A stretch of 64,000 nt of DNA, from positions 11,976-75,975 of the forward strand of contig CALWXF010000007.1 in assembly GCA_944385445.1 (NCBI GenBank). Reading direction: 5' to 3'. This DNA comes from an uncultured Oscillospiraceae bacterium. GTDB lineage: Bacteria > Bacillota > Clostridia > Oscillospirales > Oscillospiraceae. The translations under genes and the position numbers were made by a program. The notes beneath the pieces were generated by a model. That model saw only the letters and a program-made list of their open reading frames with translations. It was not told the origin of the DNA and ran no database searches. This document shows positions 1-64,000 of the stretch, piece by piece. How positions within the stretch are numbered: position 1 is the stretch's first letter; each line of letters starts with the position of its first letter.

Positions 1-1214
1 TTCTGCTCAAGTACACCGAGAACGGCGTCACCCGTCAGGCCACCTGCACCTTGCTGGGTGAGGAGGAGATGACCCACGCCGCCGCCCTCATCTCCCACCT
101 CATCGCCTACTACCGGGACTACCAGGAGAGCGCCACCACCGACATCCTGCGCACCCTGGACGAGCTGAAGACGGTGGACGTGCACCAGTATGAGGCCTGG
201 TGCAAGATCATGGACTACTGGAGCTACATCAACACCGAGATGAAGGTGAACATCGGCGTCACGGCCGACGGTCTGCCCCAGGACGACAGCATGTGTATCG
301 TCATTCTGGGCTTCGCCCTCAACGACGACGGCACCATGAAGGAAGAGCTCATCCACCGGCTGGAGGTGGGTCTGGCCTCTGCCGAGAAGTACCCCAACGC
401 CTATGTGCTGGTCACCGGCGGCGGCACTGCTGCCAACAACCCCAACGTCACCGAGGGTGGCCTCATGGGTGAGTGGCTGCTGGCCCAGGGCCTGGACGAG
501 GATCGGCTCATTGTGGAGAACCGGGCCCCCGACACCGTGGGCAACGCTCTGAACACCTTCAACATCCTCACCTCCAAGTATCCCCAGGTGAAGAACATCG
601 TCATGGTCACCAGCGACTACCATGTGCCCCGTGGCTGCCTGCTGTTCTATTCCAAGTTCGTGCTGGCCGCCCTGGAGAGCGGACAGGAGCCTCTGACCAT
701 CGTCTCCAACGCCGGCTGTGACACCGGAAGCCAGGGCTATGAGACCATCGCCCTCCAGGCCTACGGCGTGAGCACCGTGGCTGGAGTGGACGTGCCCGCC
801 GACCAGCTGACCCTGTCCGCCCTTACCGGCATCACCGTCAAGCAGAATGCCCCCTACACCCAGGGCGGCAAGCTGGACCTCACCGTCACCGCCACCTATG
901 ACTCCGGCTACACCCGGGATGTCACCACGCTGGCCACCGTCTCCGACTTTGAGGCCGCCGGCGACACCGTCACCGTCACCTACCAGGAGAACAGCGTCAC
1001 CTGCGCCGCCACCCTCACCGTCCAGGGCGAGCAGCCCCAGGTGACTCCCACCCCCGCCCCCGAGGCCACCGACACGCCCCAGCCCACCAAAAAGCCTGAG
1101 GACGTGCCTCAGACCGGCGACGACACCACCGTCACCCTCTACGTGGTGACCCTGGCCGCCTCTCTGGCCCTGTTGGGGGGCGCCGTTGTGGTGCATCGCC
1201 GCCGTCAGCGCTAA
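1..1214 (+). CDS. 5'-truncated sortase-anchored surface protein with DUF218 (YdcF/ElyC/SanA-like) domain and Ig-like repeats
   Basis: Frame is open from nt 3. DUF218 motifs IVILG..RL..VTGG..E..M..G..E..DT.GNA..VTSDYH..R. Ig-like YQENSVTCAATLTV, echoed by YTENGVTRQATCTL at the window start. P/T linker, VPQTG, TM helix and RRRQR tail. Confidence 0.8.
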   Translation, partial: LLKYTENGVTRQATCTLLGEEEMTHAAALISHLIAYYRDYQESATTDILRTLDELKTVDVHQYEAWCKIMDYWSYINTEMKVNIGVTADGLPQDDSMCIVILGFALNDDGTMKEELIHRLEVGLASAEKYPNAYVLVTGGGTAANNPNVTEGGLMGEWLLAQGLDEDRLIVENRAPDTVGNALNTFNILTSKYPQVKNIVMVTSDYHVPRGCLLFYSKFVLAALESGQEPLTIVSNAGCDTGSQGYETIALQAYGVSTVAGVDVPADQLTLSALTGITVKQNAPYTQGGKLDLTVTATYDSGYTRDVTTLATVSDFEAAGDTVTVTYQENSVTCAATLTVQGEQPQVTPTPAPEATDTPQPTKKPEDVPQTGDDTTVTLYVVTLAASLALLGGAVVVHRRRQR

Positions 1215-1243
1215 TTGGCCGCAGGTTAGTAATTTGCTCCAAA

Positions 1244-1279
1244 AACTGCTGAGAAGCGGGTTTTCGCTTCTCAGCAGTT
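1244..1279 (+). terminator. Intrinsic terminator-like hairpin after the DUF218 gene
   Basis: AACTGCTGAGAAGCG-GGTTTT-CGCTTCTCAGCAGTT, perfect 15-bp stem. Confidence 0.7.
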
Positions 1280-1411
1280 CCTATTTTTAATAAAAATTGC
1301 CTATTTTGCCCCTGGGGATTGTGTGAAACACCGCAACGAGGCAGACCGCACAGGTGGAAAACTTGTGAAAAATGCATAGAATTTTCCCGATGGGTTTGGC
1401 TGTTCCGTCTG

Positions 1412-1440
1412 TGGACAGGTGAAAATTGGTCTGTTATCAT
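1412..1440 (+). promoter_or_regulatory. sigmaA promoter of the GH20 gene
   Basis: TGGACA-N17-TATCAT with extended -10 TG. Confidence 0.7.
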
Positions 1441-1509
1441 AGCTATAAAGGCAATAGATTCGGCACACAGCCGACGGTTTCCCCACTGGGGGTGGAACTG
1501 TCGGCCATT

Positions 1510-1538
1510 GGGATGTTACTGTTCAATCAGGCATAACC
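1510..1538 (+). promoter_or_regulatory. RAT (ribonucleic antiterminator), BglG/SacY/LicT/GlcT type
   Basis: GGGATGTTACTGTTCAATCAGGCATAACC, 29 nt, fits GGATTGTTACTG-loop-CAGGCAAAACC with a compensatory A4-U25 pair; overlaps the terminator 5' arm. Confidence 0.85.
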
Positions 1539-1619
1539 ACATGTGTCACTGCTTCGGACGAGAGGAATGGGTGATGGGACCTTTAGGTTGAGGCAGTGGG
1601 CGTGTGGTTACTCTTTTTT
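1534..1619 (+). terminator. Leader terminator overlapped by the RAT
   Basis: Arms 1534-1555 and 1590-1610 (21 bp, 4 G-U pairs, 1 bulge) followed by CTCTTTTTT. Confidence 0.8.
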
Positions 1620-1686
1620 GGGCGGAACACATCCGGCGAAACTTGCCCTAAGTACAAGAGAAGACAAGAAGGAAGAGGTGTAACGT

Positions 1687-4600
1687 ATGAAGAAGTCCCT
1701 GAAGCGCGGACTGGCCGCACTGTTGGCAGCTGTGATGCTCACCAGCGGTCTGGCCGCATCGGCGGCAGCTCAACCCAAGGCGGACAATGTGAATCTGGCC
1801 CGCCTGGACGGCGTGGTAGCCACTGCCTCCGACACCGAGACCGACCAGTTCCCCCCCTCTGCCACCATTGACGGCAACTATGAGGATACCTCCCGCTGGG
1901 GAACCAACAACGATGGCAAGGGCACCACCGAGCGCTGGCTCCAGCTGGACCTGGGCGCCCGGTACTCCATCGACAGCTTTAAGGTGTTCTGGGAGAAGAC
2001 CAACATCCAGGACTACACCATTGAGACCTCCACCGATGGCTCTGAGTGGACCCAGCAGGTGGTGGTCACCGGCGCTGCTGCCGCCCGTGAGGTGGAGCAC
2101 CAGCTGGAGAACGCTGTGGTGGCCCGCTATGTGCGTCTGAGCGTCACCAAGTACGGCCAGTCCGTGTCCAACTGGTGGAACGTGGGCGTGCGTGAGTTTG
2201 AGGTGTACGGCAATGACGAAGTGGTCCCCGTCATCGGCAACCTGGCCCGCCTGGACGGCGTGGTAGCCACTGCCTCCGACACCGAGACCGACAAGTTCCC
2301 CCCCTCCGCCACCATCGATGGCAACTATGATGAGGCCTCCCGCTGGGGTACCAACAACGATGGAAAGGGTACCACCGAGCGCTGGCTCCAGCTGAACCTG
2401 GGCGAGGAGCGCACCATCACCGGTTTCAAGGTGTTCTATGAGAAGACCAACATCGAGGACTATGTGATCGAGACCTCCAACGACGGCCAGGAGTGGACCC
2501 AGCAGATCGCTGTGGAGAACGCCGGCGGCACCCTGGAGCCCGAGCACCAGCTGGCCGATGCGGTCACCGCTCAGTATGTGCGTCTGCGTGTGACCCGCTA
2601 CGGCCAGGCCGTGGCCAACTGGTACAACGTGGGCGTGCGTGAGTTTGAGGTGTACGGCCACATGCCCGAGGATGCTGGCAGCGATGTGGTGGAGCTCCCC
2701 GAGGGCACCAACATCGCCCGTCAGAACGGCGTGATCGCCTCCGCCACCAACGTGGAGAGCGGCACCACCTTCACCGCCGACAAGGCCCGGGACGGCAACA
2801 AGACGGATAAGCCCTCCCGCTGGGCCACCGACATCGGCGTGAAGAACCCCACCATCACCTACAACCTGGGCGCCACCTACCATGTGGGCAGCGTCATCCT
2901 CTACTGGGAGAGCAACAACCCCGACAAGTGGTATGTGCAGACCTCCATGGACGGGGAGAACTGGGACACCCAGGCCACCTTCGAGGGTAAGCTGACTCCC
3001 GCCACCGCCCCCATCCAGACCGTGAACTTTGAGAGCATTGTGGAGGCCCGCTATGTCCGGGTGTGGGTGGAGAAGTACAGCAGCGCCACCTGGAACAACG
3101 TGGCTATGTATGAGTTTGAGGTGTACCAGGAGGAGTCTGAGATCGTGGTCACCCCCGCCAACACCGCTGCCGCTCTGGCCCAGAGCGTCCAGATTCAGGA
3201 CGGCAAGGTGGTCATGACCGGCGAGGTGCCCGAGAAGTACACCGCCACCTGGGGCTGCAACTATGAGCAGGTGGTGGATGCCTCCGGCGCCATCCACACC
3301 CCCCTGGTGGATACCACCGTGGAGATCTCCGTCACTGTGCGTGATAAGAACGACACCACCACCTGTGGCTCTGCCACCGTGGAGCTGGACATCCCCGGCG
3401 TCAACTCCGCCAACGAGGGCAACAAGAAGCCCGCCGTGGTGCCTGAGCTGGCCCAGTGGTACTCCGCTGCCGACCAGAAGGGTCTGACCTATGCCATCAC
3501 CGCCGACAGCCGCATCGTTGCCGACGAGACCTATGCCTCCGTGGCTCAGGAGCTCCAGGCCGACCTGAAGGACCTGTTCGGCCTGACCCTGCCCATCGTC
3601 AACGACACTCCCAAGGCCGGCGACATCAGCCTGGTGTACCACGATCAGGCTGGCTTCGACAAGGAGACCTACAACATGGTGGTCACCGACCAGGTGGTCA
3701 TCCAGGCCAACGACGCCACCGGCGCCTACTGGGGCACCCGCTCTGTGCTCCAGGCCCTGCAGCTGTCCGGTAACCTGACCATCGCCCAGGGCACCGCCTG
3801 TGACTACCCCGAGTTTGAGAACCGTGGCTTCATGCTGGACGTGGGCCGTAAGCCCACCTCCATGGAGACTCTGAAGACCATCTCCAAGACCATGGCCTGG
3901 TACAAGATGAACAGCTTCCATGTGCACCTGAGCGACAACCTCATCTTCATGGAGGATTACGTCAACGCAGGTCAGCAGGAGCGGGCTTGGGAGTCCTACC
4001 AGGGCTACCGCCTGGAGTACTCCGATGAGGGCCTGACCTCCAAGGACTACTACTACACCAAGGCCGAGTTCAAGGAGTTTATGAGCTACTCCCGTGCCCT
4101 GGGCGTGGATATTATCCCCGAGCTGGACGTGCCTGCCCACGCTCTGTCCATCACCAACTACATCAAGAACGAGCTCAATCGTCCTGACCTGGTGCTCAAC
4201 AAGCTGGGCGGCAGCCGCCCCTGGTTCGACCATGTGGACATCAGCAAGCAGGAGGGCATTGACATCATCAAGGACATCTATGCCGAGTATATCGACGAGG
4301 ACATCTTTGATGAGAACACCATCGTGCACATCGGTGCCGACGAGTTCTATGACAGCCACCCCGCTTACCGTGACTTCCTCATCCAGATGATCGACTACAT
4401 CCAGAACGAGAAGCATCGTCAGGTCCGGGTCTGGGGCAGCTTGACCTCTATGAGCGGAACTCCTTCTGAGCACCCCTTCACCGCCGATGACGTGCAGGGC
4501 GCTCAGATGAACATCTGGAACACTGGCTGGGCCAATCCTCAGCAGATGTTCAACCTGGGCTTCGGCCTGGTCAACACCATTGACGGCTACCTGTACATGG

Positions 4601-6588
4601 TGCCCAGCGGCAACGGCAGCGTGGGCGGCTACGGCGACTGGCTGAATTCCCAGAGCCTGTACAACTCTTGGGAGCCCGAGAACATGGGCGGTACCTGGAT
4701 CCCCTCCGGCTCCGCTCAGATGCTGGGCGCCTGCTACGCCATCTGGAACGACAACATTGACACCCGTGCCGCTGGCATCAACGAGACGGATATCTATTCC
4801 CGGTTCGTGGACGCTCTGCCCTACCTGGGCACCAAGATGTGGGGCACTGGCGGCAACGGCCTGGACCGTGACTACGCCACCCTGAAGGCTGACGTGGCCA
4901 CCCTGGGCGCTGCCCCCAACACCAACCCCTATCACACCATCGACCTGGCCGAGGGCACTCAGGAGTACGCTCAGTATTCCTTCACCGACACCCAGGACCG
5001 CTCCGGCAACGACCGTGACCTGACCCTCAACGGTGCCTCCCTCACCGACGGCACCCTGACCCTCACCGGGGACAGCTCCTACGCCTCCACCGGTCTGGAC
5101 GTCATGGGCCCCAAGAACACCGTGTCCCTGCGGCTGTTTAAGGCCAGCACCTCCAACTCCGGCGAGCAGATCATTCTGGAAGCCGACGCCGCCTACGGCG
5201 AGACCACCGTGAAGGCCATTGCCAATGAGGACGGCACCTGGAAGCTGGGCTTTGCCCGTGAGCTGTACGAGTACGAGTTCGACTACAACCTGCCCTGCGA
5301 TGAGTGGGTGGAGCTGACCATCACCAACGAGGGCAACAAGACCTACCTGCTGGTGGACGGCCAGAAGATCGCCGCTGTGGGTTACTTCCTCCCCGACGAG
5401 CACGCCACCACCAACTTCATGGGTAAGACTGGCATCCAGTACTCCGCCTTTAACATCCCCGTGGCCCGCATCGGCTCTGAGACCAACTCCTTTGTGGGTC
5501 AGGTGGACGATGTGATGTTCTACGCCAACGGCGTGACTCCCACCGCCAAGCACCAGGTGACCTTCAACTCCATGGGCGGCTCCGCTGTGGAGGCCGTGGT
5601 GGTGGCCGATGGCCAGACCGTGGCTCAGCCCGAGGCTCCCGTGATGGAGGGCTACACCTTCGCCGGCTGGTACACCGACGAGAACTGCACCACCGCCTAC
5701 GACTTTGACACCGCTGTCACTGCCGACATCACCCTGTATGCCAAGTGGACTGCCAACGAGCCCGCCGACACCACTCTGCTCAAGGACATCTATGACAGAG
5801 CTGCGGCGGAGGACTACTCCAACCTCATCGACAGCGCCAAGGCCTACTATGAGAAGGCTCTGGCTGATGCCGAGGCCATCCTGGCTGATCCCGCCGCTTA
5901 CACCCAGGCTCAGGTGGAAGAGGTCACCGACCGCCTGCTCAACGCCGTGTGGATGCTGGACTGGGTCAAGGGCAACCCCGCCGCCCTCCAGCTCCTGGTG
6001 GACCGCGCCAACCAGATGATGGAGAACGAAGACAAGTATGTCTCTGACAACTGGCAGTTGCTGGTGGACGCTCTGGCCGACGCCGAGAAGATCCTGGCCG
6101 AGGCTGGCGACACCATGCAGGGTGCAATGGACGATGCCGCTGACGCTCTGCTGGATGCCATCCTGGCCCAGCGCTATAAGGCAGACAAGTCCATCCTGGA
6201 AGACCTGATCGGCAAGGCCGAGAGCATGGACCTGTCCAGCTACACCGCTGAGTCCGTGGCCGTGTTCCGCACTGCGCTGGCCAATGCCCAGACTGTCATG
6301 GCCGACGAGACCCTCTCCGAGGACGACCAGGCCGTGGTCAACGAGGCTGTGGCCGCCCTCAGCGACGCCATGAACGGCCTCACCGCCGGCGGCGCTCCCG
6401 AGACCACCGACAAGCCCGAGGCCTCCCAGAAGCCTGAGAACACCGACAAGCCTCAGGCCACTGAGAAGCCCGAGAAGGTGCCTCAGACCGGCGACTCCAG
6501 CCTGCTGCTGGTGTATGTGGCTGTCCTGGCCTCCGCCATGCTGCTGCTGAGCACTGCCGTGGTGGTGCGCAAGCAGACCCGCCGTTAA
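1687..6588 (+). CDS. Multimodular sortase-anchored GH20 beta-N-acetylhexosaminidase / lacto-N-biosidase-like enzyme
   Basis: Signal peptide; 3 F5/8-type C (CBM32) modules; GH20 motifs RGFMLDVGR, HVHLSDN, PELDVPAH, HIGADE; LamG-like domain; InlB B-repeat (VTFNSMGGS..GWY..LYAKW); FIVAR-like helices; VPQTG+TM+basic tail. Confidence 0.9.
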   Translation: MKKSLKRGLAALLAAVMLTSGLAASAAAQPKADNVNLARLDGVVATASDTETDQFPPSATIDGNYEDTSRWGTNNDGKGTTERWLQLDLGARYSIDSFKVFWEKTNIQDYTIETSTDGSEWTQQVVVTGAAAAREVEHQLENAVVARYVRLSVTKYGQSVSNWWNVGVREFEVYGNDEVVPVIGNLARLDGVVATASDTETDKFPPSATIDGNYDEASRWGTNNDGKGTTERWLQLNLGEERTITGFKVFYEKTNIEDYVIETSNDGQEWTQQIAVENAGGTLEPEHQLADAVTAQYVRLRVTRYGQAVANWYNVGVREFEVYGHMPEDAGSDVVELPEGTNIARQNGVIASATNVESGTTFTADKARDGNKTDKPSRWATDIGVKNPTITYNLGATYHVGSVILYWESNNPDKWYVQTSMDGENWDTQATFEGKLTPATAPIQTVNFESIVEARYVRVWVEKYSSATWNNVAMYEFEVYQEESEIVVTPANTAAALAQSVQIQDGKVVMTGEVPEKYTATWGCNYEQVVDASGAIHTPLVDTTVEISVTVRDKNDTTTCGSATVELDIPGVNSANEGNKKPAVVPELAQWYSAADQKGLTYAITADSRIVADETYASVAQELQADLKDLFGLTLPIVNDTPKAGDISLVYHDQAGFDKETYNMVVTDQVVIQANDATGAYWGTRSVLQALQLSGNLTIAQGTACDYPEFENRGFMLDVGRKPTSMETLKTISKTMAWYKMNSFHVHLSDNLIFMEDYVNAGQQERAWESYQGYRLEYSDEGLTSKDYYYTKAEFKEFMSYSRALGVDIIPELDVPAHALSITNYIKNELNRPDLVLNKLGGSRPWFDHVDISKQEGIDIIKDIYAEYIDEDIFDENTIVHIGADEFYDSHPAYRDFLIQMIDYIQNEKHRQVRVWGSLTSMSGTPSEHPFTADDVQGAQMNIWNTGWANPQQMFNLGFGLVNTIDGYLYMVPSGNGSVGGYGDWLNSQSLYNSWEPENMGGTWIPSGSAQMLGACYAIWNDNIDTRAAGINETDIYSRFVDALPYLGTKMWGTGGNGLDRDYATLKADVATLGAAPNTNPYHTIDLAEGTQEYAQYSFTDTQDRSGNDRDLTLNGASLTDGTLTLTGDSSYASTGLDVMGPKNTVSLRLFKASTSNSGEQIILEADAAYGETTVKAIANEDGTWKLGFARELYEYEFDYNLPCDEWVELTITNEGNKTYLLVDGQKIAAVGYFLPDEHATTNFMGKTGIQYSAFNIPVARIGSETNSFVGQVDDVMFYANGVTPTAKHQVTFNSMGGSAVEAVVVADGQTVAQPEAPVMEGYTFAGWYTDENCTTAYDFDTAVTADITLYAKWTANEPADTTLLKDIYDRAAAEDYSNLIDSAKAYYEKALADAEAILADPAAYTQAQVEEVTDRLLNAVWMLDWVKGNPAALQLLVDRANQMMENEDKYVSDNWQLLVDALADAEKILAEAGDTMQGAMDDAADALLDAILAQRYKADKSILEDLIGKAESMDLSSYTAESVAVFRTALANAQTVMADETLSEDDQAVVNEAVAALSDAMNGLTAGGAPETTDKPEASQKPENTDKPQATEKPEKVPQTGDSSLLLVYVAVLASAMLLLSTAVVVRKQTRR
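1792..2658 (+). repeat. Intragenic tandem duplication of a CBM32 module (447-bp period)
   Basis: 1792-2211 and 2239-2658 share long identical DNA runs; NLARLDGVVATASDTETD..VGVREFEVYG occurs twice. Confidence 0.9.
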
Positions 6589-6601
6589 ACTCCCAATAGG
6601 C

Positions 6602-6639
6602 AAAAAAGTACGGTCAGCTTCGGCTGACCGTACTTTTTT
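6602..6639 (+). terminator. Terminator of the GH20 gene (shared AAAAAAGTACGGTCAG family)
   Basis: AAAAAAGTACGGTCAGC-TTCG-GCTGACCGTACTTTTTT. Confidence 0.9.
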
Positions 6640-6662
6640 ATGTTTTGAGCCTAGATAGAACG

Positions 6663-7006
6663 TGCTTCCTTCTCCGATTTCCCCGGTAGAACCCAGCGCC
6701 CTTCCGGGGACGCTCCGCTGGGGTAACTTTCTGCCGCCAGAAAGTCACCAAAGACCGCCAAAGGCGGGGCCTTCCCCCGCCTTGTGGAATCCACCCCGCG
6801 GTACTGGGAGCCCCTGCGCCTCCTTGTTTCGGCCCTTGGCATGATAGTGTCACATAGATGGCGTGGAACTTCTACAGAAAATACCTACTTCTCTAGCAGA
6901 CAGTGCTTCTATCGCCAGGGCCTTACCCTGGTGTGCCGCTGTTCCCAGCGGAGCGTCCCCGGCTGGGACGCTGGGTTTTGCCTGAGAAATTGGAGAAGAA
7001 CAAGCT
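6663..7006. repeat. Family A palindromic/MITE-like element, copy 1
   Basis: Perfect 19-bp IR CCGGGGACGCTCCGCTGGG (6704-6722 / 6944-6962), extended imperfectly outward; internal modules shared with copies at 13441, 23838 and 41953. Confidence 0.8.
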
Positions 7007-7013
7007 CCCTATA

Positions 7014-7054
7014 AAGAAAAAAGTACGGCCAGATTTCTCTGACCGTACTTTCTT
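7014..7054 (-). terminator. Terminator of the phosphoesterase gene (shared family)
   Basis: Minus strand AAGTACGGTCAGA-GAAA-TCTGGCCGTACTT-TTTT. Confidence 0.85.
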
Positions 7055-7068
7055 GTTTTATAAGGGGA

Positions 7069-10000
7069 TTAGCTGCGACGACGGCGCACCGTCACCACAG
7101 CCGCCAGCCCAGCGGCGGACAGTGCCAGAGCACTGAATACCAGGCCCAGCTGGGCGGCGTCCCCGGTCTGGGGCACGTCGGTCTCCGGCTTCTGGGTGGC
7201 CTCAGGATTGGTGGAGGTCTCGGGGGCGGGGGTGGCGGTCACCTCAGGGGAGGGAGTGACCTCCGGGGAGGGAGTGGGCTGCTCCGTCTCCTGCTGGGTC
7301 AGCTCGTACACCGCCACGGTGCCGGACACCTCACAGGCGGCCAGCAGCATGGGCTGCCCGGTGGGACTCTGCTGGGCGGAGAGGAAGGCCAGACCCTCGG
7401 GGGCCACATCGCCGCCAGTGACCCACTTGTCCAGCTCGCCGTCCTCGTACACCTCAGAGCCGGGGATGATGGAGCCGAAATCCCGGGAATTGATATAGTT
7501 GACGTAGGTCACAGCATCGGGGTCGGTGACGTCGTACACCATCACGCCGCCGGTGCGCTCCAGAGCCACAAAGGCGTAGGTCTTGCCGTCCACCACGCCC
7601 ACGGTGACGCTCTCCGCCTCAGGGCCCTTCTTGCCGGAGCGGTCATCCAGGGCGGCGTTGTCGTTGGAGGTGTTGAAGTAGTCGGGGAAGTAGCGGGCGG
7701 TGAGGGACTCAAAGTCGTCCCCGCTGGTGAACACCTCCTGAATGCCATCCTCGGTCACGGCGTAGAGGGTGAAGGAGCGGCCGCCGAACAGGTAGTCCTT
7801 GGAGGAATCCAGGCCGTCATAGCCCTTGGCGCTCTCGGTTTTGCTCTCCTCGCCGAAGTACACCACTTTGCCGCTGATTTCACCCTCGGCGATGTTGCCA
7901 GCGGGGGAGGCGGCGCCCTTCTTGGCCTCGTTCTCGTTGAGGTAGTCCTCCCACTCCCGGCTGTCGCCCTCGTTGGCGCACACCAGGTAGGTCACCCCGT
8001 CCACCTCATAGGCGGCGATGCCGTCGGGCATGCGGATGCCCAGCACATTCTCATAGGTCTGGGGGTTGTAGGCCTCGTCCCCCTTGTCCAGGTCCACGGG
8101 GGTGACGGAGTAGTCCTCAAAGCCGCAGGAGTAGATGCCGGTGAAGGTGCGGGTGGTGAGGTCCAGCACGGCGATGGCGTTGGCCTCCTGCAAGGTCACA
8201 TAGGCCTTGGAGCCGGACACGGCGATGTACTCCGGCTCCAGGTCGGTGGAGGGATTGGAGCCCTGCTTCAAGATGATGTGGTTGGCGGTGAGCTGGTCCC
8301 GCTGGGTGTCGAACCCGTCAAAGGTCACCACCTGGGCGGTGCCGGTGGCCACGTCCACCACGGACACCGAGCCCTTGGGGTCGATGGCGTCGGCGGTGTA
8401 GCCCATGCGGGGTTCGCCCTCGTCGGCGGAGAGGACGGTGTTGTCATCGGCGAAGGTCACCATGTCCGGCTGCACGCCCACTTCCACCAGCTTGTCCAGG
8501 GTCAGGGAGCCGTCGGCGTTGCAGGTAAACAGGGCCACCCGGCCAGCGTCGGCGTAGCCGGCGGCCTGGAGGGCGGCGGCCAGGGTGGAACCGTCGGGGG
8601 AGACGGCCACAGAGGTCATGTCGCCGTAGGCAAAGGTGGGGTCGGTCTCCTCCACCATGGCCTTGATGTCAATGTCGTTGCCGTCCAGCAGGTCCACGGT
8701 GTCCTTCTCCTCCAGGGTCTTGAGGGGAATGGCGGTGAGCAGGCCGGACTGGCCGTTAACGGCGTAGGCCCAGCCGGTGGCGGCGTTGTAGGAGACAATC
8801 TCCATGACGCCTCCGTCCACGTTGAACTCCCCGGAGGTATACCCGGCGATCTTGGTCACGTCCAGTTGGGAAGCGCCGTTCTCCTCGCCCTGGGTCTGTG
8901 CGCCGCCGTCGGTGTTCTTGGTGACGGTGAAGTGGTCAATGGGGGTGGAGTCGGGGGTCTCGCTGTCCCCGCTGAGGTTGTACACGTTCACGGTGATGGT
9001 GTTCCCCTCCACGTCAAACAGGGCGTAGCTGGGGCTGTAGTCCTGGTTCCACTCCTGGTTGCCCACCGGCAGGTTGCCTGCCAGGTAGGCCTGAGAGCCA
9101 GTCTCGCCGTTGGCCAGCACCGGGTAGTCCACGTTGTTGGCCTTGTCCACGGACTGGAAGGGGGTGTAGTACTGCATGTCGGAGGCGCAGTTTCCGGTGA
9201 GGTAGATGGTGCCGTCGGGGTCATAGAAGGTGTCCAGGGCCTCGGCGTTGCGCTGGCCGTCCTTGAGCACATAGCTGCGGGAGTACACATGGTCGTGGCC
9301 GCCCAGAACTAAGTCCACGTCGAAGTCGTCCATCAGGGCCTCGAACCCGGCGTCCACATAGTTCTCAATGTCCGAGTCGGCAGCGTGCTTGGCCACGGTC
9401 TGGGTGGACTTGTGGTGGGTGACGATGAGCCAGTCATACTGGCCCTGATACTCCTGGGTGGCGCTGGTGAGGGTGCGGCGGAAGTTCTCCACCATGGCCT
9501 CGGCCTCGGAGTTGTCCTTGGAGGCGCTGGGCACGCTGGCGTTGTCCCCGTTTTCACCCTCCAGGTCGTCGTTGCCGCCGGGGTAGGCGCCGGTGTTCAG
9601 GGTGACAAAGAGCACGTTGTTGTAGAGATAGTAGTAGTTGCCCTTTGTCTCCATCTCCCGGCGCTCGGTGAAGTCGTACTGACCGTCGGCGTTGGGGGTG
9701 ACACCGTTGCTGTTACTCTGATTGGCAATCTCCTCGGCGGTGGCCTGGATGTAGTTGCCGTGGCTCTGGCTGGTGCCGCTGTTCTGGCCCCGGAAGGTGG
9801 TCTTCACCTGCTCCAGCAGGGTGTCGGTGCCGGAAAGGCCGTCCTGGGCCACCTCCATCTGGTTGGGGAGGTTGAAGTGGTCGGCGAACATGTAGTGGCG
9901 GTCGTGGTTGCCCACGGCGGGGGCGTAGGCGATGGAGGTCATCTCCTCAGGGGCAAAGAAGGCCTCGTACTCGCTGGACTTGCCCCAGCTCTGGTCCTCC

Positions 10001-10602
10001 ACCTGGTCCCCGGCGGACACCATCAGGGTGGCCCCGGCCTGGCCCACCACCTCCATCATCTTGGCCCATCCGGTCTGGTTGGAGCCGTCGGCAGAGTTCC
10101 AGCCGTCATCGTTGTGGGACTGGTCCTCCTTGATTTGGGGGTCACTGGTGAAGGCGAAGGTGAAGTTGTCCGCCTGGGGTGTGGTGTAGGTATAGACTTG
10201 GGACCAGCTCTGGCCCCCGTCGTTGGAAATGCGGTAGTCATAGCGGGTGCCGGGCTCCAGGCCGGACACGGTGGCCTTGCACACCATCTTGCCCGTGTCG
10301 GTGTACTTGCTCTCGTCCACCTTGGTGGGGGTGGTGAGCTCGGACACCGTGGCCTCCACCACCCGGCCGTCCCCCAGGGCGATCTGGGCGGCGCTGGTGC
10401 CGTCGGGGGCGTACCAGTTGAGGTTGATGGACGAGGTGGTCTCACCGGGCTGGATGGTCAGGCTGTCCACGTCAAAGCCTGCGGTGGAACCCCACAGAGG
10501 GGTGTTGGGGGTCTCCTGGGCAGCCAGGGCCAGGGGATAGATCCCCGTGAGCAGGGCGGCGCTGAGAGCCACGCTGGCCAGCTTGGTATACCGCTTCTTC
10601 AT
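7069..10602 (-). CDS. Sortase-anchored metallophosphoesterase (purple acid phosphatase-like FN3 + calcineurin-like) fused to a choice-of-anchor I beta-propeller
   Basis: Start MKKRYTKLAS after AAGGAGG; signal peptide; motifs SDPQ, AGDQVED, GNHD, GGHDH; C-half EIVSY..GVQPDMVTF..DLEPEYI..PDGI..NEGDSR..KGPEAES..LERTGG..PEG; VPQTG anchor. Confidence 0.85.
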   Translation of the reverse strand: MKKRYTKLASVALSAALLTGIYPLALAAQETPNTPLWGSTAGFDVDSLTIQPGETTSSINLNWYAPDGTSAAQIALGDGRVVEATVSELTTPTKVDESKYTDTGKMVCKATVSGLEPGTRYDYRISNDGGQSWSQVYTYTTPQADNFTFAFTSDPQIKEDQSHNDDGWNSADGSNQTGWAKMMEVVGQAGATLMVSAGDQVEDQSWGKSSEYEAFFAPEEMTSIAYAPAVGNHDRHYMFADHFNLPNQMEVAQDGLSGTDTLLEQVKTTFRGQNSGTSQSHGNYIQATAEEIANQSNSNGVTPNADGQYDFTERREMETKGNYYYLYNNVLFVTLNTGAYPGGNDDLEGENGDNASVPSASKDNSEAEAMVENFRRTLTSATQEYQGQYDWLIVTHHKSTQTVAKHAADSDIENYVDAGFEALMDDFDVDLVLGGHDHVYSRSYVLKDGQRNAEALDTFYDPDGTIYLTGNCASDMQYYTPFQSVDKANNVDYPVLANGETGSQAYLAGNLPVGNQEWNQDYSPSYALFDVEGNTITVNVYNLSGDSETPDSTPIDHFTVTKNTDGGAQTQGEENGASQLDVTKIAGYTSGEFNVDGGVMEIVSYNAATGWAYAVNGQSGLLTAIPLKTLEEKDTVDLLDGNDIDIKAMVEETDPTFAYGDMTSVAVSPDGSTLAAALQAAGYADAGRVALFTCNADGSLTLDKLVEVGVQPDMVTFADDNTVLSADEGEPRMGYTADAIDPKGSVSVVDVATGTAQVVTFDGFDTQRDQLTANHIILKQGSNPSTDLEPEYIAVSGSKAYVTLQEANAIAVLDLTTRTFTGIYSCGFEDYSVTPVDLDKGDEAYNPQTYENVLGIRMPDGIAAYEVDGVTYLVCANEGDSREWEDYLNENEAKKGAASPAGNIAEGEISGKVVYFGEESKTESAKGYDGLDSSKDYLFGGRSFTLYAVTEDGIQEVFTSGDDFESLTARYFPDYFNTSNDNAALDDRSGKKGPEAESVTVGVVDGKTYAFVALERTGGVMVYDVTDPDAVTYVNYINSRDFGSIIPGSEVYEDGELDKWVTGGDVAPEGLAFLSAQQSPTGQPMLLAACEVSGTVAVYELTQQETEQPTPSPEVTPSPEVTATPAPETSTNPEATQKPETDVPQTGDAAQLGLVFSALALSAAGLAAVVTVRRRRS

Positions 10603-10711
10603 ATCGTTTGGTTCCTCCTTATAATATTCCAAATTCTCACGGATGGAATTATAAGGGAAGCCCACAGGCGGCGCTATCTGCCTAGCGTATGAATCGTGTA
10701 AAGAGATGGTC

Positions 10712-10742
10712 AAAAAAGGGGCCGTGCATCACGCACGGCCCC
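10712..10742 (-). terminator. mutS terminator
   Basis: GGGGCCGTGC-loop-GCACGGCCCC-TTTTTT on the minus strand. Confidence 0.85.
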
Positions 10743-10746
10743 TGGA

Positions 10747-13371
10747 TCAGGACAGTTTTTGTTTCAGCTGATAGAGCAAATTCAACGCCTCGATGGGGGT
10801 GAGGGTGTCCACGGCGGTATTGCGCAGGGTGTCCAGCACCTCGCTCCCCGTCAAATCCCCCAAGGTCATCTGCTCCTGGGCCGGGGCGGACACGGTGCCC
10901 ACTGGGGCCACCGCCCCCTGGCTCTCCAGCTGGGCCAGAATCTCCCGGGCCCGGGCAATGACGGGGTTGGGCACGCCAGCCAGCTTGGCCACCTCGATGC
11001 CGTAGCTCTGGTCGGCCCCGCCGGGGATGATCTTGCGCAGGAAGACAATGTCGTCCTTCCGCTTTTTTACCGCAATGTGGAAGTTGTGTACCCCCTCCAG
11101 CTCCTGCTCCACGGCGGTGAGCTCGTGGTAGTGGGTGGCAAAGAGGGTCTTGGCCCCCAGTTTTTTGGTGTTGGCGCAGTACTCCAGCACCGCCCGGGCG
11201 ATGGACATGCCGTCATAGGTGGAGGTGCCCCGGCCGATCTCGTCCAGAATGAGCAGGGAGTGGCGGGTGGCGTTTTGGAGCAGCTGAGCCACCTCGCTCA
11301 TCTCCACCATGAAGGTGGACTGTCCGGCGGCCAGGTCGTCGGAGGCCCCGATGCGGGTGAACACCCGGTCCACCACGCCGATGTGGGCGGAGCGGGCGGG
11401 GACATAGCAGCCCATCTGGGCCATGAGCACAATGAGGGCCACCTGGCGCATGTAGGTGGATTTGCCTGCCATGTTGGGGCCGGTGATGATGGACAGGTGG
11501 TGCTGGGTTTCGTCCATGTGGGTGTCGTTGGGCACAAAGAGGGTGTCTTTCAGGGTATGCTCCACCACCGGGTGGCGGCCCTCCTGGATGTCAATGACCC
11601 CGCTCTCGTCCACCACCGGGCGGCAGTAGTTCCGCTCCACCGCCACCGTGGCGAAGGAGAGGAGCACGTCCAGCTGGGCCACGCTGCCCGCCGCCCGCTG
11701 CACCTCCCGCACCCGGGCGGACACTGTGTCCCGCAGCTGGCAGAACAGCTGGTACTCCAGGGCGGTGATGCGGGTCTGGGCGGAGAGAATCTCGTGCTCC
11801 AGGTCTTTGAGCTCGGGGGTGATGAACCGCTCGCAGTTGACCAGGGTCTGCTTGCGGATGTAGTCCTCGGGTACCAGGTCGTAGTTGGACTTGGATACCT
11901 CGATGTAGTAGCCGAACACCTTGTTATACCGGACCTTCAGGCTCTTGATGCCGGTGCGCTCCTTCTCCCGGCTCTCCAGGGCAATCACCATATCCGCCCC
12001 ATTGGTGAGGATGTCCCGCAGGTGGTCCACCTGCTGGTCGTAGCCGGGGCGGATGAAGTCGCCCTCCCGGATGGTGAAGGGGAGGCGGTGGTCGTCGTCC
12101 TCGTCCCGAATGGCGGAGTCGATCTCCTGCTGCAGGTCCTCCAGGCCCAGCATGCCGTCCTTGATGCCCTCCATGGCCCGGCCGGTCAGGGCCTCCAGCT
12201 GGTAGGCCAGGGCGGGGAGCATCCCCAGGCCCTGGGCCAGGGCCTTCATGTCCCGGGCGTTGGCGGAGCCGTAGCCCACTTTGCCGATGAGTCGCTCCAG
12301 GTCGGGCACCTGGCGCAGGGCATGGCTCAGCTCTTCCCGGGCCACCAGGTTGTCCACCAGGGCGGCCACCCCGTCCTGACGGCGGGTGATGGCCAGGGGG
12401 GAGCGCAAGGGGCGCTCCAGCCAGGAGCGAATCATCCGGTGGCCCATGGGGGTGCGGGTGTGGTCCAGCACCCAGAGAAGGGAGCCCTTCTTGTCCTTGC
12501 TGCGCATGGTCTCGGTGAGCTCCAGGTTGCGCCGGGCGGTGAGGTCCAGCTCCATGTACAGCCGCTGGTCGGGCTGCTCCACCACCAGGGGGCCCAGGTG
12601 GGTGAGGTCGGTCTTCTGAGTCTGGGTCAGGTACCCGGCCAGAGCGCCGGCGGCCTGGTAACAGGCCAGGTCTTGCTCGGGCAGGGAGGCGCCCGCCTCC
12701 CACAGCCCGCACACCTCCAGGGCGGACCCGGCAGCCTGGGGGTCAAACTGCTCTTCCGCTCCCGTCTGGCACAGGCAGTCCAGCCGCTGGCGTAAGAATT
12801 CCACCAGTTCCCGCTGTGCGGCGGCCTGGGGGGAGAGAATGGCCTCGCTGGGGGGACAGGCGGAGAGCTGGTTGCACAGATGGGGCAGCCAGTCGGTGCC
12901 CGAGAAGGGGGTGGTGTGGAACTGTCCGGTGGACACGTCGCACACCGCCAAGCCCGCCCGGTCCCCGTCCAGGTACACGCAGCAGATGTAGTTGTTGTTG
13001 TTCTCGTCCAGCATCACGTCGTCCATGGCGGTGCCGGGGGTGACGATGCGCACAATGTCCCGCTCCACCAGACCCTTGGCGGTGGCGGGGTCCTCCATCT
13101 GCTCGCAGATGGCCACCTTATAGCCCCGCTTGATGAGTCGGGCGATGTAGTTCTGGGCGGAGTGGTAGGGCACCCCGCACATGGGGGTGCGCTCCTCCTC
13201 CGGCTTGTTGCGGTCCCGGGTGGTGAGGGTGAGGCCCAGCTCCTGGGCGCCGATCTTGGCGTCCTCCTGGAACATCTCGTAAAAGTCCCCCAACCGGAAG
13301 AAAAGCAGGCAATCGGGATTGTCCTGCTTCATTTTGATATATTGTTTCATCATGGGGGTGAGTTCCGCCAT
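10747..13371 (-). CDS. mutS: DNA mismatch repair protein MutS
   Basis: MAELTPMMKQY..FFRLGDFYEMF; TGPNMAGKSTYMRQ; DEIGRGTST; FATHYHEL. Confidence 0.97.
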   Translation of the reverse strand: MAELTPMMKQYIKMKQDNPDCLLFFRLGDFYEMFQEDAKIGAQELGLTLTTRDRNKPEEERTPMCGVPYHSAQNYIARLIKRGYKVAICEQMEDPATAKGLVERDIVRIVTPGTAMDDVMLDENNNNYICCVYLDGDRAGLAVCDVSTGQFHTTPFSGTDWLPHLCNQLSACPPSEAILSPQAAAQRELVEFLRQRLDCLCQTGAEEQFDPQAAGSALEVCGLWEAGASLPEQDLACYQAAGALAGYLTQTQKTDLTHLGPLVVEQPDQRLYMELDLTARRNLELTETMRSKDKKGSLLWVLDHTRTPMGHRMIRSWLERPLRSPLAITRRQDGVAALVDNLVAREELSHALRQVPDLERLIGKVGYGSANARDMKALAQGLGMLPALAYQLEALTGRAMEGIKDGMLGLEDLQQEIDSAIRDEDDDHRLPFTIREGDFIRPGYDQQVDHLRDILTNGADMVIALESREKERTGIKSLKVRYNKVFGYYIEVSKSNYDLVPEDYIRKQTLVNCERFITPELKDLEHEILSAQTRITALEYQLFCQLRDTVSARVREVQRAAGSVAQLDVLLSFATVAVERNYCRPVVDESGVIDIQEGRHPVVEHTLKDTLFVPNDTHMDETQHHLSIITGPNMAGKSTYMRQVALIVLMAQMGCYVPARSAHIGVVDRVFTRIGASDDLAAGQSTFMVEMSEVAQLLQNATRHSLLILDEIGRGTSTYDGMSIARAVLEYCANTKKLGAKTLFATHYHELTAVEQELEGVHNFHIAVKKRKDDIVFLRKIIPGGADQSYGIEVAKLAGVPNPVIARAREILAQLESQGAVAPVGTVSAPAQEQMTLGDLTGSEVLDTLRNTAVDTLTPIEALNLLYQLKQKLS

Positions 13372-13440
13372 GGAGTGCACGACCTTTCTATTTGTTGTTG
13401 CGGGGCAATCAGCCAGGTATCTTGATACGTTCCCCGTCTC

Positions 13441-14010
13441 AGGCTTGCCAGCCTAGGGACGCGCTCCGCTGGGCCCGATTTCTCAGCGATGAGAAATCGG
13501 GGAAAGAATCGCCAAAGGCGGGGCCTTCCCCCGCCTTGTGGAATCCACCCCGCGGTACTGGGTGGCGTGTGCGTCCTTCTCTGTTCGGCCCTTGGCTGGG
13601 TGGGGTCACATAGATGGCGTGGAAATTCTATTGTAAGTCTCAGCTTCTACGACAAATAAAACTTCTACCTCCAGGGCCTTACCCTGGTGTGCAACTGTTC
13701 CTAGTTGCCGGAAGCCTGGCTCCCGGCGGCGGGAACGCTGCTTTTCCAAGGTAGGCCCGGGTATGGAAACCGCCCAGCTGTAGGGCCAGCTACCCAGGGT
13801 GGCCTGGTGTGGTGGCACAAATAGGGGCCACGGCAAGGGTCACGGGCCGAACAACAGCTTGACGCAGGTCCAGCCTCGTACCCAAAGGGAGGTCCTTAGG
13901 GGGGAACGCCCTAAGTGGCTTTTCGTCCATTTTGGCCACTCAAAATGGACCCCAGCGGAGCGTCCCTGCCGGGGGCGCAAATTTGCGTCTGAGAAATATG
14001 AGAAGAGGAA
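13441..14010. repeat. Family A palindromic/MITE-like element, copy 2
   Basis: Begins AGGCTTGCCAGCCT..CGCTCCGCTGGG and ends CCCCAGCGGAGCGTCCC (13966) plus a flank homologous to copy 1; carries both internal module sets. Confidence 0.8.
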
Positions 14011-14028
14011 AGTCCCTAGAGGGGAGAC

Positions 14029-14859
14029 TTACCCCTTGAAATTGGTGATTACATATACATATCGAATGTGTTCCACATCCGCACTGGGGCTCAGCACCGC
14101 CGAGCGGCTGATGCCGTCGGCCTCGGTCTGGATGCTCTCCACCTGGCCCACCAGCAGGCCGCCGGGGTACTTGCCCCCCAGCCCCGAGGTGGTCACCTGG
14201 TCGCCGCTGATGAGCTGGGCGTCCTGGGGGATATAGGTCATGCGCAGCTTGCCCTCTCCCATGAGAGTAAAATCCCCCTGGGCCATGGCGCTGTCGTCGG
14301 TGCGGGCCACCCGCACCCCCAGCTCCATGCCGGGGTCCAGCAGGGTGTCCACCAGAGCCCAGTTGGTGCCCACTTCCTTCACCACGCCCACCAGATTGCC
14401 GTACTGGTCGATGACGCAGTCGCCCGCCTCCACCTCCTGGCCGCTGCCCACGCTGATGGTGATTTGGTTGGCCCAGTTGGTGGTGGAACGCTGGATGACG
14501 GTGGCGGAGGCGTAGGTCCAGTCGGGGTGCTCCTGAGCTACCCCCAGCAGGGTTTGCAGCCGCTCATTTTCCCGCAGGGCGTCCTGCCCCTCCCGCACCT
14601 GCTCCTCCAACTCAGCCAGCTGCTCTTTGAGCTGCTCATTTTCCTCCAGCAGCTGGTCATACCCGGTGAGGCGGTCGTGCTGCCCCTGGAACCAGTTGGA
14701 GATGCCGGAGGTCAGCGACCCCACCGGGCGGGTGATGACCTGGAGGGCGTTGGTGATGGGGTTGGCCCCGGTGATGGCGGAGAGAATGGCCAGCAAGGCA
14801 GCCAGCAGCACCGCCGCTGCCACCAGCAGCCCTCCGTTGTTCCGGAAAAATCCCTTCAT
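14029..14859 (-). CDS. mreC: Rod shape-determining protein MreC
   Basis: N-terminal TM, coiled coil (ENEQLKEQL..ENERL), A.VI.RS..W...ITI..GS..GV..G, GLVG.V, TSGLGGKYP.GL.VG. Confidence 0.9.
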   Translation of the reverse strand: MKGFFRNNGGLLVAAAVLLAALLAILSAITGANPITNALQVITRPVGSLTSGISNWFQGQHDRLTGYDQLLEENEQLKEQLAELEEQVREGQDALRENERLQTLLGVAQEHPDWTYASATVIQRSTTNWANQITISVGSGQEVEAGDCVIDQYGNLVGVVKEVGTNWALVDTLLDPGMELGVRVARTDDSAMAQGDFTLMGEGKLRMTYIPQDAQLISGDQVTTSGLGGKYPGGLLVGQVESIQTEADGISRSAVLSPSADVEHIRYVYVITNFKG

Positions 14860-14873
14860 AGTGTCTCCTGTCC

Positions 14874-15461
14874 TCAGTGGTCGGCCATCTGGAACAGGTC
14901 CAGACCGAAGCCCGCCAGAATCCGGCTCAGCCGGAAGATGGGCAGGCCCACCACATTGAAATAGTCTCCTTCAATGCCGGACACCAGCATACCGCCCAGG
15001 CCCTGGATGCCGTAGGCCCCGGCCTTGTCCATGGGCTCGCCGGTGGCGATGTAGTGGGAGATCTCCTCCGGCTCCAGCTCCCGGAAGGTGACGGTGGTGC
15101 ACTCGTGCTGGGTCACCACCTGGTCCCCCTGGATGACGGTGAGTCCGGTGTAGACGTAGTGGCGGTTGCCGCTGAGGGCAGAGAGCATGGCAAAGGCATC
15201 CCGCTGATCGGCGGGCTTGCCCAGCACCGCACCCTCCAGGGCCACCACTGTGTCGGCGGCAATGATGAGGTCGTCGGGGTCGGCGTGCCCGGCCACCGCC
15301 AGGGCCTTGCGCCGGGACAGCTCCTCCACCACCTGGGCGGGGGGCATGTGCTCCTCCACCGTCTCGTCCACCTCGGGGGAGGTGATTTTAAAGCCCCGCA
15401 GCCCCATCTGGCCCAGCAGCTCTTTGCGCCGGGGGGACTGGGATGCCAAGATAATGTCCAT
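14874..15461 (-). CDS. maf: Maf family nucleoside triphosphate pyrophosphatase
   Basis: IILASQSPRRKELL; ADTVV; KP; DKAGAYGIQG; NVVGLP. Confidence 0.95.
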   Translation of the reverse strand: MDIILASQSPRRKELLGQMGLRGFKITSPEVDETVEEHMPPAQVVEELSRRKALAVAGHADPDDLIIAADTVVALEGAVLGKPADQRDAFAMLSALSGNRHYVYTGLTVIQGDQVVTQHECTTVTFRELEPEEISHYIATGEPMDKAGAYGIQGLGGMLVSGIEGDYFNVVGLPIFRLSRILAGFGLDLFQMADH

Positions 15462-15483
15462 GTTAAATGGTTCCTCCTAACAA

Positions 15484-17565
15484 TTATTCCACATCTCTGT
15501 AATAGAGACCACGGGTGTAGGCAGCGGGGGCAGCGTCCCCCACGCCCTGATAACGCCGCACCATGTCAACCACCGTGCGGGCGTCCTCGGTGGTAAACAG
15601 CAGCTGCAGCCCGGACACCCCGGCCCGGAGATAGTCCCCGGCCTTGTCCGCCAAAAAGAGGGTGTCGGCGTTGAAAATCTCGTTGCGGCAGCCCCAGGCC
15701 TTGAGGACCGGGAAGCCCACCCCACGGCGGTCGGTGAGGGTGTTGCCGTTGCCGCAACAGCACTGGCCTGCCCCCGCCTTCATGGCGCAGTTCTCGGTGA
15801 TCATCAGGGGCAGGCGGCCATAGGCGATGAGCTCCACGGGCAGGGTCTTGGACAGGTCCCGAATCTGGGCCAGCTTCAGCTCAAAGGATGCGGTGAGGGA
15901 GGCAAGGCCCAGACTGCGGTATTCCTCCACGCCGTGGCTGTTGAACACCTGGAGGCCGTAGTCTCCGTGGAGGGTAAAGCCCAAATCCCGGGCCACGTCC
16001 AGCATGCCCAGGTTGCCCACCATGGCATGGGAAATACCCAGCTCTTTGCACACGGTGAGCTGTTCTTTTAGGGTGTCCAGCTCCCCATCCCAGCAGATGC
16101 GGGGGAGCACCACCGCCGCCTGGATGCCGTGGGCCTGGATGTCCGCCACCACCTGGGGGTGACGGGCGACTTCCTCCACCGGCAGGGCGATGCGGGCGGG
16201 CTGGGCCTCCAGCAGAGCCTCCGAGCACTGCTGGGCGCTGTGGAGGGTGACGTGGAGGGCGGGAACCTCCGTGGTGTTTGCCACCTTGGGCAGGGGCTCA
16301 TAGGGGAAGTGCCGCCGGGAGGGCAGGGCGGTGCGCTGAGCGGAGAGCTGCTCCACAGCGTCCCGGCGCAGGGCGTTGAGGGCGGAGCGGGGCAGGGACA
16401 GACCTGCTTCCACCTCCACTTGGTACTGATCAATGCGGTAGGGGGTGCCTCCGGTCTTGGACAGCTGGGCCGCCACATCCTCTGCCTCCAGGGCCCGGGT
16501 GCGGGCGGCCTCGGGGGCCGGCCCGGTGACGGTGACGGTGTGGCCGTCCCCGTCGGTGAGGGTGAGGGAGGCGGGGGCGTCCGCCTGGATGGAGGCGGTC
16601 AGGGTCACGGGAATGAGCTGGGTGGGCTTGTCATACCCCGCCCGGGCGGCGGCAAACAGTTCCTTGGGTTCCGGCTGCTGCTCTCGCACGCCGAACATGT
16701 GGGCGCCCTTGTTCCCCATAAAGTAGCCATCGGTGAAGCCCTGGCGGGAGAAGGCGGCGGTGAGCTGGGCCACCTCTTCTGCGGTGGGCTCCCGGCCCTC
16801 CCGGAGGGCGTCGGCATACACCTTGGTGACCACCCACACATACTCCGGCCGCTTCATCCGGCCCTCGATCTTGGCGCAGGCCACCCCCATGTCCTGGAGC
16901 TCTTTCAGGTGCCCGGCCAGGGACATGTCCTTGAGGGAGAGGGGGTAGCGGTCTGCCTTGCCCTTCCAGCCGTAGCTCAGGCGGCAGGGCTGGGCGCACA
17001 GGCCACGGTTGCCGCTGCGGCCACCCAGCACCGAGGAGAAGAAGCACTGGCCCGAGTAGCACATGCACAGGGCCCCGTGGACAAAGGTCTCGATCTCAAT
17101 GGGGGAGTGCTCACAGATGTAGGAAATTTCCTTGCGGGACAGCTCCCGGGACAGCACCGCCCGGGTGAGCCCTAAATCCGCACAGCGTTTCACGCCGTCC
17201 AGGTTGTGGATGGTCATCTGGGTGGAGGCGTGGAGGTGCACGTCGGGGGCGACCTGACCCACCACCTGCAAAAGGCCCATGTCCTGGACCAAAATGGCGT
17301 CCACCCCCAGACTCGAGGCCTCCACCGCCACCTGGGCGGCCTGGGCCACTTCCCGGTCGGAGGCCAGGGTATTGAGGGTGAGGTACACCTTCACCCCGTA
17401 GAGGTGGCACAGGCGGATGGCCTCCTCCAGCTCCTCCCGGCTAAAGTTGCGGGCGTTGCGGCGGGCATTGAAGGGGCCGTAGCCCAGATACACGGCGTCC
17501 GCCCCGGCGTAGACCGCCGCACGGACGGCCTCAGGGCTGCCCGCAGGGGATAATATCTCCATCAT
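15484..17565 (-). CDS. U32 peptidase family protein with DUF3656 (RlhA-like RNA hydroxylase)
   Basis: EILSPAGS; HASTQ; HGALCMCYSGQC..NRGLCAQPCR; KIEGRMK; long C-terminal extension. Confidence 0.88.
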   Translation of the reverse strand: MMEILSPAGSPEAVRAAVYAGADAVYLGYGPFNARRNARNFSREELEEAIRLCHLYGVKVYLTLNTLASDREVAQAAQVAVEASSLGVDAILVQDMGLLQVVGQVAPDVHLHASTQMTIHNLDGVKRCADLGLTRAVLSRELSRKEISYICEHSPIEIETFVHGALCMCYSGQCFFSSVLGGRSGNRGLCAQPCRLSYGWKGKADRYPLSLKDMSLAGHLKELQDMGVACAKIEGRMKRPEYVWVVTKVYADALREGREPTAEEVAQLTAAFSRQGFTDGYFMGNKGAHMFGVREQQPEPKELFAAARAGYDKPTQLIPVTLTASIQADAPASLTLTDGDGHTVTVTGPAPEAARTRALEAEDVAAQLSKTGGTPYRIDQYQVEVEAGLSLPRSALNALRRDAVEQLSAQRTALPSRRHFPYEPLPKVANTTEVPALHVTLHSAQQCSEALLEAQPARIALPVEEVARHPQVVADIQAHGIQAAVVLPRICWDGELDTLKEQLTVCKELGISHAMVGNLGMLDVARDLGFTLHGDYGLQVFNSHGVEEYRSLGLASLTASFELKLAQIRDLSKTLPVELIAYGRLPLMITENCAMKAGAGQCCCGNGNTLTDRRGVGFPVLKAWGCRNEIFNADTLFLADKAGDYLRAGVSGLQLLFTTEDARTVVDMVRRYQGVGDAAPAAYTRGLYYRDVE

Positions 17566-17578
17566 ACAGGGCTCTCCC

Positions 17579-17893
17579 TTACTTCTTGGCGTTCTTATCC
17601 TGGCGGGGATGCTTGGTCTGGTGCAGCTCCAGCTTCAGCTGGGCGTTCTCCTCCAACAGGTTCTTGATCTGCTGGCGCAGATTGGCGCTGGCCACCTTGT
17701 CCTTGGCATACTGGTCGGCGATGTTCAGGCAGGTGAGCAGGGCGCAGTCCAGCTGGCTGATTTCGGTGCCCTCCTGGGTCTGGCGCATCTGCTCGTTGAC
17801 GAAGTCCGCCACACGGCGCACATAGTCCTCTCCCTCTTCTGCCAAAAGCGTATAGTTGTGCCCGGCTACGGTGACAGTGACACGATTTTGCAT
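17579..17893 (-). CDS. zapA: Cell division protein ZapA family
   Basis: NRVTVTVAGHNYTL..YVRRVA.FVNEQM..ALLTCLNIAD then coiled coil. Confidence 0.85.
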   Translation of the reverse strand: MQNRVTVTVAGHNYTLLAEEGEDYVRRVADFVNEQMRQTQEGTEISQLDCALLTCLNIADQYAKDKVASANLRQQIKNLLEENAQLKLELHQTKHPRQDKNAKK

Positions 17894-18122
17894 GGAAATT
17901 CCTCCTTGTATCCATCATTTCCAAGTACACAGCAGAATGCCTGCTGACAGTTTTACAGCATAGCATTATATCACAACGGTGGAAAAAAAGGAATGAAAAA
18001 ACTCCCAGATGTCCAGAGTTTTTCCCGTTTTTTCTTGTGAGTTGGGCAACGTCAAAGGAGGACTTGCGGGCTGGTAGATTTTGCGGTATGGTAGCATTAA
18101 GAAGAGGGAAAGGGGGGAGACC

Positions 18123-18599
18123 ATGGGCCGAGAGGAATTTATAGAGCAGCTGTACCGGAGCATGTATGCGCCCCTGCTGCGCTACGCCCGCTATGCCCTG
18201 GAGGGGGACGAGGGGCTGGCGGAGGAGGCGGTGCAGGAGGCCTTTGCCACCGCCTGGCGGCGGGTGGAGGTGCTCATGGACAGCCCCAACCCCCAGGGCT
18301 GGATGATGGAGACCCTGAAACACGTCATCCAGGCCACTCGCAGGAGCCGGGACAAGGCCCGGTGGGCGGCCCAGGCAACAGAGAAGGCTGGAGAGGTGGC
18401 GGCCACCGATGAGGAGAATTTGGACACCATCTACGGGGATTTGGTGGGCCAAGAGGCCTATGAACTGCTGAAAGCGTACGCCTTGGAGCACCAGAGTGTG
18501 GAGGAGCTGGCCAGGGCCAGGGGCATCTCCAGGGAGGCCTGCAAAAAGCAGTTGCAGCGGGCCAGAAAAAAGTTGAAAAAATATTTTGAAAAATACTAG
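18123..18599 (+). CDS. ECF-type RNA polymerase sigma factor
   Basis: LY..MY..LLRYA..AEEAVQEAF.TAW (sigma2); S.EELA..GIS.EACKKQLQRARKKLK (sigma4). Confidence 0.85.
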   Translation: MGREEFIEQLYRSMYAPLLRYARYALEGDEGLAEEAVQEAFATAWRRVEVLMDSPNPQGWMMETLKHVIQATRRSRDKARWAAQATEKAGEVAATDEENLDTIYGDLVGQEAYELLKAYALEHQSVEELARARGISREACKKQLQRARKKLKKYFEKY

Positions 18600-18658
18600 A
18601 AAAGGTGTCCCCTAAAGAGGGCGACCTGACATATACCAAGTGAAAGGAGGAGCCAGGT

Positions 18659-19540
18659 ATGAGAACATCTCGGGAGGAGCTGGCCCGGATGAGCACAGAG
18701 CAACTCAAAGAGATCATACGTCTGGATTCCCAAGGGGTGGAGGTATACCCCGTTGAGGACATTTTGTACATTCTGGACCTGATCGTCCACCGAGAGAAGA
18801 CACCGGAGGAGATCCAAGCGGAGACGGAAGCGGCCTGGCGCCGCTTTCAGCGGGACTATCTCCACCGAGAGGAGGAGACCCAAGCCCCCGTACACACCCA
18901 AAAAGTACCGTGGTGGCAGCGGCTGCCCCGTGGCCTGGGGTCCACCGCTGCGGCGCTGGTGCTGGTGGTTGTTGGGCTGTTTACTGCCCAGGCGGCTGGC
19001 TGGGACATTTTGGGCGGTTTGCCCCAGTGGAATGACGAGATTTTTACCTTTGGCAACCTGGAGCCGGAGAATCCTGTGGATGTGGAGGAGACAGAGGACA
19101 TTGACACGGTTTCCCCGGACCAGCAGCAAGAGTCGGAGGCCATCACGCCCGAAGTTTTGGAGTATGACACCTTACAGGAGGCCTTAGATGCTTGCGGGAT
19201 TACAGAGGTGAAGGCTCCCACTTGGTTGCCGGAGGGGTGCCAGTTCCAGACGGTAGAGCAGATTTGCAACCCGGATGGGACGTCCTACGAGCTGTATGCC
19301 ACATATAAATATCAAGAAAGTTTGCTGGCCATTAATGTGATACCCATAGGACCAGATTCTGCTGGTATAGAGAAAGTAGAGAAAACGGTGGACATAACAG
19401 AAATGCACGGACAGACTGTATATATCATTAAAAACATCAACAATTTTACCATTGCATGGAAAACACAAAGCTATGAGTTTTATTTGTTCGGACCGAGTCA
19501 AACTGACTTGGAGAAGATTGCGGAATCTATGCTGGCATAG
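18659..19540 (+). CDS. Putative anti-sigma factor (single TM, DUF4367-like extracellular domain)
   Basis: Directly follows the ECF gene; short cytoplasmic N-terminus, one TM helix, C-terminal PTWLPEG..IAW..YEF.LFG...EKIAES. Confidence 0.7.
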   Translation: MRTSREELARMSTEQLKEIIRLDSQGVEVYPVEDILYILDLIVHREKTPEEIQAETEAAWRRFQRDYLHREEETQAPVHTQKVPWWQRLPRGLGSTAAALVLVVVGLFTAQAAGWDILGGLPQWNDEIFTFGNLEPENPVDVEETEDIDTVSPDQQQESEAITPEVLEYDTLQEALDACGITEVKAPTWLPEGCQFQTVEQICNPDGTSYELYATYKYQESLLAINVIPIGPDSAGIEKVEKTVDITEMHGQTVYIIKNINNFTIAWKTQSYEFYLFGPSQTDLEKIAESMLA

Positions 19541-19559
19541 GTTTGAGAGGTGATGGAAT

Positions 19560-19733
19560 GTGAAAAGAAGATGTGCGGTGGCACTGTTGGCCGTGTTACT
19601 CTTCGTCGTATGGGGCGGTACACAAGGATACGCTGCACAAGCACGGGCCTCTGAAGAGATTATGTCCTGCTATGCTACAATTTCAAAAAACGGGACAATT
19701 AAGTATTTATTTTTCAATTACAGAAATTATTAA
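19560..19733 (+). pseudogene. 57-aa secreted-protein ORF, probably truncated (absent from the ORF track)
   Basis: GTG start after GAGGTG; MKRRCAVALLAVLLFVVWGGTQGYAAQARA signal peptide with only ~27 residues before TAA in an AT-rich stretch. Confidence 0.5.
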
Positions 19734-19785
19734 AGTAGCTGATTCATAAAAGTGACCGAAAATGTGTGAGGATGGAGGAACTGTT

Positions 19786-20256
19786 ATGAGAAAACTGCTA
19801 TATCTGGGCTGCGGGATGTTGGCTGTTGTCATGGCATTACTCCTATGTGCCTGTGTGACCCTTAGTGAGGAAGAGACGAAAAATTTAGAATACACGTTCC
19901 AGGTGGCCTTTACCAACCATACCGACCAGGAGATGGAACGGGTAGACGTATATTTTACTGATGACTCCCAGTTTGATGGGCTAAATAAAAACTATTTTGC
20001 TGCTGTGACACTGGGAGAGATGGGGCAAGAAGAGAAAAACATGGAGCGGGATAAAGAGTACAGCTACTCCTGTAATGAGAAGACGTTGATGGCCATGGAG
20101 GACCCAGATGCGGAGTTTCAGGTGGTCTTTGTCAGTGGGCGCCGGGTACTGGCTCGATATAGCACCACCAAATCGAAAATTTGGGGCACCACCGTCCGGT
20201 GCCAGTGGCAGGAGAAGAATATCGGCCAGGTGACCAGTACACCCATGAAACCATGA
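19786..20256 (+). CDS. Hypothetical lipoprotein
   Basis: GGAGG RBS; MRKLLYLGCGMLAVVMALLLCAC lipobox. Confidence 0.7.
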   Translation: MRKLLYLGCGMLAVVMALLLCACVTLSEEETKNLEYTFQVAFTNHTDQEMERVDVYFTDDSQFDGLNKNYFAAVTLGEMGQEEKNMERDKEYSYSCNEKTLMAMEDPDAEFQVVFVSGRRVLARYSTTKSKIWGTTVRCQWQEKNIGQVTSTPMKP

Positions 20257-20410
20257 CAAATGCATGAAATTTGATAGAAGTACAGCGGCTCGCTCCTTGG
20301 GGACGAGCCGCTGTACTACTCTGCATCTCCCATCCCGCCAGAGCATAGCATTTCTCTGGGCATTGTGGTATACTCATACCAAATACCCATACCACAAGGA
20401 GGAAACCCAC

Positions 20411-20845
20411 ATGAAAGCAGTGGTGACCAGAGTCAAAAACGCCCGGGTGGAAATCGACGGGGCGGTAAACGGAGCCATTGACCAGGGCCTGTTGGTGCTG
20501 TTGGGGGTGGGCCCCGACGACACCCAGGCCACAGCGGACAAAATGGCGGATAAAGTGTGCGGCCTGCGGATTTTCGAGGACGAGGCCGGGAAAATGAACC
20601 GGAATTTGGAGACAGTGGGGGGCTCGCTGCTGGTGGTCAGCCAGTTCACCCTCTACGCCGACACCTCTTCCCGCCGCCCCGGCTTCTCCGGGGCCGCCAA
20701 GCCGGACTTGGCCATCCCCCTCTATGAGCGGTTTATGGACCAGTGCAGAGCCTGGGGCTTCACCGTGGAGCACGGGGAATTTGGGGCGGACATGCAGGTG
20801 TTCTCCCAAAATGACGGCCCGGTCACCATTTTGCTGGAGCTGTAA
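20411..20845 (+). CDS. dtd: D-aminoacyl-tRNA deacylase
   Basis: MKAVVTRV; LRIF.DE.GKMN; SQFTL; GEFGADMQV...NDGPVT. Confidence 0.95.
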   Translation: MKAVVTRVKNARVEIDGAVNGAIDQGLLVLLGVGPDDTQATADKMADKVCGLRIFEDEAGKMNRNLETVGGSLLVVSQFTLYADTSSRRPGFSGAAKPDLAIPLYERFMDQCRAWGFTVEHGEFGADMQVFSQNDGPVTILLEL

Positions 20846-20857
20846 GGAGGGGAGCCT

Positions 20858-22852
20858 ATGCCCACCATTCGACAACTAGACCCCCATGTGGCCGACCTCA
20901 TCGCCGCCGGTGAGGTGGTGGAGCGGCCCGCCTCGGTGGTGAAAGAGCTGATGGAAAACGCCATTGACGCCGGAGCCAACGCCATCACCGTGGAGATTGC
21001 CCACGGGGGTATGGCCCTCATCCGCGTCACCGACGACGGCTGCGGCATCGCCCCGGACCAGTGCCAGACCGCCTTTCTCCGCCATGCCACCTCCAAGATT
21101 TCCTCGGAGTATGACCTGGAGGCCATCGGTACCCTGGGCTTCCGAGGCGAGGCTCTGGCTGCCATTGCGGCGGTGTCCCGAGTGGAGCTGCTTACCAACC
21201 AGGGCCAGGGGCTGGGTACCGCTCTGTCCCTGGAGGGGGGAGAGCTGGTGGAGCAGGAGGAGGCGGGATGCCCCAAGGGCACCACCATGCTGGTGCGGGA
21301 TTTGTTCTACAATACCCCCGCCCGGCTGAAATTTATGAAGAAGGATTCGGCGGAAGGGGCGGCGGTGTTTGCCGTGGTGCAGCGGCTGGCCCTGTCCCAC
21401 CCGGAGCTGTCGGTGAAGTTCATCCGGGACGGCAAGCAGGAGCTATTGACCCCCGGAGACGGACAGCTGAAAAGTGCCATTTACGCCGTGCTGGGCCGGG
21501 ACCTGGCCCTGGGCTTTTTGCCCGTGAAGGGCTCCGGGGAACACATGGAGATCTCCGGCTTTGTCTCCCTGCCCACCTGCTGCCGGGGCAGCCGCAGCTA
21601 TCAGCACTTTTTTGTCAACGGACGGTACATCAAAAGCCGGGTGATGATGGCGGCCCTGGAAGAGGCCTACCGCAACCAGAAGATGGTGGGCAAGTTCCCC
21701 GGCTGTGTCCTCCACCTCACCGTGCGGCCCAACACCGTGGACGTGAACGTCCACCCCACAAAGACAGAAGTGAAGTTCCAAAACGAGCAGCAGGTGTTTT
21801 CCACCGTGTACCACGGGGTGCTGGCTGCTTTGAACGGGGACCAGAGCCGCCCCCAGGCGGTGGTGAAGTCGGTGCTGCCCCGCCAGGACACCGTCACCCC
21901 CAACCAGACCAGCCTTCACGACATGCTCACCCCCACGGTGGCCCAGCCCAAGACCACGCCCAGCCCCTTTCGCCGGGTGACCCCGTTGGACATCCCCACG
22001 GTGACGGAGAAGAAAGTGGCGCCCTCTTCCTCTTTTATCTCCCGGCCTGTGGTGCAGCGGACGGTGGTGGAGGAGAAACCTGCCCAAGCCAGGGCTGCGG
22101 TGGAGCCGAAACAGATTCCGCCCACCGTGGCAGAGGAGAAACCCAAGGCGGCGGCCCTTGTGGCAGCGCCTCCCGCCCCGGTGGCGGAGGAGAAGCCCGC
22201 CCCGGCTCCCCAGGTGGAGAAGCCCGTGGTGGCGGAGGTTCCCACCCCCGTGGTGGAGCCGGAACCCGTCCCCGTGGAGGAACCCCAGGAGCCCTGGGTG
22301 GTGCGGGGCGAGCTGTTCCACACCTACATCATGGTGGAGCAGGGGGACAAGGTGGTGCTCATCGACAAGCACGCCGCCCACGAGCGGGTGAATTTTGACC
22401 GCCTCAAGGCCCAGGACTACCGGCCCATGGTTCAGGAGCTGCTCATTCCCATCACCATCACCCCCGGACCCCAGGAGCGGCAGGTGCTGCTGGACGGCCA
22501 GGTGGTGCTGGAGGGCTTCGGCTTCCAGCTGGAGGAGTTCGGGGCGGGGAGCATCGCCGTGCGGGCGGTGCCCGACTACCTGGAGACGGGAGACGTGGAG
22601 CCCACCCTGCTGGAGCTGGCCAAAAAGCTGCGCCTCACGGGCTGGGCGGACCCCACCGCCGCCCGGGACGAGGTGATGCACACCATGGCCTGCAAGGCCG
22701 CCATCAAGGGGGGCCAGCGCAACGACCCCCAGGAGCTGGAGCGGGTGGCCCAGAAGGTGATGGCGGGAGAAGTGAAGTATTGTCCCCACGGGCGGCCCGT
22801 GGCCATCGAGCTGACCCGAGGAGAGTTGGAGCGTCAATTCAAACGGGCATAG
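20858..22852 (+). CDS. mutL: DNA mismatch repair endonuclease MutL
   Basis: IAAGEVVERPASVVKELMENAIDAG; TLGFRGEALA; DKHAAHER; ACK; CPHGRP. Confidence 0.97.
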   Translation: MPTIRQLDPHVADLIAAGEVVERPASVVKELMENAIDAGANAITVEIAHGGMALIRVTDDGCGIAPDQCQTAFLRHATSKISSEYDLEAIGTLGFRGEALAAIAAVSRVELLTNQGQGLGTALSLEGGELVEQEEAGCPKGTTMLVRDLFYNTPARLKFMKKDSAEGAAVFAVVQRLALSHPELSVKFIRDGKQELLTPGDGQLKSAIYAVLGRDLALGFLPVKGSGEHMEISGFVSLPTCCRGSRSYQHFFVNGRYIKSRVMMAALEEAYRNQKMVGKFPGCVLHLTVRPNTVDVNVHPTKTEVKFQNEQQVFSTVYHGVLAALNGDQSRPQAVVKSVLPRQDTVTPNQTSLHDMLTPTVAQPKTTPSPFRRVTPLDIPTVTEKKVAPSSSFISRPVVQRTVVEEKPAQARAAVEPKQIPPTVAEEKPKAAALVAAPPAPVAEEKPAPAPQVEKPVVAEVPTPVVEPEPVPVEEPQEPWVVRGELFHTYIMVEQGDKVVLIDKHAAHERVNFDRLKAQDYRPMVQELLIPITITPGPQERQVLLDGQVVLEGFGFQLEEFGAGSIAVRAVPDYLETGDVEPTLLELAKKLRLTGWADPTAARDEVMHTMACKAAIKGGQRNDPQELERVAQKVMAGEVKYCPHGRPVAIELTRGELERQFKRA

Positions 22853-22869
22853 CATAGGAGGAACACAAC

Positions 22870-23787
22870 ATGGCCTATCAACTGGAGAAGATCAACCAGG
22901 CCATTCGTGCCGATCAATTGGGATTTATGGAGGAATGTGACCACCAATACCAGAAAAAAGTGGAACAGGCCGCCGATCTGATCTGCAAAAATATGAAGCT
23001 CAGCCCCGTGGTGCTCCTCTCCGGCCCCTCCGGGTCGGGAAAGACCACCACCGCCCATAAAATCACCGCCGAGCTGCAGCGGCGGGGCGTGGGCACCCAC
23101 ACCATTTCCATGGACGACTACTTTGTGCGCCGGGACCCCAAAACGGCCCCCCGCACCCCCCAGGGGGACATCGACTACGAGTCCCCGGAGATGATGGACT
23201 TGCAGCTGCTCAGCCAGCACTTTGCCCAGCTCACCCGGGGAGAGGAGATTCTGGTGCCCCACTTCGAGTTTGCCCGCCAGATGCGCAACGACAGCAAGGC
23301 CGTGCCGTTGAAGCTGGGCAAGGATGAGGTGGCGATTTTTGAGGGCATTCATGCCTTGAACACCAAACTCACCACCGGACACCCCAACGCCACCCGGCTG
23401 TACATCTCCGCCCGCAGCAATGTGATGGACGGGGAGGTGCTGCGCTTCAAGGGCACTTGGATGCGCCTGACCCGCCGGGCGGTGCGGGACTTCAACTTCC
23501 GGGGCACCGACATCGTGGGCACTCTGGACATGTGGGCCAACGTGCGCCGGGGAGAAAAGCTGTACATCTCCCCCTACAAGCACACCGCCCACATGCTCTT
23601 TGACTCGTCTCTGCCCTATGAGGTGTCGGTGATGGCCTGCTACGCCCGCCCCCTCATGGCGGCGGTGCCCGAGGAGAACCAGCGCCGCCACGAGCTGTTA
23701 GAGCTGGTGCGGGCCTTTGACTGGTTCGAGACCATCGAGCCGGGTCTGGTGCCGAAAGACTCGCTGTTACACGAGTTTATCGGGTGA
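22870..23787 (+). CDS. Uridine kinase-like nucleoside kinase
   Basis: P-loop SGPSGSGKTT; ISMDDYF; IFEGIHALN; RR.VRD.NFRG. Confidence 0.8.
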   Translation: MAYQLEKINQAIRADQLGFMEECDHQYQKKVEQAADLICKNMKLSPVVLLSGPSGSGKTTTAHKITAELQRRGVGTHTISMDDYFVRRDPKTAPRTPQGDIDYESPEMMDLQLLSQHFAQLTRGEEILVPHFEFARQMRNDSKAVPLKLGKDEVAIFEGIHALNTKLTTGHPNATRLYISARSNVMDGEVLRFKGTWMRLTRRAVRDFNFRGTDIVGTLDMWANVRRGEKLYISPYKHTAHMLFDSSLPYEVSVMACYARPLMAAVPEENQRRHELLELVRAFDWFETIEPGLVPKDSLLHEFIG

Positions 23788-23837
23788 GTGCAAGGCGTAG
23801 GCCCTGCACGCTGTTTCGTTCGGTTCTGCCTTGGTTC

Positions 23838-24365
23838 AGGCTTACCAGCCTGGTGGGGACGCTCCGCTGGGGTCCATTTTGAGTGGCCAAAATAAGGAAC
23901 CTCCGATTCCCTACAGCATCGGAGTCTTGTGGCCCTTTTACGCCATAAATTCGTTGCATCTTCTGGAAATACACCAAGTATTTCTGCGAAGCTGCGTCTC
24001 TTTCTGACGCAAAATGTCTCACAATTCTCTCTCGCTTAGGGAATCGGACGTTCCTACCAAAACCCGCTTAGGGCGTTCCCGCCGCCGGGAGCCAGGCCGC
24101 CGAAAGCTGGGAACAGCGGCTCACCAGAGTAAAGCCCTGGCGATAGAAGGAGGACTGCACAGAGAAGCAGATACGTCCGGTAGAATCTCCACGCTATCTA
24201 TGTGACACGGACCAGGACCAGGGCCGAACAGAGAAGGACGCACTTTCCACCCAGTACCGGCGGGGTGGATACCACAAGGCGGGGGAAGGCCCCGCCTTTG
24301 GCGGTCTTTGGTGACTTTCTGGCGGCAGAAAGTCACCCTGCGGAGCAAACCCGGGCTGGCAAGCT
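23838..24365. repeat. Family A element, copy 3 (reverse orientation) with nested insert 23895-24055
   Basis: Ends AGGCTTACCAGCCTGGTGGGGACGCTCCGCTGGGG / GGCTGGCAAGCT; insert bounded by a 17/18 IR AGGAACCTCCGATTCCCT / AGGGAATCGGACGTTCCT. Confidence 0.8.
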
Positions 24366-24523
24366 GGATTCCAGGCTGGAAAACGGACGGAGACTTCGTC
24401 AAGCCCAGATGTTTGTTTGCCAAACCGTTGTAACAGAAAACAAACTGTGGTAAAATAACCAAGCTACTTTGAATATGAGGAAAACGCCTGTCCTCTGGGC
24501 AGACGGTATAAGGAGATGTTTCC

Positions 24524-25348
24524 ATGAGTGAATGTACCCACGACTGCTCCAGCTGCAGCTCCAACTGCGGCGAGCGTCAACAGCCCCACGACTTCCGCAA
24601 GCCCTGCAACGCCCACTCCCACATCAAAAAAGTGATCGCAGTGGTCAGCGGCAAGGGCGGCGTGGGCAAGTCCACCGTCACCTGCTCTCTGGCCGCCGCC
24701 ATGGCCGCCCGGGGCAAGAAGGTGGGCATTCTGGACGCCGATATCACCGGCCCCTCCATCCCCCGTGCCTTCGGCATCCACCAGCACGCCATGGGCACCG
24801 ATGACGGCATCCTGCCGGTGGAGACCACCGGCGGCATCAAGATGATGAGCCTGAACCTGCTCACCGACAACGAGACCGACCCTGTCATCTGGCGTGGCCC
24901 CGTCATCGCCGGAGCGGTGGAGCAGTTCTGGACCGACGTGGTGTGGGGCGAGCTGGACTACCTGTTTGTGGACATGCCTCCCGGAACCGGCGACGTGCCC
25001 CTGACCGTGTTCCAGTCCCTGCCCGTGGACGGCGTGGTGGTGGTCACCGCTCCCCAGACCCTGGTGGGCATGATCGTCACCAAGGCCGTGCGCATGGCGG
25101 AGATGATGAAGGTGCCCGTGCTGGGCCTGGTGGAGAACTACAGCTTCTTCCGCTGCCCCGACTGCGGCGGCGAGCACCCCATCTTCGGTGAGAGCACCAT
25201 CGACGCCCTGGGCGCTGAGCTGGGCCTGCCTGTGCTGGCCAAGCTGCCCCTGGACTCTGCCCTGGCGGGTGCCATGGACGAGGGCACCGTGGAGGGCTAC
25301 ACCCCCAACCCCTTGGCCCAGGTGGCCGCCCAGCTGGACGCAGAATGA
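24524..25348 (+). CDS. Mrp/NBP35 (ApbC) Fe-S cluster carrier ATPase
   Basis: N-terminal CxxxCxxCxxxC; SGKGGVGKST; DADITGPS; WRGP; DMPPGTGD; CPDC. Confidence 0.93.
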   Translation: MSECTHDCSSCSSNCGERQQPHDFRKPCNAHSHIKKVIAVVSGKGGVGKSTVTCSLAAAMAARGKKVGILDADITGPSIPRAFGIHQHAMGTDDGILPVETTGGIKMMSLNLLTDNETDPVIWRGPVIAGAVEQFWTDVVWGELDYLFVDMPPGTGDVPLTVFQSLPVDGVVVVTAPQTLVGMIVTKAVRMAEMMKVPVLGLVENYSFFRCPDCGGEHPIFGESTIDALGAELGLPVLAKLPLDSALAGAMDEGTVEGYTPNPLAQVAAQLDAE

Positions 25349-25538
25349 CAAATGTTCCAATCCGTGACGGTTCGCCGTCACGGATTTGGCATTTTAAGGG
25401 AAAATTTTCTCGGGTGCTTGTTGCCCCGGTCGAAATCTGGTATAATGGGTCGTAACCAAAAAGCCCTGATTTTTCCAGAGAGAAACGGGGCTTCTCTGCA
25501 TAGGATAATGGGCAAGGGAGGCGTGAGGATTGGAACGA

Positions 25539-26303
25539 TGGATGTTGGAGCGCACCAACGGGGCGCACATGGCGCAGCTGCGCATGCAGCTGGCCCAGAT
25601 GACCGCCGCCAGTCAGCTGCTGGAGCGGTACGCCACGGATGAAAAGAGCCGGGCGTATCTGAGCACCATCAACCAAAGCGTGTGCCGGATGCTGCGCCTG
25701 GTGGGGCGGCTGGAGCTGGCACAGCGGCTCACCGACGAGGACGAGGTGCGGCTGCAAGTGGCTCCCTTGGATATTACCCGCTGGGGCACCGATTTAGCCC
25801 GGCGGCTGGAGGGCGCCTTGGCTGGAGCCAACCTCTCCTTTACCTGGGAGGTGGCGCCGGGGCTGTCCGGAGTGGCAGACGGCGGGATGCTGGAGCAGCT
25901 GGTGCTGGAGCTGGTGTCCAACGCCGCCAAGACGGGAAGCCCTGTGAAGCTGGCGGTGCAGCCGGGCACAGGGTCGGTGCGCATCACCGTGTCCGATCAG
26001 GGGCCGGGGCTGGACGCCCAGCAGCTCTCCAGCCTCTTTCAGCAGCCCCCCCAGGAGGAGCAGGGCATGGGAGTGGCCCTGGCCCAACAGATCGCCCAGC
26101 TCCACGGCGGCCTGCTTATGGCGGACAGCAAGCTGGGCCATGGGGTGAACATGGTGGCGGTGATCCCCCTGCGGGAGGGGATGCCCCCCCGCCGCCTGGA
26201 GACGCCTCCGCCCCAGTGGGGGGACAACGGGCTGGACCCGGTGCTGGTGGGCTTGAGCGATGTGCTCCCCGCCGCATCCTTTGCCCCCGATGAATTGAGA
26301 TAA
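25539..26303 (+). CDS. Orphan histidine-kinase-like protein (degenerate H-box, HATPase_c)
   Basis: ELVSNAAK, VSDQGPGL, GMGVALAQQIAQLHGG; H-box reads MAQLRMQL; no TM or sensor domain. Confidence 0.7.
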   Translation, partial: WMLERTNGAHMAQLRMQLAQMTAASQLLERYATDEKSRAYLSTINQSVCRMLRLVGRLELAQRLTDEDEVRLQVAPLDITRWGTDLARRLEGALAGANLSFTWEVAPGLSGVADGGMLEQLVLELVSNAAKTGSPVKLAVQPGTGSVRITVSDQGPGLDAQQLSSLFQQPPQEEQGMGVALAQQIAQLHGGLLMADSKLGHGVNMVAVIPLREGMPPRRLETPPPQWGDNGLDPVLVGLSDVLPAASFAPDELR

Positions 26304-26307
26304 TACG

Positions 26308-26350
26308 AAGGGTCTGTTGCAAAATGGTGGTTTTGCAACAGACCCTTTTT
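26308..26350 (+). terminator. Intrinsic terminator
   Basis: AAGGGTCTGTTGCAAAA-TGGTGG-TTTTGCAACAGACCCTT-TTT. Confidence 0.85.
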
Positions 26351-26547
26351 GGTCAATCCCTCCGTCATGGCTACGCCATGCCACCTCCCTTTACACAAGG
26401 GAGGCTTTAGGCCTGGAAAAGACTTGCGGTTCGCGTTTTTGAAGATAAAATCGACGATTATCATGCAAAAAGTAATAACAGAATCGCCGCAGGACAAAGG
26501 CCCCCTTGTGCAAAGGGGGCTGTCACCGTAGGTGACTGGGGGATTGT
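26351..26547. repeat. Family B REP-like doublet (B1 minus 26351-26405, B2 plus 26496-26547)
   Basis: GCCTCCCTTGTGTAAAGGGAGG..GGAGGGATTG and GGCCCCCTTGTGCAAAGGGGGCTGTCACC..GGTGACTGGGGGATTG. Confidence 0.9.
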
Positions 26548-26609
26548 TTCCGGTGGGGAGTTGGACCGTCTGCGGATGTTGCAGCAGGCCCTTGCATCAA
26601 ATGCCTGTT

Positions 26610-27020
26610 TTATCGGTATTTCCCCGTCCAGCGGTAGTGCAGGGGGTCAAAGAGCACCAGACCCAGGACGAAGAGGACCATGTAGAGCACAAACATGGCG
26701 TTGATGAGGTAGCGGGCGTACACCTCCCAGGCGGGGACAAAGGGGAGGGTAATGCCAACAATCATGCCCAAGAGGGGCAGGGAGGTGAGGCCTCGGAACA
26801 GGTAGTGGAACAGGGCGGTGAGCCGGGGCCGGGGGGAGATGCGCATGAGCCAGGGGAAGAGCTTCTCTTGGGGAAACTGGCTGGCGTGCTGCTCCACGTC
26901 CCGGATGGTCTGTCCGGCGGAGGCCTCGCACAAATGCCCAATCCAGGCGCAGCACAGCCGACTCAACAGCCAGAATATAGCGCAGATGACGGTGTTGATG
27001 ACAAACAGGGTGATATCCAT
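26610..27020 (-). CDS. Hypothetical membrane protein
   Basis: GGAGGGG RBS; 136 aa with three hydrophobic segments. Confidence 0.65.
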   Translation of the reverse strand: MDITLFVINTVICAIFWLLSRLCCAWIGHLCEASAGQTIRDVEQHASQFPQEKLFPWLMRISPRPRLTALFHYLFRGLTSLPLLGMIVGITLPFVPAWEVYARYLINAMFVLYMVLFVLGLVLFDPLHYRWTGKYR

Positions 27021-27035
27021 GGAAATCCCCTCCTG

Positions 27036-28181
27036 TTAGAACGTGCTCAGATAGCCCAGGTCGTAGAGGAACCACTTCAACCAGGTGGTGTCGTAATCGG
27101 GGCAGTAGGCATAGAAAATCTTGGTCCCGTCCTGGACCACCGCCCCATAGTTCCCCTGGGTTTCCAGGGCGTAGAGGGTGTAGCCCTCCCCGGACTCCTC
27201 TGTGACCTGGGGATTTTGTGCGGCCACCAGCTCATAGAGCTGCTGTTGCAGCCCCTGGGCCAGGCTCTGCGCCTGGCTTTCCTGGGTCAGCACCATGTAC
27301 TCCATGTGCATCCCCTCATAGTCCACCAGAAGGGCGTCGGAGAGGGTGATGCCGGGGTAGGTCTCAGACAGCTGCCCCACGGCATTGACCGGGGGGAACC
27401 CCTCCTTGTCCAGGCGCTGGTACATGGCCTGGAAGTCGGAGAGGACAGACGGTGGGTCGGAGACCTCCGGGGCAGGGGCCTCCGAGGTAGGGGCTGTGGT
27501 GGCCTCCGGGGTGGAGGTGGTGGGGAGGAACTTGGAGGACAGCATGGGGAGGACCAGGAACACCAGTACCACCGCCACTACAAAGAGCTTTTGGGTGTAG
27601 CCCCGGCGGAAGCGGCGGCGCTGGGCCACCTCCGGCTCGGCGGCCTCAAAGGGTCCGGCGTAGGGGATGTCCTCGTACGGGTCCTCTGGGTTTTCCTCCT
27701 CTTCGTTTTCCCGCTTGGGGCGGTAGGGCTTGTAGCGGGAGCTGTCAAAGAAGTCCGCGGTCTCCGCCTGGATGTACTTCCCGTACCGGAACCCCAACAG
27801 GGTGAACATGGCCCACAGGACCAGCATAGCCGCCCCCAAGGCCCAGGTGTATTGGTAGAGGCGAGTGGCGAAAATCACCATCACCCCCACAAAATAGAGC
27901 TTGACGGGCAGGTTGGTGAGGGAGCAGTAGCGGGACATGGTGTAAAACTCTTTGGCGTAGCCCGAACGCTGTTCCATCCAGGCCCAGAGCTGCTCATGAC
28001 GGTCACGGTTGCGGTGCATGTGATGGTCCTCTGTCCGGGTCCACAGGTACATCTGGGCGTCCGCAGGCTTGAGTCCGGCGGTCATGTACAGGTAGCGGGA
28101 GAGAAGCTTGTCGGAGAGAAAGGACAGGGCGAACAGGACAAACAGAGAGATTAGAACGGGTTCACCAGGCATGGCACTCAA
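27036..28181 (-). CDS. Hypothetical multi-pass membrane protein with extracellular C-terminal domain
   Basis: AAGGAGG upstream (start may be ATG at 28172); several TM segments, acidic and T/P linkers; host-like codon usage. Confidence 0.7.
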   Translation of the reverse strand: MSAMPGEPVLISLFVLFALSFLSDKLLSRYLYMTAGLKPADAQMYLWTRTEDHHMHRNRDRHEQLWAWMEQRSGYAKEFYTMSRYCSLTNLPVKLYFVGVMVIFATRLYQYTWALGAAMLVLWAMFTLLGFRYGKYIQAETADFFDSSRYKPYRPKRENEEEENPEDPYEDIPYAGPFEAAEPEVAQRRRFRRGYTQKLFVVAVVLVFLVLPMLSSKFLPTTSTPEATTAPTSEAPAPEVSDPPSVLSDFQAMYQRLDKEGFPPVNAVGQLSETYPGITLSDALLVDYEGMHMEYMVLTQESQAQSLAQGLQQQLYELVAAQNPQVTEESGEGYTLYALETQGNYGAVVQDGTKIFYAYCPDYDTTWLKWFLYDLGYLSTF

Positions 28182-28292
28182 AAACCTCCTTTACGGTGCA
28201 AACGGTTTGACCAGGTGGCATTTTTTCGAAATGCTAACAGGCGTACCATGCCAGGGGACATGATACGCCTGTGTATAAATCTGTGTGTGGGA

Positions 28293-29735
28293 TTAGTAAG
28301 CCACGCCCCAGTACACCATGTGCTTGGCGGGCTTGCCGCACACGGGGCACACGTCGCCCAGGTGCTCCTGCTCCAGGGGGATGCAGCGGGAGGACACGCC
28401 CGCCACTTCCTTCATCTTCAGCTCGCAGGCTTCGTCGCCGCACCACATGGTCTTGGCAAAGCCGCCCTGGGTGGCCATCTTCTCCTTGACCTCCTCCAGG
28501 GTGGAGCAGGGGTAGGTGTTCTCGTCCAGGTTGCGCTTGGCCCGGTGGAAGAGGCTCTGCTGAATCTCCTCCAGCAGATTTTTCACGGTCTCCTCGATGT
28601 TGTCCAGGGAGACGAAGGACTTTTCACCGCTGTCCCGGCGCACCAGCACGCACTGGTTCTTCTCCATGTCCTTGGGACCCAGCTCCAGGCGCAGGGGCAC
28701 GCCCTTCATCTCGTACTCGGCAAACTTCCAGCCGGGAGACTGCTCGGAGGCGTCCATCTTCACCCGGATGCCGGCGGCCTTCAGCCGGTCGCACACGGCC
28801 TGGTTGGCCTCGATGACGCCGTCCTTGTGCTGGGCCACGGGGATGACGATGACCTGGGTGGGGGCGATGCGGGGGGGCAGCACCAGGCCATTGTTGTCGC
28901 CGTGGGTCATGATGACACCGCCGATGAGGCGGGTGGACACGCCCCAGGAGGTCTCAAAGGGGGTGTGCAGCTGGTTGTCCTTGCCGGCGAAGCTCACGCC
29001 GAAGGCACGGGCGAAGCCGTCGCCGAAGTAGTGGGAGGTGCCGGCCTGGAGGGCCTTCTTGTCGTGCATCATGCACTCCACGGTGTAGGTGGCCTCGGCG
29101 CCGGAGAACTTCTCCTTATCGGTCTTGCGGCCCTTCACCACGGGCATGGCCAGGTAGTTCTCGCAGAAGTCGGCGTAGATGTTGAACATGCGCTCGGTCT
29201 CTTCAATGGCCTCCTCGGCGGTGGCGTGCATGGTGTGGCCCTCCTGCCACAAAAATTCCCGGTGGCGCAGGAAGGGACGGCTGGTCTTCTCCCAGCGCAG
29301 CACGGAGCACCACTGGTTATACAGCTTGGGCAGGTCCCGGTGGGAGTGGATGATGTGGGAGTAGTGCTCACAGAAGAGGGTCTCGGAGGTGGGGCGGATG
29401 CAGTAGCGCTCCTCCAGCTCCTCGCTGCCGCCGAAGGTGACCCAGGCGCACTCAGGGGCGAAGCCCTCCACATGATCCTTCTCCTTCTGGAGCAGGGACT
29501 CGGGGATGAGCATGGGCAGATATACATTCTCGTGGCCGGTCTCCTTGAACTTCTCGTCCAGAATCTTCTGGAAGTTCTCCCAGATGGCGTAGCCATAGGG
29601 GCGCAGGATGAACATGCCTTTGATGGAAGAATAGTCAATCAGTTCTGCTTTGGTGCACACGTCGGTGAACCACTGGGCAAAGTCGGCCTCCATATCGGTG
29701 ATCTGGCTGACCTGTTTGCTTTTGTCTTGTGCCAT
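28293..29735 (-). CDS. proS: Proline--tRNA ligase (archaeal/eukaryote-like type)
   Basis: [14 protein letters not shown]; RPTSET; LNQW-like YNQWCSV.RWE; FLWQEGHT; QAGTSH; SWGVSTR; C-terminal ..AY. Confidence 0.95.
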
Positions 29736-29781
29736 AAAACTCTCATTCCTTTTTCAAATAATAAAGGTATCGTAACTATGT

Positions 29782-29810
29782 ATTTTATGGGCCAGAGGGC
29801 AAAAAGTCAA
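29782..29810 (-). promoter_or_regulatory. sigmaA promoter of proS (no T-box leader seen)
   Basis: TTGACT-N17-TAAAAT about 45 nt upstream of the ATG. Confidence 0.7.
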
Positions 29811-29869
29811 GAGCAGAGCGCAAAAAGACAGGGCTTTGACCCAACAAATCAAAGCCCTTTTGCGTGTGT

Positions 29870-30511
29870 TTACAGTAGAGTTTCACTAACTGCCTGTTCC
29901 ACCCGCCGTGCGTTGGCCTCCAGGGCCTTGCAGATCTCCTCCGGCTGGTTGTGCTCCACCCCGGCCAGCATGGCCCGGAAGTCGGAGTGATTGGCCGAAA
30001 GGTCCATGCCGTGGGCGGCATACAGGTTGCGCAGCAGCAGCTGCTGGCCCTGAATGGCCAGCATACTCTTGTCCAGACGGCGGTTGCCGCAGTGGACGTA
30101 AAACACCTCCATAAACCGGTGCACCCCCACCGCCAGCTGCTGCGGCGTCCGGGCGGCCTCAAATTCCGCCAGACGTTCCGCCAGGTGCTGGGCCAGGACC
30201 TGGTGATCCTCCCGCTCCATGGACAGCCGGGCGGCGGCGCAGTGAAGGGTGGTGGCCAGCTGGGTGATCTCCTCCACGTCCTTGGCGTCCAGGGTCAGCA
30301 CCCGGGCGCCCACGTTGTTCTCATAGACAATGAGCCCCTCCTGCTGCAGGCGGTTGATGGCCTCCCGGATGGGGGTGCAGCTGACACCCAGGGAGTCCTG
30401 AAGCTCGTTGACGTTGACCCGGCTGCCCAGAGGCAGACGCAGGGAAATGATATCGCTGCGCAGGCGATCATAGACCTGATCCACCAGCGACCGTTTTTTG
30501 ATGGAAGCCAT
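29870..30511 (-). CDS. GntR family (FCD/FadR-type) transcriptional regulator
   Basis: SLVDQVYDRLRSDII..LGVSCTPIREAINRLQQEGL HTH; GGAGG RBS. Confidence 0.9.
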   Translation of the reverse strand: MASIKKRSLVDQVYDRLRSDIISLRLPLGSRVNVNELQDSLGVSCTPIREAINRLQQEGLIVYENNVGARVLTLDAKDVEEITQLATTLHCAAARLSMEREDHQVLAQHLAERLAEFEAARTPQQLAVGVHRFMEVFYVHCGNRRLDKSMLAIQGQQLLLRNLYAAHGMDLSANHSDFRAMLAGVEHNQPEEICKALEANARRVEQAVSETLL

Positions 30512-30710
30512 GCGGATACCTCCCAACCTGTGCCCTCCCACAGGGGGCCACACTTGTTTCTTGCACTATACAGGATAGCAGATTGGGCGGAGAAAGGCAA
30601 GAAAAATGGCGGGGAGCGGGGGAAAAGTTCCCAGCGGACCCCTTGTCACCGGAGAAAAAACGTGGTACAATTTTCTGCATGAAAACGATTTCACTTTGGA
30701 GGAGAGAGCT

Positions 30711-31640
30711 ATGCGTATTGTCACCATCGGCGAAATTCTCATTGATTTGACCCAGACCGGATATAACCAGCAGAACATCCCCATGTATGCCGCCAATCCC
30801 GGCGGCGCCCCCGCCAACGTGGCGGTGGCGGCGTCCCGCCTGGGGGCGGACACCGCCTTCGTGGGCATGGTGGGCTCCGACGGCTTCGGCACCTACCTGG
30901 ACCAGGTGCTGAAAGACAACGGTGTGAGCACCCAGGGCCTGCGGGTGGGCCAGGGGGCCACCACCCTGGCGGTGGTGTCGGTGAACGCCCAGGGGGAGCG
31001 GTCCTTCCAGTTCATGCGGGGAGCGGACGCCAACCTGACGGCGGACCAGGTGGACCGGGATCTCATTGCCGGGGCGGGCATCGTCCACTTCGGCTCGGTG
31101 AGCCTCACCGCCGATCCCGCTCGCAGTGCCACCCTCCACGCCGTGGAGCTGGCCAAGGAGCAGGGGGTGACGGTGAGCTACGACCCCAACTACCGGGCCG
31201 CCCTGTGGAACAGCCAGGAGGAAGCGGTGGAGTGGATGCGCCGTCCCCTGTCCGGCGTGGACATTCTGAAGCTGTCCGACGAGGAGATGGAGCTGCTCTC
31301 CGGCCATAATGACCCCGAGACCTGCAGTCAGGTGATGGCAGACAAGGGCATCTCCCTGGTGCTCATCACCCTGGGCTCTGAGGGGGTGTTCTACCGTTTG
31401 GGAGAGCACACGGGCATCGTGCCCGGAGTGCCCACCAAGGTGGCGGACACCAACGGTGCTGGGGACACCTTCTTCGGGGGGGTGCTCAGCCGCCTGAGCC
31501 GCCGCACCCAGGGGGCCCTGGAGGGCCTGACCGCTCAGGAGTTGGAGGAGATCCTCACCTTTGCCAACCGGGCGGCCTCGGTGACCTGCTCCCGCAGCGG
31601 CGCCATTCCCGCCATGCCCACTTTGGAAGAGTTGAAATAA
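30711..31640 (+). CDS. PfkB family carbohydrate kinase (fructokinase-like)
   Basis: IGEILID; GGAPANVA; YDPNYR; DTNGAGDTF; promoter TTGTCA-N17-TACAAT at 30643-30671. Confidence 0.92.
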   Translation: MRIVTIGEILIDLTQTGYNQQNIPMYAANPGGAPANVAVAASRLGADTAFVGMVGSDGFGTYLDQVLKDNGVSTQGLRVGQGATTLAVVSVNAQGERSFQFMRGADANLTADQVDRDLIAGAGIVHFGSVSLTADPARSATLHAVELAKEQGVTVSYDPNYRAALWNSQEEAVEWMRRPLSGVDILKLSDEEMELLSGHNDPETCSQVMADKGISLVLITLGSEGVFYRLGEHTGIVPGVPTKVADTNGAGDTFFGGVLSRLSRRTQGALEGLTAQELEEILTFANRAASVTCSRSGAIPAMPTLEELK

Positions 31641-31697
31641 CGTAAAAACGTCCTGCTGCACCCCGCAGCAGGACGTTTTTGTACTTTTGAAACTAAC

Positions 31698-31853
31698 GCC
31701 TCCCTTGTGCAAAGGGAGGTGGCCCGGCGTGAGCCGGGTCGGAGGGATTGACGGTACTGGGTATCCTATTTCAACTTGGCTTTGTTCGGTAGCCGACACA
31801 GACAATCCCTCAGTCAGCCTAACGGCTGCCAGCTCCCTTTACACAAGGAAGCC
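31698..31853. repeat. Family B doublet (B1 plus 31698-31752, B2 minus 31801-31853)
   Basis: Same two units, convergent, between pfkB and the ABC ATPase gene. Confidence 0.9.
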
Positions 31854-31862
31854 TTGCGCACA

Positions 31863-32639
31863 TTAGTACCCCGCCAAAAACTGGCGGGTGCGCTCTTCTT
31901 GGGGGTTCTCAATGACGCTGCGGGCGGGGCCTCGCTCCACGATGACCCCGGCGTCCATGAACATCACCTCGTCGGCCACGTCCCGGGCGAAGGCCATCTC
32001 GTGGGTGACGATGATCATGGTGGTCTTTTGCTCCACCAGGCCCCGGATGACCCGCAGCACTTCTCCGGTGAGCTCCGGGTCCAGGGCGGAGGTGGGCTCA
32101 TCAAAGCATAGAATATCCGGTTTCAGGGCCAGGGCTCGGGCGATGGCCACCCGCTGCTGCTGGCCGCCAGAGAGCTGGCTGGGGTAGTGGCTTGCCCGCT
32201 GCTCCAGGCCCATTTTGGTGAGCAGTTCCAGGCCTTCCTGTTGAATCTCCTCCAAAATGGCCTTTTTGTTGGCCTTGAAGTCGGGCCGCTCCCGGGCCAG
32301 CAGTTCCTTGGCCAGGGTCACATTTTTCAGGGCCGTATACTGGGGAAACAGGTTGAAGGACTGAAACACCATGCCGAAGTGGAGGCGTTTTCTGCGAATT
32401 TCGGCATCGGTCTGGCTGCGGCGGTTGGCGGCGTCAAAGATGACGTTGCCCCCCACCGAGATGGTGCCCTGGTCCGGGGTCTCCAGGAAGTTCAGGCACC
32501 GCAGCAGGGTGGTCTTGCCGCTGCCGGAGGAGCCAATGATGGCCAGGGCCTTGCCCTTCTCCAGGTCAAAGCTGATATCCTCCAGCACCCGGGTGGACCC
32601 AAAGTGTTTTTCCAGGTTGTTTACCTCTAAGATTGCCAT
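31863..32639 (-). CDS. Polar amino acid ABC transporter ATP-binding subunit
   Basis: GSSGSGKTT; [15 protein letters not shown]; [11 protein letters not shown]. Confidence 0.95.
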
Positions 32640-32656
32640 ATGTCACACCCGCCTTT

Positions 32657-33325
32657 TCAGGAGAAATAGTCCAGCTTCTTTTCCAGCCAGCCGAAGAACA
32701 GGGTGAGCAGGCCGTTGAAGATGAGATAGTACACGCCGGTGAAGAACAGGGGCCACAGCAGATTAGAGTAGCCGTGGGAGGTTTTCAGGAAGGCGTAGCC
32801 CGCCCAAATCAGTTCTTGCAGGGAGATGACACGGGCAATGGCGGTGTCCTTCAGCAGAGTAATGACCTCGTTGGACATGGGGGGTACGATGCGCTTGATC
32901 ATTTGCAGCAGGGTGACGTGGAAGAAAATCTGTCCCTTTGTCATGCCCAGCACCTGCCCGGCCTCCTGCTGTCCCTTGGGGACGCCCTGAATGCCGCCCC
33001 GGTAGATCTCGGAGAAGTAACAGGCGTAGTTGAAGATGAAGGCTACGGCGCAGGCCAGAAATCGCCCCGTCTCTCCGGCGGGCCAGGGGTTTTGGTCCAT
33101 GACCATACCGGGGATGTAGAAGATGATAATGAGCTGGAGCATCAACGGGGTGCCTCGAATGACCCACACCACAAACCGGCACAGCCACCGCAGAGGGGGA
33201 AAGCGGTTCATGGAGCCCCAGCAAATCACAAGCCCTAAGGGCAGCGACCCCAAGAGGGTGATGAAAAACAGCTTTAAGGTCTGTAAAAAGCCCTCATTGA
33301 GTGCGCCGATTACCGTTAAAAACAT
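32657..33325 (-). CDS. Polar amino acid ABC transporter permease
   Basis: RGTPLMLQL; EIYRGGIQGVPKGQ.EA loop; LLKDTA. Confidence 0.93.
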   Translation of the reverse strand: MFLTVIGALNEGFLQTLKLFFITLLGSLPLGLVICWGSMNRFPPLRWLCRFVVWVIRGTPLMLQLIIIFYIPGMVMDQNPWPAGETGRFLACAVAFIFNYACYFSEIYRGGIQGVPKGQQEAGQVLGMTKGQIFFHVTLLQMIKRIVPPMSNEVITLLKDTAIARVISLQELIWAGYAFLKTSHGYSNLLWPLFFTGVYYLIFNGLLTLFFGWLEKKLDYFS

Positions 33326-33404
33326 GGAAATACCACCTTATGTACCAATGTTGTCTACACATTTCAAAGGCAGAGCCTCCGCTCTGCCTTTGAGGGGTCT
33401 GCGG

Positions 33405-34202
33405 TTATTGTTCCACCAGCTTGTCAGCAATGCCGTACTTCTCGGCCAACTGCTGCATGGTGCCATCGGCGTACTTTTCAGCGAAGAACTCGTTGAGCTT
33501 GGCGGCCAGGTCGGAGCCCTTGCGGAAGCCCACGCCGTACTGCTCGTCGGCCAGGGATACGGTGTAGGTCAGGTCCGGGTTGCTGGTTCCCTCGCCGGTG
33601 GAGGCCACGGCCATGAGGTAGTCAATGATGGCCGCATCGGCGGTACCGGAGGACACCTCCAGCAGAGCGGTGGCCTGGTCCTGGGCGGGGGTGTAGGTGA
33701 GGGAGTAAGCATCGGCCTGCTCCATGCCCGCCGAGCCGTTTTCCACCGAGAAGTTCAGCTCCTTGATGCTCTCCACGGTCTGGTATTTCTCTGCCTGATC
33801 GGCCTTGACGATGACCACCTGGGCGTTGTTGAAGTAGGGGTTGGAGCACTCCATGGCCGCCTTCACGTCCTCAGTGAGGGTCATGCCGTTCCAAGCCACG
33901 TCAATGGTCTTGCCGTCCAGCTCCATGGTCTTGCTGTCCCAGTCGATGAGCTGGAACTCCACGTCCACCCCCAGGCTCTCAGCAAAGAGGGTGGCCATGT
34001 CGGCGTCAAAGCCCACCCAGTTGCCGTTGTCATCCTGGTAGTCCATGGGTTCAAACTCGGTGATGCCCACCACCAGAGTGCCCTTGTCCTGGACATAGGC
34101 CAGATCGCTGGTGGTCTCGGTATTTTTTGCGTCTTTGCTGCCGCAAGCGGCCAGGCTCAGCCCCATAGCCAGGGCCAGCGCCAGAGAAATCATCTTTTTC
34201 AT
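33405..34202 (-). CDS. Polar amino acid ABC transporter substrate-binding lipoprotein
   Basis: Lipobox LAAC; GFDAD; WNGMT; EQYGVGFRK; promoter TTTACA-N17-TAAAAT at 34257-34285. Confidence 0.92.
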   Translation of the reverse strand: MKKMISLALALAMGLSLAACGSKDAKNTETTSDLAYVQDKGTLVVGITEFEPMDYQDDNGNWVGFDADMATLFAESLGVDVEFQLIDWDSKTMELDGKTIDVAWNGMTLTEDVKAAMECSNPYFNNAQVVIVKADQAEKYQTVESIKELNFSVENGSAGMEQADAYSLTYTPAQDQATALLEVSSGTADAAIIDYLMAVASTGEGTSNPDLTYTVSLADEQYGVGFRKGSDLAAKLNEFFAEKYADGTMQQLAEKYGIADKLVEQ

Positions 34203-34353
34203 ATCCTCATATCCTCCTCGTTGTGCCCTTCTGTGGATAGAGGGGCCAGTGACGGTATTTTAGCACAGTAGTGAGATAATGTAAAGAGGCAAAAAAGAAA
34301 AGGTGTCCCCGGCGAATGGACAATTCCGACGGGGACACACAGGTGGATACCGT

Positions 34354-35031
34354 TTAGCCGTTGCCAGTGGGGATGAAGGGGCGGATGGCCATGGCCACGT
34401 TGGAGATGGGCATGGTCTGGAGCCACACCTTGCCGGGGCCGGTGAGCAGGGTGTTGAAGAGACCCTCGCCGCCCAAAAACTTGTTTTTCAGCCCGGGCAC
34501 CTGCTGGATGTCCATGGTGACGGTGGGGGCAAAGCCGGCCACGTTTCCGGTGTCCACCACGATCTGCTGCCCCGGAGCCAGGTCGTACTCCACCAGTTCG
34601 CCGTCAATTTCCGCAAAGGCCACGCCACGGCCGGATAGGCGCTGCATGATGAAGCCCTCGCCGCCGAAGAAGCCCGCCCCCAGCTTGCGGCTGAAGTGGA
34701 TGGACAGGTCCACCGTGGACTCTGCGGCCAAGAAGGCGTTTTTCTGCAAGATCATCTCTTGGCCGGGTCCGATGTTCAGGGGCATGATTTTGCCGGGGAA
34801 GCTGGAGCCGAAGGCGATCATGCCCTGGCCCCGGGCGGTGTAGATGTTCTGGAACATGCTCTCTCCTGAGAAGGCCCGGGAAAACATCTTGCCCAAACCG
34901 CCCCCGGAGGTCTCCATCTGCATGTTGGGGCTCATCCACACCATGGAGCCCCGCTCGGTGATCATTTGCTCCCGGTCCTGCAAGTGGCAGATGACCACGG
35001 GGAATGCGCCGCCGGTGATTTCGTATCTCAT
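34354..35031 (-). CDS. AIM24 / TIGR00266 family protein
   Basis: MRYEITGGAFP..ERGSMVWMS..FSGESMF..GEGFIMQRLSG.G..VDTGNVAGF..GGEGLF. Confidence 0.88.
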   Translation of the reverse strand: MRYEITGGAFPVVICHLQDREQMITERGSMVWMSPNMQMETSGGGLGKMFSRAFSGESMFQNIYTARGQGMIAFGSSFPGKIMPLNIGPGQEMILQKNAFLAAESTVDLSIHFSRKLGAGFFGGEGFIMQRLSGRGVAFAEIDGELVEYDLAPGQQIVVDTGNVAGFAPTVTMDIQQVPGLKNKFLGGEGLFNTLLTGPGKVWLQTMPISNVAMAIRPFIPTGNG

Positions 35032-35110
35032 AGAAACCCTCCCTTTCGTTTCTCTGGTCAGCCTCATGATACCTGTGGGACAAGGGGGCTGTCAAGGGCA
35101 GAAAAAGTCC

Positions 35111-35139
35111 TTTACAAACCCAGATAAGTGGGCTATAAT
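35111..35139 (+). promoter_or_regulatory. sigmaA promoter
   Basis: TTTACA-N17-TATAAT immediately 5' of the riboswitch. Confidence 0.85.
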
Positions 35140-35144
35140 CTCCT

Positions 35145-35203
35145 GTGGGAATGAAGTTCTCCCACGGGCAACCGAAACCGCTGTGTTCAGCTGATGACTT
35201 CTG
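35145..35203 (+). ncRNA. Fluoride riboswitch (crcB motif)
   Basis: GTGGGAATGAAGTTCTCCCAC..AAACCGCT..AGCTGATGACTTCTG; P1 GTGGGA/TCCCAC; pseudoknot GAAGTT/GACTTC; 3' end overlaps a CTTCTGTGA/TCACAGGGG hairpin. Confidence 0.9.
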
Positions 35204-35395
35204 TGATTTATTTTGGTCACAGGGGGCATTGGCTTTTTTGCTATATAGATATAGCAAAAAAGTACAATGTGCCATTTCCTCGCCCCTTTGGGGCAACCGG
35301 AAAAGATGCACGAAAACTTCATGTGCTCGTTGGGTATCCCGGTTTTGCCGTGCGCTCTGCCCATGAAGTTTTGTGGCCGCAAGGAGGAAACAAAC

Positions 35396-36604
35396 ATGTT
35401 AACATCCCTGGCACTCATATTCCTGGTGGGCCTATCCATGGCGGCCATCGTCCAGCAGCTCAAGCTGCCCCGCATCATCGGGATGCTCATCACCGGCATC
35501 GTGGTGGGCCCCTATGTACTCAATTGGCTGGACCCGTCCATTCTGTCCATCTCGGCGGAACTGCGCCAGATGGCCCTCATTATCATCCTGCTGAAAGCGG
35601 GCCTGTCCCTCAACCTGTCCGACCTGAAAAAGGTGGGCCGTCCGGCGGTGATGATGTCCTTTGTCCCTGCCAGCTTTGAGATTTTGGGCTATGTGCTGGT
35701 GGCCCCCCACCTGCTGGGGGTCAACATCATGGAGGCCGCCGTCATGGGCGCCGTGCTGGGGGCCGTGTCCCCGGCGGTGGTGGTGCCCCGGATGGTGCAG
35801 CTGATGGAGACAGGGTACGGCACCAAAAAGGGTATCCCCCAGATGATTCTGGCCGGGGCCTCCTGTGACGATATCTTTGTCATCGTCCTCTTTACCACCT
35901 TTACCGGTATGGCCCAGGGCGGCAATCCCCAGCTCATGGACTTTGTCAACATCCCCGTGTCCATCGTCCTGGGCGTGGCCTTGGGCGCTGTGGTGGGCTG
36001 GCTTTTGAGCCGCTTTTTCGAGACCGCCTACGCCCACCAGCACTGCGTGCGCAACAGCACCAAGGTCATCATCGTCCTGGGCGTGTCCTTCACCCTCATG
36101 GCAGTGGAGACCTGGCTGGAGGGCATCGTGTCTGTCTCCGGTCTGCTGGCCGTGGTGAGCATGGCTTGCGTGCTGAAAATCAAGAGTCCCACCTTTGTCT
36201 CCAAGCGCCTGTCTGAGAAGTTCGGCAAGCTGTGGATTGCCGCCGAGGTCATCCTCTTCGTGTTGGTGGGCGTTGCTGTGGATATCCGCTACACCATGAG
36301 CGCCGGGGGCGCCGCCGTGCTCATGATTCTGTGCGCCCTGGTATTCCGGGCTGTGGGCGTGTGCCTGTGCGTGGCGGGTACCAAGCTCACCCGCAAGGAG
36401 CGCCTGTTCTGCGTCATCGCCTACCTGCCCAAGGCCACGGTGCAGGCTGCCATCGGCTCGGTGCCCCTGACCATGGGCCTGCCCTGCGGACAGATTGTGC
36501 TGTCTGTGGCGGTGCTGGGCATCCTCATTACCGCGCCCCTGGGGGCCATCGGCATGGACGCCACCTATCGGAAGCTGCTGACCCGGGAGATTTTGGAAGA
36601 ATAA
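35396..36604 (+). CDS. Cation:proton antiporter (CPA/NHA-like)
   Basis: About 12 TM helices; LKLPRIIGML; GAVSPAVVVP; GASCDDIF; PKATVQAAIG. Confidence 0.88.
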   Translation: MLTSLALIFLVGLSMAAIVQQLKLPRIIGMLITGIVVGPYVLNWLDPSILSISAELRQMALIIILLKAGLSLNLSDLKKVGRPAVMMSFVPASFEILGYVLVAPHLLGVNIMEAAVMGAVLGAVSPAVVVPRMVQLMETGYGTKKGIPQMILAGASCDDIFVIVLFTTFTGMAQGGNPQLMDFVNIPVSIVLGVALGAVVGWLLSRFFETAYAHQHCVRNSTKVIIVLGVSFTLMAVETWLEGIVSVSGLLAVVSMACVLKIKSPTFVSKRLSEKFGKLWIAAEVILFVLVGVAVDIRYTMSAGGAAVLMILCALVFRAVGVCLCVAGTKLTRKERLFCVIAYLPKATVQAAIGSVPLTMGLPCGQIVLSVAVLGILITAPLGAIGMDATYRKLLTREILEE

Positions 36605-36624
36605 GAGTAAAACGAGGTGTTTTC

Positions 36625-37293
36625 ATGGAACCCATCGCCCACATTCATACGGATTTCACCAGTAAATTCGGCGTACCCCGCCAGGCGGGGCTGGTGCGTG
36701 AGCTGCAAGCCTCCATCATTTTTGCCCCGGAGTATCGCAACCCGGAGGCGCTGCGGGGGCTGGAGGGCTTCTCCCACCTGTGGCTCATCTGGGAGTTCTC
36801 CCAGTGTGTGGGCAAGCCCTGGTCCCCCACGGTGCGCCCGCCCCGGCTGGGGGGCAATGCCCGCATGGGGGTGTTTGCCACCCGGTCTCCCTTCCGGCCC
36901 AACCCCATTGGCCTGTCCTGTGTGGAGCTGGTGGGGGTGGAGGAACACACCCCCCAGGGCCCGGTGATCTTCGTGGCGGGGGCGGACCTCATGGACGGCA
37001 CCCCCATCTATGACATCAAGCCCTATGTGCCCTATGCCGACTGCCACCCGGAGGCGGTGGGAGGCTTTGCCCAGGACGCCCCGGAGCAAAAGCTGAAGGT
37101 GGATATTCCCCCCCATCTGCTCTGCCTCATCCCCGAGGGGAAGCGGCAGGCCCTGGTGGGAGTGCTGGCCCAAGACCCCCGGCCCCCCTACCAGCGGGAC
37201 AGCCAGCGGGTGTACGGCTTCGGCTTTGGCGGGTTGGAGGTGCACTTCACCGTGGACAACGGTGTAGCCCGTGTGGTGGACATCCATGGATAA
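36625..37293 (+). CDS. trmO: tRNA m6t6A37 methyltransferase TrmO (TsaA)
   Basis: KFGVPRQ; GLEGFSHLWLIWEF; GVFATRSPFRPNPIGLS; DLMDGTPIYDIKPY. Confidence 0.92.
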   Translation: MEPIAHIHTDFTSKFGVPRQAGLVRELQASIIFAPEYRNPEALRGLEGFSHLWLIWEFSQCVGKPWSPTVRPPRLGGNARMGVFATRSPFRPNPIGLSCVELVGVEEHTPQGPVIFVAGADLMDGTPIYDIKPYVPYADCHPEAVGGFAQDAPEQKLKVDIPPHLLCLIPEGKRQALVGVLAQDPRPPYQRDSQRVYGFGFGGLEVHFTVDNGVARVVDIHG

Positions 37294-37305
37294 GGAGGAA
37301 CCGAC

Positions 37306-37932
37306 ATGGAGATGATACGCACCACTTCAGATCTGACCTTCCAGGACTTCCTCCGTTACCCGGCCCTTCGGGTGGAGGAGGGGGAGTTTGCCTTTGTCAC
37401 TGGACGCAGCGGGGCGGGGAAGAGTACCTATCTGCGGCTGCTGAATGGGTCCATTCCCGCCGACCCAGGCTGTATTTTCTACCGGGGCATCCCCCTGGAG
37501 GAGTACCAGATCTTGCCCTATCGCCGCCAGGTGCTGCTGGTGCCCCAGGCGGTGTACCTCATTCCGGGCACCATTTTGGACAACTTCCACTTCTACTACG
37601 ACGCCCGGCGGCAGCAGCGAATCGACGGGGAGCGGGCGGCGGAGTTTTTGCGCCGCTGCTGCCTGGACTTCCCGGTGGATACCTCCTGTGACACCCTGTC
37701 CGGGGGAGAGCGGCAGCGGGTGTTCCTGGCCATTTTCCTCTCTTTGGCCACCGATGTGATCCTGCTGGACGAGCCCACGGCGGCCCTGGACGAGGCCACC
37801 GCCCGGCAGGTGCTGGCAAACATCAAGGAATATTGCAAGGGGCAGGGGCTCACCGCCCTGTGTGTCTGCCACAGCCCCAAGCTGGTGGAGACCTTTGCCG
37901 ACCGGGTGATGGAGATGGGAGGCGCACAATGA
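37306..37932 (+). CDS. ABC ATP-binding protein, FetA/YbbL-like
   Basis: GRSGAGKST; LSGGERQR; DEPTAALD. Confidence 0.85.
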   Translation: MEMIRTTSDLTFQDFLRYPALRVEEGEFAFVTGRSGAGKSTYLRLLNGSIPADPGCIFYRGIPLEEYQILPYRRQVLLVPQAVYLIPGTILDNFHFYYDARRQQRIDGERAAEFLRRCCLDFPVDTSCDTLSGGERQRVFLAIFLSLATDVILLDEPTAALDEATARQVLANIKEYCKGQGLTALCVCHSPKLVETFADRVMEMGGAQ

Positions 37933-38705
37933 ACGGGATTATTCAACTGCAAATTGGGCAGTTTTTGCTCATCTATCTGCTGCTTTTGGTGGTGCTGGTG
38001 GTGATGCGGGTGTGCCGCATCGACCAGACCCGTCTGCTGGTGGTGTCCAGCATGAAGATGACGGTGCAGCTCATCCTGGCGGGGCTCATCCTCACCTACA
38101 TCTTTGAGCACCCTCACCCTCTGTTTGTGGTGGCCTATCTGGGGGCCATGACGGGCTTTTCCATCCACCGGGTGCTGAGCAAGAACCGGGACTTGAATCC
38201 CCGGTTCCGCCTGGTCACCGGGGTGTCCATCGCCGGGGCGGGGCTGTGTGTGTTGGCCTACTTTGTGGCATTGGTGGTGGGAGAGGGCCTCTTCAACCCC
38301 CAGTATGTCATCCCCATCGGGGGCATGGTCATGGGCAACACCATGACCGGGGTGTCCCTGGGGGTGAAGACCTTCCGGGAGTCCATCCACGACCAGCGCA
38401 GTAAGATTGAGGCGCTGGTGTGCGTGGGGGCCTCGGCGGAGGACATTTTGCTGCCCTTTGTCCGTCAGGCCCTGGAGACCGCCATGCTGCCCACCCTCAA
38501 CTCCATGGTGGGTATGGGCATTGTCTCCCTGCCCGGGATGATGACCGGCCAGATTCTGGCGGGCACCCTGCCCATGACCTCCATTCTCTATCAGATCGCC
38601 ATTATGATCGCCATCTGTACCGCTGTCACCTGCGCCTGTTTTGGCACGCTGTACTTCGGCAGCAAGACCCTGTACGACAAGAAACGGCAGATCATTCAAC
38701 TGTAA
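37929..38705 (+). CDS. ABC permease, FetB/YbbM (UPF0014) family
   Basis: MTVQLILAG; PQYVIPIGGMVMGNTM; GIVSLPGMMTGQILAG; YQIAIM. Confidence 0.9.
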   Translation: MNGIIQLQIGQFLLIYLLLLVVLVVMRVCRIDQTRLLVVSSMKMTVQLILAGLILTYIFEHPHPLFVVAYLGAMTGFSIHRVLSKNRDLNPRFRLVTGVSIAGAGLCVLAYFVALVVGEGLFNPQYVIPIGGMVMGNTMTGVSLGVKTFRESIHDQRSKIEALVCVGASAEDILLPFVRQALETAMLPTLNSMVGMGIVSLPGMMTGQILAGTLPMTSILYQIAIMIAICTAVTCACFGTLYFGSKTLYDKKRQIIQL

Positions 38706-38712
38706 AAGCGCT

Positions 38713-38760
38713 AAAACACCCAGAGTATACCGCAAGTACGGTATACTCTGGGTGTTTTTT
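38713..38760. terminator. Bidirectional terminator
   Basis: AAAACACCCAGAGTATACCG-CAAGTA-CGGTATACTCTGGGTGTTTT. Confidence 0.9.
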
Positions 38761-38768
38761 AAATAGGC

Positions 38769-40226
38769 TTAATCTTTGACAACAGTATAGAACTTTTGAT
38801 AGCGGCTTTTGGGCTTCTCTGGAATGGTCATGGCCAACTGGTGGGATTCCAACAGCGGATTTACATGGTGTTGCATGGCATAGAATGTGGTTTTCAGGCC
38901 CAAAAAGTCCTGAATTTCCTGGCGAGAGCGGGGCGTTTTGCAAAAGTCCAACAGCCGATCCGTGGGATTAGCGGGGGTGGTGGGTGTTTCTGTTTGAGCG
39001 GTGACAGGCTGATTATATAGAGTGACCACAAATTCGTGGCGACGGTTTTCAAATTTGGGTTCTGGCAGTCCGTGTTCTCTCATGGCTCGGCGCATGGTGG
39101 GAATACCGGAATATCGGTTTTCTGCCTTCGTCAAGCTTTCTGTCATCACCGCAAGGGCAGGATTGCGCAGATCGGGACGGCACTTGCCCAACTGTTCTAC
39201 GCTCATCCGCCCGTATAGGCTGCCAGGGCTATGCACTTCCACACGGTCTGAGAAGAAGTCGATCTGAACAGGGGTTCCCTCGGTATAGATGCTGTAGTCT
39301 CGATGAATCAAGGCATTTAAAATGGCTTCCCGTAGAGCGTCCAAAGGATATTCGGTGTAATCGATCCGCTGACCAGTCTCTTGGCTGATGGTAGTGCGGA
39401 CCTTCATGTTGCGCATACAAAAATTGAGGGCTTCGGTGATCATGGTGGGAATGGTACCCTCAATTCGTTTGTTGTCCAAAAAGCGGGAGGAATCCTGGCT
39501 GATATCTCCAATTTCGGTACCAGGCACCACAATGGCGGTGATGCCAAGCTGGGGGAAATACCCCTGGGGATAGAGGCTGAAATTCATGACGGCGGCCAGA
39601 GTGGGAATGCCGTTTCGGGTGATATTTAACATCTCATAAGCTTGCTCCGGGGAAAACTGAGAAAAGCCGGGGCGCTCCACGCTTTTTTGGAGGAGATATT
39701 GTTGGAGCAGAGTTTGATCGAACATAGACAAATTGGCTCGTTCTACAGGGCGTTCATCGTCGTGGAGATGCTTTCGAAATGCCTCGTAGGTGTATAGCTC
39801 ATAGTCCGTCATCGTTTGATCGGAATCGCCCACCCGGATATACGCCCCTTTTGTGCGGCCTGCACCGCTGTAGTAGCAGGGGCGCTGGGAGATATCCAGG
39901 GCAGGAATCTCGGCAGAGCAAATCCACTTGCCATCCAGTTCTGCCAGAGAAAACACGGCTCGGACATGGGGTTCCATTTGAAGGCATTGGGCGGCTACTT
40001 TCTTCTGTAAATCTTGTGGGTCATATACTCCCACCACTTGATAGTCTGAGGTCTCGTCTATGCCGAAAAGAATGGTTCCACCACTGTCCTGATTGGAGAA
40101 GCTGGAGAGTGTATCGTACAAACGCTTGGGGCAGTCTACATGGGCTGCTTTTACCTCAATGGTTTGTTCTTCTGCCTTTTGTCTGCAAACTCTCTGGGCC
40201 AATTCCACTAATTCATCTGCTAACAA
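38769..40226 (-). CDS. AlbA_2 (Schlafen-like) + RecG-C/HATPase_c_4 + wHTH protein
   Basis: EEQTIEVK; SFSNQDSGGTILFGIDE; YPLDALREAILNALIHRDY; EVHSPGSL; RNPALA; TTG start 8 nt after AGGAGG; A/T-rich codons. Confidence 0.85.
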   Translation of the reverse strand: MLADELVELAQRVCRQKAEEQTIEVKAAHVDCPKRLYDTLSSFSNQDSGGTILFGIDETSDYQVVGVYDPQDLQKKVAAQCLQMEPHVRAVFSLAELDGKWICSAEIPALDISQRPCYYSGAGRTKGAYIRVGDSDQTMTDYELYTYEAFRKHLHDDERPVERANLSMFDQTLLQQYLLQKSVERPGFSQFSPEQAYEMLNITRNGIPTLAAVMNFSLYPQGYFPQLGITAIVVPGTEIGDISQDSSRFLDNKRIEGTIPTMITEALNFCMRNMKVRTTISQETGQRIDYTEYPLDALREAILNALIHRDYSIYTEGTPVQIDFFSDRVEVHSPGSLYGRMSVEQLGKCRPDLRNPALAVMTESLTKAENRYSGIPTMRRAMREHGLPEPKFENRRHEFVVTLYNQPVTAQTETPTTPANPTDRLLDFCKTPRSRQEIQDFLGLKTTFYAMQHHVNPLLESHQLAMTIPEKPKSRYQKFYTVVKD

Positions 40227-40443
40227 TGGACTCACCTCCTGTTAATAAACTAAGATTAGCAAAATATTTTTGCAAAATCAAGAGAATTAAGCAAAATCAT
40301 TTAGCTTATTTTTAAATTAAGCAAAATATTTTGTAGATTTATAAGAAATAAACAAACTGACTTTGCATTTGTAGTTCATGAAGCGGAGGCAAGTCACAAA
40401 AAGAGAGAAAAAACAGACAATATAGAATGGAAACTATATGCCC

Positions 40444-40497
40444 TGTAAAATGAAAGTAGACACTCACAAAAATGTGGGTGTCTACTTTTATTTTACA
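40444..40497 (-). terminator. Long hairpin after yfcC
   Basis: TGTAAAATGAAAGTAGACACTCACA-AAAA-TGTGGGTGTCTACTTTTATTTTACA, 25-bp stem. Confidence 0.75.
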
Positions 40498-40528
40498 GGT
40501 GCGCTGATGGATTCAGCGTGTGCTTTTT

Positions 40529-41923
40529 CTATGCCAGAGCCCCCAGAGCCAAGAACATGAGGGACAGCACCAGAAGGATGGCCAACAGCTTCCAGATGAA
40601 CTTTAAAAACGCCCCATAGGGCACATGGCCCAGGGCCAGGGCTCCCATCACCACCGCACTGGTGGGGGTGATGAGGTTGATAAGCCCCGAGGCGGTCTGA
40701 AAGGCGGTGATGACCACCTCCCGCCCCACCCCCGCAAAGTCCGCAAGAGGGGCCATAATGGGCATGGACAGGGTGGCCAGCCCTGAGGAGGAGGGGATGA
40801 GGAAGGACAGGGGCAGGTAGAGAAGGAAGGTGAGCAGGGTAAAGCTCACCGCCCCCGCCCCTCTCAGGGCCTGTTCCCCCCAGTAGAGCACTGTGGCGGT
40901 GATCTGGCCCCCGTTCATAATGACGGTGATACCCCGGGAGATGCCGATGATAAAGGCTACCCCCAGAAGGTCCGCCGCTCCGTGAATGAAGGCCCCCACT
41001 GTCTCCTCCTCCCCCAGCCCGCAGCTCACCCCCACCAGGATGGAGGCGGCCAGGAACAGGGCGGAGAGCTGGGGGAACCACCAGCCCAGGGCGGGCAGGG
41101 GCAGCCCCATGTCGTCAAAGGGGATGACGGCGTAGATCATCACCAGGAAGGTGAGGGCGAAGAGCGCCAGGGCCAGAGACTGCACCCAGGTCAGCTTGGC
41201 CCCGTCCGAATCGTGGGCGGCGAAGCGGGCGGTGTAATCGGCCCGGCGGCCGGCCATGAGGGAGGTCTCCGGGTGGGATTTGACCCGGGCGGCGTAGCGC
41301 ATGACAAAGTAGATGGACGCCGCCAGCATCACCACCAGCATGAGAAGGCGCAGCAGCATCCCGGTGCCCAGGGACACCCCGGCAAAGCCTGCGGCGATGC
41401 CGGTGGCGAAGGGGTTGACGGTGGAGGCCAGGGTGCCCACCCCGGCCCCCACCAAAATCACCGCCACAGCGGTGATGGGGTCATACCCGGCGGAGATGAA
41501 AATGGGGAGCACCAGAGGGTAAAAGGCGATGGTCTCTTCCGCCATGCCAAAGGTGGTGCCCCCCAGGGCGAACACCAGCATCAAAATGGGGATGAGCAGG
41601 GTCTCTTTGCCCCGGAGCTTGGCCACCAGGGCGGAGATGCCCCGGTCAATGGCCCCAGTTTTGCCCACAACCCCCAGAAAACCACCCACCATGAGGATAA
41701 AGGCGGCAATGTCGATGGCCTCGTACAGCCCCTCCAGGGGGGCGGTGAACACCGAGGTGATGGGCTGGCCCTGTTGGGGAATCTGCTCATAGGTGCCCGC
41801 CACCGGCTCCCCCTCCGGCCCGGTCTGGTAGCGTCCGGCGGGGATGACCCAGGTGAGAATGGTCATCACCAGCAGCAGGGAGAGGAGAATGGTGTAGGCG
41901 GTGGGCATGCGAAAGGATTTCAT
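40529..41923 (-). CDS. YfcC family transporter, probable arginine/ornithine antiporter
   Basis: RMPTAYTILL..TWVIPAG; GTTFGMAEE; ASTVNPFATG; FLIPSSSGLA; TPTS; lies in the arc cluster. Confidence 0.88.
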   Translation of the reverse strand: MKSFRMPTAYTILLSLLLVMTILTWVIPAGRYQTGPEGEPVAGTYEQIPQQGQPITSVFTAPLEGLYEAIDIAAFILMVGGFLGVVGKTGAIDRGISALVAKLRGKETLLIPILMLVFALGGTTFGMAEETIAFYPLVLPIFISAGYDPITAVAVILVGAGVGTLASTVNPFATGIAAGFAGVSLGTGMLLRLLMLVVMLAASIYFVMRYAARVKSHPETSLMAGRRADYTARFAAHDSDGAKLTWVQSLALALFALTFLVMIYAVIPFDDMGLPLPALGWWFPQLSALFLAASILVGVSCGLGEEETVGAFIHGAADLLGVAFIIGISRGITVIMNGGQITATVLYWGEQALRGAGAVSFTLLTFLLYLPLSFLIPSSSGLATLSMPIMAPLADFAGVGREVVITAFQTASGLINLITPTSAVVMGALALGHVPYGAFLKFIWKLLAILLVLSLMFLALGALA

Positions 41924-41952
41924 AGTGTACCTCCTTACGGAGAAATGAATAC

Positions 41953-42506
41953 AGGCTTGCCAGCCTGGTGGGGACGCTACCCGCTAGGGGTGACTTTCTG
42001 CTGCCAGAAAGGCACGAAAGACCACCAAAGGAGGGGCCTTCCCCTGGTGAGCCGCTGTTCCCAGCTATCGAAAGCCTGGCAGCCCAGTCCATGGGCTGCA
42101 CCGCACCAAAGGCTCCCCTGTGCAAGGGGAGCTGTCAGCCCGTAGGGCTGACTGAGGGGTTGACGGTAGGCAGCCGCAGACAATCCCTCCGAGCTGACTT
42201 CCGTCAGCCCACCTCCCTTTACACAAGGGAGGCGTTGAGTCTGGCGGTGACTGAGGCACCGCTGCTCCAGGGAAGGCCCGGAGGTGGAAAACACCTGGCC
42301 ATAGGGCCAGCTGCCATGGCGGCCTGGTGTGGTGGCAATATCAGGAGCCACAGCAAGGGTGACGGGCCGAGGATCAATTTGACGCAGTTCCAGTCTGGTA
42401 CCTCAGGGAGATTCTTAGGGGGGAACGCCCTAAGCGGGTTTTTCGTCTATTTTTGCCCGGTCAAAAATAGACCCCAGCGGAGCGTCCCCACCAGGCTGGC
42501 AAGCCT
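41953..42506. mobile_element. Family A MITE-like element, copy 4, with 26-bp perfect TIRs, AATAC duplication and a nested B doublet (42108-42233)
   Basis: AGGCTTGCCAGCCTGGTGGGGACGCT (41953-41978) / AGCGTCCCCACCAGGCTGGCAAGCCT (42481-42506); AATAC at 41948-41952 and 42507-42511. Confidence 0.75.
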
Positions 42507-42525
42507 AATACAGCCACATGGGAAC

Positions 42526-42577
42526 GGTCAATCCCTCAGTCAGCCTGGCGGCTGACAGCGCCCCCAGAGGGGAAGCC
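42526..42577 (-). repeat. Single degenerate family B2 unit
   Basis: GGTCAATCCCTCAGTCAGCCTGGCGGCTGACAGC..GGGGAAGCC. Confidence 0.8.
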
Positions 42578-42589
42578 AAGAGTGGGCCG

Positions 42590-43537
42590 TCAAGCGGTGA
42601 TCTGGGTGCCGCACTTTCCCGCCAGGGCCTCCAGCCCCCGGTCCAGGCTGGTGATGATGGCGGTCCGGCCCCGGGCGGAGCGGGCAAACTGAATGGCCGC
42701 CTTCACCTTGGGCAGCATGGAACCCTCCCCAAAGTGTCCCTGGTGGGCGTACTGCTCCAGGGTCTCCGCCTTCACCTCGCCCAGGTCCTCCTGTTGGGGG
42801 GTACCGAAGTGGAGGGCCACAGCGGGCACCTCGGTGAGAATCATCAGCACGTCCGCCTCCATCTCAATGCCCAGACGGCAGGCGGCCAGGTCCTTGTCGA
42901 TGACGGCGGCCACCCCTTCCAGGTGTCCGTCCGCCCCCTCCACCACCGGCACACCCCCGCCGCCGCAGGCGATGGTGATGGTGGTGTTCCACAGGGTTTT
43001 CATGGTTCCGATCTCCACAATGCGCTGGGGCTGGGGGGAGGGCACCACCCGGCGGTACCCCCGCTGGCCGTCTTGGCGCATGTGATAGCCACGCTCCCGG
43101 GTGAGGGCGTCCGCCTGGGCCTGGGTGTAAAAGGGCCCGATGGGCTTGGTGGGATGGGAAAAGGCGGGGTCCCGGGGGTCCACCACCACCTGTGTCACCA
43201 CCGTCACCACGGGGATGTGCTTGCCCTGAGCCCGCAGGGCGGCGGTGAGGGTCTGCTGGATGTGGTAGCCGATATAGCCCTGGCTCATGGCCCCGCACAC
43301 GTCAAAGGGCATGGGGGGCGTCACGTCACGGGCGGTCTCGCTGGCCAGCAGGATGCGCCCCACCTGGGGGCCGTTTCCGTGGACGATGGCCAGCTCATAC
43401 CCGGATACCGACAGCTGGGACAGCTGCTGGGCGGTGCGCTGGAGCACCTGGTGTTGAGACTGGGCGGTGGGGGGGAGCTGTTTGTCCTCCAGGGCGTTGC
43501 CCCCCAGGGCCACCACCACTTTGGTGGCCCCCCTCAT
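42590..43537 (-). CDS. arcC: Carbamate kinase
   Basis: VVVALGGNAL; HGNGPQVG; SQGYIGY; PTKPIGPF; VIDKD; GSMLPKV; ATGA overlap with arcB. Confidence 0.95.
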   Translation of the reverse strand: MRGATKVVVALGGNALEDKQLPPTAQSQHQVLQRTAQQLSQLSVSGYELAIVHGNGPQVGRILLASETARDVTPPMPFDVCGAMSQGYIGYHIQQTLTAALRAQGKHIPVVTVVTQVVVDPRDPAFSHPTKPIGPFYTQAQADALTRERGYHMRQDGQRGYRRVVPSPQPQRIVEIGTMKTLWNTTITIACGGGGVPVVEGADGHLEGVAAVIDKDLAACRLGIEMEADVLMILTEVPAVALHFGTPQQEDLGEVKAETLEQYAHQGHFGEGSMLPKVKAAIQFARSARGRTAIITSLDRGLEALAGKCGTQITA

Positions 43538-44526
43538 AGGGTGGCCACCAGGATGGCCTTGATGGCGTGCATCCGGTTCTCCGCCTCGTCGAAGACCACC
43601 GAGTGACGGGAGCGGAACACCTCGTCGGTGACCTCCCGGATGTCCACTCCCTTGTCCATCCACTCACGGGCCAGCTTGGTCTCAAAGTCGTGGAAGGAGG
43701 GCAGGCAGTGCATGAAGATCACCTCGGGGTTCCCCGTGGCGGCCAGCATGGTGTGGTCGATGCGGTAGGGTGTGAGCAGCTTGGCCCGCTGGGGGATGAG
43801 CTCTTCCTCGCCCATGGAGGCCCAGATGTCCGAGTAGAGCACGTCCGCTCCCTTCAAAGCGTTGGGGTCGCAGGTCAGGGTGATGTTGGCCCCGGAGATG
43901 GCTCCCTCCTGCTTGCAGGCCTCCAGAATGGTCTTGTCCGCCCCGTCAATGAGCTCCTGGGGCCCGTAGCCCACAAAGTCCACCCCCATCTTGCAGCAGC
44001 CGAACATCCAGGCATAGCACATGTTGTTGCGCACGTCCCCTACAAACACCACTTTGCAGTCCTTCAGGGGCTTGTTCACATGCTCCTCCATGGTCATCAT
44101 GTCCGCAATGATCTGGGTGGGGTGGTCCAGGTCGGTCAGGCCGTTGTACACCGGCACCCCGGCGTGTTTGGCCAGGGTCTCCACAATGGCCTGGTCATAG
44201 CCCCGGTACTCGATGCCGTCAAAAAAGCGGCCCAGCACCTTGGCGGTGTCCTCCATGGACTCCTTTTTCCCCATCTGGGAAGAGCCGGGGTCCAGATAGG
44301 TGACCCGGCCCCCCTCCTCGGCCATGGCCACCTCGAAGGAGCAGCGGGTACGGGTGGAGGTCTTTTCAAAGAGCAGCACGATATGCTTGCCTTTGAGGGC
44401 CTCCCCGTGGAGCCCCATCTGCCGCTTGGCCTTCAGGGAATGGCCCAGGTCCAGCAGGTAGCGGATCTCCTGGCCGGAGAGGTCCATGAGGGTGAGAAAA
44501 GATTTGCCGTTCAGATTCACTGCCAT
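43534..44526 (-). CDS. arcB: Ornithine carbamoyltransferase (catabolic context)
   Basis: FEKTSTRTRC; NGLTDLDHPTQ; SDIWASMG; HCLP; FDEAENRMH. Confidence 0.95.
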   Translation of the reverse strand: MAVNLNGKSFLTLMDLSGQEIRYLLDLGHSLKAKRQMGLHGEALKGKHIVLLFEKTSTRTRCSFEVAMAEEGGRVTYLDPGSSQMGKKESMEDTAKVLGRFFDGIEYRGYDQAIVETLAKHAGVPVYNGLTDLDHPTQIIADMMTMEEHVNKPLKDCKVVFVGDVRNNMCYAWMFGCCKMGVDFVGYGPQELIDGADKTILEACKQEGAISGANITLTCDPNALKGADVLYSDIWASMGEEELIPQRAKLLTPYRIDHTMLAATGNPEVIFMHCLPSFHDFETKLAREWMDKGVDIREVTDEVFRSRHSVVFDEAENRMHAIKAILVATL

Positions 44527-44552
44527 AGTTGTGGTCTCCTTTGCAAAATAGA

Positions 44553-45773
44553 TTAGATGGCGCCCCGCACCAGGGGCATGGTCATACACCGGGGGCCGCC
44601 CCGGCCCCGGGACAGCTCGCTGCTGGGAATGGTGAGCACCTCAATGCCCGCCTCCTCCATGACCCGGTTGGTGACGTGGTTGCGGGAGTAGGCCACCACC
44701 CGGCCGGGGGCGAGACAGAAGGTGTTGGAGCCGTCGTTCCACTGCTCCCGGGCGGCGTCGATCACCGAGCCGCCGCCGCACTTGAGGAGGGTGACGGAGT
44801 CCAGGTTCAAATGCTCTTTCAGAATGTTCTCCAGGCTGTCCTCCTCCTCGGTGATAGACAGGTGTGCCCCCTCCTCCAGCTCCAGCACGAAGAGGCGCAG
44901 GTGGGAGGAGATGCCCGGGTGCATGGTGAATTTGTCGTGGTCCACCATGGTAAACACCGTGTCCAGGTGCATGAAGGCCCGGTTTTTGGGGATGTCAAAG
45001 GCCAGCACCTGGGTAAAGCCCACCTGGGGGGACAAAAGCCGTTTGGCCAGCTGCTCAATGGCCCAGGGCTGGGTGCGCTGGGAGATGCCGATGGCCACCA
45101 CCTGGGGGGAGAGCACCAGAATGTCCCCGCCCTCGATGGAGGCGGAGGCGGTGCGGTCGTAGTATACCGGGGTAGTTTTGTACTGGGGGTGGTGGGCAAA
45201 GATATACTTGGCAAAGAGGGTCTCCCGCCGCCGGGTGACGGTGTGCATCCGGTGGATGGTCACCCCGTTGCCGATGGCGGCGAAGGGGTCCCGGGTAAAG
45301 TACAGGTTGGGGATGGGGTCCAACACAAAGGGGTAGTCGTCGGCCAGGTAGTCGGTGAGGTTTTTCCGCCCGTACCCCCGCACCTGGGACTTGCGCAGCC
45401 CCGACATCATGGCCGATACCATGTTGTGGGTGGACATGGACAGGAAGTGGTCGGCGATCATGGCGGTGCGCTTTTCCCCCCGCACCCCCGCCTCTCCGAT
45501 ATACTCCAGCACAAACTGCTCCTTCACCTTCAGGTCCGTGAGGGACTCGCTGACCAGGTCGGTGAGGTACACCACCTCGGCCCCGTTGTTCCGCAGCAGC
45601 TGACAGAAGGCGTCGTGCTCCTCCTGGGCGATGTTCAGATAGGGGATGTCGTCGAAGAGCAGCCGCTCCATATATTCCGGCATCAGGTTTTCCAGCTCGC
45701 CCCCCGGGCGGTGGAGCAGCACCCGCTTCAGGGGCCCGATCTCGCTTTTGATTTCAATGGCCGATTGTGCCAT
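44553..45773 (-). CDS. arcA: Arginine deiminase
   Basis: SEIGPLKRVLLHRPG; LLFDDIP; NLYFTRDP; IEGGD; MHLDTV; EQWNDG; SELSRGRGGPRCM. Confidence 0.97.
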   Translation of the reverse strand: MAQSAIEIKSEIGPLKRVLLHRPGGELENLMPEYMERLLFDDIPYLNIAQEEHDAFCQLLRNNGAEVVYLTDLVSESLTDLKVKEQFVLEYIGEAGVRGEKRTAMIADHFLSMSTHNMVSAMMSGLRKSQVRGYGRKNLTDYLADDYPFVLDPIPNLYFTRDPFAAIGNGVTIHRMHTVTRRRETLFAKYIFAHHPQYKTTPVYYDRTASASIEGGDILVLSPQVVAIGISQRTQPWAIEQLAKRLLSPQVGFTQVLAFDIPKNRAFMHLDTVFTMVDHDKFTMHPGISSHLRLFVLELEEGAHLSITEEEDSLENILKEHLNLDSVTLLKCGGGSVIDAAREQWNDGSNTFCLAPGRVVAYSRNHVTNRVMEEAGIEVLTIPSSELSRGRGGPRCMTMPLVRGAI

Positions 45774-45835
45774 CCAATCCCTCCTTTTGGATTTCAATGG
45801 TATGGATACCTTTCCCCATGGGAGAAAAAATATGC

Positions 45836-45867
45836 AAAAAAGCGTGTGCCACATGTGTGGCACACGC
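45836..45867 (-). terminator. prfB terminator
   Basis: Minus strand GCGTGTGCCAC-ACAT-GTGGCACACGC-TTTTTT. Confidence 0.85.
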
Positions 45868-45874
45868 AATAGGA

Positions 45875-45997
45875 AAAGGCTCCCCTTGTTGCAAGGGGAG
45901 CTGTCAGCCGTTAGGCTGACTGAGGGGATAAAACCAGGGAGGGACAATCCCCCCGACCCGGCGTACGCCGGGCCACCTCCCTTTACACAAGGGAGGC
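45875..45997. repeat. Family B doublet (B2 plus 45875-45930, B1 minus 45943-45997)
   Basis: Starts 2 nt after the prfB stop codon. Confidence 0.9.
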
Positions 45998-45999
45998 TA

Positions 46000-47121
46000 T
46001 TATTTGGTGGCCCAGTTGCCGGTGGCGGAGGCGGTGAGGTAGGCGTTGATGAAGCCGTCCAGGTCGCCGTCCATGACGGCGTTGATGTTGGAGGTCTCAA
46101 AGGCGGTGCGGTTGTCCTTCACCAGCTGGTAGGGCATGAACACATAGGACCGAATCTGGCTGCCCCACTCGATCTTCAGCTGCACGCCCTTGATGTCGGA
46201 GATCTTGTCCAGGTGCTCCTGCTCCTTGATCTGGATGAGCTTGGAGCGCAGCATCTTCATACAGGTCTCTCGGTTTTGCAGCTGGCTTCGCTCGGTCTGG
46301 CAGGCCACCACCAGGCCGGAGGGCTTGTGGATCAGTCGCACGGCGGAGGAGGTCTTGTTGACGTGCTGGCCGCCGGCGCCGGAGGCGCGGTAGACCTGCA
46401 TCTCAATGTCCTCGGGGCGGATCTCCACTTCCACGCTGTCGTCGATCTCGGGGGTCACCTCCACGGCGGCGAAAGAGGTCTGACGGCGGGCGTTGGCGTC
46501 GAAGGGGGAGACGCGCACCAGGCGGTGCACGCCGTGCTCACTCTTCAGGTAGCCGTAGGCGTTCTCACCGTCAATGCGGATGGTGGCGGACTTGATGCCC
46601 GCCTCGTCTCCGTCCTGGTAGTCCAGAATGGAGTAGGTAAAGCCGTGGCGCTCCGCCCAGCGGGTGTACATCCGGTAGAGCATCTGAGCCCAGTCCTGGG
46701 CCTCGGTGCCGCCGGCACCGGCCTGGAGGGAGACAATGGCGGGGGAGGGGTCGTACTCCCCGGACAGGAGGGTGGCCAGACGGGCCTCCTCCATGTTGCG
46801 GATGAGGCCCTCGAAGCCCTCTTCCACCTCGGGCACCAGGGATTCGTCCTCCTCCTCGTTGCCCATCTCACACATGACCATCAGGTCGTCCCAGGTGGAC
46901 AGACGCTTGGCCTGGGCGTTGATCTTGCCCTCCAGCTGGCTGATGCGCTGCTGGATCTTCCGGGCCTTCTCCACGTTGTCCCAGAACCCGTCGGAGGCGG
47001 ACTCCGCCTGGAGCATATCCAGCTCCCGCTCAGCGGCCTCCAGGTCCAGGGCCTGCCCCAGCTCTTCCAGCTCGGGCTTGAGGTTGTTGAGTTTTACCTT
47101 GTATTCGTCAAATTGCAGCAT
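46000..47121 (-). CDS. prfB: Peptide chain release factor 2, single continuous ORF
   Basis: GAGGTEAQDW; GVHRLVRVSPFD; GAGGQHVN; WGSQIRSY; SPF anticodon motif. Confidence 0.97.
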   Translation of the reverse strand: MLQFDEYKVKLNNLKPELEELGQALDLEAAERELDMLQAESASDGFWDNVEKARKIQQRISQLEGKINAQAKRLSTWDDLMVMCEMGNEEEDESLVPEVEEGFEGLIRNMEEARLATLLSGEYDPSPAIVSLQAGAGGTEAQDWAQMLYRMYTRWAERHGFTYSILDYQDGDEAGIKSATIRIDGENAYGYLKSEHGVHRLVRVSPFDANARRQTSFAAVEVTPEIDDSVEVEIRPEDIEMQVYRASGAGGQHVNKTSSAVRLIHKPSGLVVACQTERSQLQNRETCMKMLRSKLIQIKEQEHLDKISDIKGVQLKIEWGSQIRSYVFMPYQLVKDNRTAFETSNINAVMDGDLDGFINAYLTASATGNWATK

Positions 47122-47481
47122 TCTCGTTCATCCTTTAACCGGCCCATGGCCATAATATATCCCATATATTATATAGAAAGGCTCCTGGGTTGTAAAGGGG
47201 GGAGATTCCCGTCAAAAAGATGATTTTTCACCCTCAACGCTGGCTGACAATTGGCCCGGCCTGGCCCATAAAGATCAGGTCGTCCACGTCCTGGGCGGGG
47301 GTGTCGGATTTCGGGGGTGTGGTTTGCAACAACATGGTAGATCGCTCCGTTTCTGTCAATGTCTGTGGAGGAGGGGCGGGCCAATTCCCGCCACACTCCC
47401 CCGTATACCATGTAGTATATGCAAACCAGGGTGAAAAGTTGCGTGAAATTTGGCAGAACGTGAAAATGCATCTCCCCACCC

Positions 47482-47522
47482 TTGACAAGGGCGTGGGACC
47501 CCCATATAATTAACACTGTTAA
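47482..47522 (+). promoter_or_regulatory. Consensus sigmaA promoter with adjacent palindromic operator
   Basis: TTGACA-N17-TATAAT then TTAACA-C-TGTTAA over the expected start site; likely MarR autoregulation. Confidence 0.8.
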
Positions 47523-47543
47523 CTATATGGAGGCGAAGAAACC

Positions 47544-47975
47544 ATGGAATTGGAATGGACGGATGTGATGCACTACCAGCAGCAGATGCAGCGGCTCATC
47601 CGGCTGTTACTGCCCCAGAAGCCGGGCCGGTTGACGGCCAGCGAGTGGGAGCTGCTGTCCTGGCTGTATCTGAAACCCGGCCAGAATCGGCCCATGCAGC
47701 TCAGCCAGTGCAGCGGGATGAAAAAGGAGGCGGTGAGCCGCTGCCTGAAAAGTCTATATGAAAAGGGCTATATCGCCAAGCAGCCCCAGCCCGGGGACGA
47801 GCGGGGTTACTGCATGACCCTCACAGAGTTGGGGATGGAAGAGCTGAAAAACCAGTGTGAGGCCAATCTGGACCCGTATTATGACTTGCTGCGTGAGGTA
47901 GGCCCTGACTTTGTGGCCCTGCTGGAACAGGTGGACCGGGTGGTCCGTCAGGTGGAGGAGGGGAGACAGGCATGA
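47544..47975 (+). CDS. MarR family transcriptional regulator
   Basis: LTASEWELL..VSRCLKSLYEKGYI..DERGY..LTELG. Confidence 0.9.
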   Translation: MELEWTDVMHYQQQMQRLIRLLLPQKPGRLTASEWELLSWLYLKPGQNRPMQLSQCSGMKKEAVSRCLKSLYEKGYIAKQPQPGDERGYCMTLTELGMEELKNQCEANLDPYYDLLREVGPDFVALLEQVDRVVRQVEEGRQA

Positions 47976-49042
47976 GCGTCTATCAGGGGTTGCAGCTGGA
48001 CCCCGCCATTTTGAAGCAGTATATCCGCAAGAGCCAGTCGGCGGGGGAAAAGCGGTACTATTATGCCATTATGGCCGCCCGTTCGGTGCTCATTGTGGCC
48101 TTTGCAATTTTGTTCATCGGGGGGCTGTCCCAGATCTTCGGGCAGGAGAACACCCCCATGGCGGTGGTGCTGTTCTGCTGGATGCTGGCCGTCCGCTTTG
48201 TGAATTTTGAGTACTGTATTCGGGACTCTCTGGTTTCCCTGGGGGCCATGCTGGGCATTTTACTCGTTGCCCCCACCCTGGCCCAGATGGCCCCGCCGGT
48301 GCTGCTGTTTGTCCTCCACGGGGTGGAGTTTTTCGCCCTGCTGACCCTCACCAGCCAGCGGCCCGAGCTGGGCAACGCCGGACTGTGTGGATTCTCCTAT
48401 GTGTATCTCACAGGCAACCCGGTGCAGGGGGAGGTGCTCCTCCAGCGGGCGGGGCTGGCCCTGGTGGGGTATGTGATCTGTGCTCTGATTCTGGTGAAGA
48501 AGCACCGGGGAGCCCACCGGGAGGTGCGCTTCCACCATGTGGTGCGGCGGTTTTCCCTCACCTCCCTCACCCACCTCTGGCAGGTGCGCATGGCGCTGGG
48601 AGTGAGCCTGGTGCTCACCCTGGGCAGCGTGCTCCAGGTCCAGCGGTTTATCTGGATGGGCTTTGCCTGCGCCTCTCTGCTGTCCCAATACCCCTACTCC
48701 CCCGACACCCGCACCCGGGTGTGGCAGCGGATTGTGGGGGTGCTGGCAGGGTCCGGGGCGTACTTTGTGTTGTATCAGCTGCTGCCCAGCGGCCTGCACT
48801 CCATGATGGGGCCCTTGGGCGGGCTGTGCCTGGGCTTTTGCACCGACTATCGGTATAAAACCGCTATGAACTGCTTCGGGGCGTTGATGATGGGCACGGC
48901 CATCTACGGCGTCCAGGATGCGGTGGTGCTGCGCATTGTGGACACCATTCTAGGGGTGCTGCTGGGCATGGTGTTTGCCTGGGTGTTCCACCACCTGGTG
49001 ACGGTGCGGGTGCTGCCAGAACAAGAGAGAAAAACGGCATAA
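47972..49042 (+). CDS. FUSC family membrane protein (putative exporter)
   Basis: About 10 TM; RMALGVSL..WMGFACASLL..RIVGVLAG..RIVDTILG; overlaps marR by 4 nt. Confidence 0.8.
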   Translation: MSVYQGLQLDPAILKQYIRKSQSAGEKRYYYAIMAARSVLIVAFAILFIGGLSQIFGQENTPMAVVLFCWMLAVRFVNFEYCIRDSLVSLGAMLGILLVAPTLAQMAPPVLLFVLHGVEFFALLTLTSQRPELGNAGLCGFSYVYLTGNPVQGEVLLQRAGLALVGYVICALILVKKHRGAHREVRFHHVVRRFSLTSLTHLWQVRMALGVSLVLTLGSVLQVQRFIWMGFACASLLSQYPYSPDTRTRVWQRIVGVLAGSGAYFVLYQLLPSGLHSMMGPLGGLCLGFCTDYRYKTAMNCFGALMMGTAIYGVQDAVVLRIVDTILGVLLGMVFAWVFHHLVTVRVLPEQERKTA

Positions 49043-49079
49043 AAAGGTAATGTGTGTCTTACCAACTTCGCAGAGGGAA

Positions 49080-49205
49080 ACAATCCCCCAGTCACCTGCG
49101 GTGACAGCCCCCTTTGCACAAGGGGGCCTAAGGGCAATGCCGTACCCAACGCCTCCCTTGTGTAAAGGGAGGTGGCCCGGCGTAAGCCGGGGCGGAGGGA
49201 TTGAC
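49080..49205. repeat. Family B doublet (B2 minus 49080-49128, B1 plus 49151-49205)
   Basis: Divergent pair beside the terminator hairpin at 49210-49245. Confidence 0.9.
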
Positions 49206-49259
49206 AAAGAAACAGGCGGTGCAGCGTTTGCTGCACCGCCGTTTTGGCGTTCTTGGAAC

Positions 49260-50903
49260 TTATTCGGCCGAAATCATATAATAGTACACGGGCTGGCCGC
49301 CGCTGAGCAGGGTGATCTCAGCGTTGGGGCACAGGCGCTGGAACAGCTCCAGGGCCTTGCCGGCGGACTCCTCGTCCACATCCTCGCCGTAGAAGATGTT
49401 GATGAACTCGGCGTTCTGCTGGGTCTCAGCCTGGGCCAGGTTCTCCAGCAGCTCCTCCATGGACTTGGCGGTGCCGAACAGCTGGCCGTCGCTGAGGGCC
49501 ATGTAGTCGCCCTCCTGGATGGCGAAGCCGTCAAAGTCGGAGTTGCGGGCGGCGTAGGTCACCTCGCTGGTGTGCACGTGGCTCATGGCCTCGGTCATGG
49601 CGTCCACGTTGTCCTGTACGGGACCCTCGGGGTCCATCACCAGCAGGGTGGAGATGCCCTGGGGCACGGTGCGGGTGGGGATGACCACCACTTCCCGGCC
49701 CTCAATGAGGCCCACGCACTGCTGGGCGGCCATGATGATGTTCTTGTTGTTGGGCAGCACGAACACGGTCTCGGCGGGGGTGCGGGCGATCTCCCGCAGA
49801 ATGTCCTCGGTGGAGGGGTTCATGGTCTGACCGCCGGAGATGATGCCGTCCACGCCCAGGTCCCGGAACACGGAGGCCAGGCCGCCGCCGGCACACACGG
49901 CCACCACGCCGTACTTCTTCTCGGCGGGGACGATACCGGGCTCTTCCTCCTGGGTCTCCTTGGCCTCTTCCAGAATCTCGGTGTGCTGCTCCCGCATGTT
50001 CTCGATCTTCACGGTGAGCAGAGCGCCGTAGGTCAGGGCCTCTTCCAGCACACGGCCGGGGTGGTTGGTGTGGACGTGGACCTTGATGATCTCGTCGTCA
50101 TCCACCAGCACCAGGCTGTCGCCCATGCCATTGAGGAAGGAGCGCAGCAGCTGGGGGTCCTTGGTGTTGTCCCGGGAGCAGATGAACTCGGTGCAGTAGC
50201 CGAAGGTGATGTCTCCGGTCTCAAAGGTGGCGAAATCCGCCTTGTCCTTGGCCTTGGGGGCGTCGTCCTCGCCGCCCTGGGGAGCGGGAATACCCCGCAT
50301 CTCGTCCAGCATACCCTGGAGGATGATGAGGAAGCCCTTACCGCCGGCGTCCACCACCCCGGCCTTCTTCAGCACGGGGTTCTGGTTGATGGTCTCAGCC
50401 AGGGCCTCCTGGCCGTGGGCGATGGCACACTCCAGCACATGCTCGGCGCTGTTCTGCTCCTGGGCGGCCTCAGCGGCAGCCTTGGCGGCCAGACGGGAGA
50501 CGGTGAGGATGGTGCCCTCGGCAGGCTTCATGACGGCCTTGTAGGCGGCGGACACGCCCTCGTGGAGGGCGGCGGCCAGGGCCACGCCGTCGGCGGTGTC
50601 GTGGTCCTTCAGGGCCTTGGACACGCCGCGGAAGAGCAGGGAGAGGATGACGCCGGAGTTGCCACGGGCGCCCCGCAGCAGGGCGGAGGCGTTGGTGGCG
50701 GCAGCCTGGGCCACGGTGGCGGCAGGCTTTTTCTTGGCCTCAGCGGCGGCGGTGCCAATGGTCAGGGACATGTTGGTGCCGGTGTCGCCGTCGGGCACAG
50801 GGAAGACGTTGAGCTCGTTGATGCTCTGTTTCTGGGCGTTGATGGAGGCAGCAGCGTGCACCACCATGCGCTGAAACAATGCGCCGTCAATGATGTCGAT
50901 CAT
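49260..50903 (-). CDS. fakA: DAK2 domain protein, fatty acid kinase subunit A (YloV)
   Basis: INELNVFPVPDGDTGTNM; ARGNSGVILS; VVDAGGKG; GYCTEF; GGQTMNPS; GGQPVYYY. Confidence 0.92.
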   Translation of the reverse strand: MIDIIDGALFQRMVVHAAASINAQKQSINELNVFPVPDGDTGTNMSLTIGTAAAEAKKKPAATVAQAAATNASALLRGARGNSGVILSLLFRGVSKALKDHDTADGVALAAALHEGVSAAYKAVMKPAEGTILTVSRLAAKAAAEAAQEQNSAEHVLECAIAHGQEALAETINQNPVLKKAGVVDAGGKGFLIILQGMLDEMRGIPAPQGGEDDAPKAKDKADFATFETGDITFGYCTEFICSRDNTKDPQLLRSFLNGMGDSLVLVDDDEIIKVHVHTNHPGRVLEEALTYGALLTVKIENMREQHTEILEEAKETQEEEPGIVPAEKKYGVVAVCAGGGLASVFRDLGVDGIISGGQTMNPSTEDILREIARTPAETVFVLPNNKNIIMAAQQCVGLIEGREVVVIPTRTVPQGISTLLVMDPEGPVQDNVDAMTEAMSHVHTSEVTYAARNSDFDGFAIQEGDYMALSDGQLFGTAKSMEELLENLAQAETQQNAEFINIFYGEDVDEESAGKALELFQRLCPNAEITLLSGGQPVYYYMISAE

Positions 50904-50937
50904 AATGTTAGCAAATTCCTTTCTATCAGCGCTGGCC

Positions 50938-51288
50938 TTAGCCGATGACCATGGAGTCTACGCACACGGAGACGCTGCGCACTTCCACGCCGGTGAGGCG
51001 GTTGACGTTGTACTTGACTTCACTTTGGATGGAGCGGCTCACGGCCACCAGATTGACCCCGTTGTCCACGATGATGTGCAGCTCAATGGACACGGAATCG
51101 TCCTCGTGATAGACCAGCTTCACGCCTTTGGACATGGACTCACGGCGGAGCAGATGAACCAGGCCGTCGGTCTTGGAGCGGAAGGCCATCCCTTTCACGC
51201 CGTAGCAGCTGGTAGCCACAGCGCCGGTGATGTTGCTGAACACTTCGCTGGCAATGCGGATGCGGCCGATTTCAGTTTGTATCTTCAT
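50938..51288 (-). CDS. Asp23/Gls24 family protein (YloU)
   Basis: G.IRI..EV...I.G.VATSCYGV.GM..GLV.LL..KGV..VKY..TG..V..V; canonical position before fakA. Confidence 0.9.
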   Translation of the reverse strand: MKIQTEIGRIRIASEVFSNITGAVATSCYGVKGMAFRSKTDGLVHLLRRESMSKGVKLVYHEDDSVSIELHIIVDNGVNLVAVSRSIQSEVKYNVNRLTGVEVRSVSVCVDSMVIG

Positions 51289-51583
51289 GGAACCCTTCCT
51301 TTCTATGGTAAGAGTGGGAATTGTGTGGTCAAGACAAAGCTTTAGTCAATACATTGTATTCCATTTTGGAGGAAAAAACAAGGGGAGTTTTCCCACAGAG
51401 GCGGGGGAAAGGATGGAAAATTTCAAGAGAAATTCCCGGTTTCTGGTGCAATTTGTGGAAGGGGGCTGGCGGGGCCGGGGAGGCGGGAAAGGGAATTGTG
51501 AATTTTTTTCAAATCCCATTGTTTTTTACTTGCAAATCGTGTAAACTATGACGTACCGAAACACACAAGGGAGGGACTGAACA

Positions 51584-51778
51584 ATGAAAGTCATCCGCTT
51601 TATCTTGAAGGCAGCCGCCGTGGCCATGGCCGTGAGCGCCGTGGTGTGTCTGGTGATGGCATACTGGGACAAGATCGTAGATACCTTCTACGCCATTGCC
51701 GACAAGGTGGAGGAGAAGAAGGCCAACTGCTGCTTCTGTTCCTCCGAGTACGACGATTACGAGGATATCGACCTGTAA
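51584..51778 (+). CDS. Small hypothetical membrane protein (64 aa)
   Basis: GGAGG RBS; N-terminal TM helix; own terminator at 51790-51820. Confidence 0.75.
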   Translation: MKVIRFILKAAAVAMAVSAVVCLVMAYWDKIVDTFYAIADKVEEKKANCCFCSSEYDDYEDIDL

Positions 51779-51881
51779 GCCAAAAAAGTGGGCCGCTGAG
51801 CAATCAGCGGCCCCTTTTTTCAAATGAAAAATAAAGAATGAAGAATGAAAATGCAGGTCCTGGGGTGCAGCGCACTCCAAA

Positions 51882-52016
51882 GCCTCCCTTGTGTAAAGGG
51901 AGGTGGGCTGACGTAAGTCAGCTCGGAGGGATTGACAGACCAGACCCTTCCGTCACCCTGCACGGTCAACCCCTCAGTCAGCCTTGCGGCTGACAGCTCC
52001 CCTTACACAGGGGAGC
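51882..52016. repeat. Family B doublet (B1 plus 51882-51936, B2 minus 51964-52016)
   Basis: Convergent pair with AAGAATG-like heptamer runs in the flanks. Confidence 0.9.
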
Positions 52017-52057
52017 CTTTTACCTGGCCATCCAGCCTTATTCTTCTTCATTTCCAT

Positions 52058-52095
52058 AAAAAAGTACGGTCAGCGTAAGCTGACCGTACTTTTTT
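52058..52095 (-). terminator. Terminator of the GH84 gene (shared family)
   Basis: AAAAAAGTACGGTCAGC-N4-GCTGACCGTACTTTTTT, arms identical to 6602-6639. Confidence 0.9.
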
Positions 52096-52108
52096 GCTTG
52101 ATGGGGGA

Positions 52109-55100
52109 TTAGCTGCGGCGCTTGCGGGTCACATAGGCGGCGCCGGTGAGCAGGCTCACAGAGCCAGCCAGAGCAGCCACATACACCATCAGCTGAGCGG
52201 AGTCGCCAGTCTGAGGCACGTTCTCGGGCTTCTCGGTGGTCTGGGGCTTCTCAGAGGCCTCGGGCTTGTCGGTGGTCTCGGGAGCGCCACCGGCGGTGAG
52301 GCCGTCCATGGCAGCGGACAGAGCGGCTACGGCGTTGTCCACAGTGGCCTGATCGTCCTCAGAGAGGGTCTCGTCCGCCATCACAGCCTGAGCAGAGGCC
52401 AGAGCGGAGCGGAACACGGCCACGGACTGGGCGGTGTAGCCGGACAGGTCGATGCTCTCGGCCTGGCCAATGAGCTCTTCCAGGATGGACTTGTCGGCCT
52501 TGAAGCGCTGGGCCAAAATGGCGGTGAGCAGGTCGTCCACAGCGGTCTCCACGTCGCCCTGGAGGGCGTCGCCGTCGTCCATGACCTTCTGACCGGCGTT
52601 CAGAGCGTCCAGCAGGTCCTGCCAGCAGTCCTTGACGTACTTGCTCTCGTTGGCAACCATGGTCTCAGCCTTGGCAATGAGCACTTCCAGCATGGTCTTG
52701 TCGCCCTGCTTCAGGCCCAGAGCCCAGATGCCCTCCAGCAGGTTGTCCCAAGCGGTGTTCACCTGCTCCTGAGTGGCGTTGGGGTCGTCCAGCACGTCCT
52801 TGGCCTCGGCCATGGCCTTCTCAAAGATGTTCACGGCGGACTCGGCCACGCCGGCGGTGTCCAGGGTCAGAGCGTACTCATAGGTGGCCTGGAGCAGAGC
52901 CTTGTTGGCCTCCTGACCGGGCTGATCGGGCACACGGGCCTCCACAGCGGCGTTCATGGCCTCCACGGCGGTGTTCAGGGCCTCCTGGGTCACGGGCTCG
53001 CCCAGGGTGTTGTCGGCCAGAATGGCCTCCACAGCGGCGATGGCGTCGTTGAGGGCGGCAATGGACTCGGCGGTGTAGCCCTCCTCAGCAGCGGCGGCCT
53101 TGGCAGCGTCCACCTGAGGCTGCACGCCGTAGGTGTTCAGAGCCACGAAGCGGTCGCCCTTGATCTCGATCTCGTTGAGGTAGATGCCGTCGGTGTAGGC
53201 GATGCGGAAGGCGGTGACGCCCTTGAGCTGGTTGGCGTGGTAGACACGGGCACCGGTGTTGCTCAGGTCGGCATCATGCTCCAGCAGGGTCTCGCCATCG
53301 GCGGTGACGGCGTACACGCTCACGCCGTCCCAGGTGCCCATGGCGTTGTACAGCACCAGGTCGTTGGCCTTGGCGCTCTCGTAGACGTGGTACACCACTT
53401 CGCCCTCGCCGGTGGCCTGGACGAAGCTCATCACGTCGCGGTCATAGAGCTTGGCCTCGCCCACGCCGTTGACGGTGGCCATGGCCTTGGCCTCGGTGGA
53501 CACGCCGTGGAACTCGGCGATCTTCAGCCAGTTGGTGGAGCGGGACTCGGTGACGGTGGCACGGATGGCCTTGGCCTGGACGGTATCGAAGCTGACGGAA
53601 ATGGCACCGCCCACAAAGTCGTCGCTGTCCACGATACCCACAGAGATCCACTCGCTGTCGGCGTTCTGGTACTCCAGGTTCACCTTACCCTTCATGGCGT
53701 CACCATCGGTGGTGGTGGTGTACTCAATGCGGTTGATGCTGGTCACGGTGTTGTAGGTGACGGTGAGGTGGGTGCCCTTGGCCTGGCTGTTGAGCCAGAC
53801 GAAGGTGGTGTTGTTGTAGTCGTTGATGTTGCTGGTGGGGTGGTTGTTGGGCTCATAGATCTGAGCGCTGGAGGTGACGGAGGCGATGGACACCACCTGA
53901 GTGGCGATGGACACCTGGGTCAGGTCCACGGAAATCTCCTCAGCGGTGTTGTTCATCACACGCACATAGCGGGCCTGAGTGCCGGCGGCAAAGCCAGTCC
54001 AGGTCTTGCCGTCCAGGGAGATCTGGACGTTCAGGTCGTCCAGGCCGGACACGGAGGACAGAGCCACCAGCTGGGCCAGGTCGAACTGGACATAGGAGCC
54101 GGAGCCCAGGGTCACGGTCTCGCCGTCGGTGACGGTGAAGGTGTTGCCGGACTTAGCCATGGCCCAGCCCTCCGTGTTGGTGTCGGTGTAGACGAAGGGG
54201 TCGGAGGCGTCAGTGAAGAAGGAGCCGCCGGCCTGGGTCATGATGTAGCGGGCGAAGGGCAGGATGTACAGAGCGCCGGGGTTGGTCACATAGTTGCTGA
54301 TGGTCTGGCTGGTGCCCTGGCCCTCCAGGCTCTCCACCTTGTACTTCTCCAGGGTGTCGATGCCGTTGGAGAGGTAGATGGCGTTCATCAGGTGATCGAA
54401 GCGCCGGCTCTCCTCGCCATACATGGCCTGGATGCAGTCGATGATGATCTGGCTCATGTCATTGAGGCGGTACACCCAGGGGCGAATCTCCTCTTCCAGG
54501 TTCACCAGCTTGGAATCATCGCTGTCCTTGAGGGTGAGGATGAGCTGGCAGGAATCCACGATCTTCTGCATCTCCTCCAGCACGGCCGGATAGTTGGAGC
54601 TGTCCGACTTGTAGGCGTTGAAGATGGAGTTGATGTTGGTGTGGTCCTGGTTCTTGGCAGCGTGGCTGGCAAACACACGCAGGGCCTCCTGCATGGCGGG
54701 GTCATCGGTGTAGGAGGCAAAGGACTCCTCCCAGTTGCTCTGGACATCGAAGTTGGCGGTGTTCCAGGTGTAGTCGGCCACACCGTACAGGGCCACCTTG
54801 GAGGCCTCAGCCTGGTTCATGGGGTTGGACAGGACGCCCAGACTGGCGGTGACGTCCAGGTCGGTGGCATACACCGAGTCGATGCGGTTCATCAGCAGCT
54901 GGTCGTCAATGTTGTCGTTGACGGGGTAGTTCCACCACATGACGGGCTTCTTACCGGTGTACTGCTGGATCTTCAGCAGGTCGGAGTTGCGGATGGGGGA
55001 CCACACGCCGGAGCCGGTCATCATCATGATGACGTTGTTGTCCTGGTTCTGCTCCCGGAAGGCGCCCAGGTTGGTCTCCAGCTGAGAGGAGGAGCCAAAG

Positions 55101-56914
55101 TTCAGGGCGTAGAAGCTGGGCACATAGTAGGTGCCGGCCACATGATCGGCGGGGTTCTCGGAGCCGTTGTAGGTGTCCTCCAGGCGGCGCTGAATCTCAG
55201 CCATCATGTAGGCCTGGTTCTCGGAGCCACGCAGAGCCACACCGGTGTCGATGTCGTCCACGAACACGCCGAACTGACGCACGCCCAGATCGTACATGTG
55301 GGAGAACTTCTCCATGATGTCGTCAATGCCCTGCTCCACGCTGTCACGGCTGGTGAAGTTGATGCCGTTTTGCATGGCGGGGTGGATGGACCAGGCAAAG
55401 GAGATGTTGTTCTCGGCGGCAGCGGCGGTGATGGTGCGCATGTCGTCCTGGGTCATCATGCCGTAGAAGCGCTGCTCGTCGGTGATCTCGGTGGGATACT
55501 CATCCCGCCAGTTGCCCAGGTGATAGGGGTCGCCCTTGGGGCCGTAGACGAAGGTGTTCATCTTGTTGTCTTCCATGTACTCGAACAGGGAGATGATGTC
55601 CTCCACAGAGTACACCTTGCCGTAGAAGCCCTCGACGATGCCACGGTACTGCATGTTGGCATAGTCCTCGATGGTGGCGCAGGTCAGCTGCTGGCCGGCC
55701 ACGGTGTCCATGGCGTCATCCAGGGTGGCCAGGCCGTAGTACACAGCGTCGTCGTCCTCACCCAGGATGGTCACACGGCCATTGGAGTTGATGTCCACAA
55801 AGTGGGCGTCATACTTGGTCTCGCTGGCCACAAACAGGTCGTCGGAGTAGCCGGTGGTGTTGGTGTCCACGTTCTCGGTAGAGCCGTGCAACCCTAACGC
55901 CAGGGTGCTCTCCTCATAGTTCTCGGTGACGGTGTAGGACACGCCCTGCTTGCCCATGATCTCCTGCACCCGGCCCTTGGTGACATCGGTGATGCCGGAC
56001 TCATAGTAGACCTTGACGTTGTCAAAGTCGATGAGGTTGTACTGCATCTCCAGCTTCTGGGGGGTGGGGTTGAGATCATAGGTGTTGTCCAGATCAGTCT
56101 GGGACAGAATGGTCACGGGAATCTCCACGTCGGCGCTGCTGCCCAGGTAGGAGACGGTGGCGGTGAGGGTGGCCTGGGTGGTGGTCTCAGGCAGGGTCAC
56201 CTTCAGCATACCGTACTCCACGGTGAGGTAGGGAGAGTCGCTCTTCCAGGTGACGGTGGCGCCGTAGTCGGTGCTCTCCACCAGGGACACGTCCCGGCTC
56301 AGAGCGTCCCACTTCTGGGCGTTCTCCAGCTGGGTCTTGGCCTGGTTGAGCACAAACTCCCAGGTGTTGTTGTACACTTCCATCTCGTAGATGGACACGC
56401 AGGTCCAGATGTCAGGGAAGTTCTCGGTGACATACACCCGGACATAGCGGGCCGTGACCTCATCAAAGGTGAGGGTGCGGGCCTCCTCGGGCTGGCCGTC
56501 GGTGACGTTGGCCACGTCGGTCCACTCATTGCCGTCGTCAGAGACCTGGACCTTGTAGGCCTTGCCGCCGGACTTCTCCCAGAACAGACGGACGCAGTTG
56601 AAGGTGGTGGGCTCGCCGAAGTCCAGGCGCAGCCACTGGGGGTTGCTCTCACTGAGGGTGCCGCTGGACCAGCGGGTGTCCATGTTGCCGTCGTTGGCCT
56701 TCTCCTGGGTGAAGTTAGAGGTCTCGTTGGCGGACGAGGCGGCGGTGGCGGTGAGGGCCAGGTTGGGGCTGGTCGCCTCATTGGCAAGGGTGGCAGCGGA
56801 GTTGGTGATCTCGTCGGCCTGGGTCTGAGGCAGGGCAGCGGCATAGCTGACGGTGGACAGACACATGGCACACACGGTGACCAGAGCGCCGACTTTCTTG
56901 GTAATCTTGCGCAT
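52109..56914 (-). CDS. Multimodular sortase-anchored GH84 beta-N-acetylglucosaminidase (NagH/NagJ-like)
   Basis: Start MRKITKK after AGGAGG; signal peptide; CBM32; GH20b-like domain; GH84 motifs RGIVEGFYG, YGPKGDPYH, FVDDI, WWNYPVND; further CBM32-like and FIVAR modules; VPQTG. Confidence 0.9.
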   Translation of the reverse strand: MRKITKKVGALVTVCAMCLSTVSYAAALPQTQADEITNSAATLANEATSPNLALTATAASSANETSNFTQEKANDGNMDTRWSSGTLSESNPQWLRLDFGEPTTFNCVRLFWEKSGGKAYKVQVSDDGNEWTDVANVTDGQPEEARTLTFDEVTARYVRVYVTENFPDIWTCVSIYEMEVYNNTWEFVLNQAKTQLENAQKWDALSRDVSLVESTDYGATVTWKSDSPYLTVEYGMLKVTLPETTTQATLTATVSYLGSSADVEIPVTILSQTDLDNTYDLNPTPQKLEMQYNLIDFDNVKVYYESGITDVTKGRVQEIMGKQGVSYTVTENYEESTLALGLHGSTENVDTNTTGYSDDLFVASETKYDAHFVDINSNGRVTILGEDDDAVYYGLATLDDAMDTVAGQQLTCATIEDYANMQYRGIVEGFYGKVYSVEDIISLFEYMEDNKMNTFVYGPKGDPYHLGNWRDEYPTEITDEQRFYGMMTQDDMRTITAAAAENNISFAWSIHPAMQNGINFTSRDSVEQGIDDIMEKFSHMYDLGVRQFGVFVDDIDTGVALRGSENQAYMMAEIQRRLEDTYNGSENPADHVAGTYYVPSFYALNFGSSSQLETNLGAFREQNQDNNVIMMMTGSGVWSPIRNSDLLKIQQYTGKKPVMWWNYPVNDNIDDQLLMNRIDSVYATDLDVTASLGVLSNPMNQAEASKVALYGVADYTWNTANFDVQSNWEESFASYTDDPAMQEALRVFASHAAKNQDHTNINSIFNAYKSDSSNYPAVLEEMQKIVDSCQLILTLKDSDDSKLVNLEEEIRPWVYRLNDMSQIIIDCIQAMYGEESRRFDHLMNAIYLSNGIDTLEKYKVESLEGQGTSQTISNYVTNPGALYILPFARYIMTQAGGSFFTDASDPFVYTDTNTEGWAMAKSGNTFTVTDGETVTLGSGSYVQFDLAQLVALSSVSGLDDLNVQISLDGKTWTGFAAGTQARYVRVMNNTAEEISVDLTQVSIATQVVSIASVTSSAQIYEPNNHPTSNINDYNNTTFVWLNSQAKGTHLTVTYNTVTSINRIEYTTTTDGDAMKGKVNLEYQNADSEWISVGIVDSDDFVGGAISVSFDTVQAKAIRATVTESRSTNWLKIAEFHGVSTEAKAMATVNGVGEAKLYDRDVMSFVQATGEGEVVYHVYESAKANDLVLYNAMGTWDGVSVYAVTADGETLLEHDADLSNTGARVYHANQLKGVTAFRIAYTDGIYLNEIEIKGDRFVALNTYGVQPQVDAAKAAAAEEGYTAESIAALNDAIAAVEAILADNTLGEPVTQEALNTAVEAMNAAVEARVPDQPGQEANKALLQATYEYALTLDTAGVAESAVNIFEKAMAEAKDVLDDPNATQEQVNTAWDNLLEGIWALGLKQGDKTMLEVLIAKAETMVANESKYVKDCWQDLLDALNAGQKVMDDGDALQGDVETAVDDLLTAILAQRFKADKSILEELIGQAESIDLSGYTAQSVAVFRSALASAQAVMADETLSEDDQATVDNAVAALSAAMDGLTAGGAPETTDKPEASEKPQTTEKPENVPQTGDSAQLMVYVAALAGSVSLLTGAAYVTRKRRS

Positions 56915-57030
56915 GGTTGATGTTCCTCCTATTCTCCTGAAATCGTGTATGGGACAATTTAGGGGATGAATCACCTCCTGGTTGGACAAGAAGAGGGGCG
57001 TGGGGAACTCCCACGGAAGAGGTACCGACG

Positions 57031-57097
57031 AAAAAGACCAGACGACACCAAAGGGGCCCATATCACAGCGATACGCCCCCCTTTCGGTACATCTGGT
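57031..57097 (-). terminator. Leader terminator overlapped by the RAT
   Basis: Minus strand ACCAGATG-TACC-GAAAGGGG..CCCCTTT-GGTG-T-CGTCTGGT-CTTTTT. Confidence 0.8.
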
Positions 57098-57119
57098 TTT
57101 GCCCATACGGTAACAATCC
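57095..57119 (-). promoter_or_regulatory. RAT (ribonucleic antiterminator) with short apical stem
   Basis: GGATTGTTACCGTATGGGCAAAACC keeps both canonical ends GGATTGTTAC and GGCAAAACC; 3' end overlaps the terminator. Confidence 0.85.
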
Positions 57120-57141
57120 TTCTTGTTGTTCACTTGCCACC

Positions 57142-57170
57142 AGTATACCACTGGAGATGGAAAAAGTAAA
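57142..57170 (-). promoter_or_regulatory. sigmaA promoter of the GH84 gene
   Basis: TTTACT-N17-TATACT with extended -10 TG. Confidence 0.75.
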
Positions 57171-57226
57171 CAAAAGAAGGATTGTTATATCTCATGAAAC
57201 TGTATGAATTATATTGTCCATTCTGT

Positions 57227-58057
57227 CTATACCAGGCCCAGCTTGGCAAATACCACCTGGGCCAGCTCGTGGCGGGGCAGAGGCCGGTCCAAGAAGTACT
57301 CCAGGGCGAAAATGGCCTGATAGATGAGCATGGGCAGGCCGTTGGCGGTCTTGAGACCCCGCTTTTGGGCCTGGTGCAGCAATTGGGTGCAGGCGGGATG
57401 GTAGATGAGGTCCATCACCCCGGCGCCACGGGGCAGGGCGTCCAGGAAGGAGAAGTCCTCAAACTGGTGGGGGCAGTCGTCCATGCCCAGGTTGGTGCAG
57501 TTGATGACCAGCTGGGCCTGGGAGCACACCTGGGAGAGGGTGCCGGGGTCAAAGCCCGCAGGGGTGAGAGTGCCGGAGGAATCCAGCTGGCACAGCTGCT
57601 GGGCCTTGGACAGGGTGCGGTTGCACACCCAGATGCGCTCTACCTGGGTCTGGGCCAGGCGCAGGGCCACCGCCCGGGCAGCGCCCCCCGCCCCCAGCAG
57701 CACCACCTGCCGGGCGGGCCATAGTCCCATATGCACCAGGGACTCCAGACAGCCGTCCCCGTCGGTGTTGTGGCCGATCCACTTCCCGTCCCGGCGGCAG
57801 ACGGTGTTCACCGCCCCGGATAGCTCCACTTCCTCCCCCAGCTGGTCCATCAGGGGCACCAGGTCCTCCTTGTGGGGCATGGTGGCGTTGAAGCCGGTGA
57901 CTCCGTGGGTCTCGGCAAAGGCCAGGTACTGGGGCACCTCCCCCTTTTTCACCAGGTGGGGGGTGTAGGGGATGTCCAATCCCAGGTAATCCAGCATGGT
58001 GGTCTGGATGATGGGGGATTTGGAGTGGAGGACGGGATCACCGATGACTTGCAGCAT
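57227..58057 (-). CDS. aroE: Shikimate dehydrogenase
   Basis: IGDPVLHSKSP; NATMPHK; GAVNT; GHNTDG; LLGAGGAARA; DLIYHP; GLPMLIYQA. Confidence 0.93.
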   Translation of the reverse strand: MLQVIGDPVLHSKSPIIQTTMLDYLGLDIPYTPHLVKKGEVPQYLAFAETHGVTGFNATMPHKEDLVPLMDQLGEEVELSGAVNTVCRRDGKWIGHNTDGDGCLESLVHMGLWPARQVVLLGAGGAARAVALRLAQTQVERIWVCNRTLSKAQQLCQLDSSGTLTPAGFDPGTLSQVCSQAQLVINCTNLGMDDCPHQFEDFSFLDALPRGAGVMDLIYHPACTQLLHQAQKRGLKTANGLPMLIYQAIFALEYFLDRPLPRHELAQVVFAKLGLV

Positions 58058-58059
58058 GT

Positions 58060-58998
58060 TCACTGTCCCCCTTTGAGGAAGAAGTCCATGGCCCGCAGGT
58101 AGCCCTGGAGGCCCAGGCCGTAGATCTGGCCCACACACCCCGAGGCGGTGACGGACACCGAGCGGAAGGGCTCCCGGGTGTGGATGTTGCCGATGAGCAC
58201 CTCGAAGGCGGGGATATTCACCGCCTGGAGGGCGTCCAGAATGGCGTAGCTGTAGTGGGCGTAGGCGGCGGGGTTGATGATGATGGCGTCGTAGACCCCG
58301 TCGGCGGCCTGAATCTGGTCCACAATGTCCCCCTCGTGGTTGGACTGGTAGCAGGTGGCGGTGGAGTTATGTATCTTGGCATACTCCTCGATCATGGTAC
58401 ACAGAGAGGCGTAGTTTCCGTGGTTTTCCCGGCCGTACAGCTCCGCATCCCCCTTGCCCAGCAGGTTGAGGTTGGGGCCGTTGATGATGAGAAATTTCTT
58501 GCCCACCTCGGAGATCTTCTCCAGAATTTCCGCAACGGTGGCCTCCGGTGAGGAAAAGTCCTGGATGATGACATCGGCGGCGGACAGGTACAGGGGCAGG
58601 CGGTGGTGGTGGCGCTCCACAAAGGCGTTGTGCCCTTCCTGGGCCAGAGGACGGCTCTCTGTGTCCAGGCTGGCGCAGATTTCGTCAATGGGGCGGTCCA
58701 GGAACACCAGAATGCCGTTGCGGCGCAGGGAGGTCACGTTTTTTCTCGACAGCACCGCCCCGCCGCCGGTGGCGATGACCAAACCCTCCTGGCTGCTCAG
58801 CTGCTCCAGCACCTGGCTCTCCAGGGAGCGGAAGCCCCGCTCCCCGTCCTGGGCGAAAATCTGGGAGATGGTGCGCCCGGTGGTCCCCTCCATCAGCTCG
58901 TCGCAGTCCACGAAGGGGCGGCCCAGCTGCTGGGCCAGCATATGTCCGGCGGTGGTTTTTCCACAGCCCATCATACCAATGAGGATAATATTCTTCAT
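58060..58998 (-). CDS. aroK: Shikimate kinase fused to a degenerate type II 3-dehydroquinate dehydratase domain
   Basis: IGMMGCGKTT; FR..E; ATGGG; then NGPNLNLLG, QSNHEG, INPAAYAHYS. Confidence 0.9.
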   Translation of the reverse strand: MKNIILIGMMGCGKTTAGHMLAQQLGRPFVDCDELMEGTTGRTISQIFAQDGERGFRSLESQVLEQLSSQEGLVIATGGGAVLSRKNVTSLRRNGILVFLDRPIDEICASLDTESRPLAQEGHNAFVERHHHRLPLYLSAADVIIQDFSSPEATVAEILEKISEVGKKFLIINGPNLNLLGKGDAELYGRENHGNYASLCTMIEEYAKIHNSTATCYQSNHEGDIVDQIQAADGVYDAIIINPAAYAHYSYAILDALQAVNIPAFEVLIGNIHTREPFRSVSVTASGCVGQIYGLGLQGYLRAMDFFLKGGQ

Positions 58999-60158
58999 GC
59001 TTCTTCCTCCAAATTCGACACGAAGTTGCCAAGTACCCGGAAGTCTCCGGTGGTCTGGGACAGCTCATGGAGCACATCGGCGATCTCCGGGGTGTTCAGG
59101 TTCCCGGTGAACTCCAAGAAGAACATGTACTCCCAGCTGTGCTGGGGCAGGGGACGGGATTCCAGCTTCACCATGTTCAGGCCGTGGACGGCGAAGATGG
59201 TGAGAATTTCATGGAGGGAGCCCGCCTCATGGGGGAGGAGAAAGACGGTGCTGATCTTGTCAGCGCCCTCCCGCAGCTCCACCTGGGGAGAGACCACCAC
59301 GAAGCGGGTGGTGTTGTGGGGGTTGTCGTTGGTGGGACCGGCCAGGATGTTCAGCCCGTAGATCTGAGCGGCCCGGGCCGAGCACAGGGCGGCTTTGGTG
59401 AGGTCTCCGCTCTGGGCCACCATCTGGGCCGAGCCGGCGGTGTCCGCCTGGGGCACCTGCTTCCAATGGGGGTGAGCGTTCAAAAACTTCTCACTTTGAA
59501 ACAGTCCCTGTTCGTGGGAGTACACATGGGTGATGGTGTCCAGGGTGGCCCCGGGCAGGGCCATGAGACAGTGGTCCACCTTCACCGTGGTCTCTCCCAC
59601 CAGGAAGAAATCGTATTCCGACAGCAGATCGTAGATTTGGCGGATGGCGCCCGTGGAGCTGTTCTCAATGGGGAGCACCGCATAGTCCGCCCGGCCCTCC
59701 TTCAGGGCCAGAAAGGTGTCCTCAAACTGGGGCAGCCCGGTGGCCTGGACCCCTTCGCCGAAGAAGTTGATGCAGGCCTGCTCGCTGTACGCCCCAGGCT
59801 CCCCCTGGAACACCACCCGGGGGTGCTGGATGGGCTCCCGCATCCGGGACAGGGCCTGGACAAACCGGGGAACGCCGGGGTTGTCCGCCCGCTCTCTCGT
59901 CAGGTCCCGCTGTTGGCGGCGGGAGATGGACATCATGGTCTGAAAGAGGGTGGTGACGCCGGGGCGCAGGTCCCCCTCCACCAGCTGGGCCTTGTCCTGG
60001 AGCACCTGGCGCTCCCGCACTGCGTCCAGCACCGGGATGCCCCGCTCCAGCTTGTACTGGCCCACCTGGGCGGTGACCGCCATGCGCTGGCGGAACAGCT
60101 CTACCATCTGTCGGTCGATGCGGTCGATTTCCGCTCGATACTGCTGCAATTCATCCAT
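58995..60158 (-). CDS. pheA: Chorismate mutase / prephenate dehydratase
   Basis: R.EIDRIDRQ; FQGEPGAYSE; LPIENSSTG; SHEQG..Q; NTTRF; ACT domain KLESRP. Confidence 0.93.
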   Translation of the reverse strand: MDELQQYRAEIDRIDRQMVELFRQRMAVTAQVGQYKLERGIPVLDAVRERQVLQDKAQLVEGDLRPGVTTLFQTMMSISRRQQRDLTRERADNPGVPRFVQALSRMREPIQHPRVVFQGEPGAYSEQACINFFGEGVQATGLPQFEDTFLALKEGRADYAVLPIENSSTGAIRQIYDLLSEYDFFLVGETTVKVDHCLMALPGATLDTITHVYSHEQGLFQSEKFLNAHPHWKQVPQADTAGSAQMVAQSGDLTKAALCSARAAQIYGLNILAGPTNDNPHNTTRFVVVSPQVELREGADKISTVFLLPHEAGSLHEILTIFAVHGLNMVKLESRPLPQHSWEYMFFLEFTGNLNTPEIADVLHELSQTTGDFRVLGNFVSNLEEEA

Positions 60159-60185
60159 GGGAATGGCCTCCAAACTTCGAAATCA

Positions 60186-60426
60186 GCCTCCCTTGTGTAA
60201 AGGGAGGTGGCCCGGCGTTAGCCGGGTCGGAGGGATTGTCTGTCACCTGGCCTAGGTCAACCCCTCAGTCTCGTCGGTGCGGACTGTGTATCTCTCGCCT
60301 CGCCCCTGAGAGGCGGGGCAAGTCTCGCTCACGCCGTCGCACCTCCTCTCCCCACCGAACCCGCTTGCGCTGGGCTTCGGCGGGGACCCCGTAACGGGCT
60401 GCCAGCTCCCCTTGCACAGGGGAGCC
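60186..60426. repeat. Family B doublet; the B2 loop holds a ~126-nt two-hairpin insert (60271-60396)
   Basis: B1 60186-60240; B2 arms CCTCAGTC and GGCTGCCAGCTCCCC are split by the insert. Confidence 0.85.
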
Positions 60427-60494
60427 TTTTGTCGAGCCCTCCAGTTTGTGTCCAATGTTTCACGCTTCACTTCTCTCGCCGTCCCGGCCAAAAA

Positions 60495-61541
60495 TCAAAT
60501 TCCCAGCAGCTGGCAGGCGGCCAGGGCTGCGGCGGCCTCAATGACAGGCACCGCCCGGGGGACCACACAGGGGTCGTGCCGCCCCTGGAGCTCCAGCTGG
60601 GCATTTTCCATGCGGCTCATGTCAATGGTAAATTGGGTGCGGGCAATGGAGGGGGTGGGGCGCATGGTCACCTCGAACACCAGGGGCATGCCGTTGGTGA
60701 TGCCGCCGTTGATGCCTCCGGCGCAGTTTTGCTCCGCTCCCACGTTGCCGTTCTCGTCCACATACAGGGGGTCGTTGGCCTCGGAGCCCCGCATGAGGGA
60801 GAAGGCGGTGCCGGCGCCGAAGGCCACCGCCTTCACCGCCGGGACGGCAAACAGGTACTGGGAGAAGATGCCCTCGGCGTTCTCCCCAAAGTCGGGGGAG
60901 CCGTATCCGGCGGGGAGTCCGAACACCCCGCACTCAATGGAGCCGCCCACGGAGTCTTGCTCTTCCTTGGCCTCCAAAATGGCCTCCTGCATCTCGGCGC
61001 CCTTCTCATCGTTGAGCACCGGGAAGTCCTTGTCCGCCACCCCTTTCAGGGTGTCCCAGTCCTCCAGGGCCTCGTCGTTGACCCCGTAGATGGAGCTGAT
61101 GTGGGCCCCCACGGTGATGCCACGCTGGGCCAGAATCTGCTTGGCGATGGCCCCGGCGAACACCAGGGGGGCGGTAAGCCGCCCGGAGAAGTGGCCGCCG
61201 CCTCGGTAGTCATTGAAGCCCTGGTAGCGGACGTGGGCGGGGTAGTCGGCGTGGCCGGGCCGGGCCAGGTCACGGGTTTTGCTGTAATCGGCCGAGCGGG
61301 TGTCGGTGTTAGGAATCATGGCGCACAGGGGGGACCCGGTGGTCTTGCCCTCAAACACCCCGGAGAGCACCTGCACCTGGTCGGCCTCCTTGCGGGCGGT
61401 GACCAGGGGAGACTTGCCGGGGGCCCGGCGGGCCATGTCCTTTTCAATGGCGGCCCAGTCCAGCTCCAGCCCAGCGGGCACGCCTGTGAGGGTGACGCCA
61501 ATGGCGGGGCCGTGGGACTCGCCGAAAATGGTATAGTTCAT
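60495..61541 (-). CDS. aroC: Chorismate synthase
   Basis: FGESHG; RPGHAD; GGHFSGRLT; GGINGGITNG; GRHDPC. Confidence 0.96.
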   Translation of the reverse strand: MNYTIFGESHGPAIGVTLTGVPAGLELDWAAIEKDMARRAPGKSPLVTARKEADQVQVLSGVFEGKTTGSPLCAMIPNTDTRSADYSKTRDLARPGHADYPAHVRYQGFNDYRGGGHFSGRLTAPLVFAGAIAKQILAQRGITVGAHISSIYGVNDEALEDWDTLKGVADKDFPVLNDEKGAEMQEAILEAKEEQDSVGGSIECGVFGLPAGYGSPDFGENAEGIFSQYLFAVPAVKAVAFGAGTAFSLMRGSEANDPLYVDENGNVGAEQNCAGGINGGITNGMPLVFEVTMRPTPSIARTQFTIDMSRMENAQLELQGRHDPCVVPRAVPVIEAAAALAACQLLGI

Positions 61542-62764
61542 AGGGTTTCCTCGCTTTTTACAATGTTTCCCCCCAGCTTCTCATAGACCTCCCAGAAGTC
61601 GGGAAAGGATTTGGCCACACACTGAGCGCCCGTCAGGGTGATGGGGGCCTCACACCGGGTGGCGGCCATGGCAGCCATCATGGCGATGCGGTGGTCGTTG
61701 TGGCAGGGGACGGTGACGCCCCCGGCGAACTGGGCCACACCTTGGATGGTGAGCCCCTCAGAGAGCTCCTCCACCTGGGCACCCAGTTCATTGAGCACCT
61801 GGGAGGTGGTGGCCAGTCGGTCGCTCTCCTTGATGCGCAGCCGGGCCGCCCCCACAATGTGGCAAGTCTTGCCCTCCATACCAGCGGCCAGAGCCGCCAG
61901 CGGGGGCACCAGGTCGGGGCACTGGCTCACGTCCAGGGTGACAGTCTGTTCCGGTCCGGTGAGCTGCTCGTAAAAGGAGACGATGCGCCGGTCTCCCTGG
62001 GGGGAGTGGGGGTCCAGACCCTGGATGTCCAGGTCATTGCCCAGCCCCAGCCCGGCATAGAAAAAGCCCGCCTGGGACCAGTCCGCCTCCACGCTGTCCC
62101 GGATGGGGGAGTAGCGCTGGGAGCCGGGGATGGTATACCCGTCCAGGGTAATGCCCGCCTGGTGGAGGGCCTGCCGGGTCATGGCCACATAGTCCTCCGA
62201 CTCCAGGGGGGAGGTGAGGGTGATGGTGGAGGTGCCCTCCACCAGGGGCAGGGCGTACAGCAGCCCGGTGACGAACTGGCTGGATACGTTGCCGGGGAGG
62301 GGATAGTCTCCCGGGGTGAGCTGTCCCTGGACGGTGAGCACCCCATCTTCCAGGGTGTAGGAGATGCCTTTGGCATCGAAGAGATCAAAGTAGGGGGTTT
62401 GGGGCCGCTCCATCAGCCGCCCCTGTCCGGTAAAGACCCCGCCGCCTGCCACCGCCAGGGCGATGGGGATGAGAAAGCGGAGGGTGGAGCCGGACTCCCC
62501 GCAGTCCAGGCGGGGAGGGGAGGGGGTGGGGCGGTTCATGGTGAGGCCCTGCACCGTCAGGGTGGACCCGGACCAGGTGAAGGAGGCCCCCAGGGCCTCC
62601 ATGCACCGGATGGTGGCCAGAATGTCCTGGGATGGGGCCACATGGGTGAGCACGCTCTCCCCAGAGGCCAGGGCGGCGGCGATGATGAGCCGGTGGGCCT
62701 GGCTTTTGGAGGGGGGAGGCGTGACGGGGCCGTGAAGCTTGGCGGGGGTGATGGTGACGTTCAT
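61538..62764 (-). CDS. aroA: 3-phosphoshikimate 1-carboxyvinyltransferase
   Basis: PPSKSQAHR; GESGSTLRF; SSQFVTGLL; RIKESDRL; DHRIAM; KSFPDFW. Confidence 0.96.
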   Translation of the reverse strand: MNVTITPAKLHGPVTPPPSKSQAHRLIIAAALASGESVLTHVAPSQDILATIRCMEALGASFTWSGSTLTVQGLTMNRPTPSPPRLDCGESGSTLRFLIPIALAVAGGGVFTGQGRLMERPQTPYFDLFDAKGISYTLEDGVLTVQGQLTPGDYPLPGNVSSQFVTGLLYALPLVEGTSTITLTSPLESEDYVAMTRQALHQAGITLDGYTIPGSQRYSPIRDSVEADWSQAGFFYAGLGLGNDLDIQGLDPHSPQGDRRIVSFYEQLTGPEQTVTLDVSQCPDLVPPLAALAAGMEGKTCHIVGAARLRIKESDRLATTSQVLNELGAQVEELSEGLTIQGVAQFAGGVTVPCHNDHRIAMMAAMAATRCEAPITLTGAQCVAKSFPDFWEVYEKLGGNIVKSEETL

Positions 62765-62776
62765 AGCAATACCTCG

Positions 62777-63838
62777 TTACAGCATCTCCAGCAGCTGCTG
62801 TTTCAAAATGGGGTAGGCCAGGGCGTGGCCGGGGCGGTCCAGGAGGATGAGGGAGAGGGAGGAGCCCGCCCCCTTCTTGTCCAGGCCGATGGCGGCGGCG
62901 TAGTCCGCCTGGGAACAGGGAATGGCGGTGGGCAGGCCGAAGGCCTCCACCAGTTGGGCGATGTCCGGGGCCAGGTGGGCGGGGGTGAGACCCAGGGCGG
63001 TGCCCAGCTGGGCGGCCCGCACCATCCCGGCGGCCACGGCCTGGCCGTGGGTGTAGGTGGTGTAGTGGCCCGCCAGCTCGTAGGCGTGACCCAGGGTGTG
63101 GCCGAAGTTGAGGATCATCCGCCGCCCGGTGTCCAGCTCGTCCTCCGCCACCACCTCCGCCTTGATGCGGCAGCAGGTGTACAGCACTGGTTCGATGTTT
63201 GCCATGATGGCGGAGCGGGAGGGGTTCTGGCCCAGAAACTCCAAAAAGTCCTGGTCGGCGATGCAGCCGTACTTGATGACCTCCGCCATGCCGTCGGCAA
63301 AGGTCTCGTGGGGCAGGGTGCCCAGCACCTCCGGGTCCATGAGCACCAGCCGGGGCTGATAGAAGGTCCCCGCCAGGTTTTTTCCCTCGGGCAGGTCGAT
63401 GGCCACCTTGCCTCCCACCGAGGAGTCCACCTGGGCCAGGAGGGTGGTGGGGATTTGGATGAGGGCCACCCCCCGCAGGATGGTGGCGGCGGCAAAGCCC
63501 GCCAGGTCCCCCACCACGCCGCCCCCCAGGGCCACCACGCAGTCGGTGCGGGTGAGGCCGAATTGGGCAAAGCCGCTCCACAGACGGGCCAGCTGCTGGG
63601 CGCACTTGCTCTCCTCCCCGGCGGGGACCACAAAGGTCTCCACCTGGAACCCGGCCCGGGTGAGGCTGTGGGACACGGTTTCGCCGTACAGCGGGGCCAC
63701 ATGGGAGTCGGTGACCAGGGCCACCTTCCGGGCCTGGGGAACCACCGAGCAGATGTAGCCCCCGGCCTGGGGGAGCAGGCCGGGCCTTATGAGAATGTCA
63801 TACTCCCGTCCGGGGAGGGGGACTGTGAGGGTTTGCAT
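62777..63838 (-). CDS. aroB: 3-dehydroquinate synthase
   Basis: GEESK; GGGVVGDLAGF; PTTLLAQVDSSVGGK; LNFGHTLGHA; HGQAV. Confidence 0.96.
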   Translation of the reverse strand: MQTLTVPLPGREYDILIRPGLLPQAGGYICSVVPQARKVALVTDSHVAPLYGETVSHSLTRAGFQVETFVVPAGEESKCAQQLARLWSGFAQFGLTRTDCVVALGGGVVGDLAGFAAATILRGVALIQIPTTLLAQVDSSVGGKVAIDLPEGKNLAGTFYQPRLVLMDPEVLGTLPHETFADGMAEVIKYGCIADQDFLEFLGQNPSRSAIMANIEPVLYTCCRIKAEVVAEDELDTGRRMILNFGHTLGHAYELAGHYTTYTHGQAVAAGMVRAAQLGTALGLTPAHLAPDIAQLVEAFGLPTAIPCSQADYAAAIGLDKKGAGSSLSLILLDRPGHALAYPILKQQLLEML

Positions 63839-63853
63839 GGGGGATATCTCCTC

Positions 63854-64000
63854 TCAGAGTTTGTCGATGGCCTGGGCCAAAGTGTCCAAAAAGGCCTCCT
63901 CGCCCCAGGTGTTGATCTTGAAGAACATGGCCTGACTGCCGCCGGCGGTGATGGCGGTCAGGCGCAGCTGGTTGCCCTGGCCGGTGAGGGTCATACACAG
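63854..64000 (-). CDS. 3' end of a small conserved Firmicute protein (DUF6054-like), truncated by the window
   Basis: ..LRLTAITAGGSQAMFFKINTWGEEAFLDTLAQAIDKL*; not in the ORF track. Confidence 0.65.
   Translation of the reverse strand: MCMTLTGQGNQLRLTAITAGGSQAMFFKINTWGEEAFLDTLAQAIDKL

Follow-up and report, generated by a model that had tools for sequence, protein, structure and literature searches.

A surface GH20 beta-N-acetylhexosaminidase gene in an Oscillospiraceae genome is preceded by a real, conserved attenuator, confirmed here, in which a ribonucleic antiterminator (RAT) hairpin overlaps the base of an intrinsic terminator. The leader is best interpreted as a BglG/SacY-type transcription attenuator on a monocistronic gene, most likely read by the CAT-PRD antiterminator (AT) encoded on contig C6 of the same genome; we assign this interpretation a probability of roughly 0.78. 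Oscillospiraceae are abundant gut commensals, and little is known about the regulation of the enzymes with which they forage on host glycans. In this study, the structure of the leader was analysed by sequence inspection, RNA folding and covariance modelling, and its RAT was traced through the genome and through related species, thereby relating the switch to the ATs and PTS operons that may govern it.

Materials and methods

The genome under study (G000) is a 2.15-Mb assembly of 37 contigs with 91% completeness. The window, that is, the whole stretch of 64,000 nucleotides that was analysed, corresponds to positions 11976-75975 of contig C7, and the GH20 leader occupies positions 1412-1686 of the window. 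A RAT covariance model (R1) was built from six 29-nt RATs, including four of G000 and two orthologues; the 25-nt RATs were excluded because MAFFT put their gap into the 3' flank. Genome-wide searching with a regular expression was noisy in GC-rich DNA and was replaced by R1. The relatives were searched with the covariance model and with a pattern scan that covered the genomes of 185,579 species; both were more sensitive than a DNA search with the 500-nt leader in 40 relatives, which returned only 3 genomes.

Structure of the GH20 leader

The features of the leader and of the related loci are listed in Table 1.

Table 1 Positions of the GH20 leader features, the second RAT locus and the AT operons (coordinates refer to the window)
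Feature	Position	Strand	Description
Sigma-70-type promoter	1412..1440	+	-35 TGGACA, 17-nt spacer, extended -10 TGtTATCAT
5' leader hairpin	1470..1505	+	between predicted start and RAT
29-nt RAT hairpin	1510..1538	+	GGGAUGUUACUGUUCAAUCAGGCAUAACC; covariance-model match, alignment
Intrinsic terminator	1534..1619	+	~23-bp interrupted helix (1534-1552 with 1593-1610), structured cap, CUC, U6 (1614-1619)
RBS of GH20 gene	about 1671-1678	+	GGAAGAGG; sequence
Surface GH20 beta-N-acetylhexosaminidase gene	1687..6588	+	1633 aa; Pfam scan, ORF list
3' terminator of GH20 gene	6602..6639	+	17-bp stem plus T-run
Anchored GH84 beta-N-acetylglucosaminidase gene	52109..56914	-	about 1600 aa; Pfam NAGidase 5.5e-84, F5/8-C, FIVAR domains
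Second RAT/terminator	57031..57119	-	minimal 25-nt RAT GGAUUGUUACCGUAUGGGCAAAACC (57119-57095); terminator ends in U5 (57035-57031)
C6 AT operon			RAT-AT-crr(EIIA-Glc)-ptsI-ptsH-[stem-loop]-EIICB (NagE-type)
C1 AT operon			RAT-AT-EIICBA
C19 AT operon			RAT-AT-EIIBCA(beta-glucoside)-GH1

The promoter shows 10 of 12 matches together with the TG extension, and shuffles of the region contain 0.2 such sites on average; transcription of the GH20 unit is predicted to start near 1447. The 5' hairpin has a folding energy of -27.7 kcal/mol in a fold of the 70 nt 5' of the RAT, and may serve as an mRNA stabiliser, an RNase site or a folding insulator. The RAT consists of lower, middle and upper stems separated by two asymmetric internal loops, fits the consensus GGnuUGUuACyg...crGGCAnrACC and was aligned by hand to six other RATs of G000; it is the proposed binding site for a CAT-domain dimer. 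The 3' arm of the terminator ends at 1610 and is followed by CUCUUUUUU. [quoted passage not shown]

Folding of the 250-nt leader gave -93.7 kcal/mol, with a z-score of -4.4 against dinucleotide shuffles. On its own, the RAT hairpin has little stability (-2.7 to -4.4 kcal/mol), compared with -38.9 kcal/mol for the terminator over 1510-1620. When the RAT nucleotides were blocked in the fold, a hairpin of -27 kcal/mol was left, which ended at 1605, 8 nt before the U-tract. An Rfam scan of the leader returned only noise (miRNA and lncRNA models, E above 1), as RATs have no family in that database. A reading of this DNA made previously from sequence only had placed a promoter, a 5' hairpin, a 29-nt RAT and an overlapping terminator with a U-tract in this leader, and the sequence, the folds and the covariance model found all four at those positions.

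The encoded protein comprises a signal peptide, three F5/8-type-C domains, GH20b and GH20 catalytic domains, a List-Bact repeat and FIVAR domains (Pfam), and its C-terminal anchor module is common to other VPQTGD-anchored surface proteins of G000. The next gene lies at 7069-10713 on the minus strand; this orientation and the GH20 gene's own 3' terminator indicate that the unit is monocistronic.

RAT inventory of the genome

Scanning the whole G000 genome with R1 yielded exactly 7 RATs with E values from 3e-8 to 6e-3, followed by a next candidate at E = 4.3. The GH20 RAT was the best of these matches (44.3 bits; genome-wide E = 3e-8), a score that is partly circular because this RAT is among the six training sequences. 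The three 25-nt RATs outside the training set were nevertheless recovered at E values of ~0.003-0.006. The regular expression, combined with a reading of the AT loci, pointed to six further RAT-plus-terminator sites in the genome; within the window it found the GH20 RAT and a match at 24418, which was rejected as a chance match. All modelled pairs are standard (100%) across the RAT classes, and both sides are changed at pairs 2-28, 4-25 and 11-20. At pair 4-25, the GH20 class has A4-U25 in place of the classical U4-A25.

Three of the 7 RATs lead the three CAT-PRD AT operons, each with its own terminator, and the other four are orphans that stand before GH20, two GH84 genes and a decayed surface-protein remnant. 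Both GH84 RATs and the RAT of the remnant, which lies on contig C9, are 25-nt versions of the C6 operon RAT, of the form GGAUUGUUACCG-loop-GGGCAAAACC; the GH84 RATs have an apical stem of 2 bp. One of the two GH84 RATs lies in the window (R1 26.3 bits, E = 0.003; RAT/terminator fold -36.7 kcal/mol) and is kept before GH84 orthologues in two relatives (G053 and G008). Its gene starts at the ATG at 56914, as judged from the start codon and the RBS, and a longer listed ORF spans the leader. The other RAT-led GH84 gene encodes 1981 aa (C1:307391). In the C9 remnant, the signal-peptide start is out of frame with a tail of FIVAR domains and a VPQTGD anchor.

The presumed trans targets are thus GH20 and two GH84 genes in G000, joined by a GH2 gene in one relative (G095); each encodes a signal peptide, and F5/8-C and FIVAR domains are further present in the three of G000. 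The R1 scan of the genome detected no RAT before the other GH20 and GH84 paralogues of G000. The sequence-only reading had regarded the GH20 leader as the first half of a putative regulon and had proposed a genome-wide RAT scan; the second RAT in the window, before the GH84 gene, bears out the former, and the scan revealed a small regulon of 7 sites.

Distribution among related species

RATs were detected in 10 of the 78 genomes of the GTDB genus. Relatives with a name include Ca. Enterenecus avicola (G041) and the isolates Pseudoflavonifractor capillosus An386a (G042) and P. sp. An85 (G002). A GH20-class RAT stands before GH20 orthologues (73-91% identity, tblastn of the downstream sequence) in G053, G071, G002, G012, G041 and G042. 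The pattern scan added Ca. Faecousia excrementipullorum (G094), two uncultured Oscillospiraceae/Eubacteriales MAGs (G096 and G097) and Ca. Avoscillospira (G095), in which the gene after the GH20-class RAT encodes a secreted GH2. A pattern match in Jeotgalibacillus (L081) was rejected; it has no terminator and is apparently a chance match within coding sequence.

Antiterminators and PTS operons

G000 encodes three CAT_RBD-PRD1-PRD2 proteins of the BglG/LicT family (282-285 aa), located on contigs C6, C1 and C19 and all above the Pfam cut-offs. The Pfam CAT_RBD/PRD search of the genome placed no AT gene within the 64,000-nt window; all three CAT_RBD matches are on other contigs, in agreement with the earlier claim that the window lacks an AT gene. 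CAT-PRD proteins and PTS genes had been expected elsewhere in the genome, and each of the three proteins does adjoin a PTS EII. This gene linkage is observed directly; by analogy, the linked EII would control each AT through phosphorylation.

The C6 EIICB scored 554.3 bits with the GlcNAc IIBC model TIGR01998, only ~1 bit above the cut-off of 553.2, and 419 bits with the glucose model; a stem-loop lies between ptsH and its gene, nagE, which is presumed to be co-transcribed across it. For the C1 EIICBA, the best model was glucose, not GlcNAc, with a score below the cut-off. The C1 EIICBA belongs to the glucose/GlcNAc family of PTS permeases, and its operon has the same architecture as glcT-ptsG or nagY-nagE. 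The C6 AT can be aligned with LicT structures (1tlv, 1h99 and 6twr) along its CAT domain and both PRDs; the four LicT histidines are kept in DH(I), ALH(L), (I)HLKF and (V)HL at H100, H159, H207 and H269. Its score of 267 bits falls short of the LicT equivalog cut-off (300), whereas the C1 and C19 ATs were slightly above it, and all three missed the GlcT equivalog NF047357 (218, 225 and 212 bits against a cut-off of 320). The NCBIfam matches included no model for NagY. On these scores, none of the three ATs of G000 would clearly qualify as a LicT orthologue.

Candidate reader of the GH20 RAT

The AT of the C6 operon appears to be the likeliest reader of the GH20 RAT, and we rate this pairing as somewhat better than an even chance. 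Co-occurrence in three genomes of other genera (G094, G096 and G095) is the strongest evidence for it. A single CAT_RBD protein is encoded by G094 and by G096, in both cases within a syntenic RAT-AT-crr-ptsI-nagE operon, and the RATs of either genome number only two, namely, that of the AT operon and that of GH20; G095 shows the same arrangement with the GH2 gene as the target. In a maximum-likelihood tree, the sole ATs of these three genomes cluster with the C6 AT at 100/99 support, to be read with some caution given the long branches, and those of G094 and G096 are only ~40% identical to it. The internal loops of the GH20 RAT (U7 U8 A9 / G22; A26 A27) are also those of the C6 class. Against the pairing, the GH20 RAT departs from the C6 operon's own RAT by G instead of A at position 3 and by the swap of the 4-25 pair. 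G071 was considered as a genome without a C6-type AT and was rejected as such: its contig C115 opens within ptsI, of which the codons for the final 25 aa of EI remain ahead of nagE, and the operon is broken by the contig end. The CAT_RBD search found no AT in G097, in which the GH20 RAT is present, and this also counts against the C6 AT.

The attenuator could instead be read by the C1 AT of the RAT-AT-EIICBA operon, alone or together with the C6 AT. C1-type ATs occur in 8 of the 12 genomes that carry a GH20-class RAT, and E. faecalis NagE is itself an EIICBA encoded directly after nagY (PMC12591593). Furthermore, G041 (91% complete) has GH20 and GH84 RATs, only a C1-type AT was found in it, and its ptsH-ptsI genes lie at a separate, unrelated locus. 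This pattern means either that cross-talk with the C1 AT is possible or that a C6-type operon is missing from the assembly, and G041 is a MAG of 150 contigs. Against the C1 AT, G094, G096 and G095 keep the glycosidase RAT without any C1-type AT; the RAT of the C1 operon differs from the GH20 RAT at class-variable positions (G8, G26 and C3); and the best model of its EIICBA is glucose, not GlcNAc. We consider reading by the C1 AT unlikely, with a slightly larger share if cross-talk is counted, and a few percent are left to any other reader.

The preference for the C6 AT strengthens the earlier suggestion of GlcNAc as the plausible cue, given that this AT heads an operon that would end in a NagE-type EIICB, albeit one only ~1 bit above its cut-off; GH20 would thus be induced by GlcNAc. 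A broader proposal is that the NagE-operon AT alone reads distinct RAT classes, namely, its own 29-nt RAT, the 29-nt A4-U25/G3 class of GH20 and GH2, and the minimal 25-nt class of GH84. Differences in affinity would then lead to a graded and ordered deployment of surface exo-glycosidases, and, since EI, HPr and EIIA(Glc) would be driven by this AT as well, overall PTS capacity would depend on it too; the outcome would be a loop that senses host glycans, amplifies itself and is shared among Oscillospiraceae. This proposal is tentative, and we think it rather doubtful in its full form. As a variant, the GH20 class might be common to the C6 and C1 ATs, thereby integrating two sugar signals.

Conservation of the leader structure

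The layout of promoter, hairpin, RAT and terminator recurs before GH20 orthologues in 9 other Oscillospiraceae species, and the taxa with the conserved leader are Pseudoflavonifractor, Ca. Enterenecus, Ca. Faecousia and uncultured Oscillospiraceae. The promoter pattern TRGACA-17-TGnTAnnAT is kept 5' of the GH20 orthologues of 9 species. A hairpin always lies between promoter and RAT in the orthologous leaders, with unrelated sequences and energies of -10.7 to -22.3 kcal/mol. The RAT is near-invariant among the GH20 orthologues outside the apical loop; invariance of its pairs is partly circular in the set selected by pattern, an objection from which the genus members found by the covariance model are free. 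An alignment of the terminator helix from 11 species had 87.9% of cells paired, compared with 28-47% when the partner strand was slid. Compensatory changes affected 6 pairs and 15 cells, and none of 500 shuffles reached as high a value. Thus, the earlier reading of the leader as an attenuator gains support from other species, in which the layout is conserved with covariation, and all parts of that reading open to computation turned out as predicted.

These data also bear on whether the leader exerts conditional control at all. It could terminate partially and constitutively, or serve the stability or processing of the mRNA, with its RAT likeness a relic, and the residual hairpin does stay very stable (-27 kcal/mol) with the RAT blocked. 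This alternative is highly improbable. In 11 species the RAT hardly changes, whereas the terminator arms diverge by compensated substitutions, a pattern that marks a site for a sequence-specific protein. The overlap between the RAT and the terminator base is kept even in G097 and G095, where the terminator sequences are wholly different and yet still start at the ACC of the RAT, and RATs are found only in those genomes of the genus that have CAT-PRD proteins.

Metabacillus and Amphibacillus also carry the GH20-type RAT class (GGAAUGUUACUG..CAGGCAURACC), inside classical AT-RAT-EIIBCA-GH1 operons, and Vagococcus has it before GH1. The RAT sequence alone is thus not partner-defining, and the A4-U25 swap is not specific for GlcNAc, as the same class occurs in these beta-glucoside operons of Bacilli. 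This occurrence would favour the LicT-like C19 AT of the AT-EIIBCA-GH1 operon as the reader, with GH20 answering to beta-glucosides, but that explanation is the least credible and the C19 type is excluded as a conserved partner, since its orthologues were found in G000 and G008 only, G008 has no GH20 RAT match, ten other genomes keep the GH20 RAT without a C19 AT, and the RAT of the C19 operon itself has A8 and G26.

Proposed mechanism

Binding, partner identity, inducer and termination itself are what we infer in the following model of regulation by the C6 AT. Transcription would begin at the conserved promoter, near 1447. By default, the nascent leader would fold into the terminator of about -39 kcal/mol that abuts the U-tract, and RNA polymerase would halt near 1614-1619; the weakness of the free RAT hairpin relative to this very stable terminator makes termination the expected default state. 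An active dimeric CAT-PRD AT would clamp the weak RAT hairpin, thereby withholding UAACC from the terminator stem, whose lowest 5 nt it forms. An intrinsic terminator stem must abut the U-tract to work, and in the classical sacB, licS and bglP leaders it is geometry, rather than loss of the hairpin, that abolishes termination. Only 5 nt of the ~23-bp helix overlap with the RAT, so the GH20 switch would likewise rely on terminator geometry and not on hairpin melting. The residual hairpin, which ends 8 nt before the U-tract, is not expected to terminate, and read-through into GH20 would follow.

For the CAT-PRD family, EII-dependent phosphorylation of PRD1 inactivates the AT and HPr-dependent phosphorylation of PRD2 activates it. 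The C6 AT would accordingly be inactive while the idle NagE-type EIICB phosphorylates PRD1, and active during GlcNAc transport. A positive loop may result, in which GlcNAc that surface hexosaminidases cut from host glycans enters through NagE and leads to more GH20, GH84 and PTS proteins.

Discussion

The proposed regulon is small, comprising one AT clade, few RATs and surface GH20, GH84 and GH2 enzymes, and it suggests GlcNAc as a cue for enzymes that trim mucin or N-glycans. NagY-type logic, which is experimentally known only from Enterococcus, would thereby extend to Clostridia. RAT scans can moreover predict the sugar-induced members among many paralogous surface glycosidases. The understanding of the antitermination mechanism itself is unchanged. 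The unusual details are the minimal 25-nt RAT class, the presence of EI and HPr in an AT operon and, probably, the reading of several RAT classes by one AT.

Comparison with known systems

The C6 operon resembles B. subtilis GlcT/ptsGHI in that an AT controls an operon with ptsH, ptsI and a glucose-family EII. This resemblance is architectural only; the gene order here is AT-crr-ptsI-ptsH-nagE, and the RAT lies 5' of the AT gene. The 3' half of the GH20 RAT, CAGGCAU, is one that we take to be common to the ptsG RAT. Control of secreted glycosidases is not known for GlcT.

Further parallels are B. subtilis SacY/sacB and LicT/licS (bglS). Their canonical 29-nt RATs also contain two internal loops and share nucleotides with the 5' base of a terminator, and the gene on which the AT acts in trans encodes an extracellular enzyme that supplies the cognate PTS with its product. 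Their substrates, however, are sucrose and beta-glucan, and the GH20 RAT carries the A4-U25 swap. Our literature search returned no AT paired with GH20, GH84, a hexosaminidase or mucin among the matches listed.

The closest counterpart is NagY of E. faecalis, a GlcNAc-induced AT of the BglG/SacY family. It autoregulates nagY-nagE by binding a leader in which a RAT overlaps a terminator, and in trans it binds the corresponding leader of hylA, whose product is a PL8 lyase anchored to the cell wall and equipped with F5/8-type-C and FIVAR domains (PMC9981650). The NagY regulon, as defined by RIP-seq and RNA-seq, takes in several glycosyl hydrolases (PMC12502629), and a 2025 review groups NagY/hylA with SacY/sacB and LicT/licS (PMC12591593). 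As in NagY/hylA, the AT proposed here on sequence grounds would be tied to a GlcNAc-type PTS permease and has a RAT overlapping a terminator before its own operon, and the trans targets are monocistronic, anchored, host-glycan-degrading enzymes with F5/8-type-C and FIVAR domains. The system described here differs in that it belongs to Oscillospiraceae (Clostridia) and is known from sequence alone, and exo-hexosaminidases of families GH20 and GH84, or a GH2 enzyme in one relative, take the place of the PL8 lyase as targets. Unlike nagY-nagE, the C6 AT operon adds crr, ptsI and ptsH, and its permease is an EIICB and not an EIICBA. The nagY RAT is described as poorly conserved, whereas the RATs of G000 are near the classical LicT/SacY consensus. 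The GH20 switch is a new example of the scheme shown in E. faecalis NagY/hylA, and not a new principle.

Surface enzymes with a common C-terminal anchor

A C-terminal module of approximately 250 aa, comprising FIVAR repeats and an anchor, was common to more than 25 loci across the whole source genome at 45–75% identity, which indicates that surface enzymes with sortase-type anchoring form a large family and exchange one common tail. It occurs, among others, in the GH20 enzyme, in the two GH84 enzymes and in the DUF218 protein encoded upstream of the GH20 RAT (ribonucleic antiterminator). The anchor motif was VPQTGD in the two cases read, namely, the DUF218 protein and a remnant on contig C9. 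This remnant was the only feature downstream of a seventh RAT and its terminator, and the RAT was identical in sequence to that of the in-window GH84 gene. The short remnant begins with a signal-peptide start (MRKNLKRMAL) in a frame different from that of its FIVAR-like tail, which ends in the anchor motif, a TM segment and RRR; a RAT-controlled surface-enzyme gene seems to have been deleted or frameshifted here. Next to GH20 lies the gene for a 1214-aa protein whose domains are purple-acid-phosphatase N, metallophosphoesterase and choice-of-anchor-I; no RAT was detected before this gene in the genome-wide covariance-model scan.

Coordinates of the features described
Feature	Location	Positions	Strand
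Locus with C-terminal module	Window	3-1214	
Locus with C-terminal module (GH20)	Window	1687-6588	+
Locus with C-terminal module (GH84)	Window	52109-56914	-
Neighbour of GH20	Window	7069-10713	-
5' leader hairpin	Window	1470-1505	
Seventh RAT, terminator and remnant	L011 (G000:C9)	1143-1645	
AT-crr-ptsI-ptsH, stem-loop, nagE	L013 (G000:C6)	7787-12864	
Fourth RAT class	L040 (G012:C10)		
Fourth RAT class	L041 (G042:C121)		

Antiterminator operons

The sole EI gene (ptsI) of the source genome and an HPr gene (ptsH) lie within the RAT-controlled antiterminator (AT) operon on contig C6, so the antiterminator encoded there would also govern general PTS capacity. The relative G041 differs, with ptsH-ptsI at an unrelated locus adjoining a PfkB-like kinase gene. 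Two other relatives, G012 and G042, have a fourth class of RAT (GACAUGUAACUGRUYAUGCAGGCAGGAUC) at the head of an operon with the order EIIBCA-GH1-AT, where the antiterminator gene is last, not first.

5' leader hairpin

In the leaders of GH20 orthologues, the hairpin that separates the RAT from the predicted transcription start keeps its position but not its sequence, and a short GGCRCA motif lies upstream of it in most species. RNase III cuts the 5'UTR of E. faecalis nagY (PMC12502629), so this hairpin could conceivably serve in RNA processing too.

Follow-up and report, generated by a model that had tools for sequence, protein, structure and literature searches.

A MITE-like family of non-coding palindromic repeats, probably non-autonomous, in intergenic DNA of an Oscillospiraceae bacterium

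Introduction

REPINs and REP sequences, found with RAYT partners in Pseudomonas and enterobacteria, are abundant intergenic palindromic doublets that fold to long hairpins, carry compensatory changes in their arms, lack target-site duplications and are specific to particular clades. MITEs such as Correia in Neisseria, RUP in Streptococcus and Nezha in cyanobacteria are short, non-coding, multi-copy elements with terminal inverted repeats; they are intergenic, can be nested and vary in presence between strains. In BIMEs, in ERIC/IRU of enterobacteria and in BOX of S. pneumoniae, conserved blocks are combined modularly, size variants arise by indels at fixed points, the predicted fold is stable and no mobilising enzyme is known. 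The PATEs of IS200/IS605 have subterminal perfect hairpins at both ends and short base-pairing near the hairpin, without target-site duplications. Finally, the invertons of gut bacteria are segments of a few hundred bp with conserved inverted repeats, present at many loci, whose orientation varies between genomes.

The repeat family described here (family A) resembles each of these systems in the features just listed while departing from all of them. REPINs measure about 100 bp and have a RAYT partner, whereas a family A unit measures about 600 bp with a complex 400-bp interior and resides in a genome in which no RAYT/Y1 was found, the hairpins of IS200-like elements in relatives being unrelated to it. 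Unlike the MITEs named above, it has yielded neither a target-site duplication nor a parent IS with matching ends, its ends combine perfect hairpins with a loop complement, and whole interiors differ at orthologous loci. It has no sequence relationship to BIMEs, ERIC or BOX, its blocks are bounded by long inverted cores at fixed spacing, and sister genomes were seen to differ in its cassettes and in the orientation of its interior. The ends of IS200/IS605 elements are not inverted repeats of each other, whereas those of family A are; the IS200/IS605 guide sequence lies 5' of the hairpin foot and not in the loop, and no matching Y1 or TnpB was found for family A. In contrast to invertons, the one copy scanned contained no promoter-like site, flipped copies are diverged and no invertase is linked. 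Our literature search found no papers on MITEs or REPINs in this bacterial group.

A preliminary description, made from the sequence alone, had reported four copies of a modular 340-570 bp element with a shared end core and hairpins that change sequence but keep pairing, and had suggested either an undescribed non-autonomous element or a multi-copy structured RNA.

Results

A family A copy between mreC and mutS

The window, the whole stretch of 64,000 nucleotides analysed here, spans positions 11976-75975 of contig C7 in the 2.15-Mb, 37-contig, 91% complete genome of an Oscillospiraceae bacterium from chicken gut (G000). The copy under study (the 13441 copy) sits in the 648 bp that separate mreC (14029-14859) from mutS (10747-13380), both on the minus strand. 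On the minus strand mreC lies upstream of it and mutS downstream, and about 650 bp of highly structured DNA (13380-14029) thus parts mutS from the preceding gene, the separation in relatives being 48-57 bp. The copy is made up as follows (window positions).

13416-14017, no strand: entire family A copy, between mreC and mutS; absent from the equivalent gap in genomes G002 and G012
13416-13455, plus: outer arm of type a, including the small hairpin CAGGCTTGCCAGCCT; from the consensus of 74 type-a arms
13456-13473, plus: left core GGGACGCGCTCCGCTGGG, a variant with a GC insertion; the same variant occurs at this locus in BRZ_QR bin68
13474-13501, plus: left end hairpin CCCGATTTCTCA-GCGA-TGAGAAATCGGG with a 12-bp perfect stem; read from the sequence
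13502-13512, plus: A-rich linker GAAAGA and ATCGC, the complement of the loop GCGAT; from loop-to-downstream covariation
13517-13535, plus: conserved hairpin GGCGGGGCCTTCCCCCGCC, among the most conserved stretches (0.94-0.96)
13570-13724, no strand: central cassette containing GTCACATAGATGGCGTGGA and CCAGGGCCTTACCCTGG; a non-homologous 182-bp cassette in a 95%-identical strain (L134)
13895-13915, plus: conserved hairpin CTTAGGG-GGGAACG-CCCTAAG, weakly terminator-like; read from the sequence
13914-13950, minus: right end module, with hairpin GTCCATTTTG-AGTGGC-CAAAATGGAC, linker GAAAA and GCCACT as the loop complement (minus-strand reading); from sequence and module alignment
13951-13966, minus: right core GGGACGCTCCGCTGGG, exact match
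13967-14017, minus: outer arm of type b, with hairpin GGCGCAAATTTGCGTC followed by TGAGAAATATGAGAAGAGGAAAGTCCC; from the consensus of 27 type-b arms

The element initially sized at 340-570 bp is real but slightly larger, as its conserved outer arms extend the studied copy to about 13416-14017. The empty-site comparison proposed at the outset showed that G002 and G012 lack the copy; their mreC-mutS gaps measure 48 bp and 57 bp respectively, and the sequence in them is too diverged for exact boundaries. In Candidatus Enterenecus faecium (G008), the sister genome used for orthologue comparison, the copy is 100% identical over 497 bp, which appears to reflect local variation.

Architecture of the family

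The exact 16-mer core GGGACGCTCCGCTGGG occurs five times in the window (6707 plus, 6944 minus, 13951 minus, 23856 plus and 42473 minus) against 0.2 expected, and degenerate partner cores lie at 13456-13473 (the GC insertion), about 41971 and about 24336. This bears out the four copies with a shared end core, the other three of which are listed here.

6655-7010, plus: copy 1 (the 6663 copy), a deletion derivative without the right half, joined at the short repeat CCCAGC and bearing a b-type arm on either side
23820-24393, minus: copy 3 (the 23838 copy), with a degenerate second core and a 160-bp MITE nested at 23894-24056
41945-42578, plus: copy 4 (the 41953 copy), its left interior shortened where two GGGCCTT-type hairpins have fused; it holds a nested family B doublet (about 42096-42236), with one more B unit outside

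The canonical unit has two inverted cores of 16-18 bp (GGGACGCTCCGCTGGG) about 513 bp apart, with an outer arm of about 50 bp on each side. Conservation reaches about 50 bp beyond each core, and two kinds of arm can be told apart: type a bears the hairpin CAGGCTTGCCAGCCTG, its consensus (n = 74) being (C)AGGCTTGCCAGCCTGGTG preceded by a degenerate GGTTGTCCGTCTAACC-like stretch, and type b reads ..GGAGGGATTGTCCTTCTCCGATTTCTCAGGCGCAAACCAGCGCCCC... The usual order is b-arm, core, 'TTTCT' hairpin, interior, 'TTTTG' hairpin, core, a-arm. The interior of the 13441 copy has the minority arrangement, with the a-arm next to the TTTCT hairpin and the b-arm next to the TTTTG hairpin; it is one of 3-4 reversed copies in the genome, against about 13-20 canonical ones. 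Measured from each core to the next inverted core, 56 of 79 pairs are 480-530 bp apart, and an ORF is enclosed in none of the 79. Ca. E. avicola has a minimal form, a core-hairpin-core palindrome of 64 bp (L043), the common form being the 513-bp unit.

With a whole unit of about 600 bp that has no coding sequence and a family interior at 67 loci, family A is as short (below about 800 bp), non-coding and multi-copy as a MITE, and its termini are inverted repeats in that both the 16-18 bp cores and the architecture of the outer arms are inverted.

Copy number, context and distribution

The four copies of the preliminary description are all present, but the family is far larger, with its interior at 67 loci in the genome and 57 cores at no more than one mismatch. 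Iterative blastn gave about 135 loci covering 45 kb, or 2.1% of the genome; the nesting of B units in A copies brings the associated family B into this set. Family A loci are almost all intergenic, only 5 of 67 overlapping gene calls from a crude ORF model. With the same model, the flanking gene pairs were tandem, convergent and divergent in the ratio 40:17:6, compared with 574:204:223 genome-wide, so that divergent gaps are depleted (6 of 63 loci versus 22% of all intergenic gaps). Orientation showed no bias, 21 copies pointing the same way as the neighbouring genes and 19 the opposite way.

In the genus (Ca. Enterenecus and relatives), about 14 of 78 genomes have multiple copies of the core, against 0-1 for a reversed-pattern control; the compared genomes are mostly MAGs, in which repeats and IS elements are under-assembled, and contigs of several relatives end at cores. 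A search of 401 genomes, representing 176 genera of the order, gave the exact core in this genus alone. Named carriers are Candidatus Enterenecus faecium, E. avicola, several uncultured Oscillospiraceae MAGs, 'Pseudoflavonifractor capillosus An386a' and a human-gut MAG. No match to family A was found in plasmid and phage collections; the single viral-contig match was a chance 17-mer inside a gene.

Outside the carrier genus, the core turns up in Faecalibacterium langellae CNCM I-4541 (L065:2323-2416), where six tandem units of the 14-mer GGGGACGCTCCGCT immediately follow a gene. Within the source genome the repeat loci are unevenly spread, with about 2 per 10 kb on contigs C4, C7, C8 and C13 and none on C2, C5, C6, C12, C14 and C16 (48-153 kb); this could reflect regional clustering or mixed binning.

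End hairpins keep perfect pairing while their sequence drifts

Each end module consists, in order, of the core, a stem of 10-12 bp, a loop of 4-6 nt, the return stem, an A-rich linker (GAAAA or CAAAGA) and a loop complement of 4-5 nt that matches the 3' part of the loop. All four hairpins quoted in the preliminary description were found and are perfectly paired, and they are members of a larger set: about 17 stem alleles occur, including GTGAC, GTAAC, CCCGA, CCCCC, CCCCA, GTCCA, GCCCA, GGTTCC, GGTTTC, GGTGCC, GGTACC and GTCTA. Stems are perfectly Watson-Crick in 111 of 119 distinct modules, the mismatches including one G·T versus four A·C. In an alignment of 15 modules from three species, 89.9% of cells are paired versus 66.5% in shuffles (0 of 500 reaching it), and the covariation score is 0.673 versus 0.09-0.14 when partners are slid; kinship among copies inflates these statistics, and the argument is that associated alleles are complementary to each other.

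The loop and its downstream complement covary as well, with at least six complementary alleles (TGGC/GCCA, CGGG/CCCG, CGGC/GCCG, GCGAT/ATCGC, TGGG/CCCA and CGCA/TGCG), and such complementarity is also seen in divergent families of genomes G017 and G002. When partners were shuffled, the mean complementary run was 2.82 +/- 0.10, compared with the observed 3.96, and in the 15-module alignment three of the five loop-to-downstream pairs have changed on both sides. Some loops are flipped, for instance CCGC where GCGG would pair. This second helix could be an alternative hairpin, a pseudoknot-like feature of single strands or a by-product of template switching.

The 13441 copy is predicted to fold into a branched rod closed by a core-core helix, with z = -8.9 against shuffles as ssDNA (plus strand) and z = -9.3 as RNA (minus strand). 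We considered an RNA function for the copies, either as genes for a structured RNA in many copies or as cis-acting RNA stabilisers, terminators or insulators, with the hairpins and loop helix as selected secondary or pseudoknot structure. The strong RNA fold fits this, as do the covarying stems, the loop-to-downstream helix with its A-rich linker, which is arranged as in H-type pseudoknots, and the deviation from consensus, which is 7.6% in paired and 19% in unpaired columns. However, only one G·T was present in about 1,300 hairpin stem pairs, unlike RNA helices, and the family alignment folds about equally on both strands (-129 and -134 kcal/mol). An alignment-wide excess of G·T on one strand (150 versus 39) was discarded as an RNA signal, being largely due to two fixed pairs in the structure predicted on that strand; the well-defined end hairpins have no such asymmetry. 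Nor does the RNA interpretation agree with the unbiased 21:19 gene orientation, with the lack of a sigma-70-like promoter site in the 13441 copy, the one scanned, or with the Rfam search, in which the elements had no match at gathering thresholds and only chance matches of 10-14.5 bits at E<=10. Orthologous copies also evolve like ordinary intergenic DNA (see below), distribution within the genus is patchy, and sister genomes have whole interiors flipped or replaced. The structured RNA suggested in the preliminary description is thus disfavoured, and we regard it as unlikely. An omega-RNA of TnpB/IscB was likewise rejected: the only TnpB signal was a 19-bit, sub-threshold PF07282 match, and neither HEARO nor any other Rfam family matched.

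Because wobble pairs are nearly absent over about 1,300 stem pairs in spite of many stem alleles, the sequences argue that pairing is kept at the DNA level and not by RNA folding. Correction of quasi-palindromes by template switching is an established process in E. coli. A comparable process could keep the family A hairpins perfect as DNA; alternatively, hairpinned DNA may be needed in mobilisation.

Interiors differ by cassette, deletion, nesting and orientation

The conserved blocks GGCGGGGCCTTCCCCCGCC, GTCACATAGATGGCGTGGA, CCAGGGCCTTACCCTGG and CTTAGGGGGGAACGCCCTAAG are all present and do occur in different combinations, as first described. At C1:191306 and C13:35240 a whole hairpin cassette (stem, loop, stem, linker and loop complement) differs between the source genome and Ca. 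E. faecium while the flanks are identical. The 95%-identical metagenome strain has, in place of the middle 154 bp of the 13441 copy, the non-homologous 182-bp cassette, which is also found in other copies, and one orthologous stem has a compensated double change (CCCGA..TCGGG to CCCAA..TTGGG). Deletion at a short repeat joined the interior CCCAGC to the right core in the 6663 copy, a 194-bp internal indel is bounded by GGGAACGCC, and two GGGCCTT-type hairpins are fused in the 41953 copy. Nesting is equally evident. The 160-bp MITE with inverted repeats GGAACCTCCGATTCCCTA / TAGGGAATCGGACGTTCC lies in the right-type hairpin of the 23838 copy (23894-24056), and the same MITE (a 162-bp insert) is present at the equivalent hairpin of the 13441 copy (about 13927) in Ca. 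E. faecium but not in the source genome; family B doublets are nested within A copies; and in a human-gut MAG (MGYG-HGUT-00339, L053:4262-5385) an IS of the IS30 family with a 354-aa transposase splits the loop of a family A end hairpin, with CCCA of the loop repeated on both sides. These comparisons of sequence indicate that the apparent interchangeability of modules is a product of recombination, deletion, nesting and inversion, and not of independent modular design.

Orientation also differs between genomes. At 5 of the 13 positions shared with Ca. E. faecium the interiors are opposite and 80-83% identical, while arms and flanks are collinear and 85-97% identical; one flank at the discordant loci is often only 84-88% identical. 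At the 13441 locus of BRZ_QR bin68 the cores and arms are kept around a shorter and oppositely oriented interior. Neither of the two genomes contains a near-identical donor for the replaced interiors, the best paralogue being 85-89% identical. Independent occupation of the same docking site during a burst, recombination of old alleles from more distant relatives and chimeric assembly of metagenome genomes at repeats are all possible sources of the discordant interiors.

We asked whether the core-to-core segment is an invertible or exchangeable cassette on which a dedicated site-specific recombinase acts at the 18-bp inverted cores, as in a multi-locus inverton or shufflon. Strict conservation of the inverted cores, their fixed spacing of about 513 bp, the opposite interiors between collinear arms at 5 of 13 positions and at loci in other relatives, and the co-existence of both arrangements in one genome would all be expected of such a system. 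But the flipped interiors are not simple in situ inversions because they are only 80-83% identical. Furthermore, the bias toward canonical copies opposes rapid switching, the one further assembly of the 13441 locus obtained, via the flanking MreC, is identical and in the same orientation, that copy contains no promoter-like site inside it (the one copy scanned), and no recombinase is linked to the elements. A dedicated inversion system is therefore rather improbable. A related idea is that the end modules are recognition structures of an undescribed, hairpin-guided and site-specific exchange, in which the 513-bp cassette docks either way into a palindromic 'shell' of a- and b-arms. If true, this would explain why the same loci of sister genomes hold different and oppositely oriented interiors. 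The fixed core spacing, the conserved arm shell and the orientation discordance fit a switch as well as an exchange; the diverged sequence of the flipped interiors speaks against both, as does the lack of any recombinase linked to the elements. We hold the exchange to be a doubtful proposal. An invertase-driven multi-locus switch or a site-specific cassette exchange is a possible outcome, and would be an interesting one.

No mobiliser and no general target-site duplication was found

The absence of a transposase, noted before for the window, extends to the whole 91% complete assembly for six families: Y1 (PF01797), IS110, rve, DDE_Tnp_1 and IS256 transposases gave no match above threshold, and TnpB gave the sub-threshold 19-bit match mentioned above. 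An autonomous copy, looked for by core-pair spacing, did not emerge either, since no core pair encloses a transposase in the source genome, in the examined sequence of Ca. E. faecium or at the other loci. Two 5.1-kb core pairs in G042 proved to be host genes between separate copies, the sole case with an ORF is the human-gut MAG locus with its unrelated nested IS30, and the 3-kb and 0.7-kb insertions specific to Ca. E. faecium hold ordinary regulator or membrane genes. A RAYT or IS200 was rejected as mobiliser: PF01797 gave no match in the source genome and, although present in 28 of 78 genus genomes, does not track the repeat. The Y1 elements of relatives are ordinary IS200-like units of about 700 bp with CCCCGGC hairpins, unlike family A. 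They are low in GC, encode a 174-aa Y1, carry hairpins CCCCGGC-TGTG-GCCGGGG and were seen on tiny contigs at the following places.

L127 (G008:C18): IS200-like element, unrelated to family A
L129 and L130 (G042:C22 and C23): IS200-like elements, unrelated to family A
L128:540-1230 (G053:C204): IS200-like element, unrelated to family A

Of nine copies with a-type arms at both ends, a single one has a flanking direct repeat (AATAC at the 41953 copy), the other flanks being inverted or unrelated, so DDE cut-and-paste with a 5-bp duplication is not general; the true termini of family A are uncertain, and a duplication further out stays conceivable. The compared genomes yielded no clean pair of filled and empty sites with well-conserved flanks for a whole A unit.

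Evolutionary rate and age

Identity between the source genome and Ca. E. faecium is 91.2% at repeat loci and 91.4% in other intergenic DNA, compared with 88.2% at third and 97.6% at second codon positions. Because orthologous repeats are as identical as other intergenic DNA, no special constraint acts on them, and no extra purifying selection was seen. Full-length paralogues within the genome are 63-89% identical (mean 79%), and therefore no recent burst has taken place; we infer that the last activity of family A fell at about the divergence of the two genomes.

These values bear on the possibility that family A copies are old relics which the host maintains as REP-like motifs of structural DNA or of mRNA, for instance as protein-binding sites at the core or as barriers to read-through, mobility being no longer needed. 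An assembly in which neither a transposase nor recent copies were found would suit such relics, and so would the high conservation of the cores and two internal hairpins across copies, the depletion between divergent genes and the 14-bp tandem array of the core motif after a gene in F. langellae. By contrast, the missing extra constraint on orthologues is at odds with host maintenance, as are the many derivatives that lack half of the element and the close species that lack it at given sites without any obvious replacement. We give host-kept relics a small chance of being the explanation.

Family B and a further insertion

Family B is a separate mobile family of double-hairpin units whose GGAGGGATTG / GAGGGGTTG termini resemble the distal ends of family A outer arms. 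Its units in the window are as follows.

26348-26560: family B
31689-31861: family B
42096-42236: family B
42526-42578: family B
45874-46008: family B
49074-49206: family B
51861-52035: family B
60179-60444: family B

Between species, family B differs by a 64-bp single unit right after a stop codon, by insertion of a 162-bp doublet and by 130-bp expansions replacing the second hairpin. The 1.9-kb segment at 26350-28293 contains two minus-strand genes with family B units at one boundary (26348-26560), and only 12 bp are found there in An386a. Outside the window, a 398-bp insertion at C13:51142-51541 of the source genome has no counterpart in Ca. E. faecium; it contains a 29-codon hydrophobic ORF (MEYVTFSDLVQIGLLIVGIIGLFQLNKRK) between two terminator-like hairpins and, judged by its sequence, looks like a module of the type I toxin-antitoxin style.

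Discussion

Family A is probably to be classed with MITEs, REPINs and BIMEs, as a palindromic DNA repeat that is non-autonomous, has no coding sequence and came to occupy the intergenic regions of one clade within a single genus. Of the two suggestions in the preliminary description, the undescribed non-autonomous element is the one that largely stands, being consistent with non-coding, intergenic copies with inverted repeats, variable presence, nesting, patchy distribution and no Rfam, plasmid or phage match; the part that failed to materialise is a target-site duplication and a parent transposase. For this reason, the evidence fits a MITE-like family and not a demonstrated MITE. The full-length Rfam match that would have spoken for a described family was not found.

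The best reading is that family A no longer spreads in this genome and is being reshuffled by recombination. Its canonical unit consists of b-arm, 18-bp core, end module, an interior of about 400 bp forming a branched rod, end module, inverted core and a-arm. In the model that we propose, an enzyme supplied in trans would have recognised the inverted cores together with the hairpinned ends and spread the family at about the time when the source genome and Ca. E. faecium diverged. That enzyme would now be missing from the genome, or be unassembled in it, and recombination across the conserved blocks would later have reshuffled the copies.

The A/B repeat network takes up about 2% of this small genome of a gut bacterium, and metagenomes are almost the only source of knowledge on its group; the family A repeats break assemblies and adjoin core genes such as mreC and mutS. 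With about 17 stem alleles and almost no wobble, family A also lends itself, as a natural data set, to studying how DNA palindromes stay perfect as their sequence changes. Should it be only an inactive relic, it would still serve as a strain marker and as a warning in binning and assembly. Described MITEs and REPs do not normally show covarying loop-to-downstream pairing or an exchange of interiors at orthologous loci, and these features may point to an unrecognised mechanism of mobilisation or recombination in Oscillospiraceae.

Follow-up and report, generated by a model that had tools for sequence, protein, structure and literature searches.

The 64-kb window analysed here (64,000 nt from an uncultured Oscillospiraceae bacterium) carries short double-hairpin repeats, family B, that occur in two types, B1 and B2, and usually stand as inverted pairs of one of each. 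The locus raises the question of what these pairs are and what has spread them. A preliminary description, made from the letters alone, had listed seven B1 and eight B2 units, and had compared them with the REP/REPIN/BIME doublets mobilised by HUH transposases (RAYT), adding an obligate heterodimer rule. All 15 units were found where they had been placed, and a family B covariance model re-found every one of them at the listed coordinates (Table 1). The arrangement was also as described, with B1+B2 doublets in opposite orientation, five convergent (tails-in) and two divergent (tails-out), and the unit at 42526 a lone B2. The description of the B2 at 60255 needs one correction: in this long form a conserved 124-nt module (∼60271–60394) replaces loop-A and the 3′ arm of the second hairpin (H2).

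Table 1. Family B units of the window and the features next to them
Feature	Coordinates	Strand	Remarks
Terminator hairpin	26310-26350		Directly before B1 26351..26411
B1 (G-type)	26351..26411	-	83.2 bits; tails-out doublet with 26493-26549, 93-nt spacer
B2b	26493..26549	+	H1 3′ arm AAGGGGGC, tail TGGGGGAT, H2 GTCACC/GGTGAC
B1	31692..31753	+	Tails-in doublet, flanked by pfkB-kinase and ABC-ATPase genes that converge on it
B2c-type	31800..31859	-	Tail TGAGGGAT; partner of 31692 unit
B2a	42105..42165	+	Doublet with 42178-42239, inserted at centre of family A MITE (41953-42506)
B1	42178..42239	-	Partner of 42105 unit
B2, lone, degenerate	42526..42583	-	Just outside family A MITE; 36.3 bits
B2a	45872..45933	+	Variant H1 loop, decayed tail
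B1	45942..46003	-	Tail GGGGGGAT, one off-mirror position
prfB-like RF gene	46000-47121	-	B1 45942..46003 directly downstream
B2b	49078..49134	-	Tails-out doublet, 22-nt spacer
B1	49145..49206	+	Partner of 49078 unit
B1	51876..51937	+	Tails-in doublet; H2 GCTGAC/GTCAGC
B2a	51964..52023	-	Partner of 51876 unit
B1	60180..60241	+	aroC-pheA intergenic region; site empty in four related species
B2a long form, split	60255..60450	-	H1 and H2 5′ arm ∼60395-60450; tail 60255-60270

A census of the whole host genome returned 147 matches with nhmmer and 120 clean units with a structural regular expression. Inverted doublets numbered 41, and all 41 combined a B1 with a B2; none was of B1/B1 or B2/B2 composition. 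A further 34 units were solo ends. The spacers of the doublets were fixed at 18–19, 22, 49–51 or 94 nt. Outside the host, a G-type unit was joined with a C-type unit in 128 of 142 doublets, in a sample biased toward G-type units. Nearly all units of the host (114 of the 120) were intergenic, the remaining six overlapping over-called ORF starts only, and they were found in 19 of 179 convergent, 41 of 1188 tandem and 4 of 187 divergent intergenic regions. The likeness to REP/BIME sequences thus extends to short, structured, high-copy, palindromic intergenic units that form inverted doublets and are enriched after the 3′-ends of genes.

Each unit consists of a pyrimidine/purine hairpin (H1) with a 5-nt GTGYA loop, a hypervariable, always complementary hairpin (H2), and a purine tail that is the mirror image of the 3′ (purine) arm of H1. 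The blocks read CCTCCCTT/AAGGGAGG/GGAGGGAT, with stems of eight triads. The H2 loops are GNA or GNNA (GTA 23 times, GTAA 16, GCAA 14, and others), in agreement with the G-N(1-2)-A noted earlier. Covariation of the H1 and H2 stems was confirmed on a many-genome set of 144 distinct units: 95.9% of the stem cells were paired, compared with 75.4% in shuffles, two-sided changes were seen in 13 of the 16 stem pairs, and the covariation score was 0.453, against 0.131 in shuffles and 0.05–0.08 in slid controls. The G.T pairs of H2 stood mostly at fixed positions, the variable internal positions having 5–6 G.T against 3 A.C. When folded with ViennaRNA, units formed H1 and H2 and left the tail single-stranded, and therefore free for a third-strand role.

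The mirror relation between tail and purine arm was followed through sequence changes. In the host genome it held in four haplotypes, with four exceptions among 117 units, and over more than 100 genomes the exact mirror was the commonest tail for all ten types of H1 arm. The six core positions were perfectly mirrored in 392 of 431 units, ∼9% of units breaking the rule. Mirror identity at the core positions reached 98.4%, compared with 87.8% in shuffles (none of 2000 attained the observed value), while shifted registers gave 27–53% identity, a direct-repeat model 47% and a Watson-Crick model 0.2%. Pairing of the tail with the 5′ arm of H1 in the manner of SD/anti-SD was rejected on the last two of these values. 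The same rule was found in repeats of other sequence that flank DUF559 genes (GGGAGAGC/TGAGAGGG, GAGGGGGA/AGGGGGAG, GGAGAAGG/GGATGAGG and GAGGGAGG/GGAGGGAG), the GGGGAAGG families matching the mirror at seven of eight positions; when DUF559 flanks were scanned broadly, the non-mirror control was also high, since the purine runs concerned are nearly self-mirroring. Judged by comparison of sequences, such mirror covariation bears the mark of a purine-motif intrastrand DNA triplex, and is strong comparative evidence for selection on the mirror/triplex relation.

This architecture places family B beside the BoxC/PIT/TM_ECO repeats of E. coli and >260 other genomes (Holder et al. 2015, PMC4666352, with references to earlier descriptions of BoxC and to the PIT work of Maher and colleagues). 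The class has been on record since the 1990s and is linked to genome instability, without a mechanism of spread or a protein partner; the authors found no transposase near TM_ECO, whose triplex was observed in vitro by CD and NMR, folding in vivo not having been demonstrated (PMC4666352). Both kinds of repeat have Y-R-R′ blocks on one strand, R being complementary to Y and R′ mirroring R, with class II C-G-G triads; both are GC-rich, intergenic, multi-copy and extremely conserved in sequence, have no strand bias, and frequently form inverted pairs in which two subtypes are combined, type A with type B in TM_ECO (Table 1 of PMC4666352). The differences lie in size, sequence and host. Loop 2 is 3 nt in TM_ECO and in family B a covarying hairpin of 16–24 nt (136 nt in long forms), although loop 1 (3–6 nt in TM_ECO) accommodates the 5-nt GTGYA; the stems have nine triads in TM_ECO, one more than in family B. 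The TM_ECO blocks read CCCTCNCCC/GGGNGAGGG/GGGNGAGGG, and the consensus CCCTCNCCC-N3-6-GGGNGAGGG-N3-GGGNGAGGG had no match in the whole host genome. Published triplex searches set the maximal loop length at 6 or 10 nt and so had no means of finding family B. Its hosts are Oscillospirales (Clostridia), and neither 'Firmicutes' nor 'Clostridi' occurs in the main text of PMC4666352, nor does that paper contain the DUF559 link described below. The class is already known, whereas no description of family B was found in the literature; with family B, triplex-type repeats are extended to gut Clostridia, and the hairpin in loop 2 put this form beyond the reach of the earlier searches.

The preliminary description had suggested looking for a RAYT or DUF559 gene flanked by units. 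A DUF559 gene was found in that position in related Oscillospirales, in cassettes present in at least 12 genomes, and DUF559 was the only gene recovered by a de novo screen for genes recurrently located between inverted units. The full cassette reads 5′-[CCAAAG, H1, H2, purine tail]-DUF559 ORF-[inverted tail, H2, H1]-3′. Seven genomes (L308, L309, L311, L316, L324, L332 and L334) have a sense B1 right before the ATG and the stop codon within an antisense B2; one (L320) has the upstream B1 and a different 3′ end, three (L315, L329 and L330) have the downstream B2 only, and an intact cassette, B1-DUF559-B2c, is present in the sister species G049. The GGAGGG of the B1 tail is the Shine-Dalgarno sequence of the gene, lying 2–6 nt upstream of the ATG, and the last codons of the ORF, like the stop codon, fall within B2. 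The encoded protein is DUF559/YcjD-like (PF04480, NF007294, and PDB 3HRL at E = 7e-12), and YcjD is related to Vsr (PMC1189080). No published pairing of DUF559 with repeats was found, the DUF559 papers making no mention of flanking repeats. In 151 Oscillospirales genomes, DUF559 and units occurred together in 32, DUF559 only in 6, units only in 24, and neither in 89 (odds ratio 19.8; Fisher P = 5e-12, a value overstated by the relatedness of the sampled genomes). The B-flanked nucleases form a single clade on the DUF559 tree, over which the repeat-type label changed 11 times, compared with a mean of 17.5 in shuffles (0 of 5000 reached 11).

Family B is thus most probably (∼70%) the set of non-identical ends of a selfish DUF559 cassette, built as triplex-type units and present in the host as gene-less copies. 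The reading draws on the direct observations of cassette anatomy, covariation, co-occurrence, co-diversification, copy-number differences, and filled and empty sites. Under it, B1 (G-type) would be the upstream end, in sense, and B2 (C-type) the downstream end, in antisense, and the 41 doublets of the host would be internally deleted, MITE- or REPIN-like derivatives. The heterodimer rule then stands as a regularity of the doublets and falls as a pairing rule in its own right, since a gene-less two-ended derivative of B1-DUF559-B2 has one end of each type. No DUF559 gene was found in the host genome, which is 91% complete; the nuclease may have been lost, or may lie in the unassembled 9%. At the locus orthologous to that of the G049 cassette the host has a family A-like MITE and no decayed cassette.

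The distribution of copies and sites fits a mobile sequence. Within the genus, genomes have 3, 8, 9, 89, 99 and ∼120 copies, and family B occurs in at least 24 of the 30 sampled families of the order with H1 and tail near-identical. At the aroC-pheA site the host has a long doublet and L141 a short one, whereas L129-L132 have an empty site. Comparison with 12 paralogous copies of family A shows one doublet to be an insertion; no target duplication was visible at this single paralogous filled/empty comparison. The 49078/49145 doublet is kept in the sister genome G049, and the 1.75-kb stretch that holds it is absent from Ca. Enterenecus faecium. An exact-protein look-up yielded five strain-level contigs, all with the same 306-nt intergenic region and with the element present.

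The nuclease might instead be a passenger of independent units that move by another route or serve the host, with DUF559 nested among them or using them as expression signals. Such an arrangement, which is on the unlikely side, would account for the 24 of 56 unit carriers in which no DUF559 was found, among them the host with its ∼120 copies; several of these are >95% complete and copy-rich (e.g. G176), and none was found in G044 despite 99 unit copies. The nuclease is therefore not needed for units to persist, nor perhaps for them to spread. A simple deleted cassette would, in addition, not be expected to give solo units or tails-out doublets, and the B1 tail doubling as a Shine-Dalgarno sequence and B2 supplying stop-proximal hairpins would suit units taken over as signals. 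A passenger does not, however, readily explain the steep gradient of co-occurrence (13 of the 18 genomes with 16 or more scored units have DUF559, against 19 of the 38 with fewer and 6 of the 95 with none), nor the differences in cognate unit sequence among DUF559 clades. In every cassette of the B clade, moreover, B2 itself supplies the ORF end with its stop codon, which favours long joint evolution over chance nesting.

If the cassette reading is followed to a mechanism, the tail, because it mirrors the purine arm, could lie on that arm in antiparallel orientation, forming G.G-C, A.A-T and T.A-T triads, with H2 as the connecting loop of the putative triplex; in vivo the triplex would fold on the strand in its single-stranded state. 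The Vsr-like DUF559 protein may then recognise or nick the folded ends and mobilise or homogenise copies in trans, a proposal that the co-occurrence and co-diversification support indirectly and to which somewhat less than even odds are given. More tentatively still, DUF559 proteins could be structure-specific enzymes for their own triplex-folded ends, moving or homogenising gene-less doublets in trans. Family B links triplex-type repeats to a specific candidate enzyme. Were the proposal true, a RAYT-like partnership would have arisen from an unrelated nuclease and a DNA triple helix, the long-orphan BoxC/PIT/TM class would gain its first protein partner, and the swaps from G.G-C to A.A-T in >10 lineages would be the first comparative evidence of a selected purine-motif triplex in cells. 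Should the enzyme link hold, family B would be a second, independent system of repeat and domesticated nuclease beside REPIN-RAYT, and its nuclease a natural protein that reads DNA triplexes.

A role at the RNA level, as 3′-UTR or intercistronic stabilisers, terminators or riboregulators, appears improbable. It would fit the position of units after gene ends in the distribution given above, the GNRA-like H2 loops with some G.T pairs on the purine-tail strand, and one G049 cassette that lies between the stop codon of the upstream gene and the terminator of that gene. Lone units, too, are sense in 13 cases and antisense in 6, but this excess falls short of significance, and in doublets both strands are presented. 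Thirteen tetraloops are GNYA rather than GNRA, and Rfam had no family for the window at gathering thresholds, nor for a doublet and the long unit at E ≤10. The purine-motif mirror triplex does not form in RNA (PMC4666352, citing earlier work), the Watson-Crick model of the tail fails as described above, and bursts of copy number together with empty sites fit mobile DNA.

The proposal that a HUH Y1 transposase of the RAYT type drives the units has been largely refuted and is now very improbable. The high copy number of the intergenic hairpins, their inverted doublets and their enrichment in convergent regions had spoken for it, but PF01797 was not found in the genome in a search whose positive controls matched. 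Y1 genes were present in two of five other carriers, where no unit lay within 1.5 kb of them, and unit orientation showed no significant bias when set against the strand of most local genes, taken as a stand-in for replication direction; the gene found between inverted units is DUF559. The parallel with REP/BIME/REPIN-RAYT systems is one of organization: tens to hundreds of short structured repeats between genes, a replicative unit that is probably the inverted doublet, and a small single-gene partner between two inverted repeats, far outnumbered by gene-less copies. The BIMEs of E. coli likewise show heterotypic alternation, of Y and Z units. In contrast, the partner of family B is a Vsr-like PD-(D/E)XK DUF559 nuclease and not a HUH Y1 transposase, its unit has two hairpins and a mirror tail where a REP unit has one hairpin and GTAG, and it is spread order-wide, while REP families are usually specific to a species or genus.

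That H2 and tail, a hairpin followed by GGATTGA, mimic a CRISPR repeat bound or cut by Cas5d is scarcely credible and a weak lead only: the layout resembles the type I-C repeat of the same genome (GTCGCACCCCACACGGGGTGCGTGGATTGAAAT, array at C12:58-1009), but just 7 nt are common to both, H2 is hypervariable where CRISPR repeats are fixed, and H1, the mirror rule and the DUF559 link are left unexplained.

Two further kinds of element resemble the B1-DUF559-B2 cassette in part. Like MITEs, family B has gene-less two-ended derivatives, burst-like differences in copy number and nesting within other elements; unlike them, it has no DDE transposase and its two ends are consistently non-identical. 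The units are themselves the inverted ends, while the family A MITE has 26-bp TIRs and an AATAC duplication. With the DUF559/YcjD family and with Vsr-like (EDxHD) homing endonucleases such as I-Bth0305I (PMC3239194), the cassette has in common a nuclease gene that is small and selfish. The family B cassette lies outside introns and inteins, however, and its gene-less ends are dispersed over many non-homologous intergenic sites, a pattern that classical homing does not produce.

Clean insertion junctions were not definable against the nearest species, G046 and G049, since intergenic DNA has been replaced wholesale at 93–97% coding identity. Family B units are also markers for turnover hotspots in the intergenic DNA of Oscillospiraceae. 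Separately, several contigs of the host genome terminate within family B units, which in practice break MAG assemblies.

All 15 family B units placed in the window by the preliminary description are present, and a covariance model trained on 45 units from this genome (G000) re-found every family B unit of the window. Five doublets are tails-in and two tails-out, as had been described, and the unit at 42526 is a degenerate, unpaired B2. The B2 unit placed at 60255 needs a correction: its extent is 60255-60450, since loop-A and the 3′ arm of its second hairpin have given way to a conserved 124-nt module. In the common orientation, a unit starts with CCAAAG, followed by a pyrimidine/purine hairpin (H1; CCTCCCTT-GTGYA-AAGGGAGG), TG, a second, variable hairpin (H2) and a 3′ purine tail, C(G/T)-GGAGGGATTG(A/T)C. 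H2 has a stem of 6-9 bp and a GNA or GNNA loop, in agreement with the G-N(1-2)-A loops first proposed; the compensatory nature of its stem also held, since the ∼20 stem sequences found in the genome are complementary without exception. Among 144 distinct units from G000 and many other genomes, 95.9% of cells were paired (75.4% in shuffles), 13 of 16 pairs changed on both sides, and the covariation score was 0.453 (shuffles, 0.131; slid controls, 0.05-0.08). The GC-rich 124-nt module, present in 13 family B units, takes exactly the same place in B1 and B2a units that differ in the H2 5′ arm. One CDS carries a diverged homologue of the module within its 3′ end (see table).

The G000 assembly (2.15 Mb, 37 contigs, 91% complete; the window is contig C7, 11976-75975) rendered 147 nhmmer matches to family B and 120 clean units by structural pattern, with four haplotypes in which H1 3′ arm and tail are linked. 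The pairing of B1 with B2 noted in the window extends to the whole assembly (41/41 inverted doublets), in a few fixed architectures; 34 units are solo. When a home-made codon-usage caller was used to define genes (1591 genes, 82% of the genome), 114 of the 120 units were intergenic, the remaining six overlapping only over-extended ORF starts. Units occupied 19/179 convergent, 41/1188 tandem and 4/187 divergent intergenic regions. The bias of lone units relative to flanking gene direction (13 sense, 6 antisense) was not significant, and no bias of unit orientation relative to the local gene-strand majority was found in G000. Density exceeds 2 units per 10 kb on contigs C4, C7, C8 and C13; contigs C2, C5, C6, C12, C14, C16, C22-C25 and C36 (up to 153 kb) bear none. 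The GC content of C2, C6 and C36 is 51-56%, versus ∼60%, and the B-free contigs may be mobile elements or mis-binned. Rfam gave no match for family B units, its sole match in the window being a fluoride riboswitch.

Features of family B and its surroundings (contigs without a genome handle belong to G000)
Feature	Location	H1 3′ arm	Tail	Mirror tail	Number or remarks
B1 haplotype	G000	AAGGGAGG	CGGAGGGATTG	GGAGGGAT	57 copies
B2a haplotype	G000	AGGGGAGC	CTGAGGGGTTG	TGAGGGGT	34 copies
B2b haplotype	G000	AAGGGGGC	CTGGGGGATTG	TGGGGGAT	12 copies
B2c haplotype	G000	AAGGGAGC	CTGAGGGATTG	TGAGGGAT	8 copies
Added arm type	wider sample	AAGGGGGG	GGGGGGAT
Added arm type	wider sample	AGGGGAGG	GGAGGGGT
Added arm type	wider sample	AGGGGGGC	TGGGGGGT
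Added arm type	wider sample	AAAGGAGG	GGAGGAAT
Added arm type	wider sample	AAGGAGGG	GGGAGGAT
Added arm type	wider sample	GAGGGAGG	GGAGGGAG
Doublet B1 > 18-19 nt < B2a	G000				20, plus 2 with degenerate B2a tail
Doublet B1 > 49-51 nt < B2c	G000				5
Doublet tails-out B1/B2b, spacer 22 or 94 nt	G000				11
Doublet B1 > 18 or 53 nt < B2b	G000				3
124-nt module	window ∼60271-60394				in long B2a unit 60255-60450
124-nt module, other long units (examples)	C4:34502-34623, C8:41432-41553, C13:4057-4177
Diverged module homologue	C6:87122-87198				78 nt, 86% identical
Family A MITE	window 41953-42506				26-bp perfect terminal inverted repeats (AGGCTTGCCAGCCTGGTGGGGACGCT), AATAC both sides
PF04480 adjoining units (examples)	G088:C46, G079:C23, G165:C12, G078:C19, G183:C15
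Stop-to-terminator niche	G049 (L334:1411-1953)				cassette plus extra B1
Same niche	C8:58738-59345				family A-like MITE
H1-core copies	Pseudoflavonifractor sp. An85				3
H1-core copies	P. capillosus An386a				8
H1-core copies	E. faecium				9
H1-core copies	BRZ_QR bin68				89
H1-core copies	E. avicola				99
H1-core copies	this genome				about 120
Fluoride riboswitch RF01734	window 35138-35210				43.7 bits; upstream of antiporter-like gene
CRISPR array, type I-C-like	C12:58-1009 (outside window)				15 repeats of GTCGCACCCCACACGGGGTGCGTGGATTGAAAT

In all four G000 haplotypes, the tail mirrors the 3′ arm of H1 and does not complement it. A wider sample of 235 loci from >100 genomes yielded more arm types, and these too were accompanied by the corresponding mirror tails. 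The mirror was perfect at six core positions in 392/431 units; mirror identity was 98.4%, as opposed to 87.8% for shuffled tails (the observed value being reached by 0/2000 shuffles), 27-53% for shifted registers, 47% for a direct-repeat model and 0.2% for Watson-Crick pairing. The exact mirror was the commonest tail in 10/10 arm types, which 0/20000 shuffles matched. A mirror repeat is not something that a polymerase can copy, and the simple reading is therefore structural: a purine-motif intrastrand triplex. Judging from the sequences, an antiparallel position of the tail along the H1 purine arm would give G.G-C, A.A-T and T.A-T triads and, outermost, a T facing a C-G inversion; H2 would be the connecting loop. 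When single units were folded as DNA the tail stayed unpaired, while in doublets the two tails paired with each other with two mismatches, a competing structure. The layout of the CRISPR repeat listed in the table, a hairpin then GGATTGA, resembles H2 plus tail.

Intrastrand triplexes of this kind form a known class, BoxC/PIT/TM_ECO, with the motif CCCTCNCCC-N3-6-GGGNGAGGG-N3-GGGNGAGGG (Holder et al. 2015, PMC4666352). TM_ECO is a class II purine-motif triplex whose folding was demonstrated in vitro by CD and NMR; the repeats are intergenic, without strand bias and occur in >260 genomes, and no neighbouring transposase or integrase was found by the authors (PMC4666352). Heterotypic pairing is not new, because TM_ECO copies were already published as inverted type A plus type B pairs (Table 1, PMC4666352). 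The class has thus been described, but family B is set apart within it: its sequence differs (G000 contains no match to the TM_ECO pattern), its stems are of 8 nt, and a whole hairpin, H2, stands where TM_ECO has a 3-nt second loop. Published TM searches would miss it because they limited loops to ≤6 or 10 nt. We consider it likely (probability about 0.7) that family B belongs with the BoxC/PIT/TM intrastrand-triplex repeats as an undescribed variant, present in G000 as the gene-less ends of a DUF559 nuclease cassette.

A RAYT transposase, the driver first suggested, is very unlikely as partner, since no Y1/RAYT gene was found in the 91% complete G000 (PF01797; control genomes matched) and the Y1 genes of 2/5 other carrier genomes lie more than 1.5 kb from any unit; the likeness to REP/BIME remains a fair analogy. 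Screening for any ORF recurring between inverted family B units recovered only a DUF559 protein of 116-139 aa, which matches NF007294 (YcjD) and PDB 3HRL (E = 7e-12); YcjD is a Vsr relative of the PD-(D/E)XK superfamily (PMC1189080). In 151 Oscillospirales genomes, PF04480 matches lay directly beside or between covariance-model matches. The layout B1 (sense)-DUF559-B2 (antisense) is constant in seven loci (L308, L309, L311, L316, L324, L332 and L334); L320 shares the upstream B1 but ends differently on the 3′ side, and only the downstream B2 is seen in L315, L329 and L330. Because the sense B1 stops 2-6 nt before the ATG, its GGAGGG tail is the ribosome-binding site; at the other end, the ORF enters the antisense B2 and its TGA stop codon lies within H2. 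This layout would explain why doublets are always B1+B2, why tails-in is their chief form and why the two unit types differ.

Across the 151 genomes, DUF559 and units occurred together in 32, DUF559 alone in 6, units alone in 24 and neither in 89 (odds ratio 19.8, p = 5e-12, for genomes that are related and hence not independent); 24/56 carriers thus lack DUF559. The B-flanked nucleases form one clade; around the remaining DUF559 clades stand different unit families obeying the same mirror logic, and repeat labels change 11 times on the DUF559 tree, versus a shuffled mean of 17.5 (0/5000 shuffles reach 11). That the nuclease acts on family B units is a tentative suggestion from these associations, somewhat short of an even chance. 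In the E. coli K-12 locus L338 (NC_000913 1351204-1351840), a perfect 15-bp hairpin covers the ribosome-binding region of ycjD, also a DUF559 gene, which terminates at a CCCTCTCCC-TGA-AAGAGCGAGGGGG hairpin; TM_ECO copy no. 9 (1351204-1351239) follows ∼170 nt downstream. The arrangement repeats the theme of the family B cassettes.

The search proposed at the outset for a DUF559 gene flanked by units thus succeeded in related genomes, while none was found in the 91% complete G000. Unless the 9% missing from the assembly contains a cassette, its copies are therefore orphans. Such a loss in assembly is possible, since some contigs break off within units. One intact B1-DUF559-B2c cassette is present in the sister genome G049, between the upstream gene's stop codon and that gene's terminator; at the orthologous place G000 has a family A-like MITE (see table).

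Flanking genes assign the organism to Enterenecus (Oscillospiraceae), the aroC product sharing 98% identity with its Ca. Enterenecus faecium counterpart. H1-core copy number varies widely within the genus, from 3 to ∼120. Exact B1 30-mers were found in >117 contigs from many Oscillospirales MAGs, and covariance-model matches in 56/151 sampled Oscillospirales genomes (24/30 families). The aroC-pheA spacer holds a long doublet in G000, a short one in bin68 and none in four other species. The doublet at 42105-42239 was inserted in the middle of a family A MITE, as seen by comparison with 12 paralogous copies without it; G000 has >50 further family A copies, most without a central doublet, and B units are central in at least two more (C1:98921, C1:131941). 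These related-genome and paralogue comparisons allowed neither an insertion junction nor a target duplication to be defined for family B doublets. A 1.75-kb stretch of the window (47458-49215), with two genes (one encoding 143 aa, the other a FUSC_2 protein of 356 aa) and a B2b/B1 doublet, is missing from the syntenic Ca. Enterenecus faecium contig and kept, with its doublet, in G049.

Follow-up and report, generated by a model that had tools for sequence, protein, structure and literature searches.

The window analyzed here, a 64,000-nt stretch of a contig from an uncultured Oscillospiraceae bacterium, carries the gene GH84a and its leader downstream of a group of aro genes (Table 1). Pfam analysis of the GH84a product indicated F5/8-type C, GH20b-like, GH84 NAGidase (PF07555, 282 bits) and FIVAR domains, and its termini showed a signal peptide at the N-end and a VPQTGD-TM-RKRRS sorting signal at the C-end. 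The open reading frame is intact and begins with the ATG at 56914, placed 117 nt past the terminator of the leader and behind an AGGAGG sequence. The longest open reading frame would start with the GTG at 57151, and this start was rejected because it runs through the leader by chance and the orthologues begin at the methionine encoded by the ATG at 56914. The aro genes, aroB, aroA, aroC, pheA, aroK/aroQ and aroE, lie upstream on the same strand and end at 57227, and no minus-strand terminator was found in 57171-57226, between aroE and the GH84a promoter. At the other end of the window, a sister leader with the element RAT1 precedes an anchored GH20 gene.

Table 1. Location and description of the GH84a leader, its neighbors, and the related RAT leaders of the same genome.
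Feature	Location	Strand	Description and basis
RAT1	1510-1538	+	Leader of the anchored GH20 gene (CDS 1687-6588; GH20 by Pfam); GGGAUGUUACUGUUCAAUCAGGCAUAACC; 45.7 bits
GH84a	52109-56914	-	1601 aa; secreted, sortase-type-anchored GH84 β-N-acetylglucosaminidase; Pfam and termini
Rest of the predicted 5' UTR	56915-57030	-	RBS AGGAGG at 56930-56925, read from the sequence
Intrinsic terminator	57031-57100	-	Hairpin of about 23 bp; U5 tract at 57035-57031
25-nt LicT-type RAT (mini-RAT)	57095-57119	-	GGATTGTTACCGTATGGGCAAAACC = GGAUUGUUACCGUAUGGGCAAAACC; 41.7 bits on model R1
Inverted-repeat 3' arm	57111-57135	-	Would be the first ~25 nt of RNA started at the GH84a promoter; contains RAT nt 1-9
Promoter, sigma-70-type	57142-57170	-	Consensus scan; TTTACT, 17-nt spacer, TGgTATACT, extended -10
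Putative anti-RAT 5' arm	57164-57187	-	Upstream of and across the -35 box
aroE-like gene	57227-58138	-	Shikimate dehydrogenase by Pfam; last gene of the co-directional aro operon
C6 operon			Own-leader RAT GGATTGTTACCGCATAGGCGGGCAAAACC (29 nt); antiterminator, EIIA(Glc), EI, HPr, NagE-type EIICB
C1 operon			Own-leader RAT GACTTGTGACTGGTCAAGCAGGCAAGATC; antiterminator, glucose-family EIICBA
C19 operon			Own-leader RAT GGATTGTAACTGGTAAGGCAGGCAAGACC; antiterminator, beta-glucoside EIIBCA, GH1 (classical bgl operon)
GH84b	Contig C1		1981 aa, GH84, VPPTGD anchor; short RAT upstream
C9 site			RAT identical to the GH84a RAT; gene is a deletion remnant

All the elements that a sequence-only reading had placed in the leader were found at their positions on the minus strand between 57170 and 57031, and inspection of the sequence and its alignment bore out that the order of promoter, RAT and terminator is the same as in the GH20 leader. 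The promoter consists of a -35 box TTTACT (57170-57165) and a -10 box TATACT (57147-57142) preceded by TG, and the consensus scan gave two promoter-like sites in the region versus 0.2 expected. The predicted transcription start is near 57135, about 15 nt before the RAT. Two orthologous leaders, L096 and L097, keep this promoter, and a third one, L098, has it in an altered form. The RAT contains the pairs G1-C25, G2-C24, U4-A21, U5-A20, G6-C19, C10-G17 and C11-G16, with the apical loop GUAU and the internal loops A3/A22A23 and U7U8A9/G18. The RAT signature is thus present in this leader, i.e., the conserved sequence and both asymmetric internal loops (A3 vs A26/A27 and U7-U8-A9 vs G22 in the 29-nt numbering), and the RAT alignment agreed with the earlier observation that both loops are retained. 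The element departs from the usual RAT dimensions, 29-30 nt in all and 3-4 bp in the apical stem: it has, as had been read before, 25 nt and a 2-bp apical stem, closed by a tetraloop. Nucleotides 20-25 of the RAT (AA.ACC) are the foot of the terminator 5' arm, an overlap of 5-6 nt, and since the 3' part of the RAT is shared with that arm, the two folds are mutually exclusive; the orthologous leaders show this overlap too. The minimum free energy of the leader was -43.7 kcal/mol (z = -3.9), and that of the terminator alone -35 kcal/mol. When the RAT fold was forced, the terminator was predicted to lose the pairs beside the U-tract, with the long upper hairpin persisting. The canonical fold of the mini-RAT had a predicted energy of -0.2 kcal/mol, versus -5.9 kcal/mol for the 29-nt C6 RAT, and given this near-zero predicted stability the short element might bind an antiterminator weakly or not at all.

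The first reading had also argued that two independent instances of this layout made chance unlikely. A chance origin of the RAT was indeed rejected: the core pattern TGTTAC-N6-10-GGCAWAACC had two matches in the window, the GH84a RAT and 1514-1538, versus 0.00 expected from 100 shuffles, and a covariance model of the RATs of the genome (R1, built from the flanked RAT alignment A2 and a hand-written structure) returned exactly seven sites in 2.15 Mb, with 40.6-47.5 bits, the next best hit having 15 bits. The count had to be revised, as it is seven RATs and three CAT-PRD antiterminators rather than two instances. The seven RATs are all intergenic and each is followed by an overlapping terminator; three head CAT-PRD antiterminator operons, which would be autoregulated, and four are found before surface-enzyme genes, namely GH84a, GH84b, GH20 and a deletion remnant. 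Each of the three genes for CAT_RBD+PRD+PRD antiterminators of the genome, on contigs C1, C6 and C19, lies behind its own RAT and terminator, and four PRD histidines (H102, H161, H209 and H271) are invariant in the three proteins. In the remnant, located at the C9 site, the start of a signal peptide and a FIVAR/VPQTGD tail are fused in different frames. In a relative (G179), an intact discoidin-domain open reading frame is kept up to the contig end. No intact orthologue of the C9-type gene was found in five genomes searched, where the matches detected, at 32-39%, were all to the discoidin domains that other enzymes carry. Two other GH84 paralogues of the genome (C14:1384 and C1:440602) have no RAT before them, which indicates that not every GH84 gene belongs to the regulon. 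With the genome 91% complete, absences are provisional. The Rfam gathering search of the window reported the fluoride riboswitch only, and a permissive Rfam search of the GH84a leader found no RAT family and gave spurious matches to miRNA-precursor hairpins, which arose from the long inverted repeat described below.

Footprinting of the GH84 and GH20 leaders, which had been proposed as a check, was possible with the GH84a leader in four species, the GH84b leader in seven, and RAT1 in five, i.e., with orthologues from four other species. The RAT was invariant in the GH84a and GH84b leaders, except for the tetraloop (GUAU, GCAA, GCAU, GUGA or GAAA) and for one diverged species (G162), where the GH84b RAT has the changes A3G and C11U, and the GH84a RAT the change G17A, which leaves C10 opposite A17 and the stem weakened. 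The terminators of the GH84a and GH84b leaders keep their pairing via compensatory and wobble changes; in the four orthologous GH84a leaders, one pair is compensatory and several changes affect one side of the stem. In a genus sample of 41 genomes, GH84 was found in seven, RATs in the same seven plus one weak match, and CAT domains in the same seven plus one other; since these genomes are kin, the co-occurrence is a description and not a test. Nine out of ten short RATs in this sample precede GH84a- or GH84b-type genes. Among 150 other genomes of the family that were searched, RATs were present in only four.

Reviews put the RAT at about 30 nt (PMC12591593), and no description of a 25-nt RAT was found in the literature on antiterminators with GH84 and PTS or on RAT in Paenibacillus. 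A scan for the exact pattern GGATTGTTAC-N6-GGCAAAACC over one genome per GTDB species returned 81 sites, 76 of them with an overlapping terminator, and all these 76 can pair at positions 11-16. The pair was U-A in 54, C-G in 11, G-C in two and G-U in two of the 69 sites scored automatically; the seven further terminators, from Paenibacillus and with a mismatch near the base, were read by eye, and their RATs all have UGAAAA and a U-A pair. The remaining five sites had no terminator, four of them also lacked the pair, and about four chance matches were estimated. When only the 17 distinct mini-RATs were considered, the pair 11-16 was CG in nine, UA in five, and GC, GU and UG in one each, and it was never unpaired, which represents covariation. 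Most 25-nt sites were found in Paenibacillus and Saccharibacillus, before antiterminator genes, beta-glucoside EIIBCA genes and one gene for a secreted protein, and in the antiterminator tree the short form was used by at least five clades. The recurrence at 76 terminator-linked sites and the covariation of the pair 11-16 indicate that the 25-nt length of the GH84a RAT is a size variant, not a defect; along with the use by several antiterminator clades, they make the short RAT a common natural variant and the length of the apical stem not an apparent determinant of specificity. Moreover, the 76 conserved, terminator-linked copies, some of them in the leaders of antiterminator genes themselves, suggest that two apical base pairs are enough for a working RAT. 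The 25-nt form would then define a minimal RNA for the CAT domain, of help for RAT annotation, as length-fixed RAT patterns miss it, and for small synthetic antitermination switches.

The comparison of RATs points to one of the three antiterminators. The C6 RAT reads GGATTGTTAC-CGCATAGGCG-GGCAAAACC, and those of GH84a, GH84b and the C9 site read GGATTGTTAC-CGNNNG-GGCAAAACC, that is, the three 25-nt RATs are identical to the C6 RAT at 19/19 non-apical positions. In the RATs of C1 and C19, the middle loop is UGA or UAA and not UUA, and position 26 is G and not A, along with several loop and stem differences. In B. subtilis, A26 and a purine at position 3 define the LicT targets, and the U:A pair above the lower loop aids LicT binding (PMC1635312); by these specificity rules, the C6 protein is the expected partner of the GH84 RATs. 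We consider it quite probable that the C6 antiterminator is the regulator of the short GH84 RATs, an assignment that rests on the similarity of the RATs and on the comparison of cassettes. The first reading had offered one regulon or two paralogous antiterminators as options, and the former is now favored for GH84a, GH84b and the C9 remnant; it does not cover GH20. The difference between the lower stems of the mini-RAT (A3, U4-A) and RAT1 (G3, A4-U) that this reading had pointed out is real, both in the sequence and in the alignment. In B. subtilis, A or G at position 3 is neutral for LicT, whose specificity depends more on A26 and on the U:A pair above the lower loop (PMC1635312). G3 alone, as a mark of a second specificity class, was rejected on these B. 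subtilis data and on the variation of position 3 among orthologues, where one GH20 leader has A and one GH84b leader has G; because LicT specificity is left unchanged by A or G at this position, G3 alone is no argument for a second regulator. The lower stem of RAT1 has, besides G3, a flipped pair A4-U25, and the flip is kept in five species, one of them with G26. RAT1 exactly matches the own-leader RAT of none of the three antiterminators, and the A4-U25 flip still might point to a second regulator.

The sugar is suggested by the genes that accompany the C6 antiterminator, and GlcNAc is probably the inducing signal, with slightly less confidence than for the regulator. The C6 EIICB scored 554.3 bits on the GlcNAc-specific family TIGR01998, whose cut-off is 553.2, a margin of only 1 bit, and the best NCBIfam match of the antiterminator was LicT, with 267 bits, under the cut-off of 300. 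Behind this antiterminator lies the one EI gene that the genome was found to contain. The same gene order was found in another genus of the family (G063), with a 29-nt RAT, and cassettes of this type are present in a Catonella MAG and in a MAG labelled 'Spirochaetales', whose own leaders carry a 25-nt RAT of the same sequence and whose EIICB is NagE-type, with 615 bits. Therefore, antiterminators linked to this cassette appear to use both RAT lengths. In the antiterminator tree, the C6-type proteins group with that of the 'Spirochaetales' MAG cassette with a support of 98/92, a grouping that is weak because of the long branches.

Collectively, we propose, with a probability of about 0.72, that the GH84a leader is a PTS-controlled attenuator of the BglG/SacY/LicT type, likely run by the C6 antiterminator with a GlcNAc signal. 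Transcription would begin near 57135 and stop by default about 100 nt further on, at the intrinsic terminator. When an active CAT-PRD1-PRD2 antiterminator is available, we infer that its CAT dimer would sit on both internal loops of the 25-nt RAT and keep RAT nucleotides 20-25 in the RAT helix, so that the terminator would lack the bottom pairs by the U-tract and the polymerase would read through into GH84. The transport of GlcNAc would drain phosphate from EIIB/EIIA, leaving PRD1 unphosphorylated and the antiterminator active. The wall-anchored enzymes that release GlcNAc would then be made once this sugar already arrives, which would constitute a feed-forward loop.

The mechanism itself is the classical one of BglG/SacY/LicT. 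Outside the apical stem, the GH84a RAT is identical to the RAT of B. subtilis bglP (GGAUUGUUAC...GGCAAAACC). The LicT system (bglP and licS) shares with GH84a the determinants of LicT recognition, A3, A26 and the U:A pair above the lower loop (PMC1635312), the overlap between RAT and intrinsic terminator in a 5' UTR, here a predicted one, and a CAT-PRD1-PRD2 regulator with four conserved histidines; its target licS encodes a secreted glycanase and is unlinked to the regulator, as GH84a is here. The differences are the RAT, which has 29-30 nt and an apical stem of 3-4 bp in the LicT system and 25 nt, 2 bp and about zero stability here, the permease, which belongs to a beta-glucoside PTS there and is GlcNAc-type here, and the wall-anchored GH84 targets. 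Through RAT/terminator leaders, NagY of E. faecalis regulates its own operon, nagY-nagE, as well as hylA, the gene for an LPXTG-anchored lyase (PMC9981650). The C6 antiterminator would resemble NagY in its regulatory logic, both being BglG-family antiterminators tied to a GlcNAc PTS permease, autoregulated by a RAT and with an unlinked, anchored, host-glycan-degrading target: the C6 gene shares its locus with a GlcNAc-type permease, and the unlinked, anchored GH84a and GH84b carry a C6-like RAT. The NagY RAT (TTTCATGTGACTAGATAATACTAGGCATGGAA; PMC12502629) differs from the LicT-type RAT found here in the lower stem and loops; in addition, the C6 operon includes EIIA, EI and HPr, and the targets are GH84 hydrolases instead of a PL8 lyase. 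GlcT and glcT-ptsGHI of B. subtilis likewise place an antiterminator beside PTS genes, including ptsH and ptsI, and a RAT/terminator controls the PTS; in the GlcT RAT, triple base pairings give the lower loop a structure of its own (PMC1635312), the RAT described here is LicT-type, and the C6 RAT precedes the antiterminator gene itself. SacY, which acts on sacB in B. subtilis, is also a trans-acting antiterminator of an unlinked exported enzyme that works on the polymer or precursor of the sensed sugar, with a RAT that has U3 and G26, another sugar and another enzyme class. The new aspects are the anchored GH84 targets in gut Clostridia, the widespread class of 25-nt RATs, and a possible anti-RAT insulator. 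PTS antitermination control would thus be extended to surface enzymes of the GH84 and GH20 families in Enterenecus, a genus of gut Clostridia known from chickens and humans, offering a testable model of when these bacteria harvest GlcNAc from host glycans.

The attenuator might be real and respond to another controller, either the C1 (glucose-family) or the C19 (beta-glucoside) antiterminator, or be subject to cross-talk, in which case the sugar would not be GlcNAc. The genome has three paralogues, the LicT, SacT and SacY proteins of B. subtilis share targets when their RATs are similar (PMC1635312), the GH20 RAT1 exactly equals the own RAT of no antiterminator, and a relative (G186) has a GH84b mini-RAT, yet its 86%-complete assembly yielded no CAT gene other than one of the C1 type. 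We consider this explanation unlikely, because the own RATs of C1 and C19 have another middle loop than the mini-RAT (UGA or UAA vs UUA) and another base at position 26 (G vs A), whereas the C6 RAT is identical to it at 19/19 non-apical bases, and the orthologous GlcNAc cassettes of other lineages carry the same RAT sequence in its mini form.

Within the C6-controlled attenuator that we favor, the near-zero stability of the short RAT may have a function. Since the mini-RAT is predicted not to fold alone (ΔG about 0), read-through would be fully set by the concentration of active antiterminator, and an element that exists only when bound suggests a low leak and a need for more active regulator than the autoregulatory leader. 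The stable 29-nt RAT of the regulator/PTS operon would respond first, and the GH84 mini-RATs after the regulator has built up; in a comparable way, NagY binding to the hylA leader is weaker than to its own leader (PMC9981650). It is a tentative possibility, clearly less probable than the attenuator itself, that mini-RATs are a distinct class giving regulator-dose-dependent read-through, and thereby a two-tier regulon, with an anti-RAT hairpin making the terminator dual-purpose.

This hairpin is suggested by a perfect 14-nt inverted repeat, 57174-57187 / 57111-57124, which lengthens to 24 pairs when the read-through RNA 57226-57025 is folded (-79.5 kcal/mol, z = -6.8). The 14-nt core was unchanged in four species despite the drift of the flanks. 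The repeat (57164-57187 / 57111-57135) brackets the -35/-10 region and its core is conserved, so it could act on DNA instead, as an operator or a cruciform that represses the promoter, with the RAT being part of a larger element. This is improbable, as arms placed 49 nt apart are atypical of a dimeric repressor, one of them is the RAT 5' half plus leader, a sequence already explained, and no such repeat was found in the aligned stretches of the GH84b and other RAT leaders; moreover, a DNA-level reading is compatible with antitermination. An even slimmer chance is given to the terminator being mainly the 3' end of the aro operon, with a RAT-like sequence that is a decayed relic, constitutive termination, and GH84a expressed otherwise or poorly: no other terminator lies between the aroE end (57227) and the GH84a leader, the intrinsic stability of the mini-RAT is about zero, and the neighboring C9 RAT precedes a deletion remnant, but a good promoter sits between aroE and the RAT, the RAT is invariant over 4-7 species in spite of a drifting apical loop and flanks, the 25-nt form is found on 76 terminator-linked leaders, including those of antiterminators themselves, with a pair 11-16 that covaries, and the GH84a open reading frame is intact over 1601 aa.

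If the leader is a PTS-controlled attenuator, as we propose, the terminator could still serve both transcripts. The anti-RAT 5' arm covers the -35 box and the sequence just upstream of it, and would thus be transcribed only in RNA that reads through from the aro operon. In this read-through RNA, the hairpin would sequester the RAT and the terminator would form with or without active antiterminator, whereas RNA started at the GH84a promoter would lack the 5' arm, leaving the RAT free. The same terminator may therefore be an unconditional end for the aro transcript and a conditional attenuator for that of GH84a, and, if functional, the anti-RAT hairpin would be a simple insulation of a conditional terminator against upstream read-through.

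The C6 operon is a cassette led by a RAT (the RNA site of CAT-PRD antiterminators) and is the putative source of the regulator acting on the GH84 leaders. The gaps between its antiterminator, EIIA, EI and HPr genes measured 6-32 nt. The sole copy of the EI gene (ptsI) found in the source genome, which is 91% complete, sits downstream of the C6 RAT and terminator, and a second HPr gene copy was located on contig C18. With the only EI gene found lying behind this leader, the entire PTS of the organism would hinge on leader read-through. As judged from this gene order, such dependence implies that the C6 antiterminator would be active in its unphosphorylated form, or else that termination would be leaky.

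Locations of the features considered (G, genomes; C, contigs; L, extracted loci; G000, source genome)
Feature	Location	Strand	Description
C6 operon segment	G000 C6:19787-24865 (= L012:5788-10865)		Antiterminator, EIIA, EI, HPr, in order
C9 leader and remnant	G000 C9:1143-1641 (L011)		RAT identical to the GH84a RAT, with terminator
GH84 paralogue	G000 C14:1384-2259		Open frame of 1634 aa
GH84 paralogue	G000 C1:440602-441561		Open frame of 1517 aa
aro operon	Window 57227-63838	Minus	Co-directional aromatic amino-acid biosynthesis genes
Third-type CAT-domain genes	G080:C121:859-1014; G162:C10:16258-16413; G152:C80:15754-15897
Mini-RAT-like sequence	L088:3607-3631		Uncultured Mediterraneibacter MAG; apical part UUUUAA
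Large secreted protein	Window 7069-10713	Minus	Purple-acid-phosphatase/metallophosphoesterase and choice-of-anchor I domains
Fluoride riboswitch	Window 35138-35210	Plus	RF01734

No RAT was found upstream of the GH84 paralogues on C14 and C1, and by sequence the antitermination network takes in just two of the four GH84 genes of the genome. Downstream of the C9 RAT and terminator, only a deletion remnant was observed, in which a signal-peptide start (MRKNLKRMAL) and a FIVAR/VPQTGD anchor tail are fused in different reading frames. The same leader, its RAT carrying G2A, occurs in the related genome G179 (L103), where it is followed by an intact secreted discoidin-domain ORF that extends past the contig end.

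In the related genomes G080, G162 and G152, which carry a third type of CAT-domain gene, the covariance model built from the RATs of the source genome (R1) detected no RAT for these genes. At the mini-RAT-like sequence of L088, a secreted-protein gene begins 38 nt downstream, and inspection by eye found no convincing terminator; the match may have arisen by chance, or the sequence may be a RAT serving something other than antitermination.

The GH84a promoter is flanked by a conserved inverted repeat (window 57111-57187), perfect over 14 nt and reaching 24 bp with one bulge. Because of this repeat, Rfam miRNA-precursor matches were obtained at 57113-57185, and these were discarded as spurious. 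The genes of the aro operon encode DHQ synthase, EPSP synthase, chorismate synthase, chorismate mutase/prephenate dehydratase, a shikimate kinase-dehydroquinase fusion and shikimate dehydrogenase. The operon lacks its own terminator ahead of the GH84a leader. The repeat would mask RAT nucleotides 1-9 solely in RNA reading through from this operon.

Elsewhere in the window, no RAT was found ahead of the purple-acid-phosphatase/metallophosphoesterase gene, which adjoins the anchored GH20 gene. The fluoride riboswitch scored 43.7 bits against a gathering score of 34.
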